Assembly (NCBI GenBank): GCA_964252595.1
Contig: CAXUNT010000012.1
Location: 4,537 to 68,536, forward strand
Direction of reading: 5' to 3'
Source of the DNA: an uncultured Armatimonadales bacterium
GTDB taxonomy: Bacteria; Armatimonadota; Armatimonadia; Armatimonadales; Capsulimonadaceae
Length of the DNA: 64,000 nucleotides
A model generated the notes under the pieces. It searched no databases. It was not told the origin of the DNA and was given only the letters and a program-made list of their open reading frames with translations. Made by a program: the position numbers and the translations under genes. Each line of letters begins with the position of its first letter. Positions within the stretch are counted from its first letter, which is position 1. Of the stretch, positions 1-64,000 are shown in pieces.

Positions 1-1
1 T

Positions 2-1012
2 TCCACCGGCCCCGCCCCCGATGGCGAGGAGTACTACGCGATGGCGCTGCTGTTCGCGGCGCGGCGCTGGAGCAGCGGCCAGGGCCTCTACAATTACCAG
101 CAGCAGGCGGAAAAAATCCTGCACGGAATGCGGCATCATCCGGTGCTGACTGAGACGGGTCCATTCAAAATCCACCCGACAGACCCGCCGCCTGTGGCGA
201 ACGCGCAGAGTTTTACCAAGTTCACCAGCCCGAACACCACCGAAAGCCAGCAGGCGCAGGCAGATCTGGCGATCGAGCTCAAGGGGGAAGGCAAAACTCT
301 CCCCGATCCGGCTGCTCGGAGGCGGCGCTTCAGCGGTGGTCCGGGCACGCCGCGGCCCTCGACAACCGGGCCAATGGTGAATGAGGAGCGACACATGATC
401 CGCTTCGTGCCGGATGTCGGGCAAGGGATCACCGACGCTTCTTACCATCTGCCCGCGTTCTATGAGCTGTTCGCACGGTGGGGACCGGCGGACGACCAAG
501 AATTCTGGAACAAAGCCGCCGGAGCTAGCCGCGATCTGTTTTCCCAAGTGACGGGACCAAACACGGGACTCTCGCCGGACCGAAGCAATTTCGACATGTC
601 GCCTGCGACTGACTGGAACGGGCAGCAGCCGGTTCCGTTCAGCTATGACTCATGGCGCACGGTCAGCAACTGGTCGGTGGACTCTAGCTGGTGGCACAAG
701 GACCCACGGGAACAAGTGCTGAGCGATCGCATCCAGAAGTTCCTGATTGGCGAAGGCATCAGCACGTTCGCCGACCGCTACACTTTAGCCGGCAAACCGC
801 TGTCGTCACGGCATTCCACGGGTATGGTGGCGACGACTACGGTGGGCGGACTGGCGGCAACTCCCGGACCGAATGAACGGGCCTTTGTGGAGGAGCTGTG
901 GAGGACACCAATCCCAGTCGGCGAGCAGCGCTACTTTGACGGAATGCTTTACCTGATGAGTATGCTGCATTGCAGTGGAAAGTTCCGAATCTGGGACGCC
1001 CAAAAACCATGA
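2..1012 (+). CDS. Glycoside hydrolase family 8 (xylanase / reducing-end exo-oligoxylanase type), 3' part; the gene starts upstream of the window
   Basis: The frame is open from nt 2 ([23 protein letters not shown]...). GH8-like blocks: [52 protein letters not shown]. The stop overlaps the next start (ATGA at 1009-1012). Confidence 0.75.
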
Positions 1013-3225
1013 CACGGAAGATCACATGGCTGGTAAGACACTGCCAGTGCCCGCTGATGCTGCTCCTCGGCTTGGCTTTCTTCTTCTCGCTGCTCCCTGG
1101 AACCGCAGTTCGGGCGGAAGACGGCTCGCGCTTGTGGCTGCGCTACGAGCCGCTGCCGGCGCAAAGCGTTGGAAAATACCGCACACATCTTACGGCGCTT
1201 GTGGTGCCGGGGCAGTCGGCGACTAGCCGAGCGATCCGCTCGGAGCTTTCCGCCGGCTGTGCGGGGCTGCTGGGCCGCCCAATCCCGGAAACGGCAGCGG
1301 CGGACCGGGACGGTACGGTGCTTGTGGGAACGCCGCGAAACTCGGCAATCATCGCCGGCTTGAAGCTGGACCGGCGGCTCCGCGAGCTTGGGCCGGAGGG
1401 GTTTCTGATCCGCTCCGTGAAGATCGGCTCCCACACAGCAACGGTAATTGCCTCAACCCGCGAAGTCGGCGCACTTTACGGCATGTTCCATTTTCTGCGG
1501 CTTGTGCAGACACTGCGCCCGATTGATGCCCTGAACGTCAGTGACCGGCCCCGGCTTCGCCTCCGGGTGCTGGATCACTGGGACAACCTAGACGGCTCTA
1601 TTGAGCGCGGCTACGCCGGGCGCTCCTTATGGGACTGGAAGGCGCTGCCTGGAACGGTGTCTCCACGGCTGCGCGACTACGCGCGGGCGAACGCTTCTCT
1701 CGGCATCAACGGCGCGGTTCTCAACAACGTGAACGCAAGCGCTCAAAGCCTGAGCCGGGATTACCTGATCAAGACCGCCGCGATTGCGGACGTGTTCCGA
1801 CCCTACGGCGTTCGGGTCTATTTATCCGCTCGCTTTTCTGCCCCCATTGACTTAGGCAAGCTCCCGACCGCTGACCCGCTTGATCCGCAGGTAGCGGCCT
1901 GGTGGAAGGCCAAAGCCGACGAGATTTACACACGCATCCCCGACTTTGGCGGCTTTCTAGTCAAGGCCAACAGTGAGGGCCAGCCGGGGCCGCTCACCTA
2001 CAAGCGCACGTATCCAGATGGCGCGAACATGCTCGCGGCGGCGCTCGCGCCGCACGGCGGGGTCGTGATGTGGCGTGCGTTCGTCTATGATGCTAAGCCC
2101 GGCTCCGACCGGATCGGGCAGGCGTATGACTCGCTGAAGCCGTTCGATGGCCGGTTTGCTCCGAATGTCCTGCTCCAGGTGAAGAACGGGCCGCTGGACT
2201 TTCAGCCGCGCGAGCCTTTTCACCCGCTCTTTGGAGCAATGCCGCGAACGCCGCTCATGCCTGAGCTGCAGATCACGCAGGAGTATCTGGGCCACGAAAA
2301 CCATCTCGCCTTCCTCGCGCCGATGTGGCGGGAATTCTTAGACTCGGACACAGAAGCAAACGGCCCCGGCTCAGCAGTGGCGAAAGTGGTGGACGGCAGC
2401 CTCACCCACCAAACACTGACCGGGATCGCTGGGGTGGCGAACACTGGCTCAGACACCAACTGGACGGGCCACGATTTCGCCCAGGCGAACTGGTATGCCT
2501 TTGGCCGCCTCGCCTGGAACCCCAACCTTTCGGCGCGGCAGATCGCCGGCGAGTGGGTCCGCATGACCTTCACCCAGAGCCCTCCGGCCGTGAACGTCCT
2601 CACTCGCCTGATGCTGGGATCGCGCGAAGCGGCAGTGGATGATATGACGCCGCTTGGCCTCGCCCACCAGATGTCGGAGGGCGACCACTACGGGCCGCAG
2701 CCGTGGGGAGTGCCGGGGCTGCGGCCGGACTGGAATCCACCCTACTTCAGCCATGCGGATGCTGTCGGTCTCGGCTTCGACCGCACCCTGTCCGGCAGCA
2801 ATGCCGTAAGCCAGTATTATCCGCCGGTTCGGGATCAATTCGCCGATCTGGCCACCTGCCCCGATGCCTACCTGCTCTGGTTCCATCATGTGCCGTGGGA
2901 CCACCGGATGCATTCGGGGCGGACGCTGTGGGACGCGCTTTGCCTGCACTACCAGCATGGCGTGGATTGGGTGCGAGAAGCGCAAGTAAGCTGGAAATCC
3001 GTGTCCGACGACATTGACCCGGAGCGCCGCGCCGCAGTGGCCGCGAAGCTCGTCCTCCAGGAACACGATGCCGTGCGATGGCGCGACGCCAGCCTTCTCT
3101 ACTTCCAGACATTTTCTCACCGCGCGTTCCCGTCTGGCGTGGATCAGCCGCAGCAGACATTAGAGGAACTCAAGGCCACGAACCTTTTGAGTGAGGATGA
3201 GAGCAGGAAAGATGCGAAAAAATAG
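1009..3225 (+). CDS. aguA: Alpha-glucuronidase, glycoside hydrolase family 67, secreted
   Basis: GH67 blocks: [49 protein letters not shown]. The ATG at 1009 precedes a hydrophobic signal-like segment ([36 protein letters not shown]). I preferred 1009 over the ORF-track start at 970 because it is translationally coupled to the GH8 stop. Confidence 0.9.
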
Positions 3226-4435
3226 GTTGACACGCAGCCTGCTGAGGCTGATTTGCATGGTGATCGGCGGCCTCTCGCCGACGTTTAGGCCGCCCGCTTC
3301 CCTCGCGGCCCCGGCCCCGCATTGGGTAGGAACCTGGGAAACTTCGCCGCAGCTCATCGAGCCGAACAACATGCCGCCTGCTCCCGGTCTCGCCGATACG
3401 ACTTTGCGCCAGGTCATTCATGTGACCCTCGGCGGACGGCAGATGCGGGTGGTGTTTTCCAATGCTTACGGGAGTGCCTCGGTGTCCCTCCTAAACGCCC
3501 ATGTGGCCGTATCCGCCGGCGGCAGCGCGATCCGCCCGGACACCGACAAGGCGCTGACCTTCCACGGTGCGGCCTCCGTCACCATCCCCCCCGGTGCGCC
3601 TATCCTCTCCGACCCGCTTGATTTCCCGCTCGCCCCGCAGTCTGACCTGACGATTACCCTCTATGTCCGTGACCCGGCGGCTCAGGTCACAGGCCATCCG
3701 GGGTCGCGTGCCACGTCTTACCTAGCTCCGGGGAACGCTGTTTCCGCCCTGTCTCTGCCGAATGCACAGACGGTCACGCATTGGTATTACTTGTTTGGCG
3801 TGGATGTTGCAGCGGAGCCGCACGCCGCCGCCGTCGTTGCCCTCGGCGACTCGATCACCGACGGGCGTGGGTCCACCACTGATGGCAACGACCGCTGGCC
3901 GGACACGCTTGCCCGGCGCCTGCTCACGAACCGGGAGACGGCCAGCGTCGCGGTGCTGAACGCCGGGATCGGCGGCAATCACCTGCTCCATGACGGGCTG
4001 GGACCGAGCGCACTGGCACGCCTGGACAGGGACGTCCTAGCCCAGCCAGGCGTCCGCTGGATGATTTTGTTCGAAGGCATCAACGATCTTGGAGGACACG
4101 CACCCGCGCAGGACGTGATCGGGGCCGACGCGCAGATCATCGCGCGGGCGCACGCGCGGGACATCCGCGTGTACGGAGCGACGATCACGCCCTGTGGTGC
4201 GTCCTTTTATGCGTCTCCGGAGCTCGAAGCAGCGCGGCAAGCAATGAATACATGGATGCGGACCAGCGGGTCGTTTGACGGCGTAATTGACTTTGACGCG
4301 GCTGTACGCGACCCAAACAATCCTTCCCGCTTGCGTGCCGACGCGGACGGCGGCGACCACTTGCACCTAAACCCGCTGGGCTACCGGCGAATGGCCGGAG
4401 CGGTTGATCTCAGTCTGTTTGCATCTAACAAATAG
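3212..4435 (+). CDS. SGNH/GDSL-family hydrolase (probable carbohydrate/acetyl-xylan esterase), secreted
   Basis: GDSITDG block I, GINDL block, and C-terminal [13 protein letters not shown] (DxxH). Signal-like N-terminus from the ATG at 3212. The exact start is uncertain (GTG 3191 and ATG 3197 are also in frame). Confidence 0.8.
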
Positions 4436-4461
4436 CCTAGAGTACGCTCTTGCTGTAACCA

Positions 4462-4508
4462 TTTTTCCTGCCAAAACAAACCCGGAAAGAATTGTGTTGG
4501 CAGGAAAA
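4462..4508. terminator. Hairpin between convergent genes; probable bidirectional terminator
   Basis: Perfect 12-bp inverted repeat TTTTCCTGCCAA ... TTGGCAGGAAAA (4463-4474 / 4497-4508), flanked by A/T runs. It lies between the SGNH stop (4435) and the GH10 stop (4520). Confidence 0.6.
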
Positions 4509-4519
4509 CAAAGGAAGAA

Positions 4520-5848
4520 CTACTTCGAGTTCAGCCCGCTTCCCTGGGCGACTTGAACTACTGCATTAAAGGCCGGTTTTGGCTGGTCGCTGCTGCTAAA
4601 CAGCAGTGGCTTGCCGTCGGCACGCCAGGAAATCCCATCGTTGACACCCCAAAAGGTGACAACTTTTACTTGTTTGTGCTTGAGAAACGCTTTAAAGAGA
4701 TTTGCATATTGATCGGCCAGCCGCTGATCGGCATCACTCACAAGGCCGCCCTGGGTCGTCGCCCCATTGTTTGCGACATCCGCCCCGGCATTGCCCTGGC
4801 CGGCCTGAGCGCCGTTCACGTCAAGTTCCGTAACGTGGATGGGGAGGCCAAGTGTCTCCAGGTCGGTCAGCTCCTGGTCTTCTTCCTGGAATGAGGGCGA
4901 GGAAACACTGACATGCGTCTGCGTGCCGAGCGCCATCACCGGGACTTTTTCCGCCTGCAACTGCTTGACCAGAGCGATAAAGCGCTGGCGCTTGTCCAGG
5001 TTTTCCAGGCCATAGTCATTAAGGCGCAGGATCGCCTGGGGATCGGCCTCATGGGCGTATTGGAACGCTTTGGCGATGAAGTCCGGCCCGATGATTTGCA
5101 GCCACAGCGAGTTTCGCAGCATGTTCGGGCCGCCGTCGGCGATACATTCATTGACCACATCCCAGACTTTGATCTTGCCTTTGTACCGGCCCACGACCGT
5201 GTCAATATGGTCATGCATCCTCTGAAGCAGCTCTTCGCGTGTCGCACGCGGCCCCGTGTAGCCGAAACGGCGTCCAAACCGGCGGCGAACCGGATTTGCT
5301 GCGGCTCCATTGGCGGGAAGTGCCGCTCCATTGGCGGGAAGTGCCGCTCCATTGGCGGGAGGTGCCGGCGCCGGGGCAGGCGGGGGCGCCACATCAGGCG
5401 ACGGAACGGTTCCGCTGAAGACCCAGTCAGGAGTTTGCCCGTGCCAGACAAGCGTGTGTCCGACGATGAACATGTGGTTCTTGACGCCGAAATCCACATA
5501 AGCGTCAGCCGGGCCGAAGTTATAGCCGTCCGCACCTTCCCGCGGCTGAATGGACTCCCACTTCAGGTCATTCTCCGGGGAAATCTGGTTGAACTGCTGC
5601 TTTGTCAGTGCGACGTCTTTGCTGACCATTTCCGATGTCCGACCGCCGAAGCCCGACGCTTCGCCGGTGACAACGGAGCGGTTGATGGCGACGCCAACAT
5701 AAAAGTGACCCTTGTAAGCGTCTTTAAGGGACGGTGCTTGGCTGGACTGCGCGGCGGCGCTCGTGGCAAGAAAAAGTGTCGTGAGCAAGCCCAGGTGCAG
5801 TCTGCCGGCTTGCAGGGCGAGGCTGGGTCGAGAAGTCTTAAAAGTCAT
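4520..5848 (-). CDS. Endo-1,4-beta-xylanase, glycoside hydrolase family 10, secreted, with a low-complexity loop insertion
   Basis: GH10 catalytic blocks KVWDVVNEC and IHVTELDV. Signal peptide ...LATSAAAQS. Carries a Pro/Ala-rich insertion with a PANGAAL x3 repeat. Confidence 0.9.
   Translation of the reverse strand: MTFKTSRPSLALQAGRLHLGLLTTLFLATSAAAQSSQAPSLKDAYKGHFYVGVAINRSVVTGEASGFGGRTSEMVSKDVALTKQQFNQISPENDLKWESIQPREGADGYNFGPADAYVDFGVKNHMFIVGHTLVWHGQTPDWVFSGTVPSPDVAPPPAPAPAPPANGAALPANGAALPANGAAANPVRRRFGRRFGYTGPRATREELLQRMHDHIDTVVGRYKGKIKVWDVVNECIADGGPNMLRNSLWLQIIGPDFIAKAFQYAHEADPQAILRLNDYGLENLDKRQRFIALVKQLQAEKVPVMALGTQTHVSVSSPSFQEEDQELTDLETLGLPIHVTELDVNGAQAGQGNAGADVANNGATTQGGLVSDADQRLADQYANLFKAFLKHKQVKVVTFWGVNDGISWRADGKPLLFSSSDQPKPAFNAVVQVAQGSGLNSK
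5304..5366 (-). repeat. In-frame tandem repeat, 3 x 21 bp (GCTCCATTGGCGGGAAGTGCC), inside the GH10 gene
   Basis: Units at 5304-5324, 5325-5345 and 5346-5366. The first two are identical and the third has one substitution. Encodes PANGAAL PANGAAL PANGAA on the minus strand. Confidence 0.95.
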
Positions 5849-5891
5849 TGTTGAAAACCTTTCTGTATCAAGTTTCTGTCAGGAACATTCC

Positions 5892-7973
5892 TCATCTTGC
5901 CGCAAACTCGTAGATGCTGACACTGAAGCGCGGGAGCGTCAGGGAATGAGGAACCGAAGCCACCGGCGAGCTGCTGATGGCTGGGTTCTGACCGCTGGCT
6001 TCGGCAGATGACAGTCGCCAGAGAGTGCCGCTGCCGGTAAGATTTGCACCGGCCAGGCTTAGTGTGAGCGGCTGCTCCACGTCCGTAGGATTCAGAACCG
6101 CCACTGTCAGCGCATGGTGATCGGCTGTCCAGGCGGCGACGACATCCACTGGGAACGTGGCGCTGCCGGCATTGACCACGGGCTGCTCACCGCCCGGCGG
6201 GTCGGTTGGCTTAGGCTGCGGGGAGCTGCCGGAAACATCCACCGGGATCGTGCCGAAATGGTCCCGGTAGATCTTAAAGACCAGCGCGTTGCTGTTGAGC
6301 GAATTGGTCGTCCCGTCCTGCTTCAGCATGGATGTGGCGAACGTGTAGGCGGCCATCTGCATGATGTCGCTGTGCCGGAACATCTCATGAAAGACCAGGG
6401 CAAGAGCCGGATAGACAGGGTAACGGTCGCTGGGCGTGTATGCCCACTCGTCAATGTTCAGCGGCTTGGGGTGGGTGACAAGCTGCGGGAACAGCTTCTC
6501 GTATTCTTTGTATTCCTCGTACTTGAGGCGGACATGATTGGCCGGACGACGCATCCAGTCCGTGACCGGCTCATTGGGATCGTTCGGGATTTGACGCCCT
6601 TCCGCCAAATTGAAATGTGTCCCGCCATAATTGTAATAATGCTCACTAAGCAGATCAAAGTCGTCGAAGCACTTGGAGAACAGCATCCCATCCCAGTCCC
6701 CCGGAGAAAGATACGGCGGGACAAGGTCCTTGCCCAGACTTAAAGACTCTTTGGAGCCTGTCATCGTGTCCGGCATGGCACCGCTGGCGATCAGCACAAT
6801 GGACGGGTCTTTCTTCCGCATGGCGGCTGCAAACTCATTCTGCTTGAACGCATATTGATCGGGCTTCATAGCGCCGTACTGGTAGCTGATGCCCCACATC
6901 TCGTTGCCGACGCCCCAGAACTTGACATGATAGGGTGCAGGATGGCCGTTCGCCGCCCGCTGTCTGCCCATCGGCGTGCTGGCGTCGCCATTTGTATATT
7001 CGACGTACTGGGCGGCAGACCAGGCGTCCCCGGTGCCGGCGTTGACGGCAATGTACGGCTCGACGTCAATCAGCTTGCAAAACGTCATAAACTCGTCGGT
7101 GCCGATGTCATTGGGTTGCAGCGCGTTCCAGACCGGGTCCAAGACGGGCGGACGTTTATCCGGGTCGCCAATCGCGCGGCGCCATTCATGCGCGGAAACA
7201 TAGTTGCCGCCGGGAAACCGGTAAACGCCGGAATGCAGGCTCCTCAGCGCCGCCACCGAGTCGGGCCGGAAGCCGCTGAGATTGTCCTCCGGCATCAAAG
7301 ACACCGCGCCGACATGAAATGAGCCGGCTCCGGTGCCGACGATCTCGAACTGAGCCGGGCCGGATTGCTCGGCCTTGAACGCAAAGAGAATCTTCTTGTA
7401 GTTTGCCCCTACCGATGGAAGCGGAACAATCTGGCGCACAGCGCTTAGCTCGGTGCCCCAGACAATGTTGATGGCGACCTTTGCCGCGGGATCGCCGGCA
7501 AGCTGAATGCGGCCCTTGTAAGCTGTTCCCTGGGCAAACTTTACACCTGTCTGACGGATACCGCGAGGCTCCGCGCCGGCAAGCGGGATTTGCGGCGTGT
7601 GGTCGCCGGTGAAGGGGTTGTGGGTATCCATCGTCACCGAATCAGCCGGGCCGACGGAATTCCAGCGTCCGGGGCCGACGCCGCGCCTGCGGCTCGGACC
7701 GCCCCCCACCCGATTCTGGTTCTGGTTAGGATCAACTGGGGGCGCGGGCTGGACAGCATAATAAAATTTACGGTCATCCAGCATTTCGGTCCAAAGACCA
7801 GTATAGATCAGATTGCCGGCATGTTCCAGAAACTGCCCGTAGAGATACGGGGAGATAGATGGCCCGGATTTCGAGGCATCCACCGTCGCGGTCACGCCCT
7901 GGCCCAAAGCAGGTGCTTGGAACCTTCCAGCCAGAGTCGTGAAAAGCAGCAAACAGAAAAAGATCGTCTTCAT
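5892..7973 (-). CDS. Alpha-L-arabinofuranosidase, glycoside hydrolase family 51, secreted
   Basis: YLYGQFLEHAGNLIYTGLW, FPGGNYVSAHEW, FWGVGNEMWG. The ATG at 7973 gives MKTIFFCLLLFTTLAG..., a signal peptide. The ORF-track start at 8213 would overlap the upstream GH3 3' end. Confidence 0.9.
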   Translation of the reverse strand: MKTIFFCLLLFTTLAGRFQAPALGQGVTATVDASKSGPSISPYLYGQFLEHAGNLIYTGLWTEMLDDRKFYYAVQPAPPVDPNQNQNRVGGGPSRRRGVGPGRWNSVGPADSVTMDTHNPFTGDHTPQIPLAGAEPRGIRQTGVKFAQGTAYKGRIQLAGDPAAKVAINIVWGTELSAVRQIVPLPSVGANYKKILFAFKAEQSGPAQFEIVGTGAGSFHVGAVSLMPEDNLSGFRPDSVAALRSLHSGVYRFPGGNYVSAHEWRRAIGDPDKRPPVLDPVWNALQPNDIGTDEFMTFCKLIDVEPYIAVNAGTGDAWSAAQYVEYTNGDASTPMGRQRAANGHPAPYHVKFWGVGNEMWGISYQYGAMKPDQYAFKQNEFAAAMRKKDPSIVLIASGAMPDTMTGSKESLSLGKDLVPPYLSPGDWDGMLFSKCFDDFDLLSEHYYNYGGTHFNLAEGRQIPNDPNEPVTDWMRRPANHVRLKYEEYKEYEKLFPQLVTHPKPLNIDEWAYTPSDRYPVYPALALVFHEMFRHSDIMQMAAYTFATSMLKQDGTTNSLNSNALVFKIYRDHFGTIPVDVSGSSPQPKPTDPPGGEQPVVNAGSATFPVDVVAAWTADHHALTVAVLNPTDVEQPLTLSLAGANLTGSGTLWRLSSAEASGQNPAISSSPVASVPHSLTLPRFSVSIYEFAAR

Positions 7974-8017
7974 AAGTGTCAGTGTGTCTTTCGTTGGTCT
8001 GAAACGCGGGTGCGATG

Positions 8018-10778
8018 TCACGGTGCTGTTACGGTGACGATCTGCCGGGCGCGGATGTCGGCGGAGGATGCACCGATCTGAAGCTCGTAAGAGCCAGGCT
8101 CCACGACGTATGCTTTTCTGGCGACGTCCCAGTACCGGAACTGCGCGGACGAGACAGTCAGGGTCGCCGTTCGCGTCTGCCCGCTGGGGATAGACACGCG
8201 CTGGAAGGTGCACAGGCTGCGAATGGGCTGCGGGACGGCCGAATTGACGTGCCGGACATAGACTTGGACAATTTCATCACCGTCCCGTGCCCCGGTGTTG
8301 CGTACCGGCACCGTCACTCGGAGCGTGCTGGCGGGGCCGAGCTGCCGGGCGCTGAAGCGCGGCTTGCCGTAGGAGAAGCTGGTATAGCTCAGGCCGTAGC
8401 CAAATGGGAACAGAGCTTTTCCGGCGTAATAGCGGTAGGTGCGGCCAGCCATGCTGTAGTTTTGGAAGTCCGGCAGGTCCGCTGTGGACGCATAAAACGT
8501 CACCGGCAGTCGCCCGGCGGGGTTGTAGCGGCCCAGCAGGACATCGGCGACGGCGGTTCCTCCGTTCTCGCCGGGATACCAGGCTTGAAGGATCGCGGCC
8601 AGGTGATCCGCTTCCCAAGAAATCGCCATCGCGCTGCCGCTGCAATTGACAAACCCGACCGGTTTGCCAGTCGCGCTCAGGGCCTTGAGAAGATCTTCTT
8701 GCACCTGCGGCAGCTCAATGCGCGTGCGGTCGCCGCCCGTAAAGCCTACCATCGTCACCCGCATTTCTTCCCCTTCCAGCCTTGCCGAGATGCCGCCAAC
8801 ATAAATGATCACATCGGCATTCTTCGCTGCTTCCAGCGCCTGCTGGTATTCTATGGAACTCGGATCGAACGTGTCCGTGGCATTGACGGCCAGCGGGCAG
8901 CCGCGAGCGTAGGTAACTTCTACCCCCGTGCCGAAGCCGTCTTTGAGACCTTGCAGGATGCTGACCGGGTGCGACGCCGACCCGTTATAGTTGCCGTGCA
9001 GCATCTAGGTGTCGGTGGCGTTGGCCCCAATTACCGCCACGCGCCTGAGCTTCGCGGGGTCCAGCGGCAGCAGGCCGTTGTTTTTCAGCAGCACCATAGA
9101 CTCGTGGGCGGCTCGCAGTGCCAGAGCGCTGTTTTGAGACAGATCATTGTCCGCCGCCGTGATCTTTGCGTAGGCGTAGGTCGGCGGGTCGAAAAGGCCC
9201 AGCCGGAAGCGCTCTGTCAGAACACGTCCCAGGGCCGTGTTGACCTCGCCTTCGGAGATCAGCCCGCTGTGGACGGCCGCGACCAATGCGTTGTAAGTGC
9301 CGCCGCAGTTGAGGTCGGTTCCGGCTTTGACGGCGTCCGCCGCAGCTTGTTCGCGGGTATCGGCCATAGTGATGGCCGCTGACAATGTCACCCACGGCAT
9401 CACAGTCGGAGACGACATAGCCCTGAAAGCCCCATTGATCCCGCAGCAGGTCGGTCAGCAGCCACTTGTCTGCCGGAGCGGGAACACCGTTGATGGCGTT
9501 GTAGGCGCTCATCACCTGGCCGACATGGCCTTCGCGTACGGCGGCCTCGAACTGGGGCAGGTAGGTCTCGTACAGATCGCGCTCCGGCGGATGGACATCG
9601 AACCGGTGGCGCAGAGGCTCAGGGCCGCTGTGAACGGCAAAATGCTTGGCGCAGGCGACGGCTTTCAGATACTGCGGGTCATTGCCCTGCATCCCCTGAA
9701 TAAAAGCAACGCCCATCCGGGCAGTCAGATAAGGGTCTTCCCCGTAGGTCTCTTGACCACGGCCCCAGCGTGGGTCACGAAAGATGTTGATATTGGGGGA
9801 CCAAATGGTCAGCCCGTTAAATAAGCCGTGATCGCCCTTGACTCCTTTGGCGTTGAACTTGGCCCGCGCTTCCGTCGAGACCACATCGCCGATGGCGTGA
9901 ACCAAAGGTACGTCCCAGGTCGCAGCATTGCCGATGGCCTGGGGAAACACAGTCGCGATCCCTTCATTGGCGATCCCATGCAGCCCCTCGCTCCAGTAGT
10001 TGTAGGCAGGAACGCCCAGCCGGGGAATAGCCGGAGCGCTGTTTTGGAGCTGCGCGGTTTTCTCTTCCAGCGTCATTTGTCCAATCAAGCTTGACACCCG
10101 CGCCGCCAGCGGCTGTGACACATCGCGATATGCCTGCGTTCCCGTCGGCGCGGCCCCGGCATCCTGTGCCAAAACAGGCAAGGGGATGCCGACCTCGCGG
10201 TTCCCCTGCTCCTCGACGACGGTAGTGCCTCGGTGATCGAGATGGCCATCCTGGTGCTGCCCCAGGCCGTAGATCGCTTCCCCTGGTGCCAGCTCAAAAG
10301 CGTCTTCGGCCAGGTACGAGGCTTCGGGGATGCTTGGAGCCGGGCCTGGAAGCACGACGGGAGTAAGGGCACGGACGCCGGGCGCTTCTCCCAAGACTTG
10401 CTGCCCGGAAGCGTTCAGGAACCGGACCGCGCCTGTTCTTCGGTCAACACGCGCCCGGAGGTGCCCCGCCGCAAGCGTCACCGAGCCAGCATCGGTCAAG
10501 ACCCGGAACGCCGCCTGCGGTCCGCCTGTGATCAGGACCGGGACACGCTGGGGTGGAAAAACGCCGTCCGCGCTGTCGCGGACACGAATGGCGTCCGGGG
10601 CCAGGACCTGGAGCCGGAGCGTATCACGGCCCAATGAGAGGGTTATCCCATCGGGCTGTTTCTGTACGGATTGCACCTGCTGGGCATGGGCATGAGGGCC
10701 GAGTGCAAGGCTACAGGCTGCAAGGACGGCAGTGGCGCGAACACGCCCGGCGGCACACTTTGTTCTTGTTAGTCTCAT
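8018..10778 (-). pseudogene. Disrupted glycoside hydrolase family 3 (beta-xylosidase/beta-glucosidase type) gene with a GH31-like 5' fragment fused in frame
   Basis: GH3 homology is split over three ORFs: 9144-10778, 9005-9418 and 8018-9004. A frameshift lies between ...SDCDAVGDIVSGHHY (ends about 9366) and ADTREQAAADAVKAGTDLNCGG (starts about 9364). An in-frame TAG at 9005-9007 sits between ...VAVIGANATDT and MLHGNYNGS. The N-terminal ~200 aa (about 10178-10778) look like a GH31 N-terminal domain (...EAIYGLGQHQDGHLDHRGTTVV..QGN). Confidence 0.75.
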
Positions 10779-10865
10779 TTTAATAGCGTTAGCGCCCCTA
10801 TAATAGCGTCAGTGCCTTCAGGTGAGTGTGGCCTCCCTGGCTGATTAGGAGCAGGGAGAAGCCTC

Positions 10866-12896
10866 CTAGCGCGGGCCAGGTGCTTCAGTGTTAGCTGCTT
10901 GCCGTCGGGCGAATCCTTCCGGCGTCTCAACGCTCCAGTAGAGGTTATAGCGCTGGTGGTTGAGCCGGTACAGCGGGATCAGCGTCACGTCACCGGGCTG
11001 GCCCAGGCCCTCAGTGTGGAAGGTCAGCGGCGCGGCGTCCGCCACGGGCTTGATGTGGTCTGTCAGCGTGCCTGCCGGGGCGACAAAGGCGGCGACATCA
11101 AGTGCCGGACTCTTCTCGAAGGGCGCTTGGTTGCTGCTGATGTCCATGCCAGGCGTCAGACCCTCGGTGCCGAGTGCGCCTGCCAGCAAAATCGGGCCGT
11201 AGAAGACAGCCTCCTTGTCCGGGGTATAGGGCAGAGGCTCGGTTCGCAGTCTCATCGGGAAGTGCGCTTCTACGACGTCGCCAGTGTGCCAGGTCCGGCT
11301 GATGGTGAGGTAGCCATCCGGTGTCTGCTCGGTTGGGACGGTCTTGCCATTTACTTTGACGGTCATTCCCGGTGCCCAGGTCGGGCGGCGCAGCTTCAGG
11401 ACCAGCGGTGTCGGCCTGGCGCAAGTCAAGGTGAGGCGAGTCGTGTCGCTTTCAGGCCAGCGCGTGTCCTGGCGCAGCGTCACGCCCTTTTCATGCCAGC
11501 GGAGCGTTGACGGGATAAAGAGATTGACATACAGTCCATGGGCATTTGCGCCCCGGAAGTAGATCGCCTCGCCGTAGCGGGCGTGGTTCTCCATGCCGGT
11601 GCCGGTGCAGCACCAGAAGGCATTGACGGGGTCGCCGTAGACCTTGAAGTGGCCGGGCTTCATGGGCGCGTGATAAGCCATCAGGCCCCGCTCTGTTTCT
11701 TGGGAAGCCAAGATGTTGTTCAGCACGGCGCGTTCGTAGTACTCCGCGTAGCTCGCCGACGGGTCCTGCGTAAACTGCGCCCTGGTCAGCTTGAGCATGT
11801 TGTACGTGCAGCAGGTCTCGGTCGCGGTGTCCGAGTGGATGTGACTGCCAAACTCGGCAGGCGGAAAAAAGTGCTCGTAGTCGCCGTTGCCGCCGTTGGC
11901 GTAAGTACGATTGGTCACGACTGTCTGCCAGAAGAAATGGGGCGCGGCGTGATAAGGCGCGTCCCCGGTCAGCGTGTACAGCCGCTCGTAGCCGATCATC
12001 TTGGGGATGTTGGTGTTGGAGTGCAGGCCGTCAAGCTTGTCCTGCCCGGCGGCAAGCGGATCAAAAACGGCGTGGTGGGTGAAGCGGCGGGCCAGCGCCA
12101 GGTATTTGGGGTCGCCGGTCATGGCATAGGCGTCGGAGACTGTCTCTGCCATGCCGCCGTGCTCGCTGTCCAGCATATGCTGGAACTGAGCGTCGGTGAG
12201 ATTCTGCGTGGTGGCAATCGCCCAGTCGGTCAGCCGCAGGAAGACTACGCGGGCCGTGGAGTCACCGCAGTTACAGTATGTGTCCCGCAGGCCCGCAAAC
12301 AGCTTGTGCATATTGTACCAGGGAACCCAGCCTGTGATGGTGCCGTCCGCAGCGATCTTGCCGAAGACGGTCCGGGCATCGGGGATCGCGGTCACGAGGC
12401 CGTCGGGCACTGCCGCCTGACAGCGTGCCAGCTCGCGGACGATGTACTCGGCACGCTGGCGAAAGTGAGCATCGCCGGTGGCGCGGTACATCAGGGCGCA
12501 GGCGGACAGGTAGTGCCCGGCGCTGTGTCCGGCGAGGCCAGACTGCTCCCATCCCCCATAAGGGGGTGCCTGAGACGGCAGACCGGCAAAGACATAAAAG
12601 AAATGCAGCAGGCGGTCCGGCTCTAAAGAAAGCAGGTACGCGCCGTCGCGTTTCTGGGCGTCTTGGAACGGGCCAGGAAGCAGGCGCACGTCGCCGAGGT
12701 CAAAAGCAACAGCTTTAGGCGGCACGACCGGCGCGACAGCGTCCGCCGGGAGCGGCGGCAGAAGAGGCTGAGCAGAATGCGGCACGGCCGCCTGAGCGTG
12801 GGGCAGCGCGAGAGCAGCAGCACCCGCGGCAGCCGCTTTGATGAGCTGGCGTCGCGAGACCGGGCGTGACGGTGAATTGTCTTCGTTATTTCTCAT
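10866..12896 (-). CDS. Glycoside hydrolase family 127 (DUF1680, beta-L-arabinofuranosidase type), Tat-exported
   Basis: GHSAGHYLSA, WCCTGTGMENH cysteine block, and twin-arginine leader SRRQLIKAAAAGAAALALPHAQA. The ATG at 12896 has GAGGAAA about 8 nt upstream. Confidence 0.85.
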   Translation of the reverse strand: MRNNEDNSPSRPVSRRQLIKAAAAGAAALALPHAQAAVPHSAQPLLPPLPADAVAPVVPPKAVAFDLGDVRLLPGPFQDAQKRDGAYLLSLEPDRLLHFFYVFAGLPSQAPPYGGWEQSGLAGHSAGHYLSACALMYRATGDAHFRQRAEYIVRELARCQAAVPDGLVTAIPDARTVFGKIAADGTITGWVPWYNMHKLFAGLRDTYCNCGDSTARVVFLRLTDWAIATTQNLTDAQFQHMLDSEHGGMAETVSDAYAMTGDPKYLALARRFTHHAVFDPLAAGQDKLDGLHSNTNIPKMIGYERLYTLTGDAPYHAAPHFFWQTVVTNRTYANGGNGDYEHFFPPAEFGSHIHSDTATETCCTYNMLKLTRAQFTQDPSASYAEYYERAVLNNILASQETERGLMAYHAPMKPGHFKVYGDPVNAFWCCTGTGMENHARYGEAIYFRGANAHGLYVNLFIPSTLRWHEKGVTLRQDTRWPESDTTRLTLTCARPTPLVLKLRRPTWAPGMTVKVNGKTVPTEQTPDGYLTISRTWHTGDVVEAHFPMRLRTEPLPYTPDKEAVFYGPILLAGALGTEGLTPGMDISSNQAPFEKSPALDVAAFVAPAGTLTDHIKPVADAAPLTFHTEGLGQPGDVTLIPLYRLNHQRYNLYWSVETPEGFARRQAANTEAPGPR

Positions 12897-12932
12897 AGTA
12901 TATTTCCTCACGCCGGAACGAGTTTCCGGCAC

Positions 12933-15311
12933 TTATGCCACTTTCAAGTCACGGCTGACCGTGTATGTATGGCCCGCAGTGGTTGAAAAGGCGTGCGTCC
13001 GCTCCCCAAGACGCAAAGTGCAGGGACCGCCCAAGCGTGAATGGATGCGGGCCTGACTCATCTGGCCTGCCGCCCAGCGCAGGTCTACCTCAAACCCGCC
13101 CCGCGCCAGCAGTCCGCGCACCTGACCGGCGGGCCATGCGGACGGCAAAGCGGGCAGAAAATGCATCTCGCCGTTCTGCGATTGCAGCAGCATCTCCGTG
13201 ATCCCAGCCGTCCCGCCGAAGTTGCCGTCAATTTGGAACGGCGGGTGCAGGCCGAACATATTAGGGGCGGTGTGGCTGGGGGTCAGCAGGTCCGCAATCA
13301 GCGCGTGGGCGTGGTTTCCATCTTCCAAACGTGCCCATAGATTGATGCGCCAGGCTTCCGCCCAGCCGGTGCTTTCGTCGCCCCGCGTTTCCAGCGACTT
13401 GCGGGCGGCGGCGAACAGGTCCGGTGTGCCGCGCCGGGTGATCTGAGCATTTGGATACAGGCCACACAGGTGCGAGACATGGCGGTGGTGCTGCTCCGGG
13501 GCCTGCGCGTCCCAGTCTTCCAGCCACTCCTGAAGCTGGCCCTCGGAACCGATCTGCATTGGGGCGAGACGCGCCCGCGCGGCCCGCACCTTGCCCCGGA
13601 ACTCGGCATCGATGCCCAGCACCTGAGACGCCTGAGCGCAAGCATCAAACAGGTCCCGCAGGATCTGCATGTCCATGGTCGGACCGGCGCAGATGCTCAC
13701 CCCAGGATGGTGAGAGTTTTCGGGAGAAACCGAGGGACAGGTCACGAGCCAGTGGTGCGCTGGCTCTTCCACCAGCGTGTCCAGAAAGAACTGTGCCGCG
13801 CCGCGCATCCGCGGGTAATGCACGGCCAATGCTTTTTTGTCTTTGGTGAACTCGTAGTGATCCCAAAAGCTCCGGCACAGCCAGGCACCACCCGTCGGCC
13901 ACATGCCGCTGCCGCTGTAGTCCACTGGGGCGGTCCCGCGCCAGCCGTCCGTGTTGTGGTGGCAAACCCAGCCGCCTGCCCTGTACTGCACCTCAGCCGT
14001 CTGAGCGCCTGCTTGAGCTAAATCCCCAATCATGGCGAACAGCGGCTCGTAGCATTCCAGCAGGTTACTTGGGGCGGCGGGCCAGTAATTCATTTCGGTG
14101 TTGATGTTGACGGTGAACTTGGACCCCCAGGGCGGATAAAGTGCGTCGTTCCAGAGGCCCTGCAAGTTGGCCGGCTGGCCCCCCGGACGCGACGAAGAAA
14201 GAAGCAGGTAGCGCCCGAATTGGCAGTAAAGCGCCACCAAGGACGGGTCATGGTCCGTCGCGAATGTGCGGATTCGCTCGTCTGTCGGACGGTCTGGACC
14301 GGCGGGCTGTCCCAAATCCAGCGAGAAGCGGCGGAAGCGGAGCTGATAGTCCGCCAGATGCGCGTGTCGCAGGGCGGCATACGACTTGCGCGAAGCTTGT
14401 TCCAAAAAGATCTGCGCCTGCCGAGCCGGGTCGCTGCTGACATCCTGATAATTACGGTAGCTGGTGGCGATCGAAATCAGGATCGTCACTGCGTCCGCGC
14501 CGGTGACAGCCAAGCCGGCATCGGTGGCCTGCACTTGTCCTCCTTCAGCCTGCACTTGTCCTCCTTCAGCCTGCACGCGCGTCCGGGCCTGGAACTTCAC
14601 CGCGCCAGGTGTGGGTCCCGAAGCGCCGCTCGTTCCTTCCATCACCAGTGTATCCGCGCCGTCCTGCTTGACGGCAGAATGCTGCGGGCTGATGAACGCG
14701 GTCACGAACGAGATTTTCCCAGGCTGATCTGCCATGAGCCGGATCACGATCACCTGATCCGGGGCGCTGGCAAATGCTTCCCGTGTGTAGCGGACTCCGC
14801 CGGCGGAATAGGAAGTCGTGACAAGAGCTGTGTCCATGTCCAGTTGGCGGCGGTACTCGGTGGCCGGCAAGTTCTGGCCGAAATCCAGCGTGAGCGCACC
14901 GACTGTTTGGTAGGCCGACTGGCCGGCGGGGCGGCCCATAAAGTGGGCGTTCACCAGGCTTTCGGCTTCTTTCCATTGACCAGCGAAGACCAGGCGGCGT
15001 ATCTCAGGCAGCGCGGCAAGAGCTTCGGGATTGCTGTAATCGTGCGGCCCGCCGGCCCAGAGGGTGGACTCGTTGAGCTGCACGGTCTCCTGTTGCGTCC
15101 CGCCGAAGACCATCGCGCCGAGCCGGCCATTGCCGATAGGCTGAGCTTCCAGCCACTGCGCCGCCGGGCGAGCGTACCAAAGAAGCGGCGGAGAGGCGCC
15201 GGCCGGCAAGGCAGACGGCGACTCCTGCGTCCCTTGCGCTTCAGCGCCTGCCAGAAGGCTGGCCGCGAGCACAGCGCCCAATCCTGCCTTCAAGAAGCGG
15301 CGTCTTTCCAT
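12933..15311 (-). CDS. Glycoside hydrolase family 95 (alpha-L-fucosidase / alpha-L-galactosidase type), Tat-exported
   Basis: GH95 N-terminal block LLWYARPAAQWLEAQPIGNGRLGAMVFGGTQQETVQLNESTLWAGGP. MERRRFLKAGLGAV twin-arginine leader from the ATG at 15311. The track start at 15332 is a TTG. Confidence 0.85.
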   Translation of the reverse strand: MERRRFLKAGLGAVLAASLLAGAEAQGTQESPSALPAGASPPLLWYARPAAQWLEAQPIGNGRLGAMVFGGTQQETVQLNESTLWAGGPHDYSNPEALAALPEIRRLVFAGQWKEAESLVNAHFMGRPAGQSAYQTVGALTLDFGQNLPATEYRRQLDMDTALVTTSYSAGGVRYTREAFASAPDQVIVIRLMADQPGKISFVTAFISPQHSAVKQDGADTLVMEGTSGASGPTPGAVKFQARTRVQAEGGQVQAEGGQVQATDAGLAVTGADAVTILISIATSYRNYQDVSSDPARQAQIFLEQASRKSYAALRHAHLADYQLRFRRFSLDLGQPAGPDRPTDERIRTFATDHDPSLVALYCQFGRYLLLSSSRPGGQPANLQGLWNDALYPPWGSKFTVNINTEMNYWPAAPSNLLECYEPLFAMIGDLAQAGAQTAEVQYRAGGWVCHHNTDGWRGTAPVDYSGSGMWPTGGAWLCRSFWDHYEFTKDKKALAVHYPRMRGAAQFFLDTLVEEPAHHWLVTCPSVSPENSHHPGVSICAGPTMDMQILRDLFDACAQASQVLGIDAEFRGKVRAARARLAPMQIGSEGQLQEWLEDWDAQAPEQHHRHVSHLCGLYPNAQITRRGTPDLFAAARKSLETRGDESTGWAEAWRINLWARLEDGNHAHALIADLLTPSHTAPNMFGLHPPFQIDGNFGGTAGITEMLLQSQNGEMHFLPALPSAWPAGQVRGLLARGGFEVDLRWAAGQMSQARIHSRLGGPCTLRLGERTHAFSTTAGHTYTVSRDLKVA
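14528..14576 (-). repeat. In-frame tandem repeat, 2.3 x 21 bp (CCTGCACTTGTCCTCCTTCAG), inside the GH95 gene
   Basis: Identical units at 14528-14548 and 14549-14569, plus 7 nt of a third. Encodes VQAEGGQ VQAEGGQ VQA. Confidence 0.95.
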
Positions 15312-15342
15312 CGGTTCTTCCGGGAACGGCAACTGTTTCTTC

Positions 15343-16923
15343 CTATCTTGCTTTGGTCAGTGTCACAAAGTACACGTCGTTGTCCCGCAGCGGCAGGCGC
15401 ATCTGGAACGGAGCGCCAGGGGCAACGACAACGGTGCGCGTCTCGAACGGTACGCCGCTGTTTTTTTGCTTGATCAGGGCGACCTGCGGGCGGGAAAGCT
15501 GGCTGGGCGAGCCGAGGTCCCTATACGTGGCATATGGGTCGTTGGCGCGGTATCCGACACGGGTGCAGCGGACAGTGTAGCGCCCGGCAGGCAGGTGGGC
15601 GATGTGCAGGGCGACCTCGCCCTTGGCCTGGGCGGGATGGTCTTCTTTGTAGAACACCTGGTCGTTGACTGTGCCCGGCTGGGTGATGGTGAAGTCCCAA
15701 AGCAGCGCCTGAACACCGCCGTGCGCGTCGCGCGTCACAAAAGACGCCGCATCGCGGTTCGCCAGCTCTGCGGGGCCGAGTTCGTTCAGGAACCGGTAAG
15801 CATAAAACGCAGGCTTTAAGATGTCCTCGTAGTTGATCAATCCAAAGCCGCCGTGGAACGGGGTGGAACGCGGACCGGCTTCTTCGAAGATGTCGGTGAA
15901 GGTCCAGTAGGACATGCCGTCCACAGATGCCTCAGAGTTCTTGACCTTGTCCAGAACGTAGGACGCCTCAACATAGTTGTCATGGATCGGGTCCGCTGGC
16001 GTGTAGGAGGCGCTCCACTCAGTGTAAAACAGCGGCAGGCGCGGCAGGCGCGAAGCAGTGATCTCAGCGCGGGTGCGGCGCATGTCGCCTGAGACAGCAT
16101 TGGGGTCGCGGCTGACAACCGTGCCGCGATTGCCGGACTCGTCCAGAAAGCCCTGACCGACGCCGTAGGTGTGGGTGCTGATGAAGTCCACCGGCGCGTG
16201 ATGGTCGGCGCAGTAGTTGATGAAGTCGGTGATCCAGGCGGTGCCGGCGGTAGCAGGGCCGCCGACACGGTACTGGGGCGAGACAGACTTGACGGCGGCA
16301 GCGGAGGCCGCATACAGCTTGAAATAATCCGACTGATCCCCTGTCCAAAAGGCTCCCTTCAGGTTCGGCTCATTCCAGACCTCGAAGTACCAGTTCTTAA
16401 CCTCGGCCTGACCGTAACGCTCGGTCCAGTGCCGCACAGCCGCCCCGACTAGGTCCTGCCACTTGTTGTAGTCTTTCGGAGGCGTGACATTGCCGTGCCA
16501 CCAGAAGATAGTCTGCGGCCCGCTGGCGAGGGCACCCGGCATGAACCCCAGTTCGACAAAAGGGCGAACATGGATACTGAGCAAAAAGTCATAAAGCTTA
16601 TCCACATACTGCCAGTTGTAGACAGGGTGACCCGCTTTGTCTTCACTGTAGACGCCCATGTCGTCGGTGAAGAGACCGTGCATACGAATATACTGAAAGC
16701 CGCACGCCTGCTGGGTGTAGGTAAGCTGTTTTTGCCAGTCCGCCCGCAGCCCTTCATTGGCTCGCCCTGCCCCCACGCACTGCCGGAACACCTGACTGGT
16801 CGGCCCTTTGACCCGGCCATAGTCCACAGCAACGGTGCGGGCGTCTGCCCCCCGCAGGAGCGGGATGAAGAGGCAAAGAGACGCGGCCACGATGGCCGCC
16901 AATACTTTGGAGCGGAATATCAT
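15343..16923 (-). CDS. Glycoside hydrolase family 39 (beta-xylosidase type), with signal peptide
   Basis: NWYFEVWNEPNL (GH39 acid/base block) and LFYTEWS. N-terminus MIFRSKVLAAIVAASLCLFIPLLRGADA. The start overlaps the upstream stop (ATGA at 16920-16923). Confidence 0.88.
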   Translation of the reverse strand: MIFRSKVLAAIVAASLCLFIPLLRGADARTVAVDYGRVKGPTSQVFRQCVGAGRANEGLRADWQKQLTYTQQACGFQYIRMHGLFTDDMGVYSEDKAGHPVYNWQYVDKLYDFLLSIHVRPFVELGFMPGALASGPQTIFWWHGNVTPPKDYNKWQDLVGAAVRHWTERYGQAEVKNWYFEVWNEPNLKGAFWTGDQSDYFKLYAASAAAVKSVSPQYRVGGPATAGTAWITDFINYCADHHAPVDFISTHTYGVGQGFLDESGNRGTVVSRDPNAVSGDMRRTRAEITASRLPRLPLFYTEWSASYTPADPIHDNYVEASYVLDKVKNSEASVDGMSYWTFTDIFEEAGPRSTPFHGGFGLINYEDILKPAFYAYRFLNELGPAELANRDAASFVTRDAHGGVQALLWDFTITQPGTVNDQVFYKEDHPAQAKGEVALHIAHLPAGRYTVRCTRVGYRANDPYATYRDLGSPSQLSRPQVALIKQKNSGVPFETRTVVVAPGAPFQMRLPLRDNDVYFVTLTKAR

Positions 16924-18497
16924 AAAGGGTTTTCCTGTTCGTGAAAATAGTCTACATCGAGCCAGCCGCCGCTTCCGGCAGGGTTGTAGTCGAATATCCC
17001 GAAGCGCTCTCCCTGGAACGTCGCCAGCGTGAAGTGCATGGGAAAGTCGCCGCCGAGCGGCACAAAGCGGCGGCCATCTGTGCTGTAGGAAAACTGCGCC
17101 GTGTTGGAGTCAAAGTTGCAGGAAGCTTGAAGCCAGAGCGTGGTGGCGGCTACGGCGGGGATCGTGTCGGTGATATCCTCAGACGGAGATTTGAGATCAC
17201 CGTTCTTGTTCACGGCTCGCACGATCCGCTGGCCGCCACTGTCTTTGTACACAGCCAGGTAGCCGAAGTTCTGTTCCAGCAGGCATAGCCCCGCCCGGTC
17301 GCCCGGCTGCAAGTGGCGGGTGTCAATTTTGACAACGCCGGTGCAGAAGGGGGCTTCCGTGCGCTGAGTCAGCGTGTTACGCGCGTTCGTCAGGTTTGGA
17401 GCGGTTTGCGTCTGGAGGCGCAGAAAGCCGGGGCGGGCTGACAGTGACCACTTTGCGTCATCCGGGTTGTGGTTCCATTCCCATTGCAGGGCCAGCTTCG
17501 GTCCTGAAAAGTCATCAAAGGATGGAATAGAAGTGAGGGCAGATGGCCGGATCTTCGGCTTCAAGCTTGTCAGCGGAAAGGCAGGCGCGGCGGGATCGCC
17601 GAAGAAAGGCCAGCCATCTTTCCAGGTGACTGGGCCAAGCCACATTGCACGTCCGACCGGGCCGGTATCGGCAAGCGAGAAGCCCCACCAGTCGCCATTA
17701 GGGATCTGGACAATGCCGCCCTGATGCGGGGCATGCCAGGGCATCTTGTTGGCGCAGACGGTAGTGCTGGTGAACGGGCCGCTGCGGCTTTGCGACCGGG
17801 AACACGCAATCGTGGCGTTCATGGCATAAACGGCATTGAAGACATAGTAAGTGCCATTGATTTTGTAGGCATGAGAGCCTTCGCCCCCGTGATTTGGCAG
17901 GTCGTAAGCAGGAGTGTTGGAGATCACGCGGCGCAGGTCAGGATCGAGGACGGCGACGGAGATGTGTCCCCCGGTGCCGTTGTAGACAAGCGGTGTGCCG
18001 TCATCATCGAACATCAAGCCGGGGTCAAAGAGGCCAGCATTGAGTCGGTTCATCTTCCATGGCCCGGCTGGGCTGCGAGCACGCAGTACAACTGCACCCA
18101 CATTCTGAATGTTGTCAACAAGATAAAATGTCCCGTCATGGTAGCGCAGGGAAGGTGCCCAAACGCCCTGGGCGTACTCGCTGCCGCCGATCAAGTTGTA
18201 GCGGGCGTCGAAGTTCAGTGTCGGCAAGGCGTAACCGGCAATTTCCCAATGGATGAGGTCCTTTGAGTGCAGGATCTCTAAGCCAGGGGCGCTCACAAAG
18301 GTCGTCGTCGCAAGGTAAAAGTCGTTGCCGACGCGGATGATGTCAGGATCAGGATAGTCGCCGTTCAGAACAGGATTGGTGAACGTGCCGTTGTGATTGT
18401 CACTTGTCCAGGCAAGCAGCCGGTGCGGGATCGCCGCAGCGAGCAAGGCTGCGGCGGCGATGAGGATGCGAGGCAGCGTGCGTAACGTCAGGAGCAT
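16920..18497 (-). CDS. Glycoside hydrolase family 43 (beta-xylosidase/alpha-L-arabinofuranosidase) with a C-terminal concanavalin-like domain, secreted
   Basis: NPVLNGDYPDPDIIRVGNDFYL, VWAPSLRYHDGTFYL, and a C-terminal beta-sandwich region. Signal-like N-terminus. Confidence 0.88.
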   Translation of the reverse strand: MLLTLRTLPRILIAAAALLAAAIPHRLLAWTSDNHNGTFTNPVLNGDYPDPDIIRVGNDFYLATTTFVSAPGLEILHSKDLIHWEIAGYALPTLNFDARYNLIGGSEYAQGVWAPSLRYHDGTFYLVDNIQNVGAVVLRARSPAGPWKMNRLNAGLFDPGLMFDDDGTPLVYNGTGGHISVAVLDPDLRRVISNTPAYDLPNHGGEGSHAYKINGTYYVFNAVYAMNATIACSRSQSRSGPFTSTTVCANKMPWHAPHQGGIVQIPNGDWWGFSLADTGPVGRAMWLGPVTWKDGWPFFGDPAAPAFPLTSLKPKIRPSALTSIPSFDDFSGPKLALQWEWNHNPDDAKWSLSARPGFLRLQTQTAPNLTNARNTLTQRTEAPFCTGVVKIDTRHLQPGDRAGLCLLEQNFGYLAVYKDSGGQRIVRAVNKNGDLKSPSEDITDTIPAVAATTLWLQASCNFDSNTAQFSYSTDGRRFVPLGGDFPMHFTLATFQGERFGIFDYNPAGSGGWLDVDYFHEQENPL

Positions 18498-18498
18498 G

Positions 18499-20484
18499 TT
18501 ATTTGACCTGCATCTGGAGAACCGTTACCGAATAAGGTGCAGCCGTGTAGGTGAAGTCACGGCTGATTCCCGAAACGGGGGCAGTCATAGGGACAATCTT
18601 TGTCGGAGCGGTGATCGTGTTGACATCCGAAAGGCTGGCACTGCGCAGGGTGTATGCCGTTCCTGTGGCGGCAACTGATCCTGTCCCCGTCAGCGTGATA
18701 TGGATAGGTCGCGCCGCGTCCCCGGCGTTGACGATCTTGGCATAAACCTGTCCTGTCTTCGTGTCGCGCGTCACGCTCTCAAAGAGCTGATCGCCTGTCA
18801 GCGTCGCGGGAACAACGACATCGCCGCGGTGCTGGCCGAACAGTGTTTGGACATAGTAGGACGGTGAGCCGTAGCTGGTCAAAGCATCAAAGCCGATCAG
18901 ATCAACATTCCACTGCCGCGCGGCGAGGTTGACATTGACCAGCAGCGGCGCGTAAGACTCCATAATGACCACATCCGAGTTGCGCTCCATGCCGGTCAGC
19001 CAGGCCGCGTCGCCCAGCGCCGATCGCAGCGCCGGTGTCGGCATCGCATCATGGGGCATCTGCCACGGGGCGACAGTGTCAAACGACGCCCACTCGCCGA
19101 CGAAGACCTTCGGCCCGGTGCGGCTGTAAGAGTCGAAGCGATGCGCCTGCCGCTCCATTTCGTCCGCCGATTGGTAGTAATGCTCATCAATCACGTCCGG
19201 TGTCCGCAGTGTCATCTTCTGCTGCTGGCCCATTCCGTCCTGCCCGCCGGAAGTGGCGATTAGCTTCAGCGTGGGGTACTTGGCCTTGATGGCATCATAA
19301 AACTGAGCAAATCGGCCGTCGTAGCTGCGGGACTTGTCAAAAAAGTCCTCGTTGCCGATCTCCACATAAGTCAGCGGGAACGGCTTCGGGTGACCGTCTT
19401 TGGCACGCTCGGCCCCCCATTTCGTGTTCACATCGCCTGTGATATATTCAATCTCGTCCAGTGCATCCTGCACATACGGCTGCAACGCCGGGCCGGCATT
19501 AATATGTTCGCCGCGCAGCGAATATCCGGCATAGACCGCCAGCAGCGGCTCCATCTTGAGGTCTTCGCACCACTGCAAGAATTCCAGCAGGCCCATGTCG
19601 TCTGTCGACCGGTATCCCCACGGGCTTGGGTGGCCAGGCCGCTGGGGCATAGGGCCGATGGTCTTCTTCCAATCAAAGCGCTCTGCGACCGTGTTTCCCT
19701 CTACATAGTTGCCGCCGGGCAGCCGCAGAAACGCCGGCTTCATGTCGGCCATTTTTTCCATCAGGTCGGGCCGGAAGCCGCCGGGCCGGTTCTTGTACGT
19801 CGGTGGAGTCAGCGACACCAGGTTCAGCCAGACCGTGCCGGGCTGGTCGGATGCAATTACGAAGCGTCCCAGCGCCGGCTTCGCTGGACTGTCCGGCCTT
19901 GTCTGGAGAGTGACGACGTACTGCTTCCAGTCAGCCGTGAGTTTGGGATTTCTGGCCTGTGCATAGGTGTGGGACCCGTCCGCGCTTTCCAGGGAAACCG
20001 TAAGCGCCCCTGTGAAGCCTGGCGTGGTCCGGGCATAGAAGGAGACTTTGTAAGTTGTTTTAGGCTTTACGGGCAGGCCCCAGTAGCCTTCATTAGCAAC
20101 CCCCACACGGCCGCCCCCGTGGCTGATGTCAAGACGCAGACTGGCAGGCTGGGCCGCGCTGAGGGGCTGGCTGCGATCCAGGGAGAGACTGCCCGTGGCA
20201 CTGCCCGTCTGCACCAGGGACCAGTGCGCCGGGTCAGTCGGACTGTCCTGGAAGTTGCGGTTCCGGATCAGCTCGGCATTGAGACCACCATCATACGAGT
20301 GGTTGATCTCCTCGGTCATCAGCCCGTAGAAGTTTGCTGGGACTGCCGGGCCGGGCTTGCTGAGATCAATCGCGAGCGCAGCCGGGGCGGCAACCTGAGA
20401 CTGGGACGGCACGGCGGCTAGGCAGGTGAGCAAGGCCGTTAAAGCAGCGAGCGGCGGGGCAATTATGTTCTTTGTCTTGTTCAT
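18499..20484 (-). CDS. Alpha-L-arabinofuranosidase, glycoside hydrolase family 51, with an N-terminal CBM4/9-like region, secreted
   Basis: ELIRNRNFQ, LRLPGGNYVEGN, YVEIGNEDF. The ATG at 20484 gives MNKTKNIIAPPLAALTALLTCLAA. The track start at 20502 is a TTG. One nt separates its stop from the GH43 start. Confidence 0.88.
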   Translation of the reverse strand: MNKTKNIIAPPLAALTALLTCLAAVPSQSQVAAPAALAIDLSKPGPAVPANFYGLMTEEINHSYDGGLNAELIRNRNFQDSPTDPAHWSLVQTGSATGSLSLDRSQPLSAAQPASLRLDISHGGGRVGVANEGYWGLPVKPKTTYKVSFYARTTPGFTGALTVSLESADGSHTYAQARNPKLTADWKQYVVTLQTRPDSPAKPALGRFVIASDQPGTVWLNLVSLTPPTYKNRPGGFRPDLMEKMADMKPAFLRLPGGNYVEGNTVAERFDWKKTIGPMPQRPGHPSPWGYRSTDDMGLLEFLQWCEDLKMEPLLAVYAGYSLRGEHINAGPALQPYVQDALDEIEYITGDVNTKWGAERAKDGHPKPFPLTYVEIGNEDFFDKSRSYDGRFAQFYDAIKAKYPTLKLIATSGGQDGMGQQQKMTLRTPDVIDEHYYQSADEMERQAHRFDSYSRTGPKVFVGEWASFDTVAPWQMPHDAMPTPALRSALGDAAWLTGMERNSDVVIMESYAPLLVNVNLAARQWNVDLIGFDALTSYGSPSYYVQTLFGQHRGDVVVPATLTGDQLFESVTRDTKTGQVYAKIVNAGDAARPIHITLTGTGSVAATGTAYTLRSASLSDVNTITAPTKIVPMTAPVSGISRDFTYTAAPYSVTVLQMQVK

Positions 20485-20554
20485 AAAATAGGTCAAATTC
20501 AAGTGGGCTTGAGTGGCAGGGGGAGAAGATAAATACGAATAGGGAATGCGGCGG

Positions 20555-20782
20555 TTACTTTCCGCCAGATGCGTGAATCTGTTCTAACGCCCGTGCTTTC
20601 TGGTCGGCCGGCAGATTGCTGTGGTTGATTTGGTATTCCTGCATCTGGATACCATTTTCCTTCACTGAAGCCGGCGGGGGCGGCACGCCTGCTGTCGAGA
20701 CCGGTTCCGCATTGTGACAGCCCGCGATCAAAGCGGCTGGAAACACAAGGGCAAGAAGCAAGCATATTTTCTGAGTTTTCAT
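20555..20782 (-). CDS. Small lipoprotein of unknown function (75 aa)
   Basis: The ATG at 20782 gives MKTQKICLLLALVFPAALIAGC with a lipobox LIAG|C. It sits between the pseudopilin-like gene and the first GH gene. Confidence 0.55.
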   Translation of the reverse strand: MKTQKICLLLALVFPAALIAGCHNAEPVSTAGVPPPPASVKENGIQMQEYQINHSNLPADQKARALEQIHASGGK

Positions 20783-20850
20783 AAGCTGATCCACACTGAA
20801 AAATCTTGAGGGGACTAAGTTCAGGCTGATAATCAACCGAAGTAATTGTA

Positions 20851-20885
20851 CGCCGCCCGGATGTCTCAGAGACACCCGGACGGCG
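20851..20885 (-). other. Long RNA hairpin (17 bp including two G-U pairs) just downstream of the pseudopilin-like gene
   Basis: Minus strand reads CGCCGUCCGGGUGUCUC-UGA-GAGACAUCCGGGCGGCG. There is no T-run after it, so it may be a processing or stability element rather than a classical terminator. Confidence 0.45.
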
Positions 20886-20915
20886 CTGGTTCACTTCCCC
20901 CTGCTGGGAGCGGGT

Positions 20916-21815
20916 TTAGAAGCAAAAGGTAGCAACAAACCCGGTCGTGGATGCGTTCAAGCTCTTTGTCGGAACGCATGTAGGCAAGAACCCGTAGCTG
21001 TTCGGACTTCCGACCGAGACCGCTCCGCCCGTGCCGCCGTTCTCCGGGCTGACGGCGAGGTACTTGCAGTGCCCGTCACCCATCATAAAATTGGCATGAC
21101 CGACAAGTGAGCCAGTCGGGGACTGGGCTTTGTCTGCGGCGTTCTGTGTGTAGAAGCCGTGCCGGTCTGCGATTACCGGCGACGTGTAAGGGAAATTCGT
21201 GCCAAGACCAGCAGTGCTGCCGTTTTCATTCGGGTCTGCAACACTCGTCGTTCCATTCTGGTTTGAATAGATCGTGTTGGGCTGCTGCCCGATCGGTTCC
21301 GAGGCGTAGGCGTTGCCAAGTGTCCCGGAAGCCTCATAAATGAGAACAGTGCTTGCCGGCGCGTCCAGCGTTGCCAGGGTGGCCGTGCCCATGCCGCTGA
21401 CAGGCTTACCACTGGCATCAAAGGTCCAGGTCCAGGGGGGATTGGTAGCAGAGATGTTGGTATTCTCCGCATAAGACAGCGGCTGCGGCTTCCACGGGGG
21501 GCGTGCCAGGCTGTCGTCTGGGCAGACGTAAACCCCAGTGCTCTTAACATACGGGTAGATGCGCCCAGCCCAGCCAGCCCCGGCGACGTTGAACGTTTGC
21601 GAGAACACGAATGTCTCATCATTATCCTGAATGTACTGCAAGTACCCCAGGGCGAGTTGCTTCTCGTTGGAGAGGCAGGCCGTGCGGCGGGCGTTCTCGC
21701 GCACTTTTTGGAAAACAGGAAACAAGATCGCGGCGAGTATTGCAATAATAGCAATGACTACGAGCAGTTCGATGAGTGTGAAGCCTCTGCGGCTACGAGT
21801 GAAGGAAGCTTTCAT
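20916..21815 (-). CDS. Prepilin-type N-terminal cleavage/methylation domain protein (pseudopilin-like, DUF1559-type)
   Basis: RRG|[43 protein letters not shown] and C-terminal ...[23 protein letters not shown] 6 nt upstream of the ATG. Confidence 0.88.
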
Positions 21816-21999
21816 CGGTCGTCTCCTTTGTACATCTTTGCTGTACAGTATTGCCAGAACTCTGGCGGGTTTAGGATCAGTCGTGCAGAAAGTGAAAGAG
21901 TGCGCTCTGTACGCGGCACATATGTCGGTAGATAGAGTGCGATTAAAAATTTGTGAACTCCTTTCTTGCCCAAAGGTCTACAAAGACCGTGCAGCAAAA

Positions 22000-23046
22000 C
22001 TATCTGGGATGAAGCGGCATACAGGTTGCCCCTGCCAGCATTTCCGTGGGAACCGCCCGCGCCGGCAGCGTTGCTTCCAGGTCGGTGATTTTTTGAAGCA
22101 GCAGGCCGACGGCTTCCATGCCCAGCCTCTCCATCACGTTGCTTACAGTCTGGAACGGCAGAAAATAACGGTCGTCAATCCGGTTGTGAAACAAGATGAC
22201 CGAAAGGTCCTGCGGAATTTGCAGGCCGAGAAGCAGAGCGGCATGCGTCACAGACATCGCTTCCGCCATTTCGTAGGCCAGAACCGCTGTCGGCCGGTCA
22301 TCCCGCGCGAGGAGCAGCCTCGCCGCTTCAATCCGCGCGTCCCTGCTTGCCTGCCCAGGCATCTGCCAGTTCTGCGGCAAAAGATAAACCCAGGGTGTCC
22401 TCCCTGCCGCCGCCATCACCTGCTCATAGCCGGTCTGGCGGTCAAACTTGCTGAAGTGACCATTTTCCGGCTCATCAGTGTCCACATAGGCAATCCGCTC
22501 ATGTCCGAGGGAGAGAAGAAACTCGGCGGCGATGCGCCCGCCCATCACTTCATCCGGGTGGATACAGTCAAACTCCTGCCGGACGTTCAGCGAGATCGCC
22601 GGAATACGCATCTGGTGTATTCGGTCAATAAAGGACTGAGACAACCCGGTATGCCGGTTGATCAAAACGCCGTCGGCAGACAGTTCACGCACCGTATGCG
22701 GCAGGTAGGTTTCGTCATCAATGACCATGTCTGGAACCTGCGTCAGCACCAAGTGCATATCCTTGTCCGAAATCGCCCGCGCGACCCCAAGCAGCAATTC
22801 TTCCGGCAGGTACTGGCCCAGCAGTGACTGGACAAGGGCAATGTTGCCGAAGCGGCCCGTCCGGATAGCCCGTGCGGAAGCGTTGGATCGGTAGCCCGTG
22901 TTTTGGGCAGCCTCCAGTACCCGCCGCTGGGTTTCGGGACGGATCCGCTGCTCGGTGGCTCGTCCATTCAAGACATGCGTGACGGTGGCTCGCGACAGAC
23001 CAAGCTGAGCCGCCAGTGTCGCGATTGTCGGATGCGGAGTATGCAA
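22000..23046 (-). CDS. LacI-family transcriptional regulator
   Basis: N-terminal HTH TIATLAAQLGLSRATVTHVLNG followed by a periplasmic-binding-protein-like sugar-binding fold. The start codon at 23046 is TTG and there is no in-frame ATG nearby. Confidence 0.88.
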   Translation of the reverse strand: MHTPHPTIATLAAQLGLSRATVTHVLNGRATEQRIRPETQRRVLEAAQNTGYRSNASARAIRTGRFGNIALVQSLLGQYLPEELLLGVARAISDKDMHLVLTQVPDMVIDDETYLPHTVRELSADGVLINRHTGLSQSFIDRIHQMRIPAISLNVRQEFDCIHPDEVMGGRIAAEFLLSLGHERIAYVDTDEPENGHFSKFDRQTGYEQVMAAAGRTPWVYLLPQNWQMPGQASRDARIEAARLLLARDDRPTAVLAYEMAEAMSVTHAALLLGLQIPQDLSVILFHNRIDDRYFLPFQTVSNVMERLGMEAVGLLLQKITDLEATLPARAVPTEMLAGATCMPLHPR

Positions 23047-23141
23047 GAGAGCAGCCTGTTTTATCCTGGCGTCACACGCTGATTAAGAATTTTTCTAGGA
23101 CTACAGCGTAATAGCAGCCTAGGAAACAGGGATAATGATAT

Positions 23142-23189
23142 GCTATCACCTGATAGCGTAATTATAGCAGGAGATAGCGATTGTGTCAA
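23142..23189 (-). promoter_or_regulatory. Consensus sigma70-type promoter of the LacI gene with an overlapping palindromic operator
   Basis: Minus strand reads TTGACA (23184-23189), a 17-nt spacer, then TATAAT (23161-23166). This is followed by the perfect palindrome GCTATCA-nn-TGATAGC (23142-23157) at about +1. An extra half-site GATAGC lies in the spacer. The whole element sits in an AT-rich island. Confidence 0.7.
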
Positions 23190-23308
23190 GAGATAACAAA
23201 TAAACATTTTGGCTTTGAAGTGCAGATTGCCCGTCGGCGCGTGGACAGCCGCAAAAAGCTCGGCTGCCACCGCTGCGCTAAGAAGTTGCTGGTTTTGACA
23301 GGCTGCTT

Positions 23309-23815
23309 TTACTGTGTGTCCATGACATCCCCGTCGGCAGACTGCCCGGAAACATAACACACGACTTGCTGCCGGTGGTAACCGTCATGGGCGCCGACAA
23401 GAACAGCTTGCGCCGTGAGTGTAATTGGACCAAGCTCGGTGTGGTTCCCAATCCGCTCCCATTCGGCTGGAGACAGCGACCGCAGGAACTCCACCATCTC
23501 GGCCCGGTTCGCTTTGTGCCGGGCAAGACTCTCGGCAGGGTCAAGGCCAGCGTAGTGATGGTCTATCGCGACTTGGCCTTCGTCAATGCCCTGAAGCGTC
23601 GGGCGGTCGGCGTCGCGGGTTTGCTTCATGCGCCCGAGAAACACTTTGTCCCAATCCGCTAAGTGAGCTATGACTTCGCGCAGCGTAAACCGGTCCGGGT
23701 CGGGCCGCTGGTCGTAAGCATGGGGGTCCGTCACGGTTTCCAGCATCTTTTCCAGAACATCCGGGGCAGATGTGAGATCAATCAGCAGGTAATGGTAAAC
23801 TTTTTCCGGCAGCAT
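23309..23815 (-). CDS. DinB-family protein
   Basis: Four-helix DinB-like pattern: EVIAHLADWD, HHYAGLD, GAHDGYHRQQV. Confidence 0.7.
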   Translation of the reverse strand: MLPEKVYHYLLIDLTSAPDVLEKMLETVTDPHAYDQRPDPDRFTLREVIAHLADWDKVFLGRMKQTRDADRPTLQGIDEGQVAIDHHYAGLDPAESLARHKANRAEMVEFLRSLSPAEWERIGNHTELGPITLTAQAVLVGAHDGYHRQQVVCYVSGQSADGDVMDTQ

Positions 23816-23943
23816 CGCTTGTCTCCTGTATCTTGGGTATGTCTGTTTTGGCCTGCAAGATATTTTACCCCATATCGCAGCCCGGCGGCTGAGGAGCAGC
23901 GCGGCGGGTTGGTCCGCCGCTTTGCCGGAAACGGGCAGAAGAA

Positions 23944-24825
23944 ATGAACCTGAACCATTTAGCGATCTTTCATGCCGCGGCGGAAGAAGGCAGCATGAGC
24001 CGGGCCGCCGGGCGGCTGTTTATCTCTCAGCCTGCGGTCTCCAAGCAGATCGGAGAATTGGAAGCGGCGCTCGGCGTTTCTCTGTTTGACCGGCTGCCGC
24101 GCGGCCTCCGCCTGTCTGCCGCAGGAGAAATGCTGGCCGTCCATGCGCGACGTCTTTTTGCCGTGGAAGCCGAGGCGGAGCAGGCCATCGCGGAAATGCG
24201 CGGGATGGCGCAGGGGAAGCTGACCATCGGCGCGAGCCTGACCATCGGCGACTATTTGATGCCGAAGCTGCTCGGCGCGTACCACAAGCGCTATCCGAAG
24301 ATCGTGCTGCACCTGGAGATCGCCAACACCCAGGTCATCGAGCAGAAGCTGCGGGAAAACCTGCTGGATTTTGGGCTGACGGAAGGGTTTGCGGAAGATG
24401 GGAGACTGGAAGCGGAAGTCTTTGCCGAGGATACGCTGACCGCGATTGTCCCCCACGGCCATCCGCTGCTGGAAGAAGGCAGTGTCACGGCCGCCCGCTT
24501 CTGCGCGGAGCCGTTTCTTCTGCGCGAGCCGGGGTCGGGAACCCGCGAAGTCGTGGAACGGACACTTCTTCGTCATGGGATCACGGTGCGGCCTGCGCTG
24601 TCGCTGGGCAGCACGGAGGCGATCAAACAAGGTGTGGCGGCGGGGCTGGGCGTAGCGATTGTGTCACGGCTGGCGCTGGACATGGAGATCAAAATGGGTC
24701 TGCTCTGCCCGCTGCCGCTGCGGGACTTCGCTGTCACGCGCCCGCTGCATCTGGTCCGTGGGCGCGGCAAGGCAGATAGCCCGGCGGCCTTGGCCTTCTT
24801 GAGTCTGTTGAAAAACTATTTCTAA
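23944..24825 (+). CDS. LysR-family transcriptional regulator
   Basis: MNLNHLAIFHAAAEEGSMSRAAGRLFISQPAVSKQIGELE HTH plus a LysR substrate-binding domain. Confidence 0.9.
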   Translation: MNLNHLAIFHAAAEEGSMSRAAGRLFISQPAVSKQIGELEAALGVSLFDRLPRGLRLSAAGEMLAVHARRLFAVEAEAEQAIAEMRGMAQGKLTIGASLTIGDYLMPKLLGAYHKRYPKIVLHLEIANTQVIEQKLRENLLDFGLTEGFAEDGRLEAEVFAEDTLTAIVPHGHPLLEEGSVTAARFCAEPFLLREPGSGTREVVERTLLRHGITVRPALSLGSTEAIKQGVAAGLGVAIVSRLALDMEIKMGLLCPLPLRDFAVTRPLHLVRGRGKADSPAALAFLSLLKNYF

Positions 24826-24833
24826 GGCATGTT

Positions 24834-26042
24834 TTACGGCGGGTCGGCCAAGCAGTTTCGGGCTTCGGCGGCTTTGAGCCGCTGGTACCGGACTTTGAGC
24901 GGCTGGTCGGCAGGAGCCTCAGAAGTTAGGAGCCGATGCGCCAGCACAACGCTGTTTGCCAGGTGCATCAGCCGCAGAACGTGGACGCTCGGCAAGTCTT
25001 CAGCGTCAACTTTTGTTTTGTTGAACAGCGCATAAGTATCTCGGAGGCGGTTTTCGCCGCTGAGGTGCAGATCTGCGGACAAGGCAAGGAGGGCAGCACG
25101 CTGCGCTGGAGCTGCCCAGGCCACGAGGTCCGACCAGGGTGTTTTGACAAACCCAAAGTTTGGGGCCGGGACAAAGCGGCGCAGAAACACGTCCGACGTG
25201 CAGACCGGCGTGTCAATAGAATTGTCGTGGATCAGCGCGTAGGCAAACGCTTCGTCCATGCCGATTTTGCCGTCCCCGTTGTAGTCTGCTCCCGTGACGG
25301 GCTTGCCTAATCGCGATTTGCCGCTGAGAGCTTCAAAAAAGTAGCCGGTAAAATCGTGGTAATCGGCCTCGTTGATCTCCGGCGTACAGCCGGCGGCGGG
25401 CCGGGCGGAAACAGACGCGAAGAAGCCGCACAAATCCCGGTTGATCAGAGGCGCTTTTGGATCACCGTTCTCAAACAAAAGATTGCCAAAGGAGCCGGAA
25501 AAACACTCCACCATGACCAGCGTGACCGGCGTGGACTCCGGCAGAGTTTTGATCTCGCCTGCCAGTTCCCGCACCGACAAGTACCCGCCGTTCCAAAGGT
25601 CGTAATCGTTGTTGTCCAGCGTCTCGTCGCCGGGACTGCCGTGGCCGGTCGCATAAATTAGCGCCGGGGCGGATGCCGGGCCCGAGGCCAGCGCCCGAAA
25701 CTCGGACTTAACGGCCAGCAGCGTGTCCGGTCCATCTAGACGCGGAAGCTGGGGAACCCGGTAATACTGCCTGCCGTTCGCATCTTCGCACAGAACGTCT
25801 TTGGACTGCGTTTTCCCATCGAAAAACAGAACTCGTGTCCCGGCATTCGGCGGCAGCAGGCGAGCCACATAGCGCACATTGCTTTCAATCGCGGTTTGGT
25901 TGTGCGCCAAGTCCGGGCCGCCGCCGAGCATCAGCACGCGCAGGGGAACTGGCGGCGGGGCAACATCGGCGGCGGCAAGCACCCCAGCAGTGAGTGATAC
26001 CGCGGCAAATACACCCCACCCCAGCTTTGTGACTCGGTTCAT
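24834..26042 (-). CDS. Secreted caspase-fold (peptidase C13/legumain-like) protein with an EF-hand/dockerin-like Ca-binding loop
   Basis: Signal peptide. Candidate His/Cys dyad contexts: LIYATGHGSPG and VTLVMVECFSGSFGNLLFE (compare legumain IEACESGS). DYNGDGKIGMDEAF loop. Confidence 0.55.
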   Translation of the reverse strand: MNRVTKLGWGVFAAVSLTAGVLAAADVAPPPVPLRVLMLGGGPDLAHNQTAIESNVRYVARLLPPNAGTRVLFFDGKTQSKDVLCEDANGRQYYRVPQLPRLDGPDTLLAVKSEFRALASGPASAPALIYATGHGSPGDETLDNNDYDLWNGGYLSVRELAGEIKTLPESTPVTLVMVECFSGSFGNLLFENGDPKAPLINRDLCGFFASVSARPAAGCTPEINEADYHDFTGYFFEALSGKSRLGKPVTGADYNGDGKIGMDEAFAYALIHDNSIDTPVCTSDVFLRRFVPAPNFGFVKTPWSDLVAWAAPAQRAALLALSADLHLSGENRLRDTYALFNKTKVDAEDLPSVHVLRLMHLANSVVLAHRLLTSEAPADQPLKVRYQRLKAAEARNCLADPP

Positions 26043-26067
26043 GGCACAAGTATATCACAGTTTGCGG

Positions 26068-27507
26068 TTATTGCACCGGAGCCGCCTCACGCGGGTCGGT
26101 GTAATACGCACTTTTGTTCAGCCAGCGATAATACAGCAGCGGCACGATGCCGATCAAGATGGTCCCTGCACCGAGGTAGGTGACGTGCCGGGGCAGCGAC
26201 TGGATATTGTAGTAGCCGACCGCAACTAAAAACAGCGCCGAGGCAAGCGGCCAGACAGCATGCATCAGCAGGTTGGAAGCACTCTGGAGATGCGTCCGGC
26301 GGTAAAACCAGAAACAGGCCGCGCCGGCCAGCGCATAGTAAAAGACAATTTGCAGGCCGATGGCGCTGATCAGGTCCGCCATCAGCTTGCCGATGTTCGT
26401 GCTGAAGCTTGCCAGCAGAAACAAGGCCAGCGCAATCAAAATCGTCACCAGGCTTGCCAGCCACGGCGTCTGGAAGCGCGGATGCAGCTCGGCGAACTTC
26501 GCGCCGATAACCCGGTCCCGGCCCATCGCATACAGCGAGCGGCTGGACTGGAGCATGGCGGTCTCCAAAGTCGCCAGCGACGATACCAGCACGGCGATCA
26601 CGGCAATGGCCCCAAATGGGCGGGGCAGGATCGCGTCCCCTAACGCGGTCAGGACCGTGGCCGGGTTCGCCGCGATCTGGTCCGACGTCAGGCCCATCTG
26701 GATGGTGCATTGCAGGAGCAGAAACAAAAACACGAGGCCGACCATGCCGTAGACGCCGCTGATGCCGGGGTCGGTGTGCGGGTTCTTGCTTTCTTCCGCC
26801 AGATTAGAAGACACGTCCCAGCCCCAGTAATAAAACACGGCGATCAGCATTCCCGCCATAAACGTGGACACGCTCGAAAATTGATGGATGGAAAACCAGT
26901 GCCAGGAAAACGGCACAACTGGGTGCCGGGTGAACTTCACCAGAGCGCCGCCGGCCAGCGCCAGCAGGCCGAGGATCTCAATGCTCGTCATCAGCTTCTG
27001 CACTTTGGCCGTAGACGTGATGCCGAAGAACAGCGGGAGCGCCACCGCGGCGAACCAGAACACGCCGGTCAAAGTCGCCGCAATCACATTGTTTTCCAGA
27101 CTCGGCGCGAGGAGGTGCAGGGTCGTTGCGCCGAGCGGCAGCGACCCGGAGACCATAGACAGGGCGTTGGAGACCAGCAGCGCCCAGCCTGCCATGAAGC
27201 CAAGCGAAGGGGAAAGCGACCGCCCGATCCAGGTGTAGGTCGCCCCCGCATCCGAGCGCCACTTATTCAGATAGAAAAAGGCAAACGTGATGCCGAACAT
27301 CGGGATTGCTGCGTACAGCAGCGCCGCCGGCCCGCCCAGCCCGACCGCAGCCACCAGGGTCGCCGTCGTCGCCGTCAGCGAATAGGCCGGGGCGGTCCCG
27401 GCCAGAGCCATGACCACCGAGTCGGTCAGCCCAATCGCGTTTGCTTTCAGTGTCGGCGCAGCCGGCTCACTGCCGCCGCTTCGCGCGGCGGGAATGCTGA
27501 TTCCCAA
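26068..27507 (-). CDS. APC-superfamily amino acid/polyamine permease
   Basis: About 12 predicted hydrophobic helices; N-terminal LKANAIGLTDSVVMALAGTAPAYS. I prefer the TTG at 27507 because GGAGGTG lies 5 nt upstream. The track start at 27546 is also a TTG but has no RBS. Confidence 0.85.
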   Translation of the reverse strand: MGISIPAARSGGSEPAAPTLKANAIGLTDSVVMALAGTAPAYSLTATTATLVAAVGLGGPAALLYAAIPMFGITFAFFYLNKWRSDAGATYTWIGRSLSPSLGFMAGWALLVSNALSMVSGSLPLGATTLHLLAPSLENNVIAATLTGVFWFAAVALPLFFGITSTAKVQKLMTSIEILGLLALAGGALVKFTRHPVVPFSWHWFSIHQFSSVSTFMAGMLIAVFYYWGWDVSSNLAEESKNPHTDPGISGVYGMVGLVFLFLLLQCTIQMGLTSDQIAANPATVLTALGDAILPRPFGAIAVIAVLVSSLATLETAMLQSSRSLYAMGRDRVIGAKFAELHPRFQTPWLASLVTILIALALFLLASFSTNIGKLMADLISAIGLQIVFYYALAGAACFWFYRRTHLQSASNLLMHAVWPLASALFLVAVGYYNIQSLPRHVTYLGAGTILIGIVPLLYYRWLNKSAYYTDPREAAPVQ

Positions 27508-27550
27508 TCTTTCACCTCCAAAACCTAAGTTAAGACGCCCAATCAAAAAC

Positions 27551-27596
27551 GCACAAAAAAACGCCTGCCTCGCGGGGGATGACCGGAGCCAGGCGT
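27551..27596 (-). terminator. Hairpin plus T-run between the amidohydrolase and the permease (terminator or attenuator)
   Basis: Minus strand reads ACGCCUG-(22 nt)-CAGGCGU followed by TTTTTTTGTGCGTTTTT. It ends about 45 nt upstream of the permease start. Confidence 0.55.
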
Positions 27597-27665
27597 GAGG
27601 CGGACGGTTTTTGAACGCGCCGAGAGTACCCGCAAGCAGGCCGAGTTGTCAAGGCAAAGGGCCGC

Positions 27666-28502
27666 CTACAGCCGGAACAACTGCCGCGCGTTCTGGGTAA
27701 ATACAGCGTCCTGCTGCTCGGTCGGAACAATGCGCTCGGCAAACTCGCGGTAGCGGCGCATCGGCGCAAGCGGCCAATCCGAGCCGTACAGAAAACGGTC
27801 GAGCCGCTCAGCGTAACGCATTGCCCGCCGCACATCTTGGGCCACCTCGTCCAGCGCCCCGCGCTGGGCCATTTCCTCAAATGCCGCGTCGCCCCCGACC
27901 AGCAGGCCCGACAGATCGGCCCAAACGTTCTCATTTTTGTAGACCACTTCCGCGGCATCGGCCAGCCACGGGTTGCCGAAGTGCGCCATGACAAATTGAA
28001 CGTCGGGGTTGTCCACCGCCGCTTCGTCTATCCGCAGGGGATGCGCGTATTTCACCTTCGCCCGCGCCGAGTAAGTATCGCCCGTGTGGAAGATAAACGG
28101 AAGCTCGTATTTTGCCGCCAGCCGGTAGTACGGCATATACTCCGGGCTGTCCGGCCCGAAATATACATAGCCGGAATAGCCCTTGAGCGCCTTCACCCGG
28201 CCTGCCGCCAGTTCCTGTTCCACCCGCGCCAAATGCTCCGGCGATGTACTCGCCGGGTCCGCGATCCCGATGGCATAAACCCCTGGCAGGCAGTCTGCAA
28301 CGGCCAGGGTCGAGCGCACTCCCAGCGGATCGTCGGCAGAGACGACCAGGCAGCCCATCGCCAGCGCCTGCGTGACTCCCGCCCCCGCCATTTCCTGCGC
28401 CAGCCAAGCGGCCGTTTCTTTCGGGGGCTTCGCCAGCCGCGTTTGATCCGCCTTCGCGCCGGGAAGCAGCGAGTTCACGACATGAACGTGCATATCAATC
28501 AT
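27666..28502 (-). CDS. Metal-dependent amidohydrolase (TIM-barrel, amidohydrolase-2 type)
   Basis: MIDMHVHVV N-terminal His-x-His, FIFHTGD, VMAHFGNPW, LYGSDWP. Confidence 0.8.
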   Translation of the reverse strand: MIDMHVHVVNSLLPGAKADQTRLAKPPKETAAWLAQEMAGAGVTQALAMGCLVVSADDPLGVRSTLAVADCLPGVYAIGIADPASTSPEHLARVEQELAAGRVKALKGYSGYVYFGPDSPEYMPYYRLAAKYELPFIFHTGDTYSARAKVKYAHPLRIDEAAVDNPDVQFVMAHFGNPWLADAAEVVYKNENVWADLSGLLVGGDAAFEEMAQRGALDEVAQDVRRAMRYAERLDRFLYGSDWPLAPMRRYREFAERIVPTEQQDAVFTQNARQLFRL

Positions 28503-28524
28503 GGTTTGTTCTTGGAATCTGAGA

Positions 28525-28601
28525 TAGCCCATCGGGGATTTGAACCGCCGGTTTCCGCGCCGAGAAGCGCAGCGTCCTGGGCCGGGCTAGACGAATGGGC
28601 C
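28525..28601 (-). tRNA. Glu-type tRNA-like gene with a non-canonical anticodon arm and T stem; no encoded CCA
   Basis: Minus strand reads GGCCCAU UC GUC UAGCCCGGCCCAG GAC G CUGCG CUUCUCGG CGCGG AAAC CGG(C)GG UUCAAAU CCCCG AUGGGCU A. It has a 7-bp acceptor stem (G1-U72), a Glu-like D arm (GUCUAG...CCCAGGAC) and a GGUUCAAAUCC T loop. The anticodon loop is 8 nt (or 6 nt if C-G closes it), and one C is bulged in the T stem. Confidence 0.55.
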
Positions 28602-28667
28602 ATTGCAAGAGAGTATACCCGACGTGTGGCGTTGCTTTGTGGGAACCATGTCCTGAAGGACACGGTC

Positions 28668-28964
28668 TTAACGCATGGTTCTTGTCATCTTCCACGCTGA
28701 AGCCGTTGTGGCCCGTTCCGCCTGCCAGCCGAGAGGCAAATCAGCGAGTGCAGCAATGCTTTGATCTCGCCGAACAATGAGGCGTAAACTTACAACCATT
28801 GCGTCTTCCACTTGCGGCAAGTTGCCATCATGGAACTGCCAGTCGCCCTCCTTGTCATGCGGGACAAACAAAATAGGTCTGCCGTCGTCTACAATGCTAC
28901 GGGTAGTGAGGACAGCCAGGTTCTTCGGCTCCTGAAAGGGCCATGGTGCGGTGTTGTCAATCAT
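28668..28964 (-). CDS. Small cytoplasmic protein of unknown function (possibly a DUF2185-like fold)
   Basis: The ATG at 28964 has GAGGTG 5 nt upstream. Conserved-looking core PILFVPHDKEGDWQFHDG...LADLPLGWQAER. The family name is recalled from memory, not verified. Confidence 0.5.
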   Translation of the reverse strand: MIDNTAPWPFQEPKNLAVLTTRSIVDDGRPILFVPHDKEGDWQFHDGNLPQVEDAMVVSLRLIVRRDQSIAALADLPLGWQAERATTASAWKMTRTMR

Positions 28965-28977
28965 AACGTCACCTCTA

Positions 28978-30867
28978 TCAATTTTGCGGTACGACCCATA
29001 TGTTCGTTCCATGTTCTGAGAACAGCGGCGGGCCAGTGCCTTTTGTCAGCGCATACACCCAGTCGGCATAAGACGGGGCATCGGGCTTGGGCGGGTTGAG
29101 CGGGAAGCCGCCTTCGTACACCAAGATGTGCGTGACGCCGAGCGTGTGCAGGCAGGCTTTGAGGTCGCCTGCGCTGTGGAACGTGTCGTAGGGAATATAC
29201 GTCCCATGGATGGCATCGCCCCAGAGGTACGACTTGTCGCAGAAGAAGCCGAGCGGGTTGCCGTACATGACGATTTTTGAGCCAGGTGGTAGCTGCGTGT
29301 TGATAAACTGCATCGCTGGATATGGGCCGAAGCCGTGGGCAATGTATTCGTCACGGCTTTCCTGCCCGAACACGACCGGTGCTTCCTGCGACAGTAGAAG
29401 TGTTCCGATATAGCCCGAAAACAGAAGAGAGCCGACGCCGAGGGCGGCCAGCGCGTATCCCGATTTTAGGCGCAAAGCATACGCTTGGGTCAGGACAAAG
29501 GCGGCCAGAAGGCACAGAACCGGCAGCGCCGGCAGCAGATAGCGGACATACTGCATCGTCCCGGCCCACAGCAGCAGAGAACCCAGGGCGAACCCGGCCA
29601 GTGCTTTAAGGGAAACCGACGCCCCGCGCACGAACGCTGGAAAGAACAGAGCGCCCAGCAGGACCGGGGACAACGCGCCGAACGGGCTTTGGTAATCGTT
29701 GAACGGCTTTGGGAAAGAAGTCAGATGGCCCGGCAGAAGGAACATGGTCAGGTTCCACGGCACCAGCGCGATGTCGGACACGCTATGGCCCATGCCGAAG
29801 GCCGCGTTCCAGCTTGTATAAAAGTCCGCCGCCGATTTGTCCCAGTACCGCCCGCCGAAGACGCCGTAAAAGAACGGGTACACCGGGTTGCCCGTGAGAA
29901 CGGCGGACTTGATGAGCCAGGGCGAGCCGACCGCAAGGGCCAGAAGTCCCCAAAGAACGGCGGCTTTGATCGCGGCAAGCGGCGCTTGCTTCAAGCCCCG
30001 CCACTGCCAAACCAACACGCCGACGGCCAGCAAAACCAGCGTTCCCAGCGCGGTCGCCTTCGTGGACAGCGTCAGGCCCATCAAGACCGCGCCTAATTGG
30101 AGCCAGCGCGGGTCACGGCGCAGCATCCCCTGCCCCAGCGCCAGCAGCGTCAGCGTCGTAAAGAACGCCGTCGCCAAATCCACATAGGCCGTTCCCGCTT
30201 CCCAGAACACCAGCGGCGTGGACGCCAGCAGCAGCGCAGCGATCTTGCCGGCGGTCGGCGAGACAAGCCGCAGGCCCAGCGCGTAGACGGCCAAACAAGC
30301 GCCGAGGCCGCAGGCGAAATGAAACAATTTTGCCAGCGGCACCCCACCGATTTGCAGGCCGTACAAGTACCACATCTCGGCGGTAAACGCGAAATTGGAA
30401 TGGTCTTCCCACGGCAGATAAACAATGCGATGCGCTTGCCCATAGATCTTGGGATCGGCCAGATGGTACGCGATGCTGTCCCATTCCAAAGCCGTCGTAG
30501 GAGGCGCGAAACAGCCAATGAACGAGACCAGCGCAAAGGCCATGAAGGCTGCGGTCATCAGCCACCCCCAACCCGTCATGCGAATGGTTGCAGCCCAGTC
30601 GCGCCCTTCCCGTGCCATTGGGGCATGCTGACGCCCGCCAAGCGCCAGAAGCGCCGCCAGCGGCAGAAAGCCGAGTGGCCGGTACAGGCCGCCCGCCAGG
30701 CCAAGCGCCAGCATCAGCAGCGCCAGCCCGCCGAGGCCGAGCGCGAAGCCGATCAAGTTCCGCTCCAGACGGGGCGTGTCATTGCCGAACCCCAGCCAGC
30801 CGAGAACGGTCCGGCCTGCGGCGACGGTGGCCCAGGCAGTGATTAGAAACAGCAGAAAGTCCAGCAA
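28978..30867 (-). CDS. Polytopic membrane glycosyltransferase, GT39/ArnT-like (PMT_2-type)
   Basis: More than 10 hydrophobic segments followed by a soluble C-terminal domain; the overall architecture resembles dolichyl/undecaprenyl-phosphate-sugar transferases. Confidence 0.6.
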   Translation of the reverse strand: MLDFLLFLITAWATVAAGRTVLGWLGFGNDTPRLERNLIGFALGLGGLALLMLALGLAGGLYRPLGFLPLAALLALGGRQHAPMAREGRDWAATIRMTGWGWLMTAAFMAFALVSFIGCFAPPTTALEWDSIAYHLADPKIYGQAHRIVYLPWEDHSNFAFTAEMWYLYGLQIGGVPLAKLFHFACGLGACLAVYALGLRLVSPTAGKIAALLLASTPLVFWEAGTAYVDLATAFFTTLTLLALGQGMLRRDPRWLQLGAVLMGLTLSTKATALGTLVLLAVGVLVWQWRGLKQAPLAAIKAAVLWGLLALAVGSPWLIKSAVLTGNPVYPFFYGVFGGRYWDKSAADFYTSWNAAFGMGHSVSDIALVPWNLTMFLLPGHLTSFPKPFNDYQSPFGALSPVLLGALFFPAFVRGASVSLKALAGFALGSLLLWAGTMQYVRYLLPALPVLCLLAAFVLTQAYALRLKSGYALAALGVGSLLFSGYIGTLLLSQEAPVVFGQESRDEYIAHGFGPYPAMQFINTQLPPGSKIVMYGNPLGFFCDKSYLWGDAIHGTYIPYDTFHSAGDLKACLHTLGVTHILVYEGGFPLNPPKPDAPSYADWVYALTKGTGPPLFSEHGTNIWVVPQN

Positions 30868-30871
30868 AAAG

Positions 30872-31642
30872 TTATTCCATTGGAAGTGACCGCAAATCCA
30901 GCAGCCGCCCCGTTACCATCGGCTTCGCGTCAGGGCCATTCCAAGCGATTGTCGTCTCGCCCAGAAAATGCCCGAACCAGCCGGCTTGGACTATGGGGAC
31001 GCCGTTGACGACCTGCGGCTCGTGCAGCTTGTTGTGGCTATGGCCGCCGATGATTAAATCTAATTTGGGGCAGGCGGCGGCTAAACGCTCGTCTTCACGC
31101 AGGCCGATGTGGGTCAATGCGATGAGAATGTCGGTCTGTGGGCGCAGACGCGCGATCTGCATCTTCGCCGCTTCAATGGGATCGTCAAAGACAAAGGCGC
31201 TGACTAATCGCGCGGTCATGCGCGGCGTTACCATTGGCACGGTCAGGCCGAAGACCGCCACCCGCAAGCCGTTCGCAAGCGTCTTGGTCCAGGACGGCAC
31301 GACCGGCAGCGTCTCGCCTTTGTCTTCGCGCCAGCGGATGTTGGCGGACAGCACAGGGAATGCGGCACGGCTGAGTTTCAGGCGCAGGAGCGCGTCAGCG
31401 ACGTGGAATTCCCGGTTGCCCAGCGTCATGGCGTCGTAGCCTGCCACGGACATCAAGGTCAAGATCGGCTCGCCGCCGGGCCGGACGCTGACATTACCCG
31501 CGGAAATAGCATCACCGGAGTCCAGCAGCAGGACGTTCTCGTATTTTGCTTTTTCGGTTCTCACAAACGCGGCCTGGGCTGGAGTCAGGTGGTTATGGAA
31601 ATCGTTCGTGTGCAGCACGGTCAGCAGCTTTGGGAATGTCAT
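30872..31642 (-). CDS. Calcineurin-like metallophosphoesterase (5'-nucleotidase/UshA N-terminal-domain type)
   Basis: LTVLHTNDFHNHL, LLDSGDA, GNREF, IGGHSHN. Confidence 0.8.
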   Translation of the reverse strand: MTFPKLLTVLHTNDFHNHLTPAQAAFVRTEKAKYENVLLLDSGDAISAGNVSVRPGGEPILTLMSVAGYDAMTLGNREFHVADALLRLKLSRAAFPVLSANIRWREDKGETLPVVPSWTKTLANGLRVAVFGLTVPMVTPRMTARLVSAFVFDDPIEAAKMQIARLRPQTDILIALTHIGLREDERLAAACPKLDLIIGGHSHNKLHEPQVVNGVPIVQAGWFGHFLGETTIAWNGPDAKPMVTGRLLDLRSLPME

Positions 31643-32172
31643 TGGCGCGGTGCCTCAGTGTGTTTGACGCTCGCGAGATACGCGGCCACGGCTTCGTCTA
31701 AACGCCCCTGGCGGCGCAGGACTTCTTCCACCGCATCGCGCACCGCCCCCGCCCCACCTAGGCGCGGTGTGATCCAGTCGGCGTGCGCTTTCAGTGTTTC
31801 CGACGCATCCGCGACGGCGATCCGGACCCCGGCGACGGCGAACGCCGGCAGGTCGTTGATGTCGTCGCCGACAAACGCCGTTTCTTCGGCTGTCAGCTCA
31901 TACTTCGTCCTAATCTGTAGGAGCGCGGCGGCCTTGTCGCCGCAGTTCTGCACCAAGTCGGTGACTTTCAGCTCCGCCATGCGCGTTTCTACCGCCCGGC
32001 TCGTGCGCCCGGAAATCACAGCAATTTTCAGTCCCACGGACTGGGCCATGACGATGCCGAGGCCGTCGGCGACATGGAACGCCTTCGCCTGCCCGCCGTC
32101 ACTGCCATACAGCAGCGTCCCGTCGGTCAGAGTACCGTCTACATCTAGAGCAATCAGCTTAACTTGCATCAT
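31639..32172 (-). CDS. kdsC: HAD-IIIA phosphatase, 3-deoxy-D-manno-octulosonate 8-phosphate phosphatase type
   Basis: IKLIALDVDGTLTDG and VGDDINDLPA. Adjacent to the arabinose-5-phosphate isomerase. The stop overlaps the next start (ATGA at 31639-31642). Confidence 0.8.
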   Translation of the reverse strand: MMQVKLIALDVDGTLTDGTLLYGSDGGQAKAFHVADGLGIVMAQSVGLKIAVISGRTSRAVETRMAELKVTDLVQNCGDKAAALLQIRTKYELTAEETAFVGDDINDLPAFAVAGVRIAVADASETLKAHADWITPRLGGAGAVRDAVEEVLRRQGRLDEAVAAYLASVKHTEAPRQ

Positions 32173-32173
32173 A

Positions 32174-32542
32174 CTAGAAGAACCCCCTCAGCACGAGGCC
32201 GACTAAGCAGCTAAGCGCCGTCAGTGCAAAAACCGAGATGACGAATGCCGCAAACCCGTCAGCTGTGCGTTTATTCTGATAGCCTAAAGCACCCCCGACA
32301 ATCACGATAATGAAGCCGAAAAGAGCCAGCTTGCCCAAGAACAGGTCAGCGTTAGCAAAGAACCGCATGAGGAAAAAGTTGCGCCCAGCCGCGACAAGCC
32401 CCAGCGACAGCAGCATAAGTGTTCCGACACAGGAATAAAACAGGCCGGAGGACACGAAAGAGGCGAGGCTACGCCGCGGGCTTGTTGCGGGCATCACGGT
32501 TTGAGGCTGGTTATCCGGTGGCGGAGGCCATATGTCGCTCAT
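32174..32542 (-). CDS. Small integral membrane protein, unknown function
   Basis: Four hydrophobic segments. Tightly packed between kdsD and kdsC, with 1-2 nt gaps. Confidence 0.5.
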   Translation of the reverse strand: MSDIWPPPPDNQPQTVMPATSPRRSLASFVSSGLFYSCVGTLMLLSLGLVAAGRNFFLMRFFANADLFLGKLALFGFIIVIVGGALGYQNKRTADGFAAFVISVFALTALSCLVGLVLRGFF

Positions 32543-32544
32543 GG

Positions 32545-33537
32545 CTAGACAATCCCTGCTTTGACTAAATCTTTCAGCGTCAGCATTCCGAGCGGGCGGT
32601 TATCAGCATCTACGACCGGCGCATCCCCGGCTTTTTGACCGGGCAGGGGGTGGAACGTATCCAGCAGGCGCAGGCCCTCAACCGCGAGCAGATCGGCGGA
32701 GACGACGCCGGGACGGAGGGTCATGGCGTCGGACGCCGGACACGACAGCACCTGCTGATCGTCCAGCAAGTGCCGCCGGATGTCGCCGTCAGTCAACAGG
32801 CCCGCGACTTTGCCCTCTGTACCCGTGATGATCGCCGCACCAGCGTTCGCCTGGGTGATGGCGAACATTGCCTCTAGAACGGTTCGCGCGGCAGGCACAA
32901 TCGCCACGGCGTCGCCGGTTCGCATGACATCACGCACACGGAGGGTCAGGCGGCGGCCCAGCGATCCCGCCGGATGCAGGCGCGAATACTGCTCCGGTGT
33001 AAAGTCGCGAGCAGTCATCACGGTCACAGCGAGAGCGTCGGCCACGGCCAGCATCGCCGACGTGCTGGTGGTCGGTGCCAAATTCATGGGGCAGGCTTCG
33101 CGCTCCACCGAAACATCCAGAACGACGGACGCGGCCCGGCCGAGCGTGGATTGCGGCTGCCCCGTGACCGCAATCAGCGGCGTCCCGAACTGGCCGAGCG
33201 CGGGCAGGAGCGCCAGCAGCTCATCGGTCTCGCCGCTGTAGGAGAAGGCAATGACCGAGTCGCCGGACTGGATCATGCCGAGGTCGCCATGCACGGCGTC
33301 GGCGGGGTGCAGGAACTGGGCGGGCGTTCCGGTAGACGACAGCGTCGCCGCCAGCTTCACGCCGATGGTGCCGCTTTTGCCCATGCCCGTGACCACCACG
33401 CGGCCTGTGGTGCCGAGAATAAGGCGCACGGCCTGCGCCCACGCCGCGCCGTCGAGCTGCTCCACCTGCCGGTCCAGCGCCCGCGCGGCTTCCGTGATTA
33501 CCCGCCGCCCTTCGTCCAGCCAATTTGCTTGGTCCAT
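32545..33537 (-). CDS. kdsD: Arabinose-5-phosphate isomerase (KpsF/GutQ/KdsD family; SIS plus tandem CBS domains)
   Basis: VVVTGMGKSG, SYSGETDEL, and a C-terminal CBS pair. Confidence 0.88.
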   Translation of the reverse strand: MDQANWLDEGRRVITEAARALDRQVEQLDGAAWAQAVRLILGTTGRVVVTGMGKSGTIGVKLAATLSSTGTPAQFLHPADAVHGDLGMIQSGDSVIAFSYSGETDELLALLPALGQFGTPLIAVTGQPQSTLGRAASVVLDVSVEREACPMNLAPTTSTSAMLAVADALAVTVMTARDFTPEQYSRLHPAGSLGRRLTLRVRDVMRTGDAVAIVPAARTVLEAMFAITQANAGAAIITGTEGKVAGLLTDGDIRRHLLDDQQVLSCPASDAMTLRPGVVSADLLAVEGLRLLDTFHPLPGQKAGDAPVVDADNRPLGMLTLKDLVKAGIV

Positions 33538-33605
33538 TGCTGTCTATTATACTTGCCGGCGGCGAAAAAACAAAATGTCTGGTAAAATACCGGGGACCGC
33601 CCTGC

Positions 33606-34898
33606 ATGAAAGGTTTTTCCATGCCTGAACGCTTTTCTTTTTCGGCAGCTTGCGTGGCCGCGTGGCTGCTGGCCGTGCCGCTTTCCGCTCAAACCCCTGC
33701 CCCGACGCCCGGTCCGGCAGGAGCGCAAGCATTCTCGGCGGGCCTTGCGGCGTACCGAATCGGTCAGCTTCCGGTTGCCGAGGCGGATCTGCGCGAGGCA
33801 ATTCGCCTCAGCCCCGCGTCGGCGGACGCCCACAACGCGCTCGCCATTGTGCTTCAGCGGCAGGGAAAAGACGCCGAATCTGTCAACGAGTTCCAAAGCG
33901 CGGTGCGTCTGCGCCCGGAAAGCCCGGATGCCCGCTACAATCTGGCGCTGGCCTTAGACCGGCAAGGACAGACGGCGGATGCCGTGACCCAGCTCCAGGC
34001 GGCCACCGGGATGCGGCCCGATTTTGCGCCTGCTCATTATATGCAGGGCCGGTTCTTGCAGAAGCTGGGCCGCCATGCCGAGGCCGTCACCGAATTCCAG
34101 GCAACCGTTCGGCTTCAGCCAAGCGACAGCCGCGCCCATTACGCGCTCGGCAACGCCCTCGACGACACCGGCGATCATGCTGGCGCCGTTCGGCAATATC
34201 AGAGCGCCATCCGCCTCAGCCCAGGCGATGCCGATGCTTATAACGCACTTGGCAACGTTCTGGATGTCGCCGGCAAGCACGCCGGGGCGATTGCCGAGTA
34301 CCGGCAGGCCCTGCGCCTTCGCCCCGACTTTGCGCTGGCCCACTACAACTGCGGTTTGGCTCTAGCCGCGCTCGGACGACGCCCCGAAGCCATCAAAGAA
34401 TACCAGGCGGCATTGAAAAGCGACTCGCATCTCGCTTACGCCCGCGTGTATCTGGCGAAAGCCGAGTCTGAAGAAAGCCAAATCAAAGAAAGCCAAATCA
34501 ACAGGGAGGCTGTGGTTCAGCCGCCTGCGGCGGTCATTGTCCCGGCTGCGTCGCTTCTTCAGCAGGGGCGCGTCTTGTATAACCTGGGCCGTCTCGACGA
34601 GGCAAGAGGGATGCTGCGAAGAGCTGTTGCTTCGGACCCAGGCAGCCCGGAAGGGCATTTCTTCCTGGCCGCCGCACTGGACGATTCCGGCCGCCATGCA
34701 GAGGCCGTGCAGCAGTACCAAACCTCCCTGCACCTGAACCCCCGCTATGCCGCCGCCCGTGTCGCACTCGGCACGACCCTGTACCTAGCCGGCGACCACG
34801 AGGGGGCAAGGACTCAGTGGCGGAGCGCTCTTTCGCTCGGCAACCCGCAGCAGGCAGCGGAAGCCGCCGGACTTTTGCGTGAGTACGGGAGCCACTAG
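33606..34898 (+). CDS. Secreted TPR-repeat protein
   Basis: Signal-like N-terminus (FSFSAACVAAWLLAVPLSAQ) and about 10 TPR units (A..YN.LG..L...G....A...Y..ALRL.P). The start is uncertain: 33606 or 33621. Confidence 0.8.
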   Translation: MKGFSMPERFSFSAACVAAWLLAVPLSAQTPAPTPGPAGAQAFSAGLAAYRIGQLPVAEADLREAIRLSPASADAHNALAIVLQRQGKDAESVNEFQSAVRLRPESPDARYNLALALDRQGQTADAVTQLQAATGMRPDFAPAHYMQGRFLQKLGRHAEAVTEFQATVRLQPSDSRAHYALGNALDDTGDHAGAVRQYQSAIRLSPGDADAYNALGNVLDVAGKHAGAIAEYRQALRLRPDFALAHYNCGLALAALGRRPEAIKEYQAALKSDSHLAYARVYLAKAESEESQIKESQINREAVVQPPAAVIVPAASLLQQGRVLYNLGRLDEARGMLRRAVASDPGSPEGHFFLAAALDDSGRHAEAVQQYQTSLHLNPRYAAARVALGTTLYLAGDHEGARTQWRSALSLGNPQQAAEAAGLLREYGSH

Positions 34899-35000
34899 AG
34901 CGTTGTGCGGCAAGAACAGGAACAAGAGAGTTCTCGTCTTCGTCCTATCGCCATCGCGGGCATCTGTTTTTCGCAAGAGGATAATGGGAATGACTTCAGC

Positions 35001-35501
35001 ATGAAATCAAGCAGCTTGAAACTTTCTTTCGCCTGTTTATTGCTCTCCGGGCTTGCCGGGGTGCCTGTCGCGGCCGCGGTGCCGCCCGCGGCTCAGTCGG
35101 CCATCTCCGCCGCGTACAGCCAGATCAATACGGCATTCACTCAGCATGACTTGGACCAGTTTATGGCCTACTTCACCCCGGACTACAAGGTGGTGGATGA
35201 AAAAGGGGCGACCTACAACAAAGACCAGACCCGGAAGCAGTACGCCGACCAGCTCAAGCAGGTCAAGACCATGCAGAGCCGGTTCACCGTCGGAAACTTC
35301 GTGTCTGTTCCCGGCGGGGTTGAGGCCGAGATGAAGCTGCACACGCAGGGCATCGGTGAAAAGCGGGTTTTGTTTATGAAGTTCAAAGGCACATATGCCG
35401 ACGACCTTTGGGTCCGCGACCTGTGGGTTCAGACCCCGCAGGGCTGGCGGGTCAAGTCCCGCAAGACGCTGGCCGACAAACTCGTGACCCACCCCGGCTG
35501 A
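35001..35501 (+). CDS. Secreted NTF2-like (SnoaL/DUF4440-type) protein
   Basis: The ATG at 35001 gives MKSSSLKLSFACLLLSGLAGVPVAAA. AISAAYSQINTAFTQHDLDQFMAYFTPDY... is typical of the DUF4440/NTF2 fold. Confidence 0.6.
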   Translation: MKSSSLKLSFACLLLSGLAGVPVAAAVPPAAQSAISAAYSQINTAFTQHDLDQFMAYFTPDYKVVDEKGATYNKDQTRKQYADQLKQVKTMQSRFTVGNFVSVPGGVEAEMKLHTQGIGEKRVLFMKFKGTYADDLWVRDLWVQTPQGWRVKSRKTLADKLVTHPG

Positions 35502-35560
35502 CCCTGCCGATCCGCTCATGGTTCGTTGTCCTCTGCTTCAACTCAATCCTAAAGCTACTA

Positions 35561-35589
35561 TTGACAAATAAGTTGCGGCGTGATATGAT
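35561..35589 (+). promoter_or_regulatory. Sigma70-type promoter upstream of the GH16 gene
   Basis: TTGACA (35561-35566), a 17-nt spacer, then TATGAT (35584-35589). This implies a 5' leader of about 170 nt. Confidence 0.55.
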
Positions 35590-35767
35590 GCGTTGTCACT
35601 TAACCGCATAAGCCGTTGTTCGGTTTATTCGCAATTATCGCTTTCTATGGGAGCGTATTAGGGAGGAGGGCTGTCCTCGACAACACCGCACTTGAAAACG
35701 CCGCACTTGAAGCGGGATTGACGCTTCTGCACTCCGAGCAGAAGACACCATCGAGCAAGGGAGAACG

Positions 35768-36586
35768 ATGATCGTGAAAATCACTCGAAAGCTTTTCGCC
35801 GCCGTTTCGGCACTGGCCGCCGGAACATTACTGCTTGCCGGCGCGGCCGGCGCTCAGGCCCCTTCGGGAATGCGCCTGGTGTGGAGCGATGAATTCACGG
35901 GGGCTGCGTCCGCCGCGACCCCCTACTCTGGCACCTGGAAATACGACACCGGCGCCGGCGGCTGGGGCAACAACGAGCTGGAAACGTATGTGACCTCGCA
36001 GGCCAACGCCCACATGATCTGGGACGGTACGGGGACCGACAGCCAGGCGCTTCAAATTGAGCCGCAGCAGGATGGCAACGGCAACTGGTACTCCGCGCGG
36101 ATCAGCACGGCTGGGCATCATGTGTTCGGCCCTTACGGCTACTTTGAAGCCCGGTGCAAGTTCCCAAACTCCGGCGACGGCTATTGGCCCGCGTTTTGGT
36201 TCCTCGGCAACAACATCGGCTCGGTCGGCTGGCCCACCTGCGGCGAGATTGATGTCGCCGAAGAAGTCAACGGCCAGTGGGAAAACCATCAAAGCCTGCA
36301 TGTTCCCGGCTGGGACCCGACAGTCATCAAGACCATTTCCAGCTCCACGTCTACCTACCATAACTACGGCTTCAACTGGCAGCCGGGTTATATCACGTTC
36401 TACACCGACGGCGTGGCGACCGCAACCTTCTCGCGGGGTGGCGGCGGGACCTGGGAGTTCGACAACCAGACCGTGTTCATGCTGCTGAACTGCGCCATCG
36501 GCGGCAAGTTCCCTGGCAATCCCGACGGCAGCACCCATCCAAACGGCAACTTTGATATTGACTATGTCCGCCAGTACGAGTATTAA
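35768..36586 (+). CDS. Glycoside hydrolase family 16 (beta-glucanase/laminarinase type), secreted
   Basis: GH16 catalytic motif GEIDVAEE (ExDxxE), WPAFWFLG, and a signal peptide. Confidence 0.88.
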   Translation: MIVKITRKLFAAVSALAAGTLLLAGAAGAQAPSGMRLVWSDEFTGAASAATPYSGTWKYDTGAGGWGNNELETYVTSQANAHMIWDGTGTDSQALQIEPQQDGNGNWYSARISTAGHHVFGPYGYFEARCKFPNSGDGYWPAFWFLGNNIGSVGWPTCGEIDVAEEVNGQWENHQSLHVPGWDPTVIKTISSSTSTYHNYGFNWQPGYITFYTDGVATATFSRGGGGTWEFDNQTVFMLLNCAIGGKFPGNPDGSTHPNGNFDIDYVRQYEY

Positions 36587-36646
36587 AAGCACATCGCCTG
36601 CCGTCGCGGGAAACGGGCGGCAGGCGGTCACACAAGGAGCGAAGCT

Positions 36647-38356
36647 GTGAAGACTTTTACCCGGCATTTCTTCATCGCAGCCGGGCTGCTGGCGACCTGG
36701 CCTGCCCACGCACAGTCGCCTCCGCCACATGGAGCGGCCACCGCTGCGTTTGGCACGGCGGCAAGCGCGGGGCCGGACCAAAATGCCGCCCCCGCCGCGG
36801 TCGTAGACGGCCATGTGATCCCGCTGTCGTCGGTCATTGCCGCCTGTCTTCGCAGCAGCCGGGCGCGTGTTGTAGATCAGATGGTTCAGAACTATGTGAC
36901 AGACAGGGAATGCCGGCGGCGCGGTATTGTCGTCAGCCGGCAGGCGATTGACGCGCGGGTCGCCCGGCTGCGGGAAGCGGCGGCTCCGCAGACGCTGGAA
37001 CAGCTCATCGCTTCCCATCATTCCACGCTTGCGGAAGTGCGTGAAGATTTCCGGCGCGAGATTGCACGGACCCTTTTAGTGGCCGATCAAATTCCTCCGG
37101 CTCCGATGGTGCACTGCCGAACTGTTGCCGTCCGATTTTGCCCGCCGGGCGCTCCCGCCACCGTCGCCGGCACAAGCCGCACGGAAGCCGAGGCGGACGC
37201 GGTTCTGGAGGAATGCCGGAAGCGGCTTGCACTAGGACAGCCTCTGCCTAACGGCGCGGAAGAAAGCGATCTCGGCATTCTCTACAACGGCAGACCGGAC
37301 ACGGACCCGGCGTTCATCAGCGCCGGACTGGCGCTCGGAAAATCCGTCGGTGTTCCCGGAAGTTCCCCGCCGCCGGTCCTCGTCAAGACCTGGAACAGCG
37401 TGGATCTGCTCCGGGCGGTCAGCACCCGTGAAGCACACGCCCCCAGCGAAAATTCGGTGTACGCCGCCGCTCTCAGCGCCTACCAAGAGCAGCAGGCGCA
37501 GTTTCTCGCGCCGGGGTTTGTCGTCGGCTTGATCGCAAAATCGCAGATTAAGTTTACTGCCGATGCCGATCTCGCCCCGGCAAGCGGCAGTCCGCTTCCC
37601 GCTGCGGCAGCAGTGGTGGACGGCCATGTCATTCCGGCCCAAGCGGTGGTATCCGCCTGCCTTGCGGCGGATGGTGCCCGGATCACGGATGTGTTCGTGC
37701 AGAATTATGTGGTGGATGAAGAATGCCGGCGGCGCGGCATCCGGGTTTCCGAGGCCGAGATAGACCGGCGCGTTGAAACGCTGAAACGGCTTCTCGCGCC
37801 GCACACGCTGAACGAGGGCCTGGCGATGCACCATCTCACGCTGGCCGCCCTCCGGGCCGACTTTCGGCAGGACATTGAGCGCGTCCGGCTTGTCTCAGAC
37901 CAGGTGACGCCATCGCCGATGGTTCGCTGCCGCCTGCTGGAAATCCCGGCGCTGCCCGAGAGCCAAAATGCCGAGCAGACCGCCGCCGCGGTTCAGCGGC
38001 AGGTCCAAGCCGGAACGCCGTTCGCGACACTTGCCGCCCGGTATCCCGCCTCGGAAACGGCCGCAGGACGCGGCACCGTCATCTTCTACCCAGGGATGCA
38101 CGACATGGACACGGCGGTTCTTCACGCGGCCCTAGCCCTGCACCGAAATGAAATTAGTCCCGCGCCCATTAAAACGGCTGCGTCTTATTGCCTTCTGCAA
38201 GCCTTAAGCACCAGCGTCAGCCACGACAAAGAAGAAGACGCTCAATACCAGGAAGCGGCGGCGGCGGACACCGAGCAGCAAGCCCAGCCGCTGATTCCCC
38301 AGGCGGTTGCCGCTCTCGTCCAAAAGTCACACGTCGTCTATTACCTGCACGACTGA
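36647..38356 (+). CDS. Secreted protein with two tandem SurA-N/PrsA-like chaperone modules (internal duplication)
   Basis: GTG start and a signal peptide. Two ~110-aa repeats, at about 36791-37130 and 37607-37940: AAVVDGHVIP..V..ACL......V.D..VQNYV.D.ECRRRGI.VS...ID.RV..L......TL......HH.TLA..R.DFR..I.R..LV.DQ..P.PMV.CR. Confidence 0.6.
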   Translation: MKTFTRHFFIAAGLLATWPAHAQSPPPHGAATAAFGTAASAGPDQNAAPAAVVDGHVIPLSSVIAACLRSSRARVVDQMVQNYVTDRECRRRGIVVSRQAIDARVARLREAAAPQTLEQLIASHHSTLAEVREDFRREIARTLLVADQIPPAPMVHCRTVAVRFCPPGAPATVAGTSRTEAEADAVLEECRKRLALGQPLPNGAEESDLGILYNGRPDTDPAFISAGLALGKSVGVPGSSPPPVLVKTWNSVDLLRAVSTREAHAPSENSVYAAALSAYQEQQAQFLAPGFVVGLIAKSQIKFTADADLAPASGSPLPAAAAVVDGHVIPAQAVVSACLAADGARITDVFVQNYVVDEECRRRGIRVSEAEIDRRVETLKRLLAPHTLNEGLAMHHLTLAALRADFRQDIERVRLVSDQVTPSPMVRCRLLEIPALPESQNAEQTAAAVQRQVQAGTPFATLAARYPASETAAGRGTVIFYPGMHDMDTAVLHAALALHRNEISPAPIKTAASYCLLQALSTSVSHDKEEDAQYQEAAAADTEQQAQPLIPQAVAALVQKSHVVYYLHD

Positions 38357-38360
38357 AACA

Positions 38361-38405
38361 AAAACGCCCGCGGTTCCATTTGGGTGGAACCGCGGGCGTT
38401 TTTTG
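38361..38405. terminator. Bidirectional rho-independent terminator
   Basis: AAAACGCCCGCGGTTCCA-TTTGGG-TGGAACCGCGGGCGTTTTTT: a 15-bp perfect stem flanked by an A-run and a T-run, between convergent genes. Confidence 0.8.
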
Positions 38406-38408
38406 TGT

Positions 38409-38576
38409 CTATTGCTTATCGGGGATCAGTGTTTCATCGCTGGAGTAGTAGCCCAGCTCGACCAGGAGATCATCCGGGTCGGTGTCCAAAAAGCGGGAAA
38501 TGGCTTCAATAAAGCCGGCCGACGGGGCTGCGGACTGCTCTGTGCCGCGCTCAAGCATCTCTGCTTCGGTATTCAT
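38409..38576 (-). CDS. Short ORF resembling only the C-terminal half of an XRE-type HTH domain (possible gene fragment)
   Basis: The ATG at 38576 has GAGGAG 5 nt upstream. ...ERGTEQSAAPSAGFIEAISRFLDTDPDDLL resembles the ErG..P....l..ia..L.v..deLl end of XRE HTH domains. A GTG at 38642 would add only 22 aa. Confidence 0.4.
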   Translation of the reverse strand: MNTEAEMLERGTEQSAAPSAGFIEAISRFLDTDPDDLLVELGYYSSDETLIPDKQ

Positions 38577-38712
38577 GATGATCTCCTCAAATTTTCTCAA
38601 GTGCGCCGTTGTTTTTGGCAAAACCTTTTTGTTATACCACACTTTTTGGATTTTTAGCGGCCGAGCGCAGATTATCTGGTAAAGAATTTCTCGCTATCTT
38701 GTTCTTGTAATC

Positions 38713-39429
38713 GTGGCGCTGGTTTGGTATACTTGCAGTATTGTGGCTCAGATCATAGACAACCGGGAGCCGCGGCTGGTGCATCGGGTCGGGGATTATC
38801 TGGGCGCGGGCGCGACCAGTGCGAAGCTTGCGGTCGGCTACCTGTTTCTCGACGGATTGGTCCCGCTGCGGGCGCAGATCGCGCAGATGGAGACCGTCGA
38901 AATTCTCATCGGCAATGTCGTGAACCGGCTGACCGAAGAGCAGGTACGGGAAGAAGCGAGCCTGCGCCGGCGGGGCGGGGATGCCGGAGTGCGGGAACAG
39001 GAAGATGTTGCGGCGTCTCTGCGTGAGACTCACGACCGAGCGATGGTCGAAACCGCGCTGAACCTGCGCGAGACGCTGGCGGCGCTGGACCGGACGGCTG
39101 AAGTGCAGGCGCTGCTGCTGACGCTGGCAGAAGCCGTCGCGCGAGGCAGCCTCAAGATGCGGCTTTACACGGAAGGGCGCATTCATGCGAAAGTCGCCCT
39201 GATTGGCTACCCCTCTGGCTGCGGGCCGAATGTCGCTGTTGTCGGGTCAAGCAATCTGACGCTCGGCGGTGCGGCGCAGCCGACGGAGCTGAACGTGGCG
39301 CTTTCCGATCCTGCCGGCGTTCAAGCGCTGGAACAGTGGTATCAGCGCCTTTGGGACGTGTCGCAGGACTTTCACCGAGAGCTGTTTACGGAACTGGGCC
39401 AAAGCTGGGCATTTGAGACAGCCGAATGA
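38713..39429 (+). CDS. Single-HKD phospholipase D-like (PLD nuclease-type) domain protein; resembles the N-terminal module of PLD-helicase fusion proteins
   Basis: HKD motif RIHAKVALIGYPSGCGPNVAVVGSSNLTLGG. N-terminal IIDNREPRLV...AKLAVGYLFLDGL. The ORF stops straight after the PLD module and no helicase follows. The start is uncertain (GTG 38713 or GTG 38743). Confidence 0.6.
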   Translation: MALVWYTCSIVAQIIDNREPRLVHRVGDYLGAGATSAKLAVGYLFLDGLVPLRAQIAQMETVEILIGNVVNRLTEEQVREEASLRRRGGDAGVREQEDVAASLRETHDRAMVETALNLRETLAALDRTAEVQALLLTLAEAVARGSLKMRLYTEGRIHAKVALIGYPSGCGPNVAVVGSSNLTLGGAAQPTELNVALSDPAGVQALEQWYQRLWDVSQDFHRELFTELGQSWAFETAE

Positions 39430-39602
39430 GAAACGGCCCTTTCCGGGTGCTGACGCGCCAAATGCTCATACGGCAGCGGCTCGTCCGTGCCGTCCTCGTC
39501 GCGCCAGGGCTGGCGCGGCCCGAAGTCGCCGGAGCGCAGGTCATCCTGCGTGTCCGAAAGCGCTTCCGCCTGGGCAGGCGGAATAAAGATCAAGGGTTTC
39601 AT
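39372..39602 (-). CDS. Hypothetical small acidic protein (76 aa)
   Basis: The ATG at 39602 has a strong GAGGAGG 6 nt upstream. No recognisable motif. Its 3' end overlaps the PLD ORF by 58 nt, so one of the two ends may be wrong. Confidence 0.3.
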   Translation of the reverse strand: MKPLIFIPPAQAEALSDTQDDLRSGDFGPRQPWRDEDGTDEPLPYEHLARQHPERAVSHSAVSNAQLWPSSVNSSR

Positions 39603-39771
39603 ACGACCTCCTCGTCGTGAAACAAGCAAACCTAAGTGGTAAACGCGCGGCGTCATTGCCTTGCGCTTTTTAGTTTACTCTGTTTCGCCGTGTTTTTCAC
39701 ACATTATTTTTCACACGTTCTCTTTTATCGGCGAAAAACCGCTGTTTCAAGAGTGCGGCTTCAACCGACAC

Positions 39772-40869
39772 ATGGCTGAAACTGTTTACACGGAGCCGCA
39801 AAGCCCAGCGGGCCTGCTGCCGGCGCTGCTCGCGCTGCCGCGCGGGGCAACGATCCTCGTCCTGGGCGCCCCGGACTGCGGCAAGTCTACCTTTGTGCAG
39901 GCTGCCGTTTCGGCTCTCACCCAAGCGGGCCGCTCGGTCGCCGCTGTAGACTGCGACCTCGGCCAAAGCGAGATCGGCCCGCCGGGAACGATTGGCGCCG
40001 CCCGTGCTGAGGCCGGCGCAGAGTTTCGTTTCCTGCGCGACCTGCCGGTCGCGGCAAGCTATTTTGTCGGCGCGATTTCCCCGAACCGGCACACGCTGGA
40101 TGTGTGCGCCGGAGCGGTGCAGGTCACGCGGGCGATTAAAAAAAGCCGCCCGGATTTTGTTCTGGTCGACACCGACGGCTACGTTCAAGGCCGGGAAGCC
40201 CGGCAGTTCAAGCAGAAGCTGTGCGAGATGCTGCTGCCGCAGGTCGTCGTCGCCCTGTCGCGCGGCTCGGAGCTGGACCCGCTGTTGCTGGCTTTTAGGA
40301 ACCGTGACTTCCCGGACCTCTGGCGTGTTCCCACGGCTGCCGCCGCGCAGCGCAAGACCCCGGCAGCACGGGCTACCCGCCGGACAGCGCGGTTTTTGGC
40401 CGCTTTAGACGGCGCAGCGCCTCTCGTGTTTTCTATGGACACGGTCGCGCTGCTGGGAACCGCGCTTGGAACCGGCGAGCCGCAGCCGTTTCACTTGCTG
40501 CAATTTCTGAGCCGTTCACTGGGGCGGCCCGCACTTCATGCCGAGCGCACCGGCGGCCATTTGTCGGTGATCGTCAGCGGCGAGACGTGGGATACATCGG
40601 GCCTCGCCGCCGTGGAAACCTACTTCGGCGTCCGCACGGTTTCGGTGACGGCGGCGCAGAAGTTCGCCGGACTGCTGGTCGGTCTGGTGTCAAGCGGTGG
40701 TCAGCTTCTCGGCATCGGACGCATTGATCGGATAGACTTCGGGCGGCGGACGCTGACGGTGGTGAGCGCCTGCCGCAAGCCGGGCGCGGTCGCTCAGATT
40801 TGGTTCGGCAGCCTGCGCCTGCGGGCCGACGGCCGCGAAAACGGCGAAGTTAAGCCTGGCGAGATTTGA
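39772..40869 (+). CDS. Clp1/Grc3-type P-loop polynucleotide 5'-hydroxyl kinase homologue
   Basis: Walker A VLGAPDCGKSTF is followed by the Clp1-typical VAAVDCDLGQSEIGPPGTIG, then Walker B FVLVDTDGY. Confidence 0.65.
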   Translation: MAETVYTEPQSPAGLLPALLALPRGATILVLGAPDCGKSTFVQAAVSALTQAGRSVAAVDCDLGQSEIGPPGTIGAARAEAGAEFRFLRDLPVAASYFVGAISPNRHTLDVCAGAVQVTRAIKKSRPDFVLVDTDGYVQGREARQFKQKLCEMLLPQVVVALSRGSELDPLLLAFRNRDFPDLWRVPTAAAAQRKTPAARATRRTARFLAALDGAAPLVFSMDTVALLGTALGTGEPQPFHLLQFLSRSLGRPALHAERTGGHLSVIVSGETWDTSGLAAVETYFGVRTVSVTAAQKFAGLLVGLVSSGGQLLGIGRIDRIDFGRRTLTVVSACRKPGAVAQIWFGSLRLRADGRENGEVKPGEI

Positions 40870-40870
40870 C

Positions 40871-40958
40871 CCCCCCCGCCTCAATTCTGGGGGGTCGGAC
40901 TAGGAAACGAACCGGCCTGTCCCCACTCTGTATGGCTCCCCAGAATTGGGGCGGGGGG
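40871..40958. repeat. Long imperfect inverted repeat (about 21-bp arms, about 45-nt spacer) filling the gap between convergent genes
   Basis: CCCCCCGCCTCAATTCTGGGG (left, from 40872) against CCCCAGAATTGGGGCGGGGGG (right, 40938-40958), with one mismatch. Confidence 0.8.
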
Positions 40959-40960
40959 CT

Positions 40961-42118
40961 TCAGGCCGCCGACAGCAGGCGAAGCAAGGGACGGGATGCC
41001 TGCGGGGGATTGGCCGGCTGGCCGAACAAAAAGCCCTGCATGAAGTCCACGCCTGCGCTTCGGCACATCTGCATCTGTTCTTCGGTTTCAATGCCCTCGG
41101 CGATGACTTTGATCCCAAACTGGTTGGCTTGGCCGATGATGACATCCATGCTTTGCCGCGCTGACGCTTTATGCTCGGCTTGGACGACCAAGTCCCGGTC
41201 GAGCTTTACGAAGTCAGGCCGAAGCGCCGTCAAGTATTCCAAGCTCGAAAACCCAGCCCCCATGTCGTCTACGGCGGTTCCCGCGCCGCGCGACCGGTAG
41301 TAGTCCAAAATCTTGTGCAGCCGCTTCATGTCTGGGATATGCTCGGTTTCCACCACTTCAAACACTAAGTCCGAGAGTTCCATGCCGCATTCCTCAACCG
41401 CTTCCATCGTTGTCCGCAGGCAGACTTCCGGATCGTAAATCGTGTTCGGCATGAAGTTGATGAACAAGCGCATGCGCGGAATCCGCAGGGCGGCGGCATT
41501 GCGGATGGCGGTCTGACGCGCCCGCTGGTCAAAGACATGCTCGATGTTCAGCTTGACCGACGCATTGATGAGCGGCCCAGCCCCGATCACTTCTTCCGTG
41601 TGCGGGTTCTTGGCGCGGATGAGCGCTTCGTAGGCGAACACGACGCCGGAGTCCGCCTGCACAATCGGGTGAAACAGGGAAAACAGCCAGTTGTCGTCCA
41701 GCGCGTCCCGCACCCAGTCATGCTGCGCCCGCTCTTTCAAGCTTTGCAGCGGCTCGGCCCGGACAAATGCCGCCAGGGCGCTTGCCGGATTGTCCAAATC
41801 GCCGGAGAAGAAGACGCCTTTGACATCGGCGGCAGTGGCATCGGGCAGCCCTGCCAAAAAGGCCGCAGTCACCCCGGAAACCCGTTCGCGCAGCGCCGGC
41901 AGGGCGAGAACATTCTCCCAGGCTCGGTAGGGCGTGTTCGCTTCTTCCAAAGCGTTCACCAGCGCCTGCCGAGCGTTGCCGTTCGGCGGACCGAGCAGCA
42001 AATATGTTTGACAGTCAGTTTCGGGACGGCGGGCGAACTGGCAGCGGGCGCAGCCTTCAGGCATTTGGGCGGCAGACGCTGGAACGCAGGCAGGTCGTTT
42101 TCCTGTAACGAAGGGCAT
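40961..42118 (-). CDS. EAL-domain protein (c-di-GMP phosphodiesterase type) with a Cys-rich N-terminal domain
   Basis: FAYEALIRAK, FINFMPN, TAVDDMGAGFSSL, VIAEGIETEEQ, MQGFLFGQP. N-terminus CVPASAAQMPEGCARCQFARRPETDC. Confidence 0.85.
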   Translation of the reverse strand: MPFVTGKRPACVPASAAQMPEGCARCQFARRPETDCQTYLLLGPPNGNARQALVNALEEANTPYRAWENVLALPALRERVSGVTAAFLAGLPDATAADVKGVFFSGDLDNPASALAAFVRAEPLQSLKERAQHDWVRDALDDNWLFSLFHPIVQADSGVVFAYEALIRAKNPHTEEVIGAGPLINASVKLNIEHVFDQRARQTAIRNAAALRIPRMRLFINFMPNTIYDPEVCLRTTMEAVEECGMELSDLVFEVVETEHIPDMKRLHKILDYYRSRGAGTAVDDMGAGFSSLEYLTALRPDFVKLDRDLVVQAEHKASARQSMDVIIGQANQFGIKVIAEGIETEEQMQMCRSAGVDFMQGFLFGQPANPPQASRPLLRLLSAA

Positions 42119-42255
42119 GACGGGGACTTGCTTTCTTTGTTGAACGTTTGTATTTCACTGACGCCCTTCATTATGGCGGAATACCCCCAAGTGCTTAGAG
42201 GAAGTATGTATGTCAAGACAAATGCAGGAAAACAACACGCACAGGCCGAACTCTC

Positions 42256-42492
42256 TTGATCTTGAAGGAGAAGGCGGCTGCGTACAACGCGGACGCTGAG
42301 ATCCAGGCGCTCTTGCAGGAGATCGTGCCGGCGGATGGGTCGCTGGAGGCTCTTTTGGGTGCCAAGTTCAGCCCTGCAAACGCCGAGACCTTGAAGAGCA
42401 TGGTGTTTGACGCTCAGGCTCTGGCGTCCCGCCCGCTGCCGTATGAGAAGCTGGATCAGCTTGTGTTTGATCTTCTCCTGGGAGTCAAATAA
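42256..42492 (+). CDS. Hypothetical small protein (78 aa) or non-coding transcript with its own terminator
   Basis: TTG start with no clear RBS; the ORF is followed immediately by a terminator hairpin (42493-42517). Confidence 0.3.
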   Translation: MILKEKAAAYNADAEIQALLQEIVPADGSLEALLGAKFSPANAETLKSMVFDAQALASRPLPYEKLDQLVFDLLLGVK

Positions 42493-42517
42493 CCGGCACT
42501 TCCAGTGCCGGTTTCTT
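42493..42517 (+). terminator. Rho-independent terminator
   Basis: CCGGCACT-TCC-AGTGCCGG followed by TTTCTT. Confidence 0.65.
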
Positions 42518-42527
42518 CGGAAATACT

Positions 42528-43325
42528 ATGACCAAACGACTTGTCAAAAGCCGGGGCGCGAAGCCCCGGCAGATCATCGCCTACAATGTCGCCCCCTGGA
42601 TGGACATGCCGCTTCTCCCCGCCCCCGCGTACCGGGAATGGATGAACGCCACGCACCTGCACTTTGCGAACCGTTGCCTGCCGATGCTGATCGCCGCCCA
42701 GTCAGGCTGGTTCATCTTGAACTCGCACAAGTTCGAGGCGGTCTGGAACGGCGGCAATCTGGCGGGCGACATTAAAATCACCGTGCAGGACGGCGACGGC
42801 GCGGAGCCGATGTCCAGTCACTTCGGCTACGGCATCCTGACCTGGACCCTGCCGTATTTGTTTCGGACGCCGCCCGACTGGAACTTGTTGGCGCGGGGTC
42901 CGGCCAACCTGCCGAAGGACGGTGTTCAAGCCTTAGAGGGCGTGATTGAAACGGACTGGTCGGTGGCAACCTTTACGATGAACTGGAAGCTGACCCGCCC
43001 GCACTGGCCGGTGGCGTTTGAGATCGGCGAGCCGATCTGCATGGTGGTCCCGCAGCGCCGGGGCGAGCTGGAGCTGTTCCACCCGGCCTCACTGCCTGTT
43101 TCTGCCGACCCCGACACCGAGCGCCGCTACCAGCGCTGGCTGGTGGACCGCAATGAGTTCAACGACGCCCTGCCGAACCCGCAGTCCGACGCCGCCAAAC
43201 GCGGCTGGCAGAAGCATTATTTTCAGGGCCGCGCCCCGGAGATCGCGCGGGCGGCCAAGCATCAGACAAAGCTAAGTTTGAGGCCGTTTCCGAGCAGCCC
43301 TGACAACAAAGAAGCGAGTAGTTAA
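42528..43325 (+). CDS. Conserved hypothetical protein (DUF6065-like; family name from memory)
   Basis: HFANRCLPMLIAAQSGWFILN, GYGILTW, VIETDW blocks. A hairpin GCGAGTAGTT-AAAA-AACTACTCGC overlaps the stop codon. Confidence 0.6.
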   Translation: MTKRLVKSRGAKPRQIIAYNVAPWMDMPLLPAPAYREWMNATHLHFANRCLPMLIAAQSGWFILNSHKFEAVWNGGNLAGDIKITVQDGDGAEPMSSHFGYGILTWTLPYLFRTPPDWNLLARGPANLPKDGVQALEGVIETDWSVATFTMNWKLTRPHWPVAFEIGEPICMVVPQRRGELELFHPASLPVSADPDTERRYQRWLVDRNEFNDALPNPQSDAAKRGWQKHYFQGRAPEIARAAKHQTKLSLRPFPSSPDNKEASS

Positions 43326-43468
43326 AAACTACTCGCGGAGAAAAGCGTCCTTCGGACGTTGAATCAAACTCGGTTAGCGCTTTCCCCTAGTCTGAAAGAG
43401 GCTTGACCCAGCAGATATGCAGTAACGTCGTAGGCATAGCAGTTTTCAACTGCTCGCTTTTTGCTTTT

Positions 43469-44416
43469 CTAATTGATGCTGAACGTCGCTGTCACCGCAG
43501 CCGTGTGATTCGGGTCAATGTACATCGTATCAGTCGCAGCCGCTTTGTAGTTCGTGTACGATCCTGACGAACTCGCAGTTTCTTGATCTTGTCCTGAGTT
43601 TCCGTTGTGACCGGAGGAAACTTGGATTGGCTGCAAGAACTTGACATGACCATCGCCTAGAAGAAAATTGGAGCCACCAGTATGAATGCCAACCGCTCCA
43701 CTCGTGTAAGGCGACGGCGAAACTGTGCTGTATGTTGAGGGATCAAGAGTACCAGTCGGACCGGCAGGCATGACGCCTGTTGCCAGCATCAGATCACCAC
43801 CACCGGTAAAGCCAGCTCGCGGGCCGCAGGCAATTTGATCGCAAAGAACGCCTGCTGCTCCCGAAGGGTCCGGCAGGCCATCCGTTGCGGGAGAAAGGTC
43901 ATAACTTGTACCTGAGTAAAAGCCTTCATCTGCCTGATCAACACGGACGGGCGCTCCAAATGTTTCGCAAAGCAAAACTGTAGAGGCAGGCGCGTTGAAC
44001 TGAGCCAGGGCACTCCGGGTGGCATTTGCGTTAAACGCATAAGAAACAGGAGAATCTGTGTACCCCGTGGTTGTCACTGTTGCGGTACTGTCGTCAGGAC
44101 ATTTATACACGCCGGTGCTTTTGACATAGGTGTAAATCTGGCCGCCCCAGCCCTGGCCGTAGGAGCGCAGACCAATACCGGTTCCGGCGATGACGCCGGA
44201 TGGGTAGCGCTCGTCGTAGTCCTGCGTATACTGGGTGAACGCCAGCCCAAGCTGCTTTTCGTTGGAAAGGCAAGACGTGCGGCGAGCATTTTCGCGCACT
44301 TTCTGGAAGACCGGGAACAAAATGGCGGCGAGAATCGCGATAATGGCGATGACGACGAGCAGCTCAATCAACGTGAATGCCTGAGCTTGCTTTGCGTGGG
44401 ATTGCTTTGTTTTCAT
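43469..44416 (-). CDS. Prepilin-type N-terminal cleavage/methylation domain protein (pseudopilin-like, H-X9-DG type), paralogue of 20916-21815
   Basis: QA|[43 protein letters not shown] and C-terminal [17 protein letters not shown] (H-x9-DG). Confidence 0.88.
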
Positions 44417-44577
44417 AATTGGTGTTTTCTCCTGGCAAGGGTCGTGACGCGTTCGGTCACGAAAAGTTCGCCGTATTGCCGCTGAGTATGGAGCCTGAAT
44501 ATGAAAAACAAGTGAAGCGGCGGCAGGGCGGAGATTTTCGCAGGGGCTGCATTATCGGGTATAATAAATGCGTGTTA

Positions 44578-45687
44578 ATGCAGAATACTTTGATTGGGCT
44601 GACGACCGCCGAAATCCGGGCGACGCTGGCCGAAATGGATGTCCCCGCCTATCGCGGAACCCAGGTCGCGGAATGGCTGTACCGGCGGCTTGGGCCGGAA
44701 GCCGGCGGCGGATTTTGCGCCGAGTTTGCCGCCATGACCGATCTGCCCAGCAGCGTTCGTGAGGCGCTGGGGGAAACGTTCACCGGCTCGCCCCTGCGGC
44801 TGACCCAGCAGCAGAGCGACACGCGCGACGGGACGCTCAAAGCGCTCGCCGTGCTGACCGACGGCAGCCATCCGATAGAATGCGTCCTACTGCCCGACGC
44901 AAAGCGCGTATCGGTGTGTTTGTCCACGCAGGCCGGCTGCCCGATGGCCTGCGCGTTCTGCGCCACAGGGACGCAGGGGCTGACTCGCAATCTGACGACG
45001 GCTGAGATCGTGTCCCAGTTTTTGCTTTTGCAATCGCTGTCCGAGCGGCGCATCACGCACATTGTCTTGATGGGCATGGGCGAGCCGCTGCTGAACTACG
45101 ACGCGACGCTGAAGGCCATCCGCATTTTAAACGCCGAGTGCGGGGTCGCCATGCGGCATATCACCCTGTCCACGGTCGGCATCGTGCCGAACATTGACAA
45201 GCTGGCCGAAGAAAACTTGCAGCTTACGCTGGCCGTGTCGCTCCATGCCCCAAACGATGTTCTCCGCACCCGGCTGGTCCCTGTCAACAAAACCTACCCC
45301 CTGGAGCGCTTGATGGCCTCCTGCCGGAATTACGCCGCGCAGACTGGGCGGCGCTTGACGTTTGAATATGTGCTTCTTAGCGGCGTCAATGACGAGCCGC
45401 AGCACGCCCGCGACCTGGCCCAGCTTCTCAAGGGAACGTCAGCCGCCGTCAACATCATCCCGTACAACCCGACCTCCGTGGCCGAGCCGTTTGAGCGCCC
45501 AGACACAAGCCGCATTTTTGCGTTCCGGCGCATCCTGGAAGATGCGGGCGTGGTCGTCACCCAGCGCAAGGAGCGCGGGCGGCAGATCGCCGCCGCCTGC
45601 GGCCAGCTTGTCACGGAGAACGAGCGACGCCGCCCGGCCCGGCCTTTGATGGTTGTGTCCGAGCCTGTGCTGACGGGAGCCGGTTAA
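44578..45687 (+). CDS. rlmN: Radical-SAM 23S rRNA/tRNA adenine-C2 methyltransferase
   Basis: GCPMACAFCATG (CxxxCxxC), MGMGEPLLN, C-terminal AACGQL. ATG at 44578 with TATAAT at 44561-44566 upstream. Confidence 0.9.
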   Translation: MQNTLIGLTTAEIRATLAEMDVPAYRGTQVAEWLYRRLGPEAGGGFCAEFAAMTDLPSSVREALGETFTGSPLRLTQQQSDTRDGTLKALAVLTDGSHPIECVLLPDAKRVSVCLSTQAGCPMACAFCATGTQGLTRNLTTAEIVSQFLLLQSLSERRITHIVLMGMGEPLLNYDATLKAIRILNAECGVAMRHITLSTVGIVPNIDKLAEENLQLTLAVSLHAPNDVLRTRLVPVNKTYPLERLMASCRNYAAQTGRRLTFEYVLLSGVNDEPQHARDLAQLLKGTSAAVNIIPYNPTSVAEPFERPDTSRIFAFRRILEDAGVVVTQRKERGRQIAAACGQLVTENERRRPARPLMVVSEPVLTGAG

Positions 45688-45688
45688 G

Positions 45689-47440
45689 ATGTCTGGGGAG
45701 ACAGAAGCCCCAATTCCAGAAGCGGCTGCGACCGACGGGGCCGCGCCTAAGACAGCCCTTGCCGACGCCGAAGCTTGGCTGACCCGCATCAAGCCGGCCG
45801 CCGTGCTGGCGCTTCTCAAAGACCCCGACTACCGCGCCGCCGTCACCCCCGCCTTTGCCGGGTTCCAGCCCAGCTTCAAAAATTTCGCCTTGCCGCTGGT
45901 CCAGGGCCGCCTCGCCCAAACCGCTGTCAAAGACGACAAGTTCGCCGAAAAGCTCCAAGCGCTGGCGGAAACCGAGGCCAAGCCTGCGCCAAAGCCTGCC
46001 GCGCCGCCGCTTCCCCTGCCCCCGCCGGTCAAGCCCGATCCCGTCCCGGCTCTCAAAGCCGATCTGAAAGCCGAGCGCGACGCCCGGCGCAAAGAACGTG
46101 ACGCAGCCCGGCAGGAACTCGCGGCCGCGCAGGCCGCACGAGACGCCGACGCCAAAGCCCGCCTGCACTCCGAAGCCGAGCGTGACGAAGCCCGGCTCCT
46201 GGCGAAAAAGCAGGGGGAGCGGATCGCCCGCCTGGAGCGGCAGGCGGCGAAAGCCGCGCAAAGCGACGTGCTGCTGGGCAAAGCCCTGAACGAAGCCAAA
46301 GTTTCCCCTCCGCCGTCGCCGCGCTGGCCCGGCGCCGGACCAAACAAGCCGGAGCCGCCGGCAGTCAGTCCCGCCTGGCCCTCTGCGGTTCGGCACCTGC
46401 TGGACAAAGCCAAGTTCGACACGGCCCTTGCACTGGCCGAAGACGTTCTCAAAGGCGATCCCGATGATCCCGACGCCCTTCAAATCGCCCTGCGGGCCTC
46501 GGAAGGCCGCAAAGAACTGCGCCTGGCGTTCGGCCTCGCTCGCCGTCTGCTGGCCGAGCTGCTGCGCCGCGCTGATTACCCGGCGGCGTCTGAAACTCTG
46601 CTGACCCTGCTGCGGCTTGCGCCGCTCCCGGAGCAGGCGGAACCCGATGTCCGGCTTTTTCTTGCTGGCTTTCCGGCGTCGGACAATAATGCCGTCTCCG
46701 CCGCGCGGCTGATGCTAGCCCGCCTGCGCGGGGGCAGCCCTGCCGCGCATGACTGGCTGACGGAGTATGTTGCAGCCCGAACCCCGCTCGGCCCGGTTTT
46801 GATGCCGCCGCCGGGCGCTCTCGGTCCGGACGATCCCCTGCCTTTGACACTGCCCCTCGGACGCTCCATCACGGCCCGGAACCTTGCGGACGCGGTGGAT
46901 CGGGGGCAGACCGCGCTGGTAGATTCGGCTCGGTCGGCGCTGAATGCTCTGGAAGCCGCCGCCGCCGAAACTTACGCCCGCGTCTGGGCAGCGCTCGAAC
47001 AGGCCGCTTCCGGCGACCCTGCCCGCCTGCTGCCCTTGAAGCGGGTCCCGCGCGGCGCAGCGGTTGTGGACGGCAGCAATGTCGCCTGGTTTGATCAAGA
47101 ATCGCTCGCGCAGGGTCATCCGCGCCTGCGGGCGATTCTTGCAATTCGCCGGGTGCTGTGGACCAAAGGCTTTTTCCCGGTTGTGCTGTACGCCGACGCC
47201 AACCTGCCGTATTTTATCGACGACAAAGCGGCGCTGCGCCGGATGCGCGACCGGCAGGAACTGACCTTGGTAGATGCCGGAACCGCCGCCGACATTGTGT
47301 TGCTGCGGGTTGCCAAGCAAATGAACGCGCCGCTGATCACCAATGACAAGATGGAAGACTGGGACCCGGAACGCACTGTCCGTAAAGTCCGTTATACGGT
47401 TTCCGCGGGCGGCGAAGCCCTTCTTCTGTCGGAAGTTTAA
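45689..47440 (+). CDS. Large protein with a Pro/Ala/charged coiled-coil middle and a C-terminal Zc3h12a-like NYN (PIN-like) ribonuclease domain
   Basis: The C-terminal AAVVDGSNVAW...FPVVLYADANL...TNDKMEDWD pattern matches an NYN/Zc3h12a fold. The start is 1 nt after the rlmN stop. Confidence 0.6.
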   Translation: MSGETEAPIPEAAATDGAAPKTALADAEAWLTRIKPAAVLALLKDPDYRAAVTPAFAGFQPSFKNFALPLVQGRLAQTAVKDDKFAEKLQALAETEAKPAPKPAAPPLPLPPPVKPDPVPALKADLKAERDARRKERDAARQELAAAQAARDADAKARLHSEAERDEARLLAKKQGERIARLERQAAKAAQSDVLLGKALNEAKVSPPPSPRWPGAGPNKPEPPAVSPAWPSAVRHLLDKAKFDTALALAEDVLKGDPDDPDALQIALRASEGRKELRLAFGLARRLLAELLRRADYPAASETLLTLLRLAPLPEQAEPDVRLFLAGFPASDNNAVSAARLMLARLRGGSPAAHDWLTEYVAARTPLGPVLMPPPGALGPDDPLPLTLPLGRSITARNLADAVDRGQTALVDSARSALNALEAAAAETYARVWAALEQAASGDPARLLPLKRVPRGAAVVDGSNVAWFDQESLAQGHPRLRAILAIRRVLWTKGFFPVVLYADANLPYFIDDKAALRRMRDRQELTLVDAGTAADIVLLRVAKQMNAPLITNDKMEDWDPERTVRKVRYTVSAGGEALLLSEV

Positions 47441-47441
47441 C

Positions 47442-48434
47442 ATGACTTTAGAAGAACAATTCTCGCGGCTGATCCAGATTTTGCAGCTTTTAGACCGGGA
47501 GCCGTTTCACTGGGACGCCGCCGCGCTGGAAGAAAAGTTTGACGTGTCCCGCGCCACGATTGAGCGGGACATCGCGGTTCTGCGGCAGTGGGGCCAAGTC
47601 AAGCGCAAAGACGGCAAGTTCGGCCTAGCGGAAATGAAGTTCCTGCCGACCTCGTTCACGCCGCCCGAAGCCCTCGCCCTGCGGCTCGCCGGGACCAGCT
47701 TCGCGTCCCAAGCCGGGTCGGTGTACAAAGACTCGCTCACGTCCGCGCTCAAAAAAATTGACCTCGTCCTGCCGCGCCGGATCGCCGCTGAAGTGAAAAA
47801 AGCCGGGGAGCGTGTCTCGGTGGGCTTGCCGGTCGTGCGCGATTTTTCCGCCGAAGTCTACCAGAACTTAGAGTCGGCGATTGTCCGGCATCACCCCGTA
47901 GACATTACCTACTTGTCCCGGACGCGCCCGGAGCCGACCAAGCGGCGCGTGGATCCCTATGGCCTGACTTATAAAATTGGCGCGTGGTATCTGGTCGGCT
48001 ACTGCCACTTGCGTCAGGGCATACGCACCTTCGGCCTGGACCGAATCAAGTGGATGCGGGTGCGTGAAGACGCCCGGTTCTCTTATCCCGCCGACTTTGA
48101 CCTCGCGGAGTGGCTGGCAAAGGGCTGGCAGTTGCAAGCCGGCGGCGAGCCGACCGAAGTGGTCGTGCGCTTTGACGCGGAAGTGGCAAGCTGGATCGCG
48201 AACAGCCACTGGCACGCGACCCAGCGGATTGAAAAGCAGCCTGACGGCGGCCTTTTGTTCCGGGTGACCGTGCATGGGTATGAGGAGATGCTTTACTGGG
48301 TGCTGTCGTTCGGCGCACAGGCCGAAGTGCTGGAACCCCTGCCCCTGCGTGCCGCGGTCGCAGAGTCTGCCCGGAAGATGGCAGAGCGTTATGAACGCGT
48401 TCTTTCTAACCTCGCTCAGCCCACCGCAGCATAG
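47442..48434 (+). CDS. HTH-WYL-WCX transcriptional regulator (PafBC/BrxR/CapW-like architecture)
   Basis: N-terminal wHTH (FDVSRATIERDIAVLRQWG) and a WYL core (YKIGAWYLVGYCHLRQGIRTFGLDRI). The start is 1 nt after the upstream stop. Confidence 0.8.
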   Translation: MTLEEQFSRLIQILQLLDREPFHWDAAALEEKFDVSRATIERDIAVLRQWGQVKRKDGKFGLAEMKFLPTSFTPPEALALRLAGTSFASQAGSVYKDSLTSALKKIDLVLPRRIAAEVKKAGERVSVGLPVVRDFSAEVYQNLESAIVRHHPVDITYLSRTRPEPTKRRVDPYGLTYKIGAWYLVGYCHLRQGIRTFGLDRIKWMRVREDARFSYPADFDLAEWLAKGWQLQAGGEPTEVVVRFDAEVASWIANSHWHATQRIEKQPDGGLLFRVTVHGYEEMLYWVLSFGAQAEVLEPLPLRAAVAESARKMAERYERVLSNLAQPTAA

Positions 48435-48496
48435 CGAGAAAAGTTGTCTCTCTGTAGGCCGCCTCGCGTTCTCCGCCGAGACCCCTGTTTCCCTTC

Positions 48497-48529
48497 CTTA
48501 ACATTGCTTTAACATCGCTCTCGTGTAAT
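48497..48529 (+). promoter_or_regulatory. Pho-box-like promoter module, copy A (orphan)
   Basis: CTTAACAT (48497) and TTTAACAT (48508) lie 11 bp apart. TGTAAT (48524-48529) follows 9 nt after the proximal TTAACA. Confidence 0.5.
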
Positions 48530-48755
48530 AACCAGAGTGCACTCTGATTAAGCGGCTCCGGGGACTGCCGTTCGGCATCAGAAGTACTGTCAATCTCATT
48601 CAGATAGCTGCGTCGCGATTGCCCCCACTGTGCTTGTGTCGGGCTGGTCCATGCGAGGCGTTTCTTTCTCGGCGAGCAGGTCAAAGGGCGGGAGACACAA
48701 CAAACGATACCTCAAAAATAGGTACAATCGCGATCATAAAGGGAGATATGACATC

Positions 48756-49511
48756 ATGAAAGCAGAGACCACAGCGCCCGCTGATGCAAACGCCGCGACG
48801 CCCGCCAAGATGCTCCCGTTTGCCCGCGCCCTGGCTCATGACGTGCAGGCGGCGCTACAGCCTCGCTTGCGTCTTCCTGTTGCCCCGCAAACGTTGCTGT
48901 CGGCAGCCGATGCCTCGCACCAGTTCTACGAGCAGACCTGGCGGCATGTCCAAAGCTTAAACGTTGTCCCCCACGCCTGCGCTGCCGGCTGCGCTTATTG
49001 CTGCCACTTGACTGTTGAAGCATCCGCCCCGGAAGTCTTTTTGATCGCCGCTTTTCTCGCGCATCTGCCTGCCGAACGCCTCGAGGCCGTGAAAGCGCGT
49101 GTCCGCCAAACGGCCACCGCTGTGCGCGGCCTGTCGCCGGACGCGCGTGTCCGTGCCGCCGTGCCATGCGCCCTGCTGGAAGAGGGCCGGTGCAGCGTCT
49201 ACGGTGTCCGGCCCCTCGGCTGCCGGTCGTGGAACAGCCGCGACGCCCGCGCCTGCGCTCAGGTGATGGAGCAGGGCGGGGGAGACTTGCGCCCGGTGCA
49301 GGACCAGCGCCCCGGCGGGATCGAGTCGGGGATACGCGCAGGCTTCGCGGCGGCCCTGCAAGAAGCGGGCCTGCCGGAAGACGACACGCGCCGCTGCGAG
49401 CTGAATACGGCGCTTCAGATCGCACTGGAAGACCCCTCGGCGCTTTCCGGCTGGCTCGGCGGAACCGACACGCTTGCCCCCGCGCGAGCCGCAGTGAAAT
49501 ACGCGAAATAG
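48756..49511 (+). CDS. YkgJ/UPF0153-type cysteine-cluster (CxxCxxCC) zinc/iron-chelating domain protein
   Basis: CAAGCAYCCH ... PCALLEEGRCSVYGVRPLGCRSW. ATG at 48756 with an AAGGGAGA RBS. Confidence 0.7.
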   Translation: MKAETTAPADANAATPAKMLPFARALAHDVQAALQPRLRLPVAPQTLLSAADASHQFYEQTWRHVQSLNVVPHACAAGCAYCCHLTVEASAPEVFLIAAFLAHLPAERLEAVKARVRQTATAVRGLSPDARVRAAVPCALLEEGRCSVYGVRPLGCRSWNSRDARACAQVMEQGGGDLRPVQDQRPGGIESGIRAGFAAALQEAGLPEDDTRRCELNTALQIALEDPSALSGWLGGTDTLAPARAAVKYAK

Positions 49512-49539
49512 GAAGTTTTCAAAAAACTTCCTTCGTTTT
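49511..49539 (+). terminator. Rho-independent terminator
   Basis: GGAAGTTTT-CAA-AAAACTTCC (perfect 9-bp stem) followed by TTCGTTTT. Confidence 0.7.
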
Positions 49540-49578
49540 GTAAGCCGCCTCGCGTTCCCCACCAAAACATCGTTTTCC

Positions 49579-49611
49579 CTTAATGCTCTCTTAACATTGC
49601 CCTTGTATAAT
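49579..49611 (+). promoter_or_regulatory. Pho-box-like promoter module, copy B
   Basis: CTTAATGC (49579) and CTTAACAT (49590) lie 11 bp apart. TATAAT (49606-49611) follows 9 nt after the proximal TTAACA. It sits about 45 nt upstream of the PEP-CTERM gene. Confidence 0.55.
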
Positions 49612-49654
49612 TTCGTGGTTGTACCGTGAAATTTTGTTTAAGGAGCTTCTTTCC

Positions 49655-50278
49655 ATGATGACGTCTCAACTTATCTCGCTCCGGCTGGCCTGCGGCGCAG
49701 CCGTCGCCGCTGCCGGCTTGCTGTCCGCCCCCGGCGCGTTTGCACAGTCCCCAACGCCGACTTCCTACTTCTTCCAAGTCGAGAACAATACGTTGTCCGG
49801 TGGCGATCCTGTCTTTTCCGTGATCGACAACCTGACTTTCAGCAATTTGCAGATCAACGAGACCTTCACCGGCGGCTTTACCCAGACGATCCAGCTTGGC
49901 AGCCTCGATACGGCTACGTTTGACACTTTCAGCAATACGTTTTCAACTTCCAGCCCGCTGACATCGGCAGTTCTCACAGGGAACATCGGCTCCGGCCCCG
50001 CCCAAAATGTGAACACGGAAACGACGATTGGCGGCCCGATCACGCCGCAGTATGTTTCTTCCACGTTCTCTGCTTCCTTGTTCGGCCCCGCGCAAACTGG
50101 AACCGCATTGGGTACCTTCAGCCTTTTAGACGGCAATGACAACGTAGTTAATTCGGTCACTATCCTTGCGCCGGCCGCCGTGCCGGAAGCGTCCACCACC
50201 GTCTCGCTTGGCCTTCTGCTGGCCCTCGGCCTCGGTGCTGTGGCTGTGTCCCGTCGCCGCGCCGCTTCTGCAAAATAA
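49655..50278 (+). CDS. Small secreted PEP-CTERM-anchored protein (paralogue of 54075-54761)
   Basis: AAGGAG RBS and a signal peptide. C-terminal PAAVPEASTTVSLGLLLALGLGAVAVSRRRAAS has the PEP-CTERM layout: VPEAS motif, TM helix, Arg cluster. Confidence 0.85.
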   Translation: MMTSQLISLRLACGAAVAAAGLLSAPGAFAQSPTPTSYFFQVENNTLSGGDPVFSVIDNLTFSNLQINETFTGGFTQTIQLGSLDTATFDTFSNTFSTSSPLTSAVLTGNIGSGPAQNVNTETTIGGPITPQYVSSTFSASLFGPAQTGTALGTFSLLDGNDNVVNSVTILAPAAVPEASTTVSLGLLLALGLGAVAVSRRRAASAK

Positions 50279-50309
50279 TTATTTCGTCAACGATGAGGAA
50301 CATCACACC

Positions 50310-53300
50310 ATGAAACATAGCCAAATCAAGGGCAGCGCCGCCGCACTCGGCGCGGCCTTTTTGACCCTCCTCGGCGGGAGCGCTGCACTCGCGCAGGTCA
50401 ACGGCACTAACTGGGGCACCGTCACTGCTCCCGTCTATGGCACGTCTGAAAAGCAGCGGGCCGACGGCACCGCAACCACCGCTTACAGCAGCGCTGAGCT
50501 TTTAGCAGGGCCGAACAAGTCCGGCGAATTGGTCCTGCCGCCCGGCGCGACCCCGACCTACTTTGACGGCGTCCTGCCGAACGGCAAAATCGTTGCCCCC
50601 GCCGGCATTGTCGCCCAAATCGGAATGCACCCGCTCGGCAGCGCTTTAACCCCTGACGGCCAGTACCTTGTCCTTTCCTGCGATGACGAGCGCAACATCA
50701 CCGGCGGCCTGTCTACTCTGCCTTCGCCCACTTCGGCCGGCGGCTCGGTGAACCTGCTCGGCGGCTACTCCGTGACGGTCCTGCGGACTTCAGACATGAC
50801 CGTCGCCGCTCAGACCGCCGTCGGCCCGCTGTTTGTCGGCCTGCAAATCGTGCCGAGCGGCACCGGCTACACGATCTATGCTTCCGGCGGCGGCGACCAG
50901 AACGTCAAAGTGCTGACGTTCACTCCGCCGGCGGGAACGAGCGCCGGCACCTTGACTTCCGGGACGGCGATCAGAATCAACCCGATCACGCCGAACGCCA
51001 CCCCGACTAATTTCACCCAGGTTCCCCTCAAGACCACGAACCCGGCGACGGGCGTTACTACCTACAGCACCCCGACGACCTTCAATGGCGGCGACTTTCC
51101 TGAAAACTCCGGCAGCAGCGGCGTTCCCGGCGGCGGCGGCTTCGGCAGCACGGGCGGCGGCACAGCAGCGTTCCTGACGGCCAACCAGATTTCGTTCCCC
51201 GCCGGCTCGGCGCTTTCCCCCGACGGCAAGTATCTGTATGTCGCCTGCAACGGCGACAACAGTCTGGCCGTGATCGCGACGGCGGCCAACACCACGGCGA
51301 CGCCCAACACAGTTATTAAGCAGATTCCGGTCGGCTTCCTGCCCTACGGCGTCACGGTCAGCCGCGACGGCACCAAAGTCTTGGTTTCCAACTGGGGCGT
51401 TGAGCCGTACACATTTATTGGCGCACCGACGCAGGATGCTTCCGGCAACATCACTGCACTGGCGTCGGTCACGCCGGGTCAGGATACAAGCGGCCTGTTC
51501 TTTGTCCCTGTGACCAGCATGTCCGGCGGCAACCCGAAAACTTCTTCGGTGTCGGTCATCAGCGTTCCCGGTGCAAACCCGGCGAATGCGTCCGTCGTCG
51601 GCGCGGTCTACGAAGGCCAGCCGGGCGGCCCGGATGACCGTATTCTGGTCGGCGAAACCCATCCGTCCGCTATGGCGATTGTCCGGCTCGGCACGCAGGA
51701 AGTGGAATACGTTACCAAGTCCAACTCCGACTCGCTCGGCCTGATCTTGGTTGCCAACAACCGCAAGCTGCCCGACTTCAACTTGTCCCCGCTGAACCTG
51801 AACCTGCCGGACGGTCACCTTGTCCACGGCTCGTACCCGAATGCCCTGGCGGTCTCGCCCGACAACAAGCGGCTGTATGTCGCCGAAGCGGGCCTGGATT
51901 CTGTGGCTGTGCTGGACGTGTCTACCCCGACTTCGCCGAAGCTGCTGGGCCGCATCCCGACAGGCTGGTATCCTTCCGCCTTGTCGGTGAGCGCCGACGG
52001 CCAGACCCTGTACGTCGTCAACGATAAAGGCGTCGCGGAGGACCTGAACCCGAAGACGGATTTTGCCGGCAACCCGACTGCGTCCGGGATCGAGTCGTTC
52101 TCCAACTCAAACTCGATGTTCGGGACGGTGCAGAAAATCAATTTGGCGTCTTTGCCGCTGGACAACACGACAGCACTGAAAAACGACTTCGCGGTCCAGA
52201 ACGCGGCCAATCTTGACACCAGCATTGTCCCAATTGGCGGCGGGGCGTCCGGCAAGATCAAGCACGTCATCTTTATCCTGCATGAAAACAAGACGTTTGA
52301 CTCCATGCTCGGCAACCAGCCGCATTTCGGCGTTTTTGCCAACCAAGATTACAACTTGGCTTCCGGCGCGACTTCTTTTGACCAGGAATATGCCGTCACC
52401 GGCTACACGGGCTTTACGTCCATCGCCCTGAACACGCAGGCGCTGGCCGACACGTTCGCCACCGGCGTCAACTACTACTCGGACGCGGAAGAAAGCGACG
52501 GCGGACATCAATTTTCGGCTTCCGGCACGGCGTCGGACTTCACCGAAAAAACGCTGCTGGTCAAAGGCGGGCGCGGTTTGCTCTCGAACAAGAACATGGA
52601 GCCGGAAGATTACCCGGAAGGCGGCTACATCTTCAACAACGCCGCCCGGAACAACGTCTCGTTCAAGGACTACGGCGCTTTGATCCGCGTCACCGGCACT
52701 GACAACGGCTATGCGAACCCCGCCAAGACCATTGACCCGCCGAGCGGCTTGGCTGGCGTTCCCGTCGCCCCCGAAAGCAGCCCCGTTCTGAACGGCATGA
52801 ACACAGTCGGCCAGCAGAACCCGCCGAACGGCACTGCCACAACGCCCAATACGGCGGTCGCGACCCCCGCCGCCACAAACCAGCCGGCGGAAGTAAACGG
52901 CATCTACAACAGTGCCGCAAACCCCACGGGCAGCGATGTCACTTCACTGACTCAGGGCCTGGGCCAGTCCTACTTCCTGAAGAACCCGATCCTGGCAATT
53001 TTGGGCGAAAGCAACGCCAGCGGCGAGCCGCATTTGGATAAAAACTATCCTGGCTACAACTTCGGCATTTCCGATCAGCGCCGCGCCTTAGAGTTCAACA
53101 AGGACTTTGACCGCATGGCGGCTGCCGGAACGCTGCCGACGTACATCTACTTGTATCAGCCGAACGACCACTCCGGCAATCCGGCGGCGACCTCAAACAT
53201 CGCCATCACCGGCGGCAGCCCTTCCGGCGCGGAGCTGATCGCCGACGGCGACACGGCTTTGGGTATGGTCGTCAAGCACATCATGCAGAGCCAGGCGTAC

Positions 53301-53900
53301 TACAACAGCGCAGACGGCACCGGCTCGGCGATCTTCTTCACCTATGACGATGCCCAGTCGGGCCGCGACCACCTGGACCCACACCGGACGCCGATGATCG
53401 TCATCAGCCCCTATGCCAAGCCCGGCTTCCTGGCGACGCGCCACTACTCAACGGCCTCCATCGTCAAGACCGAAGAACTGCTGATGGGCCTGCCGCCGAA
53501 CAACTACGGCGACCTGCTGGCAACCGATCTGCGCGATATGTTCCAGTCCACCTACAACGGTATCCACCTCAGCGCCGACGGCCTGACCCTCTTGGGGCCG
53601 AACCAAATGTCGCTTGCCAAGCTGCACGCGAAAAGCACTTATGTGGCAACCGCACCGGGCCGCAAAGTGTGGACGTTGTCGCAGAAGCTGGATTCGTCCT
53701 CCCCGGACCAAGATTCCTACCGCCTCAGCATGGTCACCCTGCTGTCCATGCAGGCCGACACGCTGTACCATCAAGCCGCGAAGAAGCACACGCTGAACAC
53801 GGCAGCCTACAAGTCCGAGCAGGCGCGTGTCTACCAGGCTGCGATCAAAGTCGTCAACGGCCCGAAAGTCGGCGGCGATGACGATAAAGACGGCGGCTAG
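50310..53900 (+). CDS. Secreted fusion protein: N-terminal YVTN/YncE-like beta-propeller repeats plus a C-terminal phosphoesterase-family (phospholipase C / AcpA acid-phosphatase type) domain
   Basis: Propeller-like units (SALSPDGKYLYVACNGDNSLAVI, VTVSRDGTKVLVSN, LAVSPDNKRLYVAEAGLDSVAVLD, LSVSADGQTLYVVN). Phosphoesterase start block IKHVIFILHENKTFDSMLG and late blocks FTYDDAQSGRDHLDPHRTPMIVISPY. ATG at 50310 with a GAGGAA RBS. Confidence 0.8.
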   Translation: MKHSQIKGSAAALGAAFLTLLGGSAALAQVNGTNWGTVTAPVYGTSEKQRADGTATTAYSSAELLAGPNKSGELVLPPGATPTYFDGVLPNGKIVAPAGIVAQIGMHPLGSALTPDGQYLVLSCDDERNITGGLSTLPSPTSAGGSVNLLGGYSVTVLRTSDMTVAAQTAVGPLFVGLQIVPSGTGYTIYASGGGDQNVKVLTFTPPAGTSAGTLTSGTAIRINPITPNATPTNFTQVPLKTTNPATGVTTYSTPTTFNGGDFPENSGSSGVPGGGGFGSTGGGTAAFLTANQISFPAGSALSPDGKYLYVACNGDNSLAVIATAANTTATPNTVIKQIPVGFLPYGVTVSRDGTKVLVSNWGVEPYTFIGAPTQDASGNITALASVTPGQDTSGLFFVPVTSMSGGNPKTSSVSVISVPGANPANASVVGAVYEGQPGGPDDRILVGETHPSAMAIVRLGTQEVEYVTKSNSDSLGLILVANNRKLPDFNLSPLNLNLPDGHLVHGSYPNALAVSPDNKRLYVAEAGLDSVAVLDVSTPTSPKLLGRIPTGWYPSALSVSADGQTLYVVNDKGVAEDLNPKTDFAGNPTASGIESFSNSNSMFGTVQKINLASLPLDNTTALKNDFAVQNAANLDTSIVPIGGGASGKIKHVIFILHENKTFDSMLGNQPHFGVFANQDYNLASGATSFDQEYAVTGYTGFTSIALNTQALADTFATGVNYYSDAEESDGGHQFSASGTASDFTEKTLLVKGGRGLLSNKNMEPEDYPEGGYIFNNAARNNVSFKDYGALIRVTGTDNGYANPAKTIDPPSGLAGVPVAPESSPVLNGMNTVGQQNPPNGTATTPNTAVATPAATNQPAEVNGIYNSAANPTGSDVTSLTQGLGQSYFLKNPILAILGESNASGEPHLDKNYPGYNFGISDQRRALEFNKDFDRMAAAGTLPTYIYLYQPNDHSGNPAATSNIAITGGSPSGAELIADGDTALGMVVKHIMQSQAYYNSADGTGSAIFFTYDDAQSGRDHLDPHRTPMIVISPYAKPGFLATRHYSTASIVKTEELLMGLPPNNYGDLLATDLRDMFQSTYNGIHLSADGLTLLGPNQMSLAKLHAKSTYVATAPGRKVWTLSQKLDSSSPDQDSYRLSMVTLLSMQADTLYHQAAKKHTLNTAAYKSEQARVYQAAIKVVNGPKVGGDDDKDGG

Positions 53901-53923
53901 TTTGCCTCCTGCCCGCATCCCCT

Positions 53924-53952
53924 GCCCCGGTTCTGATGAGCCGGGGCTTTTT
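53924..53952 (+). terminator. Rho-independent terminator
   Basis: GCCCCGG-(10 nt)-CCGGGGC followed by TTTTT. Confidence 0.65.
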
Positions 53953-53978
53953 CCTGTCTCCACTCTGATCCGCCGCTT

Positions 53979-54033
53979 CTTAATGTTAACTTAATGTCTT
54001 CTTAACACTGGTTTAACATTGCCCCCGTATAAT
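53979..54033 (+). promoter_or_regulatory. Pho-box-like promoter module, copy C: four direct repeats phased at 11 bp, plus TATAAT
   Basis: CTTAATGT (53979), CTTAATGT (53990), CTTAACAC (54001), TTTAACAT (54012). TATAAT at 54028-54033. Confidence 0.6.
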
Positions 54034-54074
54034 GATCAGGTTGCACCATCCACAAGCATTGAGGAGACACATCC

Positions 54075-54761
54075 ATGAACACCACCCACTTCGCCTTTCG
54101 CTCATTTTTCGGTTTTGCCGTCGCCGGAGCCGCGCTCTGTTCGGCGGGCGGCGCGTCCGCTCAGACCGCAACTCCCTTTTATGCGTTTGTCGTCAGCAAC
54201 CTGACCGAATCCAACGGCAGCCTCGCTTACCCGGTGTATGACTCGGTGACGTTCGCCTCCCCGGAGATCAATGAAGTCTTTGCCGACGGATATACCAATT
54301 CTTTTGCCATCGGCGACGCGAACAACAGTGTGCAGGCAATGGACAAGCAGGCCAGCGCCTTGATGACGTCAGCGCCCGGCACCGGGTTTTCCGATCCGGT
54401 ACATGGAGCGCTGACCTCGGCTACCCTGACCGGCAGCCTTGCTTTTCCGAACTTCGGGCCGGCGAACACTCTTTCCCTTTCTGTTCTGACAGATGCCGCC
54501 GGGGACCAGACCCAGCAGAGCGTTTTCACCCCGTTTTCCGCCTCTTTGTTCGGTCCCGCCTCATCGGGCATCGCCGTCGGCACGTTCAGCCTGATGAACC
54601 TCGGCAGCAGCCAGGGCACGACGGTGGACATTGATGCGACGCCGGTTCCCGCCGCTGTTCCCGAAGCCTCCACCAACGTATCTCTCGGCCTGCTCCTGAT
54701 GCTCGGCCTCGGCGGCACGGTCATCGCCCGCCGCCGGCGCACGGCAAGCGCGGCAAGCTGA
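54075..54761 (+). CDS. Small secreted PEP-CTERM-anchored protein (paralogue of 49655-50278)
   Basis: GAGGAG RBS and a signal peptide. Shared blocks FSASLFGPA..G.A.GTFSL and PAAVPEASTNVSLGLLLMLGLGGTVIARRRRTAS. Confidence 0.85.
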   Translation: MNTTHFAFRSFFGFAVAGAALCSAGGASAQTATPFYAFVVSNLTESNGSLAYPVYDSVTFASPEINEVFADGYTNSFAIGDANNSVQAMDKQASALMTSAPGTGFSDPVHGALTSATLTGSLAFPNFGPANTLSLSVLTDAAGDQTQQSVFTPFSASLFGPASSGIAVGTFSLMNLGSSQGTTVDIDATPVPAAVPEASTNVSLGLLLMLGLGGTVIARRRRTASAAS

Positions 54762-54817
54762 ACAAGCGCCCGGATTATCTCACGATTACCTTCTCACGAT
54801 TCTCTAAGGAGACACCG

Positions 54818-57721
54818 ATGACTACCCTGAGCTTTCTGAAACATCATGCCCTCTTCTGCGCCGCTGCCGCCGCCGCAGTCGCCCTGCTCGGCTCGGCCGC
54901 GACGGCGCAGACCCCGGCGCCGCCGTCCGCCGTGAACCCGCTTGTGACCGGCAAAAGCATCACGCTTCCGCCGCTCGGCTCGACCACCAACGTCGGCAGC
55001 CTGCCCATGAACATGATCGTCACGCCCGACGGCAAGTTCGCGATCTCCACCGACATGGGCTTTCGCGAGTCCCTGCATGTCCTCAGCACTACGACCGGCA
55101 AAGACGCCGGCCCAGCCCTTGTCTTCGGCCCGGATGCCGGCAATACGACGTTCGGCCCGAACGGATTGTATTACGGCCTTGCCGCTCAGTCCAATCCCGA
55201 CGGCAGCTCGACCATTTATGCCTCCGAAGGCACCGTCACTGCGCCGGCAAAATCCGGTCTTCCGAACACCGGTGCGGTGGCCGTGGTCAACGTCAGCCCG
55301 GCGGGAACGCTCACGCTAGCCAAGACGATCACCCTGAAAAATCCCGGCGACTTCCCAGCAGGCGTCGCGCTTGACAGCCGCGGCTACCTGTACGTCGCCA
55401 TCAACGAGAACTATGGCGCAGGCTCCATCGCCAACATCACAACGCCGGGCAGCCTCGCGATCATCAATACCAGCACCGGCGCGGAAGTAGGACGCTACTC
55501 GTTTGCCGAAGCCGCCGGCAACCTCACGCTCGGTGGAGGCAACACCGCGTCGTTTACGCCGTCAAACTTCCCGCTGTCGGTCGCGGCTCTGAGCGACGGC
55601 TCCAAAGTCTATGTGTCTTCCCAGCGCGACAACGCCGTTTATGTCCTCAACTGCGCCAGTCCAGCGGCCCCGACCCAGAGCGCGGCGCTCGCGACCGGGC
55701 AGCATCCGATCTCCCTGCTGCTCAACAAAGCGCAGACCAAGCTGTATGTCGCCAATGCCCATAGCGAAACCGTCTCAGTGGTGAATACCACGAACAACAC
55801 GGTTGCCGCCACAGTCCTGCTCCAGCCGACCGGTACGCGCGGCCTATCCGGCGTCACCCCCACCGGTCTCGGCTTGACCCCGGACGAGAGCCGGCTGTAT
55901 GTGTCCCTCGGCGACATGAACGCCATCGGCGTCGTGGACACGGCCTCTAATGCGCTCATCGGCTACATCCCGGCCGGCTGGTATCCGACCGCCGTGGTCG
56001 CGTCTCCCGTCAAACCTGTGATTTTAGTCGCCAACGCCAAAGGCACGCTGACCCGCTACCCGAACCCCAGCTATCAGCAGTTCTCTTTCGCCAACCAATA
56101 TGACCTGAACATCATTGAAGGCAACGTGGAAACGATCCGCGTTCCCGGCGCATCCCAGCTTGCATCGTACACGCAGATGACGCTGGCGAACAACAAAATT
56201 GCGGCCATCGCCAATCCGGCGCCCAGCCCGCTGGCGGGCATTAATCTCGCCGCGCAGAACGGCATCAAACACGTTTTCTACATCATCAAGGAAAACCGGA
56301 CCTACGATCAGGTGCTGGGCGATCTGCCCCAGGGCAACGGCGACTCCAGCCTGGTGCTGTTTGGGAAAAACGTCACGCCCAACCTGCACGCGCTGGCGTC
56401 CCGGTTTGTCCTGCTGGACAACTTCTACGACTGCGCGGAAGCGTCCGGCGACGGCTGGCCCTGGTCCACCCAGGGGCAGGCGTCCGAGTACGTCATCAAG
56501 AACCTGCCGTACAACTACAGCGGCCGCGGGCGCAATTACGACTTTGAGGGCGCGAACAACAATTATCCCGTCGGCGGCTTTCCGGCCACCGATCCTTACG
56601 GCCAGCCGCTGGTGCCGTCTTCGCCGTTCCGCGACCCCGCCACCGGCGCCGCCCCGGCCATCCATGACGTGTCCGTTGCACCCGGCGGCCATATCTGGGA
56701 CGATGTCCAGGAGAACGTCAATCTCGCCGGCACCGGCCTGACGACAAAGTACCGCAACTACGGCTTCTTTGCGCTCTTTGGCGACAACGTCAACACGCCC
56801 GACAACTACCCGACTGATCTCGGTCTGCAGCCCGCCGGACATGACGGCGGCGGCGTGACGGACATTGACTTCCGCGAGTACGATGCCACTTACCCGGACA
56901 GCGAGGGACCGGCCGCCGTCAGCAGCTTGTACCCCAGAGCCGCCTATGGGCATTACAACGCGCCCAGCCGCTACACAGAATGGAACCGCGAGTTCCAGCA
57001 GATGCTGGCCGCCAAACCCGACGGCAGCACAGTCCCGGCGTTTGAGACCGTGCGATTCATGCACGACCACACGCAGGGCGTCTCGGTCGTCACGGACTCG
57101 ACAGGCAACTACATCCGGTCGAACCACCTGCCGACGGCGGAAGTCGCCGACAACGACTATGGCATCGGCCAGTTCGTGCAGGCGATCAGCAGCAGCCCGA
57201 TCTGGAACTCGTCGGCAATTTTTGTCATTGAAGACGACGCGCAGGACGGCCCGGACCATGTGGACTGTCACCGGTCCACGTGCTATGTCATCAGCCCGTT
57301 CATCAAGAAATCATCGGTAGACCACACGTTCTACAACACCGACAGCGTCTTGAAGACGATGGAGCTTCTCTTGAACATCCCGCCGATGAACCAGTACGAT
57401 GCCACGGCCAACCCAATCCTGGACTTCGACACTACGGCCAGCAACACCGGCGTCTACACGGCTACCCAGCCTGCCGCCTCCATCCTGAGCGGCCTTGCTC
57501 CTGCTCCGACCTCCAGCAGCCGTGCGTTGCTGCCGCTGGAAACACTCTGCGCCACAATGGACTTTGTCCACCCCGACAGCGCTCCGGCCGCCGTGCTGAA
57601 CGAAGTCATCTGGAAAAGCGTCAAAGGCATGCACTCCAAGATGCCTGCGATCCGCCATGCCACTAGCCTGCTCGGCAAGACGCCGGCGGCTCACACTGCC
57701 CGCAAAGACAGCGACGAATAA
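54818..57721 (+). CDS. Secreted beta-propeller plus phosphoesterase-family fusion protein (paralogue of 50310-53900)
   Basis: AAGGAG RBS and a signal peptide. Propeller units (VTPDGKFAIS, LSDGSKVYVSSQRDNAVYVLN, LNKAQTKLYVANAHSETVSVVN, LTPDESRLYVSLGDMNAIGVVD). IKHVFYIIKENRTYDQVLGDL and FVIEDDAQDGPDHVDCHRSTCYVISPF. Confidence 0.8.
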   Translation: MTTLSFLKHHALFCAAAAAAVALLGSAATAQTPAPPSAVNPLVTGKSITLPPLGSTTNVGSLPMNMIVTPDGKFAISTDMGFRESLHVLSTTTGKDAGPALVFGPDAGNTTFGPNGLYYGLAAQSNPDGSSTIYASEGTVTAPAKSGLPNTGAVAVVNVSPAGTLTLAKTITLKNPGDFPAGVALDSRGYLYVAINENYGAGSIANITTPGSLAIINTSTGAEVGRYSFAEAAGNLTLGGGNTASFTPSNFPLSVAALSDGSKVYVSSQRDNAVYVLNCASPAAPTQSAALATGQHPISLLLNKAQTKLYVANAHSETVSVVNTTNNTVAATVLLQPTGTRGLSGVTPTGLGLTPDESRLYVSLGDMNAIGVVDTASNALIGYIPAGWYPTAVVASPVKPVILVANAKGTLTRYPNPSYQQFSFANQYDLNIIEGNVETIRVPGASQLASYTQMTLANNKIAAIANPAPSPLAGINLAAQNGIKHVFYIIKENRTYDQVLGDLPQGNGDSSLVLFGKNVTPNLHALASRFVLLDNFYDCAEASGDGWPWSTQGQASEYVIKNLPYNYSGRGRNYDFEGANNNYPVGGFPATDPYGQPLVPSSPFRDPATGAAPAIHDVSVAPGGHIWDDVQENVNLAGTGLTTKYRNYGFFALFGDNVNTPDNYPTDLGLQPAGHDGGGVTDIDFREYDATYPDSEGPAAVSSLYPRAAYGHYNAPSRYTEWNREFQQMLAAKPDGSTVPAFETVRFMHDHTQGVSVVTDSTGNYIRSNHLPTAEVADNDYGIGQFVQAISSSPIWNSSAIFVIEDDAQDGPDHVDCHRSTCYVISPFIKKSSVDHTFYNTDSVLKTMELLLNIPPMNQYDATANPILDFDTTASNTGVYTATQPAASILSGLAPAPTSSSRALLPLETLCATMDFVHPDSAPAAVLNEVIWKSVKGMHSKMPAIRHATSLLGKTPAAHTARKDSDE

Positions 57722-57780
57722 TCGCTGCCTGGCTTGAAGTATAACGGCGGCGAGTAGCGCCGGCCGCCTGAAATAGAAGA

Positions 57781-57814
57781 CCCCGGTTCCAAGCAGTGGA
57801 ACCGGGGCTTTTTT
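57781..57814 (+). terminator. Rho-independent terminator
   Basis: CCCCGGTTCC-AAGCAGT-GGAACCGGGG followed by CTTTTTT. Confidence 0.8.
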
Positions 57815-57952
57815 CGGCTGATGAAATACAAACAAATTACTTTGTGAAATAAAGCAACAAAGGCGGGTATAATCCCAGCAGAAATATCCGCAGAGGTATG
57901 ATTTGTGATGCCCCCCTCCCCCGACCGAATCAACAAGAAAGAGACGCCCCGT

Positions 57953-59926
57953 ATGGACCAACCCGACACAAGCGCGACGCCGCTATTGACAATGTCGTTA
58001 TTGGACGGGATCAACAGCCCCGCCGACCTTAAAGGGCTTTCCCCGGAGCAGCTCAAGACGCTTGCTCAGGAAATCCGCGTGTATTTGACCCAGACCGTCG
58101 CCAAAACCGGCGGGCATCTCGCGCCTTCGCTCGGCGTCGTCGAGCTGACTTTGGCCCTGCACAAAGTCTACAACCTGCCGAAAGATAAGCTGATCTGGGA
58201 TGTCGGGCATCAAGGCTATGTTCACAAGATACTGACGGGGCGCCGCGACCAGCTCCCGACGATCCGGCAGCACGGCGGCCTGTCGGGCTTTCTGCGGATT
58301 GATGAGTCCCCATTTGATTTGTACGGCGCGGGCCACGCATCCACGTCCATCTCGGCGGCGATGGGGTTTGCCAAAGCCCGCGACTTCCGGGGCGCGAAGC
58401 ATTCCGTGCTGGCCCTGATCGGCGACGGTGCACTCACCGGCGGCATGGCATTAGAGGGCCTGAACAATGCCGCCGATGACGGCACGGACATTACGATTGT
58501 TTTGAACGACAACGAGATGTCCATTGCCGAGAACGTCGGGGCGCTGGCGACGTATCTTGCAAAGCTCCGCATGGAGCCGCTATATCAGGCGGGCGAAAAC
58601 ACGGCCAAGCGTATGATCGCCGGGATGCCGGTCGGCTCCGAAATCATCAAGAAAGCGGCCAAGGCGGCCAAGCACACGGCGACCCATTTTGCGACCCCAG
58701 CCCACAAGGGCCTGCTGTTTGAGGAAATGGGCTTCACCTACATCGGTCCGATTGACGGCCACAATCTAGAAAATCTGGTCAATGTGTTCCAGCATGTCAA
58801 GCGCTTGAAAGGCCCGGTCCTGGTCCATGTGCTGACCGTGAAAGGCAAAGGCATTCCGTATGCCGAAGCGAACTCACGGACTTATCACGGCCTCGGCAAG
58901 TTCAGCCCCGACGACGGCAAGACCGAGGCGAAGCTCGCCGGCGTCAGCTTCACGGATGCATTTGTCGAGACTTTGAACGATCTGGCGGAGACCGACGACA
59001 AAATTGTTGGCATCACCGCCGCCATGCCCGACGGCACGGGCCTCAACAAGTTCGCCAAGCTCCACCCCGAACGCTTTTTTGATGTCGGCATCGCCGAGCA
59101 GCACGCGGTCGTCTTCGCCGCCGGCCTGGCCGCCGAAGGCTTCAAGCCTGTGGCTGCCATTTATTCCACGTTTTTACAACGCGCCTACGACCCCATTATT
59201 CACGACGTTGCCTTGCAGCGCCTGCCCGTCCGGTTCTTTTTAGATCGAGGCGGACTCGTTGGGGACGACGGCGGGACCCACCACGGCGTTTTTGACCTCG
59301 CTTACCTCCGCTGCATTCCCAACTTGGTCCTGATGGCGCCAAAAGACACCGACGAGATGCGGGCCATGACCCGTTTTGCCCTGAACTATGACGCCGGTCC
59401 GATTGCCGTGCGCTACCCGCGGGGCGGGCAGGACGCGCTCGGCGAGCAGCCGCGTCCCATCGAGATGGGCCGGGCCGAAACCCTGCGCCGGGGCGGCGAC
59501 ACCGCGCTGATCGGCCTCGGCGCAGGCGTCAAGATCGCGCTCGACGCCGCCGACATCCTCGCGGGGCAGGGCGTGGAAGCGACCGTCATCAATGCCCGCT
59601 TCTGCAAGCCCTTGGATTCCGAGGCCATTCTCAGCGCTGCCCGCCGCTGCGGCTCGGTCGTGACCATCGAAGACGGCGTCGCGTCTGGCGGCTTCGGCTC
59701 GGCCGTTTTAGAACTGCTGTCCGAGGCTGGCCTGACCGTTCCGGTCTCCGTCATCGGCCTGCCCGACCATTTCATTGAACACGGCACGATTCCTGTCCTG
59801 CGAGATTTAGCGGGCTTGACCGCCGAAGAAACTGCTCGCAAGGCGCTGGCGCAGATGCCTCACCATCCTGCACTTGTCAGCGGCACGGACAGCACATTTG
59901 AAAAGCTGCCGGCGGGAGTGCGCTGA
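57953..59926 (+). CDS. dxs: 1-deoxy-D-xylulose-5-phosphate synthase
   Basis: LLDGINSPADLKGLS..QL..LAQEIR, GHQGYVHKILTGR, GDGALTGGMALEGLN, and a transketolase-like C-terminus. The start is ambiguous: the ATG at 57953, or the ATG at 57992, which matches typical Dxs N-termini. TATAAT at 57869-57874. Confidence 0.9.
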   Translation: MDQPDTSATPLLTMSLLDGINSPADLKGLSPEQLKTLAQEIRVYLTQTVAKTGGHLAPSLGVVELTLALHKVYNLPKDKLIWDVGHQGYVHKILTGRRDQLPTIRQHGGLSGFLRIDESPFDLYGAGHASTSISAAMGFAKARDFRGAKHSVLALIGDGALTGGMALEGLNNAADDGTDITIVLNDNEMSIAENVGALATYLAKLRMEPLYQAGENTAKRMIAGMPVGSEIIKKAAKAAKHTATHFATPAHKGLLFEEMGFTYIGPIDGHNLENLVNVFQHVKRLKGPVLVHVLTVKGKGIPYAEANSRTYHGLGKFSPDDGKTEAKLAGVSFTDAFVETLNDLAETDDKIVGITAAMPDGTGLNKFAKLHPERFFDVGIAEQHAVVFAAGLAAEGFKPVAAIYSTFLQRAYDPIIHDVALQRLPVRFFLDRGGLVGDDGGTHHGVFDLAYLRCIPNLVLMAPKDTDEMRAMTRFALNYDAGPIAVRYPRGGQDALGEQPRPIEMGRAETLRRGGDTALIGLGAGVKIALDAADILAGQGVEATVINARFCKPLDSEAILSAARRCGSVVTIEDGVASGGFGSAVLELLSEAGLTVPVSVIGLPDHFIEHGTIPVLRDLAGLTAEETARKALAQMPHHPALVSGTDSTFEKLPAGVR

Positions 59927-59928
59927 CC

Positions 59929-60471
59929 ATGCCGCGCAAGACACGCCGCGCCGTTCCGGCGTCTTCCCCTGCCGGACTGAAGTCGGGCGTACTCGGCTAC
60001 ATTGTGACCGGCCTTGTATGCGCGGGACTCGGCGCAGGCGGGACCTACCTTGCCCTGCGGCCCGCGCTCGCACAGGCGTCTCAAAGCCGGACACTGACCG
60101 CGCAGGCAGACCGGCAGACAGGCGACCAGCAGGAAGACCAGGGACAGTGGCCCCAAGCCATTGCGTCTTACCAGAAAGCCATTGCGGAAGGCATTGACAA
60201 CCCGGACATTCGGACCGATCTTGGTGTTGCGTATTTCAAATCGTCCCAGCCGCAAAAAGCGCTGGAACAGTATGTCATTGCCCAGCATCAAGACCCAAAC
60301 CACGAAAACAGCCTCTTCAACGAAGCCAGCGCGTATGCCGTGCTGGGCGACGGCAAACGAGCCGTTGCCATCTGGCAGACGTATTTAGGGAAGTTCCCAC
60401 AAGGGCAGCATGTCGCCGACGCCAAGAACTTCATTGCCCAAGTGTCGTCGCGCGGCCTGACGCCGAAGTAG
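59929..60471 (+). CDS. Membrane-anchored TPR-repeat protein
   Basis: One TM helix (VLGYIVTGLVCAGLGAGGTYLAL) followed by TPR units. The start is 2 nt after the dxs stop. Confidence 0.65.
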   Translation: MPRKTRRAVPASSPAGLKSGVLGYIVTGLVCAGLGAGGTYLALRPALAQASQSRTLTAQADRQTGDQQEDQGQWPQAIASYQKAIAEGIDNPDIRTDLGVAYFKSSQPQKALEQYVIAQHQDPNHENSLFNEASAYAVLGDGKRAVAIWQTYLGKFPQGQHVADAKNFIAQVSSRGLTPK

Positions 60472-60601
60472 ACTAAGTGCGCTGAACGCAAAAGTTTCGC
60501 GCAGGCGAACGCGGCACTTGACAAGCCTGCCTGCTTTCATGTTATACTGCGGGGAGACATTAATTTCAAACGAATGATCGCATCCACGGAGGGGCAACGG
60601 C

Positions 60602-62224
60602 ATGACGACGCAACGGAATGTGTGGCAGAGAGTTTCTAGGCTTGGCAGCAGGCCGGAGTTTTGGCTGGCTGCCGTGCTGGCGTGGGCGCTGGCGTCAGCC
60701 TCCCGCAGTCTCGGAACGCCCTGGGCGGCAGCGGCGGGGACTGAGGCGCTGCGGTGGACAGCGGGAATTGGCCTCGCGCTGGCCGCCGGCTGGGGGCTGC
60801 GCCGGACGGAAATGGCCGGGCAGCTTGCCGTGCTGCTTCTCGGCGCGATGGCAGGGATCGGTATTCTCGGCAGCGGGTCGGTGCAGGGCGACCTGACAGG
60901 GCCGTACCGGGACCATCAGTTGTACGGGTCGGTTCTCCTTCTTCTCCTTCCGTTCAGCGCCGGAGTCGCGCTGTTCGCTAAGTCTTCGTCCTGGCGCGGG
61001 GCGGCGCTGGCGGCTTTGACCGCCGGGACATTGTGCCTCTTTCTCAGCGAGACCCGCAGCGCCTGGTTTGGACTGGCCGCCGCCGGCCTCGTTTTTGGCG
61101 GTCTGCGGTGGAAGCTGCTGTCACAGCAGAGACTTTCGCTGAAAGCGCTTTTACAGCAGCGGGCGGCGCTGGTTCCCCCGGCCGTTCTTCTTCTCGGCCT
61201 CCTCTTCGGTTTGCTTTCCATCTGGCTTTTGTCCAGCCCGCCCGACCAGAAGGCCGCACTTTTGGCGCGGGCCGGAACGCTGCTTGCCCTCAGCCATGAT
61301 GAAAGCTGGCAGACGCGGCTCGCACTTTGGCGCGGCACGGCGCATCTGGTCGCCGCCCGCCCGCTGACCGGGATCGGGCTGGGGCGCTACCCCGGTGCGG
61401 AGTGGCGCTGGACCCATACCGGCGGGATTTTGCTTCCCAGCGAGCATCCGTCCCTGACTAATCAAGCCCATTCGTTTTACGGGCAGACGGCGGCGGAGAT
61501 CGGGCTGCCGGGCCTCGGCCTGTACCTGGCGGCTCTAGCGGCATTTGCCGTGCAGGCATGGCGGCGGATGATCCCAAGCCGGCGGCGGCAGTCACCCAGC
61601 GGACAGCAGATGCTGCTGATTGCAGCAGTCAGCGCCGTGGCCGGGCAGAGCGTGGATGCGCTGGCTTCGCCGTCGTGGCAATTCCCGGAAGCATCGCTGC
61701 TATTTTGGGCCGTACTGGGCCTGGGCCTCGCATCGCTCCGGCGCGAAACCGTCCCTGCTCCCCTGCCCGTCCCGCTTCAGCGAGTGGGCCGCTGGGCGTT
61801 GTCCGGCGGGCTGGCCGTGGCGCTGGCCGCGCAAATCCTGCCGACAGGCCTGCTGCTGACCCCGGTGGAAGCGTATGCCGCCCCGGCGGGATGGAAGCTG
61901 ACATCCGTCAAGCTTTCTTTGGTTTCACCGACGGGAGCAATCCTGGCCGGCAATATGCTTCAGTTCCAGGTCATCGCGACGTACAGCACAGACATGCTGG
62001 GCCACACGCAGACCGCCGATGTCACCACCAGCACCGGATACACCGTTGCCCTGAGCTATCCAGGATACAGCCACACGGCGGTCCCGTTCAGTAACGGGCA
62101 GTATACCGCGCCGTCCAACTCGTACACGGGCAGCGAAACGCTCAGCATTGCCGCGCGTTTTCAGGACACCAGCAGCGGACAGGTGGCTTACTCAAGCCTC
62201 CCGCTGACGTTCACGCAGCATTGA
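60602..62224 (+). CDS. O-antigen ligase/polymerase-like (Wzy_C-type) polytopic membrane protein with a C-terminal Ig-like domain
   Basis: Many TM segments. SETRSAW, LTGIGLGRY..., NQAHSFYGQTAAEIGLPG are typical of O-antigen ligase-like proteins. GGAGG RBS. Confidence 0.7.
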   Translation: MTTQRNVWQRVSRLGSRPEFWLAAVLAWALASASRSLGTPWAAAAGTEALRWTAGIGLALAAGWGLRRTEMAGQLAVLLLGAMAGIGILGSGSVQGDLTGPYRDHQLYGSVLLLLLPFSAGVALFAKSSSWRGAALAALTAGTLCLFLSETRSAWFGLAAAGLVFGGLRWKLLSQQRLSLKALLQQRAALVPPAVLLLGLLFGLLSIWLLSSPPDQKAALLARAGTLLALSHDESWQTRLALWRGTAHLVAARPLTGIGLGRYPGAEWRWTHTGGILLPSEHPSLTNQAHSFYGQTAAEIGLPGLGLYLAALAAFAVQAWRRMIPSRRRQSPSGQQMLLIAAVSAVAGQSVDALASPSWQFPEASLLFWAVLGLGLASLRRETVPAPLPVPLQRVGRWALSGGLAVALAAQILPTGLLLTPVEAYAAPAGWKLTSVKLSLVSPTGAILAGNMLQFQVIATYSTDMLGHTQTADVTTSTGYTVALSYPGYSHTAVPFSNGQYTAPSNSYTGSETLSIAARFQDTSSGQVAYSSLPLTFTQH

Positions 62225-62320
62225 GTTTAAGTGCGGCGCTTCAACGTGTTTCCAGAAGCAGCCGATGGGGGTAAAAGCGCGTGTGCCGCATTCTTTCGCG
62301 GCCGTAGAAAAGAGACAGCA

Positions 62321-63217
62321 ATGTTTACACGTATTGATAAACTCCAGATGGATTTGCCAGCGAACTCCGACCCGGACCCAGCGGCGGCGGCGGCACTGCA
62401 AGAACTTATGGGCGGGCGCTTCGGCGAGATGTCCACGCTGAACAACTACATGCACCAGTCGTTCTCGATGCGCGGGCGAGGCGACATTGTTCCTTTTTAT
62501 GACCTGGTGGCAAGCATCACCGCAGAAGAATTCGGTCATGTCGAGCTGGTCTCGACTGCCATCAGCCTTCTTCAGAACGGCGGCGAGCCGAACCATGCAG
62601 AGCCGAAAGACGCCCCGCTCAAGAAGATGAACGAAAGCAACGGCATTCGTCATCAGTTCATCAACAACGGCAACAGCGCCCTGGTTGCAGACGCGCAGGG
62701 CGCCCCCTGGCGCGGCGATTATGTCTTCAACAGCGGCAACTTGATCTTGGACTTGCTGCATAATTTCTTTCTCGAAAGCGGCGCACGCATGGGCAAGCTG
62801 CGGGTTTACGAGACTACCAACCATCCCGTTGCCAAGCGCTTGTGCGGCTATCTGCTGTGCCGGGGCGGCGTCCATCAGCTTGCGTATGCCGTGGCGCTGT
62901 CCAAGATGACCGGTGTAGACGTTCCCAAGATGCTGCCGATCCCGGATATTCGCACGGACAAGATTCCAGAGTGCCGCGAGTTCATCGCGCAGGGCCTGCA
63001 CCGCACCTTGTACCGCTTCAGCGCGGATGACTACAAGCATATCGAAGCTGTCTTCAACGGCACTCACCCGGAAGATGGTCTGCCGCTGGAAGTGCGCGAA
63101 GGCACCCTGGCCGGTCATCCTATGGCGGACTTGCCCCCTGCCCCAGCATCCGGCATTCCAAGCTTTGACATGGGCGAGCTAAAAGAGATCACCGCCCGCT
63201 TGATGAGAGACATGTAA
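62321..63217 (+). CDS. Manganese catalase family protein
   Basis: LQELMGGRFGEMSTLNNYMHQSF, ITAEEFGHVELV, CRGGVHQLAY (di-Mn ligand contexts). ATG at 62321. Confidence 0.85.
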   Translation: MFTRIDKLQMDLPANSDPDPAAAAALQELMGGRFGEMSTLNNYMHQSFSMRGRGDIVPFYDLVASITAEEFGHVELVSTAISLLQNGGEPNHAEPKDAPLKKMNESNGIRHQFINNGNSALVADAQGAPWRGDYVFNSGNLILDLLHNFFLESGARMGKLRVYETTNHPVAKRLCGYLLCRGGVHQLAYAVALSKMTGVDVPKMLPIPDIRTDKIPECREFIAQGLHRTLYRFSADDYKHIEAVFNGTHPEDGLPLEVREGTLAGHPMADLPPAPASGIPSFDMGELKEITARLMRDM

Positions 63218-63232
63218 GCATTCAACTGGCAG

Positions 63233-63261
63233 GCCCGGCGCATTTTGCGCCGGGCTTTTTT
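63233..63261 (+). terminator. Rho-independent terminator
   Basis: GCCCGGCGC-ATTTT-GCGCCGGGC followed by TTTTTT. Confidence 0.8.
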
Positions 63262-63312
63262 CTTGCCCCCTATTTCGGGTAACATAACGTCAACTTATTT
63301 TAGGACTTTAAT

Positions 63313-64000
63313 TTGCCCACGGACAAAACTTTTTACATCACGACGCCCATTTACTATGTCAACGGCGTTCCGCACGTCGGCTCGGCGACCACGACCGTCC
63401 TGTGCGATGCGATTGCCCGGTTTCACCGGCTGCGGGGCGACAAGACGTTTTTCCTGACCGGCACCGATGAGAACGCGCCGAAAGTTGCGGCGGCGGCCGC
63501 AAGCGCCGGGACCGAGACGCTGCGGTTTGCCGACAGCGTTTCCCAGCGCTACCGGGACTGCTGGGAGTTCCTGCACATCTCGCAGGACGACTTTATCCGC
63601 ACCACCGAGCGGCGCCATGCCGACGCCGTCGCCGAAGTTTTCCGCCGGTTGCAGGCACAGGGCGACATCTATGCCGGCAAATACGAAGGCTGGTACTCGG
63701 TCAGCGACGAGACGTTTTTTGTCGAATCCGAGGTGGAAAACGGCCGGGCCAAAGAAACCGGCGCGGCCGTGGAATGGGTCTCGGAAGACAATTACTACTT
63801 TCGGCTGTCCGCCTACAACGACCGCCTGCTGGACCACATTGAAGCCCACCCGGAGTTTTTGCAGCCGGACACGCGCCGCAACGAAGTCCTGGCATTTATT
63901 AAAAGCGGCCTTCGGGACGTGGTGATTTCTCGGCGCAACACCGGCTGGGGCATACCCGTGCCGGGCGACCCCTCCCAAGTGATATATGTCTGGTTTGATG
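63313..64000 (+). CDS. metG: Methionyl-tRNA synthetase, 5' part (runs off the window); not present in the supplied ORF track
   Basis: My translation from the TTG at 63313: LPTDKTFYITTPIYYVNGVPHVGSATTTVLCDAIARFHRLRGDKTFFLTGTDENAPKV..., a class I HIGH-region context. An in-frame TAG at 63301 means TTG 63313 is the only plausible start. The frame stays open to nt 64000. Confidence 0.85.
   Translation, partial: MPTDKTFYITTPIYYVNGVPHVGSATTTVLCDAIARFHRLRGDKTFFLTGTDENAPKVAAAAASAGTETLRFADSVSQRYRDCWEFLHISQDDFIRTTERRHADAVAEVFRRLQAQGDIYAGKYEGWYSVSDETFFVESEVENGRAKETGAAVEWVSEDNYYFRLSAYNDRLLDHIEAHPEFLQPDTRRNEVLAFIKSGLRDVVISRRNTGWGIPVPGDPSQVIYVWFD

Follow-up and report, generated by a model that had tools for sequence, protein, structure and literature searches.

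A combination of TTAAC-containing octamers and a -10-like hexamer that is found three times in the window (the whole stretch of 64,000 nt that was analysed, from an uncultured bacterium of the family Capsulimonadaceae in the phylum Armatimonadota) raises the question of what these octamers are, and of how the three intergenic stretches that carry them, copies A, B and C, are related to one another. The original prediction regarded them as one promoter module that had been copied as a whole. The analysis presented here, in which this genome (4.54 Mb, 60% G+C, 181 contigs) is designated G000 and its relatives bear other G numbers, leads to a reading that we consider likely as a whole, namely that the octamers are Pho boxes, that copies B and C are native and conserved promoters, and that copy A is a secondary copy which came from a rearrangement in this lineage.

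All of the features concerned lie on the plus strand unless otherwise stated. Copy A (48439-48547), which aligns to copy B, appears to be a secondary B-type Pho-box module and is specific to this genome among those searched, contains the boxes CTTAACAT-TGC-TTTAACAT (48497-48515, with octamers at 48497-48504 and 48508-48515 and a period of 11 bp), followed by the -10-like hexamer TGTAAT (48524-48529), which has a G at position -11. Copy B (49523-49631), the predicted native Pho-box promoter of a PEP-CTERM/propeller-phosphoesterase operon, referred to as operon 1, contains the boxes CTTAATGC-TCT-CTTAACAT (49579-49597, with octamers at 49579-49586 and 49590-49597) and the -10 sequence TATAAT (49606-49611). 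Copy C (53979-54046), the predicted Pho promoter of the paralogous operon 2, has four boxes, against two each in A and B, and shares the TATAAT hexamer with copy B. Upon re-reading of the window, the strings named earlier for copies A and B were all located where they had been placed, and the 11-bp phasing of the octamer pairs was confirmed for both copies from the positions. The distance from octamer to -10 is indeed the same in A, B and C, but it amounts to 8 intervening nucleotides, with a start offset of 9, and not to the 9-nt gap that had been described.

Moreover, the 14-mer GCCGCCTCGCGTTC said to be common to A and B is present at 48458 and 49544, and in both copies it extends to the 19-mer TGTA(G/A)GCCGCCTCGCGTTC, which has no further occurrence in the 4.5-Mb genome when up to 3 mismatches are allowed. 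The shared upstream block TTTCCCTT is likewise present in both copies, at 48488 and 49574, with an offset to the boxes that differs by 4 nt between them. The element proposed near +1 (AGTGCAC in A, GTTGTACC in B and GTTGCACC in C) is real and also occurs in the orthologous B and C promoters of relatives; it is not typical of the other 18 Pho-type promoters in the genome. Copies A and B have the same orientation, and the distance between them is 1086 bp.

With regard to the nature of the octamers, a search of the genome for YTTAAY-N5-YTTAAY returned 31 pairs with the 11-bp period, in about 21 loci, compared to 0-5 pairs at other periods between 6 and 21 bp and 6 in a reversed control, and the extended pattern YTTAAYRY-N3-YTTAAYRY was matched 5 times in the window and not once in 100 shuffles. 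The genes that come first after these loci include pstS (PBP_like_2, E 4e-39) and a PhoU_div/DUF47 gene, as well as several genes for PEP-CTERM secreted proteins, genes for prepilin-type (DUF1559) proteins and a third beta-propeller-Phosphoesterase gene, so that three genes of the latter kind are preceded by the motif in this genome. The consensus octamer CTTAACAT spans 8 bp and is followed by a 3-bp linker, and the proximal octamer ends 8 nt before the -10; the loci thus present two or more 8-bp repeats in direct orientation, 3 bp apart, placed near a -10 where a -35 element would be expected, and no -35/-10 pair was detected by a consensus scan. The offset of 16 nt from octamer start to -10 is shared by nine loci, among them pstS and copies A, B and C, and a second class of Pho-type loci has its boxes shifted upstream by one turn of the helix, to 27-28 nt. 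Additionally, the boxes and the -10 of pstS are almost base for base alike in eight relatives with varying flanks, and conservation at the orthologous promoters of relatives holds for B, C and pstS, and not for A. Given the preference for the 11-bp period, the pstS, PhoU and phosphoesterase context, the shared offset, the conservation at pstS and the published architecture of such sites, the TTAAC octamers are, as read from sequence, Pho boxes of the PhoB/SphR type.

As such, they would be docking sites for a PhoB/SphR-type response regulator and take the place of the -35 element, and under phosphate scarcity the regulator seated on the boxes would activate transcription. The best PhoB-like regulator in the genome, an OmpR-family protein encoded at C47:22140-22841, scored 229.8 bits against a TIGR02154 cut-off of 296.2, and no boxes were found upstream of the top five regulator candidates, C47:22140 included.

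The architecture described above can be compared with that of known Pho boxes. The PhoB sites of Escherichia coli consist of 8-bp repeats with a 3-bp linker, located 10 bp upstream of the -10, and the consensus reported for SphR of Synechocystis is CTTAACCT (PMC1906773). The boxes of Synechocystis sp. PCC 6803 are, as in the present genome, 8-bp direct repeats in tandem that are joined by a 3-bp linker, their core CTTAACCT is nearly identical to CTTAACAT, and in both organisms the boxes lie upstream of phosphate-uptake and phosphatase genes. They differ in that at least three boxes have been reported for SphR sites whereas copies A and B have two, and in that the boxes described here are predicted ones and belong to a different phylum, Armatimonadota. 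The PhoB promoters of E. coli also share the two 8-bp repeats, the 11-bp period and the replacement of the -35, with a gap to the -10 of about 10 bp compared to 8 nt here and with a repeat of the CTGTCAT type instead of CTTAACAT. No paper was found in the literature combining the term Pho box with Armatimonadetes. In Bacillus subtilis, the TT(A/T/C)ACA repeats of PhoP place a TTAACA-like hexamer about every 11 bp, much like the boxes described here, whereas at least four repeats are typically required and both the organism and the regulator are different. The cyanobacterial type of Pho box, with its CTTAAC repeats, would extend to Armatimonadota, a phylum for which almost nothing is known on regulation, and a list of about 20 promoters of the putative regulon is now available for a Capsulimonadaceae genome; none of these findings challenges current understanding.

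Copies B and C have a well-defined genomic setting. Each of them is found ahead of a gene for a small PEP-CTERM protein followed by one for a secreted protein with a beta-propeller and a Phosphoesterase domain (PF04185), which in operon 1 (49655-53900) encode a secreted PEP-CTERM protein of 207 aa and its propeller partner. The two operons are paralogous, with identities of 41% and about 28-35%, and the likeness between B and C, which starts with the boxes (49579 and 54001), reaches as far as 49707 and 54135, inside the 5' ends of the two PEP-CTERM genes. Copy B occupies the orthologous place in G001, G020, G021, G005, G014, G004 and G022. Comparison across the genus shows B and C to be native, conserved promoters, predicted as such, of two paralogous operons.

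The relationship between A and B is of a different kind. The local alignment of 48439-48529 with 49523-49611 has 65 identical columns out of 96 (68%) and a score of 34, compared to 10.95±1.64, with a maximum of 18, for shuffled sequences. When only the 60 nt upstream of the boxes are considered, A and B score 22.5, the highest value of the 210 pairwise comparisons between Pho-type promoters of this genome, for which the mean is 7.1±1.9; the A-B alignment beyond the cores thus exceeds both chance and other promoters of the regulon, as is to be expected of paralogous promoter modules. The likeness is therefore not confined to the TTAAC cores, since the 16-mer discussed below and its 19-mer extension are shared as well. 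The earlier proposal that the whole module had been copied holds in so far as A and B resemble each other beyond the boxes, but a uniform copy it is not, as the identity is concentrated in two islands and the remainder is about 45% identical. By part, 15/16 positions are identical in the 16-mer, 12/16 in the boxes, 5/6 in the -10 and 34/75 (45%) in all else, and against this background the retention in A has P≈6e-5 for the 16-mer and P≈0.016 for the box positions. Beyond the boxes, most of the signal comes from the 16-mer and the sequence that flanks it, and the homology starts inside the descending arm of a terminator-like hairpin (49510-49532).

In the downstream half, the affinities of copy A are less clear. 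A resembles C from the boxes to about +13 (48493-48542 compared to 53998-54046), and between the boxes and +20 it is identical to B at 32/53 positions and to C at 37/53. A tree computed from the modules of B-type and C-type did not place A, with support values of 50/60. The origin of A from a B-type module, judged from these alignments, is secure for the upstream half only. That the three copies form one family of promoter modules, as originally predicted, is borne out, but A does not rank with B and C as a third promoter of the same standing: it appears to be a lineage-specific secondary copy at the junction of an inversion.

The 16-mer (TGTAGGCCGCCTCGCG, 48453-48468, in A; TGTAAGCCGCCTCGCG, 49539-49554, in B) is the most conspicuous part of the upstream half. 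In copy B of G000 and in orthologous or related promoters of G001, G008 and G022 its exact form precedes the distal box by exactly 24 nt, and it is present with 2 mismatches in G005 and G014, where these 24 nt are filled by two more Pho boxes; it has been lost in G021 and G004. A search of 185,579 species genomes for the composite pattern of 16-mer and boxes gave no more than three further records, all of them Capsulimonadaceae metagenome-assembled genomes, and on that account the 16-mer is, at sequence level, a conserved and genus-restricted part of the B-type module. We infer that it is a candidate accessory cis-element. Several other identities were considered for it and set aside. As a dispersed or global motif it failed because, in the relatives, matches with 1 mismatch were as frequent as those of a control and lay within genes. 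With regard to a CRP/FNR-type site, the dyad symmetry is weak and TGTAA-N6-TCRCG is not enriched, with 8 matches compared to 7 and 5 when the spacing is changed to adjacent values and 13 in a reversed control. The WYL regulator encoded nearby has no support from linkage as a partner, since its gene lies 75 kb (G008) and 715 kb (G022) away from the module.

The position of copy A is best understood from the gene order of the region. In the three closest relatives, G001, G020 and G021, rlmN-NYN-WYL is followed by a bidirectional terminator, by the block PROP2-PEP2-C-PROP1-PEP1-B-CxxCxxCC on the opposite strand, and by the divergent pair dxs-TPR; in G022, dxs is divergent from B. In G000, the block from CxxCxxCC to PROP2 is reversed with respect to both rlmN-NYN-WYL and dxs-TPR. 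Because the whole block runs the opposite way compared to the relatives, sequence comparison shows an inversion of ~9.3 kb in this lineage, which carries the CxxCxxCC gene, operon 1 and operon 2. On the right, the junction is clean: the terminator hairpin (57781-57815) at this end of the inverted segment, which in relatives directly follows the WYL stop codon, now comes after PROP2 and abuts the dxs promoter, whose -10 TATAAT (57868-57873) precedes the functional dxs gene (start 57953), now co-directional with the cassettes. The left junction is composite, and consists of the WYL stop codon and GAGAAAAG, copy A up to about 48547, a relic of dxs in antisense orientation and the own -10 of the CxxCxxCC gene, TACAAT.

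The relic (48548-48713, minus strand, 166 nt) comprises the 5' UTR and roughly the first 33 codons of dxs. Its local alignment with the 5' end of the functional gene (57893-58056) has a score of 51 compared to a null of 10.2±1.5 and an identity of 67%, and it has its own substitutions, indels and stop codons. Where G000 has the relic, the relatives have an intact, divergent dxs. The functional dxs of G000 is 93-94% identical to that of the relatives, which gives no sign of a replacement of the gene. Block A has a rearrangement junction at either end, and the ancestral breakpoints have an inverted GAAAA/TTTTC microhomology.

The CxxCxxCC gene (PF03692; 48756-49511) lies between copies A and B and is closed by the hairpin at 49510-49532. 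Its orthologues were found in seven same-genus genomes, with copy B downstream in all of them, and a box pair upstream of the gene is absent in 7/7 of these relatives. Since copy A is absent in the relatives, is located at the left inversion junction and is next to the dxs relic, it can be considered derived, in all likelihood as a secondary copy, about 105 bp long, of the B-type module and not as a product of evolution in place.

Whether copy A is an active promoter is a separate question. Given the G at -11 and a shift of 4 nt in the spacing, its promoter activity is doubtful and at best it would seem to be a weak promoter. Of the 9 promoters that have the 16-nt offset, it alone does not have an A at -11, a base that is treated as critical in sigma-70 biochemistry, and it has a 4-nt CTTC insertion compared to all B-type orthologues, which places the 16-mer 28 nt from the distal box instead of the 24 nt found in copy B. 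Its boxes and its 16-mer are intact, and for this reason copy A probably still binds its factors; the 15/16 identity of the 16-mer and the 12/16 identity of the boxes, compared to a background of 45%, argue for continuing selection on A and against a pure relic.

A stronger interpretation, which we regard as possible and rather unlikely, is that A is a working and selected Pho-dependent promoter that rewires the CxxCxxCC gene into the phosphate-starvation response, with an mRNA leader of about 225 nt that would run antisense through the dxs relic. This would agree with the perfect consensus of both boxes, the preservation of the 16-mer against the background, and the fact that there is no terminator-like site between copy A and the CxxCxxCC gene. 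Furthermore, the gene looks leaderless in the relatives, with a -10 seven nt before the ATG, and in G000 a 20-nt insertion has given it a leader with a Shine-Dalgarno sequence, which would be needed if transcripts start upstream. The new leader would, however, be accounted for just as well if the gene were transcribed from its own promoter; CxxCxxCC retains a -10 (TACAAT, 48723-48728) that is conserved in relatives, and no relative has the gene under Pho boxes; the TGTAAT hexamer, unique among nine equally spaced Pho promoters, and the departure from an otherwise invariant 24-nt spacing also speak against it. Directly downstream of copy A there is the dxs relic and not a gene. A search of Rfam with 48300-49800 gave nothing credible, the best match being SprD with 23 bits compared to a threshold of 100. 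The leader that follows A (48530-48760) was also considered as a decayed PEP-CTERM gene, which was dismissed because its likeness to the sequence downstream of B and C is not above that of shuffles, and a match of TTAAGCGGCTCC to the ribosome-binding region of B was dropped as this stretch is part of the dxs 5' relic.

Less probable still, and to be seen as conjecture, is that the 16-mer is the operator of a second regulator which gates the induction of the secreted phosphoesterase operon by phosphate starvation, with A as a live platform under dual control. With a transcription start 7 nt past the -10, the 16-mer would have its centre near -71.5, and the rearrangement would have put the CxxCxxCC metal-cluster protein, together with read-out transcription from rlmN-NYN-WYL, under this dual control. 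The conserved 16-bp element, with its fixed spacing, could serve a promoter under phosphate control as a second input.

Returning to the derivation of A from a B-type module, three alternatives have to be weighed. The first is convergence, in which A and B would each have gained the 16-mer and the Pho boxes independently and with no copying, and which could account for an A-B identity of only 45% outside the 16-mer, the boxes and the -10. This appears highly improbable, since the 16-mer is far too long to have arisen twice by chance and is found nowhere else in the genome, the parts share their order, their orientation and a near-identical spacing, and both ends of block A fall on junctions of the rearrangement. 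Moreover, when the orthologous B modules of different species are compared, they too consist of conserved islands with decayed sequence around them. No more credible is a small mobile element, for instance a MITE-like promoter cassette of ~90 bp that inserts upstream of genes: two occurrences in one orientation and at a distance of 1086 bp might suggest it, but the genome has no more than these two copies, 40 relatives have no matching DNA except for the orthologous promoters, copy B is syntenic across the genus, and neither terminal inverted repeats nor target duplications were seen on reading. An artefact of assembly at the junction of copy A, conceivable in a genome fragmented into 181 contigs, can be put aside with similar confidence, as an assembler would not create or join duplicated pieces that have diverged to about 67-68% identity, one of which, the relic, carries substitutions, indels and stops of its own.

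For the origin of copy A by rearrangement, which we prefer, two routes can be proposed. In the first, a unit of ~1.09 kb, from dxs codon 33 to position +20 of B, would have been duplicated in tandem, which would yield the junction between A and the relic in one step and fits the distance of 1086 bp between A and B; an inversion at the GAAAA/TTTTC microhomology and the deletion of one copy of CxxCxxCC would have followed. The second route would consist of one or more templated insertions during a replication-based rearrangement. The identity between relic and dxs (67%) is close to that between A and B (68%), which is consistent with both duplicates having come from one episode. A DNA search in 40 relatives for the source of copy A returned only weak matches to orthologous promoters, an exact 25-mer from copy A was not found in metagenome contigs, and no rearrangement intermediate was found.

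Some of these features have parallels in described rearrangements. As in inversions with duplicated breakpoint sequence, the 5' end of dxs is present at both ends of the segment in inverted orientation, and as in inversions by staggered breaks or template switching, extra and locally templated sequence, here copy A, is present at one junction, with a short inverted microhomology (GAAAA/TTTTC) at the ancestral breakpoints. Staggered breaks alone do not account for copy A, and the mechanism is deduced from a single derived genome. The identifiable junctions document a rearrangement that has placed a copy of a regulated promoter before an unrelated gene, a possible case of regulatory rewiring by structural change. 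Just where copy A meets the dxs relic there is a perfect 14-bp palindrome, CAGAGTGCACTCTG (48533-48546), which matches itself on the minus strand and includes the element near +1 of copy A.

The block comprising the PF03692 (CxxCxxCC) gene and two operons, each encoding a PEP-CTERM protein followed by a beta-propeller and Phosphoesterase protein (CxxCxxCC-PEP1-PROP1-PEP2-PROP2; window 48443-57815, ~9.3 kb), is inverted with respect to the three closest relatives and to G022, another member of the Capsulimonadaceae. The ancestral breakpoints carry a short inverted microhomology, GAAAA/TTTTC, and a duplicated piece of the dxs 5' region is present at both ends of the inverted block. The terminator found 3' of the WYL gene in relatives is gone from window 48435-48442, having been removed by the inversion. 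Transcripts of the rlmN-NYN-WYL genes may now be reading through copy A, the Pho-box module ahead of the dxs relic, into the CxxCxxCC gene.

With regard to the start of the CxxCxxCC gene, its ATG in the relatives lies only 7 nt past the -10, and the gene therefore appears to be leaderless in these genomes. Compared with them, window 48729-48758 carries a 20-nt insertion, CATAAAGGGAGATATGACAT, which gives the gene a leader containing a Shine-Dalgarno sequence, GGGAG, as well as a 3-codon mini-ORF that overlaps the ATG. The inserted sequence looks like a second copy of the start region.

In promoters resembling copy B, the module ahead of operon 1, a conserved 16-mer lies 24 nt upstream of the proximal box pair. 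Since two further Pho boxes fill this spacer in G005 and G014 (L005 and L006), the two-box B promoter of the window's genome, G000, looks like a former four-box promoter with decayed distal boxes. The 16-mer is also present without mismatch in a B-type module of G008 (L054, G008:C1:2819000-2830000). This module stands ahead of a PEP2-like gene, after which come two genes of the PROP2-like kind (identity 56% and 76%), in a different cassette arrangement that lacks the CxxCxxCC gene.

In copy B, both the -10 and the +1 are overlapped by an 11-pair hairpin, G-U pairs included (AATTTCGTGGT-TG-TACCGTGAAATT, then TTGTTT; window 49609-49633), with the GTTGTACC element of the original prediction forming its apex. 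In RNA, the hairpin would arise solely on read-through transcripts from upstream.

G000 also holds a second class of Pho-type promoters, with loci on C2, C3, C17, C102 and C135. Their nearly invariant AAAA-YTTAATCTTYT-CTTAACATAA pair is placed 27-28 nt before the -10, that is, one extra helical turn, and the genes that follow encode mostly prepilin-type (DUF1559) and PEP-CTERM secreted proteins.

Follow-up and report, generated by a model that had tools for sequence, protein, structure and literature searches.

We identified two consecutive, paralogous two-gene operons in the window, the 64-kb stretch of DNA that was analyzed as a whole. Each pairs a small exported protein bearing a C-terminal sorting tail with a large enzyme that joins a beta-propeller to a phosphoesterase. 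As read from the sequence, these are very probably Pho-controlled operons for secreted phosphoesterases, headed by an exosortase-type cargo protein. The small protein would most likely be an accessory of the enzymes, since its gene heads every operon and the enzymes are never anchored themselves. For the explanation as a whole, in which paired Pho-controlled operons supply a sorted small protein as enzyme accessory, we put the probability at about 0.6.

All four open reading frames lie on the + strand. In unit 1, small1 (49655-50278) encodes a 207-aa protein with a signal peptide, a beta-sandwich domain of ~150 aa and a VPEAST sorting tail (tail-coding stretch 50180-50275, + strand), and big1 (50310-53900) encodes a 1196-aa protein with a Sec signal peptide, a YVTN/lactonase-type beta-propeller and a PF04185 domain. 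Unit 2 comprises small2 (54075-54761; 228 aa; tail-coding stretch 54657-54758, + strand), a paralog of small1 with the same architecture, and big2 (54818-57721; 967 aa), with a Sec signal peptide, a 7-bladed YVTN propeller and a PF04185 domain. An intrinsic terminator follows each big gene on the + strand. That of unit 1 (53924-53952; hairpin itself 53924-53947) has a 10-bp stem with 8 GC pairs and then TTTTT, while that of unit 2 (57781-57814; hairpin itself 57781-57807, again followed by a T run) is a bidirectional hairpin with an 11-12-bp stem, 8 GC pairs and T runs on both strands. These results confirm the gene positions, sizes and terminators given in a preliminary description of this DNA, and the promoter modules, too, are at the sites stated there. 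Because the gaps between small and big genes are short (31 and 56 nt) and free of terminators, which occur only 3' of the big genes, the two genes of each unit are predicted to form a co-transcribed operon.

Protein comparison gave 41% identity between small1 and small2 (E=3e-29) and 28-35% identity (E=5e-23 and 2e-19) between the propeller and phosphoesterase portions of big1 and big2, which places the apparent paralogy of the two units far beyond chance. At the DNA level, the units still resemble each other in just two places, 47 nt of promoter (72%) and 89 nt of the tail-coding stretch (72%), a pattern that indicates an old rather than a recent duplication. Units 1 and 2 form separate orthologous groups, each kept across related genomes. 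The duplicated cassette of the preliminary description is thus upheld, as an old event.

The C-terminal ends of small1 and small2, VPEASTTVSLGLLLALGLGAVAVSRRRAASAK and VPEASTNVSLGLLLMLGLGGTVIARRRRTASAAS, show a tripartite layout of motif, hydrophobic helix and basic cluster at the extreme C-terminus. An AF2 model of small2 (pLDDT 82) consists of a beta-sandwich and a C-terminal helix, predicted to be transmembrane at residues 198-226, and P196, E197, A198, S199 and the RR pair do not vary among 33 close members of the family. This arrangement recalls the PEP-CTERM/exosortase protein sorting system (TIGR02595), reportedly described by Haft et al. in 2006. The two are alike in the tripartite signal (motif, hydrophobic helix, Arg cluster) combined with an N-terminal signal peptide, and in the use of one tail on many unrelated proteins of a lineage; an identical PAAVPEASTTVSLGLLLMLGLGG tail occurs on P0069-P0075, proteins of the same lineage whose N-terminal regions are unrelated. 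Unlike that system, the window proteins carry VPEAST, with an invariant Pro-Glu-Ala-Ser in place of the Pro-Glu-Pro signature, and score below the model threshold: TIGR02595 (cut-off 16 bits) gave no match at E<0.1 for small1 or small2, and matched 18 of the 33 close members only at E<=10.

Distant family members, found with a tail-less profile, end in canonical VPEPG/S...RRR tails, and P0212 (23.7 bits), P0236 (21.8) and P0045 (17.3) pass the TIGR02595 cut-off of 16 bits. Among 123 family sequences, 72 tails are of the PEA type and 24 of the PEP type, with canonical PEP in distant members only. Because these relatives carry canonical tails, we interpret the PEA tail as a lineage-specific form of the PEP-CTERM exosortase signal. 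The earlier designation of the small proteins as PEP-CTERM proteins therefore holds at the level of the family, whose canonical members pass the model, but not for the window proteins by themselves; since these fail the model, their tails can be called PEP-CTERM solely via family homology. Apart from its tail, the small protein is an exported beta-sandwich of an undescribed family, found in Armatimonadota alone wherever the organism is named, and Foldseek returned no significant structural relative (best E=0.04). In agreement with the preliminary description, the 64-kb window yielded no exosortase gene, and none was seen near another tail-bearing gene, at locus L146; the only polytopic membrane ORFs in the window encode an amino-acid transporter, a LIC_10190-family protein and an O-antigen-ligase-like protein.

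Using the HMM searches suggested in the preliminary description, we found both enzymes above the curated cut-offs of two models. For the PF04185 phosphoesterase family (cut-off 23 bits), big1 scores 35.8 and big2 46.7, and for the YVTN repeat TIGR02276 (cut-off 27.85 bits) the scores are 48.9 and 70.6. In big2, the propeller spans approximately aa 40-410 and the phosphoesterase aa 480-870, with the conserved motifs of the family apparently intact; the phosphoesterase domain of big1 is interrupted by low-complexity insertions. The propeller matches 1L0Q (E=3e-25 with a single sequence, 6e-47 with a profile), and its AF2 model, mostly at pLDDT 80-96, resembles both 1L0Q and YncE. The phosphoesterase profile matches the Francisella acid phosphatase AcpA (PDB: 2D1G) at 8e-16 and the phospholipase C (PLC) 8K3G at 4.5e-6; the C-terminal motif block aligns to 2D1G, and the AF2 model is poor in the phosphoesterase region. 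Eleven residues are invariant in 20 homologs (big2 numbering: E492, N493, S543, D750, H751, D806, D807, D813, H814, H818 and R819), and we tentatively take the invariant positions to be equivalent to Glu43/Asn44/Ser175/Asp386/Asp387 of AcpA. We therefore assign big1 and big2, by prediction, as Sec-exported fusions of a 7-bladed YVTN propeller with an AcpA/PLC-family phosphoesterase.

The big proteins carry the motifs ENR(T/S)xD, DH and DDxxxGxDHVxxHR, which probably correspond to those of AcpA and PLC, but add the N-terminal 7-bladed YVTN propeller and large insertions. They score far under the subfamily cut-offs for AcpA (TIGR03397; 25.2 and 38.6 bits against 362.75) and PC-PLC (TIGR03396; 18.8 bits against 580.25). 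Weak similarity in the propeller region also links them to the Choice-of-anchor I family (NF038117/PF22494), outside which they fall because both reach 22.9 bits where 300 are required. The concept is similar, with one catalytic module and alternative surface anchors, but here any anchor would come from a separate protein and not in cis. The sorting tail is absent from the C-termini of big1 and big2 and from 120 of 120 closest homologs, as the preliminary description had stated for the enzymes. Propeller-phosphoesterase fusions are widespread, with more than 2,289 relatives, mostly without a small partner (as at L144) and annotated as 'YVTN family beta-propeller protein' or 'alkaline phosphatase family protein'; we know of no characterized member. 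Members of the PF04185 family are known as secreted proteins tied to phosphate limitation. The family also takes in non-specific PLC; plant NPC4, the subject of PMC9837106, belongs to it.

To follow the pairing beyond the window, we considered related loci with enough downstream sequence. In 13 distinct loci, the small gene lies directly upstream of propeller-phosphoesterase genes, and distant, canonical-tailed small members in L142 and L143 likewise sit directly before enzyme genes, so that the synteny check called for in the preliminary description came out positive throughout. The pairing recurs in three or more distinct genomic contexts, at least 16 contig sizes are common to the small-protein and enzyme match lists, and every small-family gene recovered with enough downstream sequence is followed by an enzyme gene. 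Subtypes always stay matched, small1-type with big1-type and small2-type with big2/big3-type, and big1 orthologs of 71-85% identity follow the small1-type genes of related loci. Adjacency is kept even at low similarity, as for P0221, where the small-protein profile matches at E=4.6e-12 and the big proteins are 46% identical. The pairing is thus conserved, and also new: literature searches brought up no PEP-CTERM protein that has a conserved client enzyme or is under Pho-type regulation, and to our knowledge none has been described.

Such a pairing could also arise if the small cargo were a phosphate-starvation-induced surface or matrix protein, serving in adhesion, flocculation or envelope remodeling, that is co-regulated with the enzymes and never in contact with them. 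We consider this possible rather than probable. It would account for the presence of a single small gene in each operon, however many enzymes are encoded there, for the use of the same tail by many unrelated cargo proteins, and for the finding that small and big are fused nowhere; floc_PepA is moreover listed in NCBIfam. PEP-CTERM proteins of known function are, as far as we know, matrix or floc components only. Co-regulation without contact is harder to reconcile with strict adjacency down to low similarity in at least three genomic contexts, with the matching of small1 to big1 and of small2 to big2/3, and with the lack of any recovered locus, given enough downstream sequence, that has a small gene without an enzyme.

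The more specific proposal of the small protein as a dedicated anchor acting in trans, processed by exosortase and holding the tail-less enzymes at the surface or matrix as a 'split' anchored enzyme, seems to us unlikely. Each small gene is followed by one to three enzyme genes per operon, which argues against a strict one-to-one dedicated partner; a general accessory would fit better. No case of a small domain fused to a phosphoesterase was found, so the partnership gains no Rosetta-stone support. If true, the proposal would set two precedents, an exosortase cargo with a defined client enzyme and a PEP-CTERM-type protein shown to be induced by phosphate starvation.

The promoters bear on the regulation of both units. 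The unit 1 promoter (49579-49611, + strand) contains two Pho-box-like repeats, CTTAATGCTCT and CTTAACATTGC, followed after 5 nt by TATAAT (49606-49611); a sigma-70 scan found no -35/-10 pair there. The unit 2 promoter (53979-54033, + strand) contains four such repeats, CTTAATGTTAA, CTTAATGTCTT, CTTAACACTGG and TTTAACATTGC, again 5 nt before TATAAT (54028-54033). A third member of this direct-repeat family lies upstream of the neighboring gene X (48497-48543, + strand) in the same register as both cassette promoters, with two YTTAAY boxes, CTTAACATTGC and TTTAACATCGC, and a -10-like TGTAAT. In a pattern search, YTTAAY direct repeats at 11-bp spacing occurred 5 times in 64 kb (0.03 expected), and the three-box pattern occurred twice in the window (0.00 expected); arrays of this kind occur in the window at these promoters only. 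The promoter module noted earlier before both small genes is therefore real, and consists of direct repeats plus TATAAT. In related loci, the repeats are kept upstream of every small gene, and small1-type promoters have just two boxes, plus a further conserved upstream element, CGCCTCGCG.

The Pho box of cyanobacterial SphR consists of at least three tandem 8-bp repeats, CTTAACCT, with 3-bp linkers (PMC1906773). Arrays of the present type resemble it in their YTTAAY core, 11-bp period, two to five copies and location just upstream of the -10 box at the usual -35 site, and differ from it in belonging to another phylum and in the two boxes of the small1-type. Among 30 metagenome genes behind the same pattern, the PstS-type PBP_like_2 family is the commonest, and PstC, Na/Pi cotransporter and porin O/P families also occur. 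On a contig that is probably from Armatimonadota (L085), the same array, as far from its -10 box as in the cassette promoters, precedes an SLH-porinO/P-pstS-pstCA-pstB-phoB-phoR-phoU operon, and in an Armatimonadetes MAG (L145) it lies upstream of pstSCA; this link between array and pst comes from other contigs of the same phylum, not from the window's genome. From the Pho-box match and the same layout before pstS operons, we infer phosphate-starvation control of both operons, an assignment we regard as well supported. These promoters, including the two pst loci, would also lend independent support to the earlier suggestion that the enzymes scavenge phosphate.

It is distinctly unlikely, in our estimate, that the array is the site of another OmpR-family regulator and that the operons answer another signal. 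An 11-bp spacing of direct repeats is a general trait of OmpR/PhoB-family sites, the annotated parts of the window contain no phoB, phoR or pst gene, the pst link was seen in other Armatimonadota contigs only, and two high-GC pattern matches (L099, L116) precede a SpoU methyltransferase gene. However, the core sequence is that of the published Pho box (PMC1906773), PstS-type genes are the commonest behind the pattern, a complete pst-phoBR-phoU operon has the same array at the same spacing to -10, and the regulated genes are themselves phosphoesterases.

We propose that the host, a Capsulimonadaceae-type Armatimonadota bacterium, uses the two units as paralogous phosphate-starvation operons. 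Their promoters would be activator-dependent, with two to four YTTAAY repeats replacing the -35 element and ending 10 nt before TATAAT, and a PhoB/SphR-type response regulator would most likely bind these repeats at low phosphate. The exported enzymes are predicted to act beyond the cytoplasm, freeing phosphate from organic phosphoesters. The tail of the small protein would hold it in the membrane after export until cleavage by an exosortase, which would pass it to the cell surface or matrix. There it may serve as a surface tether or substrate-capturing partner of the enzymes, keeping the released phosphate near the cell; this is the role we prefer, tentatively and at well below even odds.

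Very unlikely is a role as a membrane-tethered periplasmic helper that assists the enzymes in folding, acts as their secretion adaptor or inhibits them, and whose C-terminal helix would keep the beta-sandwich on the periplasmic side of the inner membrane before or instead of cleavage. Lipase-specific foldases are encoded beside their lipases, and here too the small gene comes first in the operon and co-occurs strictly with enzymes that are large, multidomain and equipped with a Sec signal only. The predicted transmembrane helix (residues 198-226) would suit such tethering, but the small protein resembles no known chaperone or foldase, and its conserved PE[AP] motif and Arg cluster suggest sortase-like processing over a plain anchor.

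There is an equally slim chance that PLC-type enzymes act on lipids with the small beta-sandwich as a C2/PLAT-like membrane-binding module in trans, by analogy with the C-terminal domain that Clostridium perfringens alpha-toxin supplies in cis: phospholipases C belong to PF04185, the N-terminal motif of the enzyme family profile matches PLC 8K3G, and C2/PLAT domains are over-represented among the small protein's weak top Foldseek hits (perforin, dysferlin and myoferlin C2, alpha-toxin 1QM6 at prob 0.60, lipoxygenase), but those matches are non-significant (E>=0.04, TM-scores <=0.3), the PC-PLC equivalog model gives 18.8 bits against a cut-off of 580, and the stronger PDB match is the acid phosphatase AcpA.

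Gene X (48756-49511, + strand), upstream of unit 1, encodes a 251-aa putative zinc/iron-chelating protein with a CxxCxxCC motif (PF03692, YkgJ-like; score 26.8 bits, cut-off 23, E=8.9e-6). It possibly belongs to the same regulon as the cassette, which it also adjoins in L001, L008, L010, L012, L014 and L017.

Two consecutive gene units, each with a small gene followed by a large one, occupy the forward strand of the window at the positions assigned in the preliminary description. Unit 1 consists of small1 (49655–50278, 207 aa) and big1 (50310–53900, 1196 aa), and unit 2 of small2 (54075–54761, 228 aa) and big2 (54818–57721, 967 aa), where small1 and small2 are tail-bearing proteins and big1 and big2 are propeller-phosphoesterases. 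All four proteins start, by inspection, with a Sec-type signal peptide ending in A-x-A-Q. Because the gaps between the small and big genes (31 nt in unit 1 and 56 nt in unit 2) lack a terminator, and strong intrinsic terminators follow big1 (53924–53947) and big2 (57781–57807), each unit reads as one operon closed by its own terminator, as had been proposed. The small proteins are paralogues, with 41% identity (E = 3e-29), and big1 and big2 are likewise paralogous, with 28–35% identity across both domains (E = 5e-23 and 2e-19). At the DNA level, the likeness of the two units is confined to 47 nt of the promoter and 89 nt of the tail-coding stretch (72% in each), which indicates that the duplication is old.

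Homologues of the small gene are syntenic with phosphoesterase genes in the related loci, as the pairing put forward in the preliminary description required. In every related locus, between one and three propeller-phosphoesterase genes come directly after a small gene. The order small1-big1-small2-big2 of the window recurs in L001/L009, L007, L008 and L010, while L011 has small1-big1-small2-big3-big2, big3 being a further propeller-phosphoesterase type. The order is small2-big3-big2, adjoining flagellar genes, in L002/L013; small-big1-big3-big2, adjoining a histidine kinase, in L003–L006; and small-big1-big3 in L016 and L017. In L012, L014 and L015 the small gene is followed by big1, and the contig ends within or shortly past it. 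Two loci carry distant family members with canonical PEP tails: P0221 in L142, followed by a big1-type gene (46% identity), and a 199-aa protein in L143, followed by two enzyme genes. The subtype pairing is constant, small1-type with big1-type and small2-type with big2- or big3-type, and at least 16 contig sizes are common to the match lists of the small and big proteins. Gene order is conserved, and this fixed operon partnership of a small cargo protein with tail-less propeller-phosphoesterases is new.

The promoters of both units contain a Pho-box-like array, in which YTTAAY direct repeats with an 11-bp period precede the −10 box. The small2 promoter has four repeats at exact 11-bp spacing (CTTAATGTTAA CTTAATGTCTT CTTAACACTGG TTTAACATTGC), followed after 5 nt by TATAAT; the small1 promoter has two repeats in the same register, and a third site lies upstream of gene X, a neighbour upstream of the two operons. 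The two-box pattern has five matches in the 64 kb, where 0.03 would be expected, and is confined to the promoters of small1, small2 and gene X. No −35 element is present at these promoters, which fits the expectation for an activator-dependent promoter. The Pho-box-like promoters are conserved: the array is kept in register before every small gene of all related loci, and occurs nowhere else in those loci. Its core and spacing equal those of the Pho box of SphR, the cyanobacterial PhoB homologue, which comprises at least three 8-bp repeats (CTTAACCT) with 3-bp linkers (PMC1906773).

A scan of metagenome contigs for three boxes and a −10 box gave 120 matches, mostly AT-rich repeats or chance. 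In a hand-picked tally of 30 genes, indicative and not unbiased, from which AT-rich, short and eukaryote-like ORFs and the genes of the small-big operons themselves were dropped, PstS-type binding proteins were the commonest Pfam family behind the pattern (4 of 30); PstC, a Na/Pi cotransporter, phosphate porin O/P, a big-type phosphoesterase and a small-family gene also occurred in this set. Two cases are the most telling. In L085, a contig with a GC content of 0.59 whose closest named PstS relatives are from Chthonomonadales and other Armatimonadota, four boxes, set at the distance from the −10 box seen in the small-big operons, precede an operon for SLH-porin O/P, PstS, PstCA, PstB, PhoB, PhoR and a PhoU-like protein; in an Armatimonadetes MAG, CTTAACgcattCTTAATaatccgccagTAGATT lies upstream of pstSCA. 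Because the array matches the SphR Pho box and precedes pst genes in these two cases, one on another contig that is probably from Armatimonadota and one in an Armatimonadetes MAG, we infer with good support that the small-big operons are under phosphate-starvation control. PhoB-dependent induction would be the very likely mode; control by some regulator unrelated to phosphate is the less probable alternative. The array represents a new candidate Pho box for Armatimonadota, which lets Pho regulons be predicted in this poorly studied phylum.

Further arrays and promoter elements were observed. Four-box YTTAAY arrays with TATAAT also precede a SpoU-family RNA methyltransferase gene, no obvious Pho gene, on two high-GC contigs (L099, 855–898, minus strand, and L116), one of which is from the same assembly as a contig bearing the small-big operons (JAABUQ01). 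A second conserved element, TGTARGCCGCCTCGCGTTCYCC, lies directly upstream of the gene X and small1 boxes (48453–48495 and 49539–49581), with CGCCTCGCG at the same position in several promoters of L001, L002, L011 and L015, mostly small1-type; it may serve an additional regulator or act as an UP-like element. A GTTG(T/C)ACC motif is found at the likely transcription start, 6 nt past the −10 box (49618–49625 and 54040–54047) and is conserved in most of the small-big operon promoters of all genomes. In unit 1 it falls within a hairpin with an 11-bp stem (49609–49633) in a short 5′ leader.

The large proteins had been described as fusions of propeller repeats to a phosphoesterase domain, and big1 and big2 both score above the curated thresholds for PF04185 (Phosphoesterase) and the YVTN repeat. 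Three solved structures are matched by a profile built from 20 homologues: 1L0Q, an archaeal YVTN propeller (6e-47); 2D1G, the acid phosphatase AcpA (8e-16); and 8K3G, a phospholipase C (4.5e-6). Both proteins score far under the cut-offs of the AcpA and PC-PLC subfamilies. The AF2 model of big2, based on an alignment of 20 sequences, contains a seven-bladed propeller at about residues 40–410 that resembles 1L0Q and YncE. Confidence is limited to this propeller; the model is poor in the phosphoesterase half, and a fold search with the model therefore returned propellers only. In the family alignment, the charged motif residues are invariant (big2 numbering: ENRT/SxD 492–497, S543, D750-H751 and DDxQxGxDHxDxHR 806–819), and they would correspond to the metal ligands and Ser nucleophile of AcpA. 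The proteins combine a propeller with a phosphoesterase whose conserved family motifs are intact, and given the invariance of the charged residues the enzymes are probably active.

Such fusions are common, with more than 2,289 relatives at E ≤ 1e-10 that bear the source names ‘YVTN family beta-propeller protein’ or ‘alkaline phosphatase family protein’; a literature search found no paper on them and no characterised member. In a locus from another lineage (L144, 1–8709), a propeller-phosphoesterase gene clusters with a plain PF04185 phosphoesterase, a nucleotide pyrophosphatase/phosphodiesterase and a TonB-dependent receptor. This phosphorus-scavenging setting has no small partner gene and looks like an outer-membrane uptake form of the same theme. 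The big enzymes probably free phosphate from external organophosphates, and the widespread fusions of soil and lichen-associated bacteria are flagged as likely phosphate-scavenging enzymes.

The body of the small protein is covered by no Pfam or NCBIfam family. Its AF2 model (overall pLDDT 82) is a beta-sandwich (core pLDDT >90) with a C-terminal helix, for which Foldseek found no significant structural relative in the PDB. Searched against 1.84 billion representative proteins, a profile without signal peptide and tail gave just 60 matches, nearly all stand-alone proteins of 170–250 aa. None of the 60 carries the domain fused to a phosphoesterase, and the few long matches, considered as fusions, are unrelated Ig-like or T9SS proteins. 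Among named sources, the relatives come from Armatimonadota MAGs only (Capsulimonadaceae and ‘uncultured Armatimonadales’). The small proteins represent a new, undescribed beta-sandwich cargo family, confined to this phylum among those sources.

PEP-CTERM protein families have been catalogued in the hundreds, with a function known for very few. The assignment of the small proteins to this kind, made in the preliminary description, is supported by homology across the family but not by the model scores of the two members in the window: small1 and small2 fail the PEP-CTERM model, while distant members recovered with the tail-less profile carry canonical VPEPG/S...RRR tails, and three family members score over the model's 16-bit cut-off. 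In 33 close members the tail is invariant, with V-P-E-A-S-T, a Gly/Leu-rich helix and RRR; PEA occurs in 72 of the 123 family sequences and PEP in 24. At the family level, the tail is homologous to PEP-CTERM. Since distant members have canonical tails and an identical tail, PAAVPEASTTVSLGLLLMLGLGG, occurs on unrelated proteins of the lineage, we conclude from the sequences that it represents a Pro-Glu-Ala-Ser form of the signal specific to this lineage, the small protein being one cargo among many. Membership of known PEP-CTERM protein families (NF038129, FxDxF, THxN, PepA and others) was rejected, as their matches were below cut-off and limited to about the C-terminal third. This PEAS variant is new. 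Because the standard model misses it, the annotation of exosortase cargo probably falls short in this lineage; a literature search found no paper on PEP-CTERM in Armatimonadota.

We lean towards the small protein being processed by an exosortase. No exosortase gene was found in the window, in agreement with the earlier reading, nor near another tail-bearing gene outside it; the sole polytopic membrane ORFs of the window encode an amino-acid transporter, a LIC_10190-family protein and an O-antigen-ligase-like protein. The last of these (60602–62224, 540 aa) weakly matches IctB and TIGR03097 (‘exosortase A system-associated O-glycosylation ligase’; 35.5 bits vs a cut-off of 188). The enzymes have no PEP-CTERM tail, as had been stated, and the 120 closest homologues are all tail-less as well.

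The small protein has a probability of roughly one half of being an accessory to the enzymes. The specific role preferred for it, of lower probability, is that of a surface tether or substrate-capturing partner. A strict one-to-one partnership is argued against by each small gene being accompanied by one, two or three enzyme genes, by the small and big proteins never being found fused, and by the absence of the partner from most of the enzyme family. The small protein could instead be an independent surface protein that is only co-regulated with the enzymes, or a membrane-tethered helper in the periplasm. A weak rival is a lipid-directed PLC system whose C2-like module would be provided in trans; it is suggested by an enrichment of C2/PLAT domains among the Foldseek matches, none of which is significant (best E = 0.04). 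The parts themselves are of known kinds, namely PF04185 phosphoesterases, YVTN propellers, PEP-CTERM-type sorting signals and PhoB-type Pho boxes. To our knowledge, the attachment target of exosortase cargo is still unclear, and a concrete handle on it comes from a small cargo family whose enzyme neighbour is constant and whose inducer, low phosphate, can be predicted. The function of one such family becomes directly testable, and Armatimonadota includes at least one cultured relative, Capsulimonas.

Gene X (48756–49511) encodes a 251-aa CxxCxxCC protein (PF03692, YkgJ-like), a putative Zn/Fe chelator, with its own two-box Pho-like promoter (48497–48543) and a hairpin (49510–49532), and adjoins the small-big operons in six related loci. 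Gene X and both operons are surrounded by a 51-nt inverted repeat (48632–48682 and 57923–57973, 80% complementary). Of its two arms, the right one is the genuine 5′ end of dxs and the left one a leftover dxs copy, whose 41-nt core matches the dxs start of L001/L008 (93–95%) better than its best 38-nt segment matches the window's own dxs (89%). With the flanking WYL and dxs genes as reference, L001, L008 and L009 have the block in the orientation opposite to that in the window; dxs lies on the L001-like side in L011 and on the window-like side in L010. The repeat looks like the footprint of a 9.2-kb inversion. A histidine kinase adjoins the operons in L001 and L003 but is absent from the corresponding position in the window, which holds the O-antigen-ligase-like gene; the kinase at this position in L001 is of the PAS type, and that of L003 is of the generic WalK/PnpS/PhoR type. 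Prepilin/DUF1559-type genes, common in Armatimonadota, are also among the neighbours.

Rfam and tRNA scans gave nothing relevant; ARAGORN reported a tRNA-like structure at 28523–28602 (minus strand) whose two-base anticodon is undetermined, and as no Rfam match backs it, this call is probably false. At 30872–33537 (minus strand), a fragment of a UshA-like 5′-nucleotidase/metallophosphoesterase (256 aa) adjoins genes for KdsC and the KpsF/GutQ arabinose-5-phosphate isomerase, Kdo-pathway genes that fit an outer membrane bearing LPS. Across the two operons (50001–58000) the GC skew is strongly negative (−0.11 to −0.155, vs about ±0.05 and at most ±0.09 elsewhere in the window), which probably reflects the Ala/Pro/Thr-rich coding strand.

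Follow-up and report, generated by a model that had tools for sequence, protein, structure and literature searches.

The window analysed here, 64,000 nt of DNA from an uncultured Armatimonadales bacterium, contains four direct repeat units arranged with an 11 bp period (53979-54019, forward strand) and followed by a TATAAT hexamer (54028-54033, forward strand); this array is likely to be a PhoB/SphR-type, activator-dependent phosphate-starvation promoter for the two-gene module downstream of it. The element is of a textbook operator kind and of the cyanobacterial sequence type. Its occurrence in the Armatimonadota is new as far as the literature was searched, no paper having been found that links this phylum to a Pho box or a Pho regulon. 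A preliminary description of the same DNA had read the array as a phosphate-starvation promoter in a lineage whose Pho box had yet to be defined. The functional part of that reading is supported by the conservation of the register among relatives, by the agreement with the core and period of the SphR box and by associations with phosphate genes; the part concerning the lineage stands with regard to published descriptions from Armatimonadota, but not with regard to the type of box, which is the cyanobacterial one rather than a new one.

The array, its promoter core and their conservation

On direct reading, the units are CTTAATGT at 53979-53986 and again at 53990-53997, CTTAACAC at 54001-54008 and TTTAACAT at 54012-54019, the start-to-start distance of these four CTTAAY units, which are putative response-regulator sites, being 11 bp throughout; Tandem Repeats Finder likewise assigned the array a period of 11 nt. 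A Pho box is expected to have at least two head-to-tail direct repeats at 11 bp, as are found at 53979-54019, and a proximal unit standing in place of the -35 hexamer about 10 bp from the -10, as is found in the arrangement TTAAC-N10-TATAAT. The TTAACA of the last unit (54013-54018) ends 9 nt before the TATAAT. No sigma-70 -35/-10 pair was detected at this promoter by a consensus scan, and ACACTG, the hexamer found on direct reading at 17 nt upstream of the -10, agrees with TTGACA at none of its six positions. The preliminary description had already reported the four repeats and their phasing, the 9 nt gap to a perfect TATAAT and the placement of the array at the position of a -35 element; the first was confirmed by reading and by shuffling, the second by reading, and the third is borne out by the spacing and by the lack of a detectable -35.

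Upstream, an intrinsic terminator on the forward strand (53924-53947), consisting of a 10 bp stem with eight GC pairs and a subsequent TTTTT, closes the preceding operon, such that the array is part of a separate promoter. Downstream, a ribosome-binding site read as GAGGAG (54061-54066, forward strand) lies 8 nt 5' of the ATG of the first gene. An additional, out-of-phase GTTAAC/CTTAAC is present at 53985-53990, inside the first spacer and 6 nt after the first unit; this copy is common to the window and the orthologous locus L001 (6125-6130), and is not found in L002 or L020.

Intergenic DNA in the window is more AT-rich (GC 0.42) than the window as a whole (GC around 60%), which would favour regarding the array as a chance AT-rich intergenic patch or a non-functional short tandem repeat. 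Against this, three phased YTTAAY units did not occur in any of 100 dinucleotide-preserving shuffles of the window with one mismatch tolerated, and the full 55 nt pattern of four units, N10 and TATAAT, matched once in the window, was absent from all 100 shuffles with up to three mismatches allowed. Among relatives, the orthologous loci L001-L005 (57-77% protein identity) all have four CTTAAY units in the 11 bp register ahead of the cluster. Over the orthologous promoters compared, for which the encoded proteins are 57-88% identical, the spacers have diverged while the register is kept, as it is in remoter homologues. A gapless alignment of 14 distinct four-unit arrays, drawn from Armatimonadota loci (Capsulimonadaceae and Armatimonadales) and from further contigs with homologous downstream genes, shows all four TTAA cores to be invariant, the flanking pyrimidines to be nearly so and the spacers to be variable, with the TTAAC-N10-TANNNT spacing retained in 13 of the 14. 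These conservation data refute an origin by chance or as an idle tandem repeat, to which we attach a negligible probability. To judge by the 14 promoters, which keep four TTAA cores in register while their spacers have diverged, the four-unit array is a real cis-element. Across 317 kb of related DNA, TTAAY-N6-TTAAY pairs are nearly all intergenic and aimed at the downstream gene.

The phosphoesterase cluster of the window

The first gene behind the array (54075-54761, forward strand) is an ORF encoding a secreted protein of 228 aa that has no Pfam or NCBIfam match. Its tail, comprising PAAVPEAST, a hydrophobic stretch (LGLLLMLGLGG) and RRRR, looks PEP-CTERM-like by eye; the NCBIfam PEP-CTERM model TIGR02595 does not match it at E<=1e-3. 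The second gene (54818-57721, forward strand) encodes a secreted protein of 967 aa, which carries YVTN-type beta-propeller repeats and matches the AcpA/PLC-type phosphoesterase profile PF04185 with an E value of 3.3e-12 and 46.7 bits (cut-off 23), the match covering the C-terminal third of the profile only (226-355). By this match the product is assigned to the PF04185 phosphoesterase family. The nearest PDB entries by sequence are 1l0q, a surface-layer propeller, and, weakly, 2d1g, the Francisella AcpA, and a IKHVFYIIKENRTYD motif was noticed by eye near the N-terminus; more than 2000 relatives of this protein are present in public data. Hence, where the preliminary description had named a PEP-CTERM protein and a phosphoesterase as the downstream products, the second assignment is upheld by the profile match, whereas the first has the appearance of the tail on its side and the family model against it. 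A terminator hairpin (57781-57807, forward strand) closes the operon, and dxs, further downstream, has a sigma-70-like promoter of its own (57844-57873).

Pairs of the form YTTAAY-N5-YTTAAY occur five times in the window, with 0.03 expected. Three of these lie within the four-unit array, the others being at 48497 and 49579, and tolerating one mismatch disclosed no further pairs in the window. Both of the latter, found by pattern scan on the forward strand, belong to two-unit promoters: one, at 49579-49611, consists of CTTAATGC at 49579, CTTAACAT at 49590 and TATAAT at 49606-49611, and the other, P1, at 48497-48529, consists of CTTAACAT at 48497, TTTAACAT at 48508 and TGTAAT at 48524-48529. They share one design, in which two units and TTAACAYNG-N5-G are followed by TGTAAT or TATAAT, so that, counting the four-unit array, three promoters of a single type lie in the cluster at 48.4-57.8 kb. 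The promoter at 49579 is kept in L001 (at 1717), L002 (at 4895), L009, L020, L030 and L104.

The gene downstream of P1, at 48756-49511 on the forward strand, encodes a CxxCxxCC protein (PF03692), ATG 48756 being the likely start in preference to the mechanical ORF start at 48630; an orthologue occupies the same place in L002. Behind the promoter at 49579 stands a second copy of the two-gene module, recognised through sequence comparison and Pfam. It comprises a secreted protein of 207 aa (49655-50278, forward strand), which is 43% identical to the paralogous 228-aa protein and has the C-terminal tail in common with it, and a beta-propeller and PF04185 phosphoesterase of about 1196 aa (50310-53900, forward strand; likely start ATG 50310, mechanical ORF start 50166), which is a paralogue of the 967-aa protein.

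There is also a conserved box, GTAAGCCGCCTCGCG, at 49540-49554 on the forward strand, which precedes the two-unit promoter at 49579 by 40 nt, and a second copy, GTAGGCCGCCTCGCG, at 48454-48468, 44 nt upstream of P1. In the general form GTA(A/G)GCCGCCTCGCG, it is likewise found at L001:1678-1692, L009:7573-7587, L030:1645-1659 (reverse strand) and L104:1899-1913, in each case before the first unit of a two-unit promoter, at a distance of 40 nt (44 nt for P1), and it was found neither at four-unit promoters nor in any other fetched locus. A second regulator may bind at this box.

Adjoining the cluster is a block encoding an RlmN-like radical SAM protein, an NYN/Zc3h12a-type RNase and a WYL-WCX HTH regulator, syntenic between the window (44419-48434) and L002 (12949-16936). 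The regulator gene (47343-48434) is directly upstream of P1 and is beside the cluster in L002 too, and its product could be imagined to control all three promoters in the manner of PafBC, through an element upstream of the -10 instead of a -35. The mycobacterial PafBC -26 element has the form TGTCGGTG-N8-TANNNT, with a comparable distance to the -10. The gene is, however, not beside the cluster in L001, L003, L004 or L005, where the arrays are kept; boxes of the identical type occur at PhoX and PiT operons in other genomes (see below); and winged-helix response regulators typically have sites of the present kind, with four head-to-tail repeats at 11 bp. A four-fold TTAAC repeat is moreover unlike the TGTCGGTG consensus. 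Given this lack of both synteny and motif resemblance, control by the WYL protein was rejected as highly improbable.

By Pfam, no pst, phoU or phoBR genes are present in the 64 kb window, the remaining genes of which include glycoside hydrolases, DUF1559/N-methyl proteins and regulators. Densely clustered at 41-23046 are GH8, GH67, GH10, GH3, GH127, GH95, GH39, GH43, arabinofuranosidases and a GDSL esterase; a LacI-family regulator is encoded at 22000-23046, and the whole has the appearance of a locus for xylan/arabinan utilisation. The product of 39661-40869 is a CLP1-type P-loop protein.

Occurrence of the motif at phosphate genes

The Armatimonadota contigs compared comprised Capsulimonadaceae, Armatimonadales, Armatimonadaceae and Chthonomonadaceae MAGs, and orthologues at 75-88% identity would place the window in this group. 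A collection of genomes was scanned with the family core TTAAY-N5-YTTAACAYNG-N5-GTNTAAT, which fits all seven promoters known when it was designed. Of the 42 loci matched, about 18 are in Armatimonadota, most of them phosphoesterase clusters; the other 24 or so, scattered over unrelated genomes, were set aside as chance matches. Besides the phosphoesterase clusters, the core heads an operon of PhoU_div (DUF47) and PHO4/PiT genes in two genomes (L019 and L033; Pfam E values of 3.8e-23 and 3.1e-97) and lies upstream of a TAT-signal PhoX alkaline phosphatase gene (L035; Pfam E value of 1e-80). In Armatimonadota it also heads a DUF1559 pilin-like gene, a PEP-CTERM protein gene and one further operon. 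Four PhoU_div-PiT loci added after the scan (L170-L173), representing three distinct promoter sequences, all have an upstream TTAAT-N6-TTAAC, so that a TTAAT/C-N6-TTAAC pair is found in six of six such loci (five distinct promoter sequences), among them that of the cultured type species Capsulimonas corticalis (AP025739.1). PiT transporters are Pho-activated in some bacteria, though not in all. The motif is therefore found at phosphate-acquisition genes of the same lineage, namely phoX in L035 and the PhoU_div-PiT operons of L019, L033 and L170-L173, and, together with the pstS genes on metagenome contigs described below, these represent the enrichment at phosphate genes that the preliminary description had looked to as support for its reading.

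In Capsulimonadaceae assemblies with Mb-sized contigs, this strict core scan returned only phosphoesterase clusters and one PhoU_div-PiT operon, and no pstS or phoBR promoters. No pstS-like gene was found by tblastn in any fetched Armatimonadota locus, and no response-regulator gene adjoins the phosphoesterase clusters. At one Armatimonadetes PhoX promoter (L168:4950-5015) the CTTAAY box is absent; this promoter has a different tandem repeat of about 21 nt, AACCGGAAGTGAACGATACT / AACCGGAAGTAACCGATACT, so that the phylum may contain more than one type of operator. When the Armatimonadaceae PhoX was used as the query, the homologues returned were mainly Acidobacteria and Chloroflexi proteins, and were consequently not informative as to lineage.

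Phased CTTAAY boxes were also observed at genes for DUF1559/N-methyl (type IV pilin-like) proteins, at L003:16972 (reverse strand), L045:4002 (reverse), L140:270 (forward) and L121:1484 (reverse); in L140, the DUF1559 gene behind the boxes is followed by propeller-phosphoesterase homologues. Such pilin-like proteins may be members of the same regulon. Separately, in the Chthonomonadaceae MAG locus L039, boxes at 6330 (reverse), 6341 (reverse) and 6439 (forward) point in both directions from a single intergenic region, at the gene of a 268-aa PEP-CTERM protein, which matches TIGR02595 weakly, and, on the other strand, at that of a 450-aa secreted protein.

A pattern of three units and TTAAC-N10-TANNNT was found in at least 120 loci on metagenome contigs. 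Among the matches listed, the first downstream ORFs (n = 87) include 11 PstS-type PBP_like_2, seven SBP_bac_1, four BPD_transp_1, three Phosphoesterase, two Porin_O_P and one PhoX, and one other downstream ORF resembles the phosphonate-binding protein PhnS. Searching with tblastn detected a pstS-like gene in 20 of the 120 loci listed (725 kb), 16 of which are downstream of the array and on its strand, compared with an estimate of less than one in 725 kb of random DNA; these pstS-bearing contigs may or may not come from Armatimonadota. In 13 of the loci listed there is a full-length OmpR-family regulator, 41-48% identical in seven cases to E. coli PhoB. The most complete gene row is that of L160, where a four-unit array heads genes for a porin, pstS, pstCA, likely pstB, phoB, likely phoR and DUF47, of which pstS, phoB and DUF47 were called by BLAST and the remainder from ORF size and order. 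The DUF47 protein of this contig is 41-49% identical to Armatimonadota ones, and its LysS fragment is 49% identical. Two high-GC loci (L064 and L114) have four-unit arrays before homologues of the propeller phosphoesterase that are 30-32% identical to that of the window.

Three-unit arrays were also seen in lower-GC loci. In L085, L108, L132 and L151 these precede genes for FG-GAP/UnbV_ASPIC proteins of about 560 aa, and three of these four loci have a full-length OmpR-family regulator gene; in L079, L082, L087 and L163 they precede a family of 439-aa proteins that start MNE..KAWVVSADMGYGHQRAVYPL.

Direct repeats with a period of about 10-11 bp are a feature shared throughout the OmpR family (PMC4415409), and the array might instead be the operator of another OmpR/PhoB-family regulator that senses not phosphate but, for instance, envelope stress or, as with cyanobacterial RpaB, light or redox stress, in which case the phosphoesterase-like proteins would serve another role. 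Genes with boxes and no obvious phosphate role, namely those for the DUF1559 proteins, the CxxCxxCC protein and, in L014, a 119-aa protein and an AP_endonuc_2 protein, would fit such a regulator, as would the fact that none is encoded adjacent to the clusters. OmpR-family paralogues can, in addition, recognise similar half-sites. Nevertheless, genes for PhoX, PhoU_div-PiT, pstS, pstC/A, phosphate porins and phoB-like regulators accompany this architecture, and the core is identical to that of the SphR box. The HLR1 motif of RpaB is of the TTACA type with a 10 bp period, unlike TTAAC at 11 bp. A regulator of this other kind consequently appears rather unlikely.

Relation to known Pho boxes and proposed regulation

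Of the systems compared, the SphR box of Synechocystis sp. PCC 6803, which consists of at least three tandem 8 bp repeats with the consensus CTTAACCT and a 3 bp linker (PMC1906773), agrees with the array in its 11 bp period, in its place upstream of phosphate-scavenging genes and in its core, CTTAAC/T corresponding to the first six bases of CTTAACCT. That this box is a repeat with 11 bp spacing had been stated in the preliminary description, and is confirmed by the published consensus and linker. The two differ at positions 7-8, which are mostly AT, AC or GT here and CT in the SphR consensus; in host, Armatimonadota as opposed to Cyanobacteria; and in cargo, a lineage-specific propeller-phosphoesterase module here and pst/phoA there.

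The E. coli Pho box is found 10 bp upstream of the -10 (PMC1906773), as the preliminary description had also stated. It resembles the present array in having 11 bp head-to-tail units in place of the -35 about 10 bp from the -10, but its core is CTGTCAT where CTTAAC is found here, and its 7 bp core is separated from the -10 by 10 nt rather than 9 nt. Strong E. coli Pho promoters, such as that of pstS, have two boxes, equivalent to four units. For Bacillus subtilis, Liu and Hulett in 1998 (cited in PMC2275107) reportedly described PhoP binding to TT(A/T/C)ACA-like repeats, four in number and 11 bp apart, that lie upstream of the -10. In the present array the two units nearest the promoter are TTAACA, which accords with this consensus, whereas the distal units are TTAATG and TTAATC, and the host is a member of the Armatimonadota rather than the Firmicutes. 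Pho boxes are generally composed of 11 nt direct repeat units (DRus), and the PhoP operators of Streptomyces coelicolor vary in DRu number, simple operators having two and complex ones more (PMC4415409, PMC2275107). This variation is similar to that between the two- and four-unit promoters of the window, although the S. coelicolor core is GTTCACC.

By analogy with the paradigms of E. coli, Bacillus and Synechocystis, from which the identity of the regulator, its signal and the direction of regulation are taken, the array would constitute a class-II, activator-dependent sigma-70 promoter under the control of a Pho box whose sequence is of the type known from cyanobacteria (SphR) and Bacillus (PhoP). 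When phosphate becomes limiting, two dimers of a phosphorylated PhoB-family regulator would bind head-to-tail to the four CTTAAY units, which, being one helical turn apart, would present one face of the DNA. As a -35 is missing from this promoter, the protomer on the proximal unit, in the place of that element, would contact sigma region 4 and thereby recruit RNA polymerase. Transcription would then proceed through the two-gene module to end at the hairpin at 57781-57807, and the secreted beta-propeller/AcpA-like phosphoesterase would free phosphate from organic esters. The promoters at 48497 and 49579, as simpler operators, would be weaker, driving the CxxCxxCC gene and the neighbouring paralogous module, with the four-unit promoter stronger or more cooperative. 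Since these two-unit promoters are of the same design, the cluster at 48.4-57.8 kb is proposed to be a single Pho-regulated island.

A wider proposal joins several such elements, and we regard it in its entirety as having slightly less than an even chance of being correct: that Armatimonadota possess a hitherto undescribed Pho regulon, the main cargo of which is the duplicated, lineage-specific two-gene module together with DUF1559 proteins; that part of it is co-controlled through GTAAGCCGCCTCGCG; and that a CTTAAC/TTAACA code for PhoB is shared across the Terrabacteria and beyond. If this is true, the Terrabacteria sharing the code would be the Cyanobacteria, Firmicutes and Armatimonadota, and the main cargo of the regulon would be a surface-anchored PEP-CTERM-like protein and a giant propeller/AcpA-like phosphoesterase, as opposed to classical phosphatases. 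The understanding of Pho regulation itself is unchanged; the cyanobacterial CTTAAC type of Pho box would be in use well beyond the cyanobacteria. For the Armatimonadota, a phylum widespread in soil and the phyllosphere with few cultured members, a position-specific motif is now ready for the prediction of phosphate-starvation regulons, and phosphate scavenging would provide a physiological context for more than 2000 uncharacterised secreted propeller-phosphoesterase proteins and their small partners.
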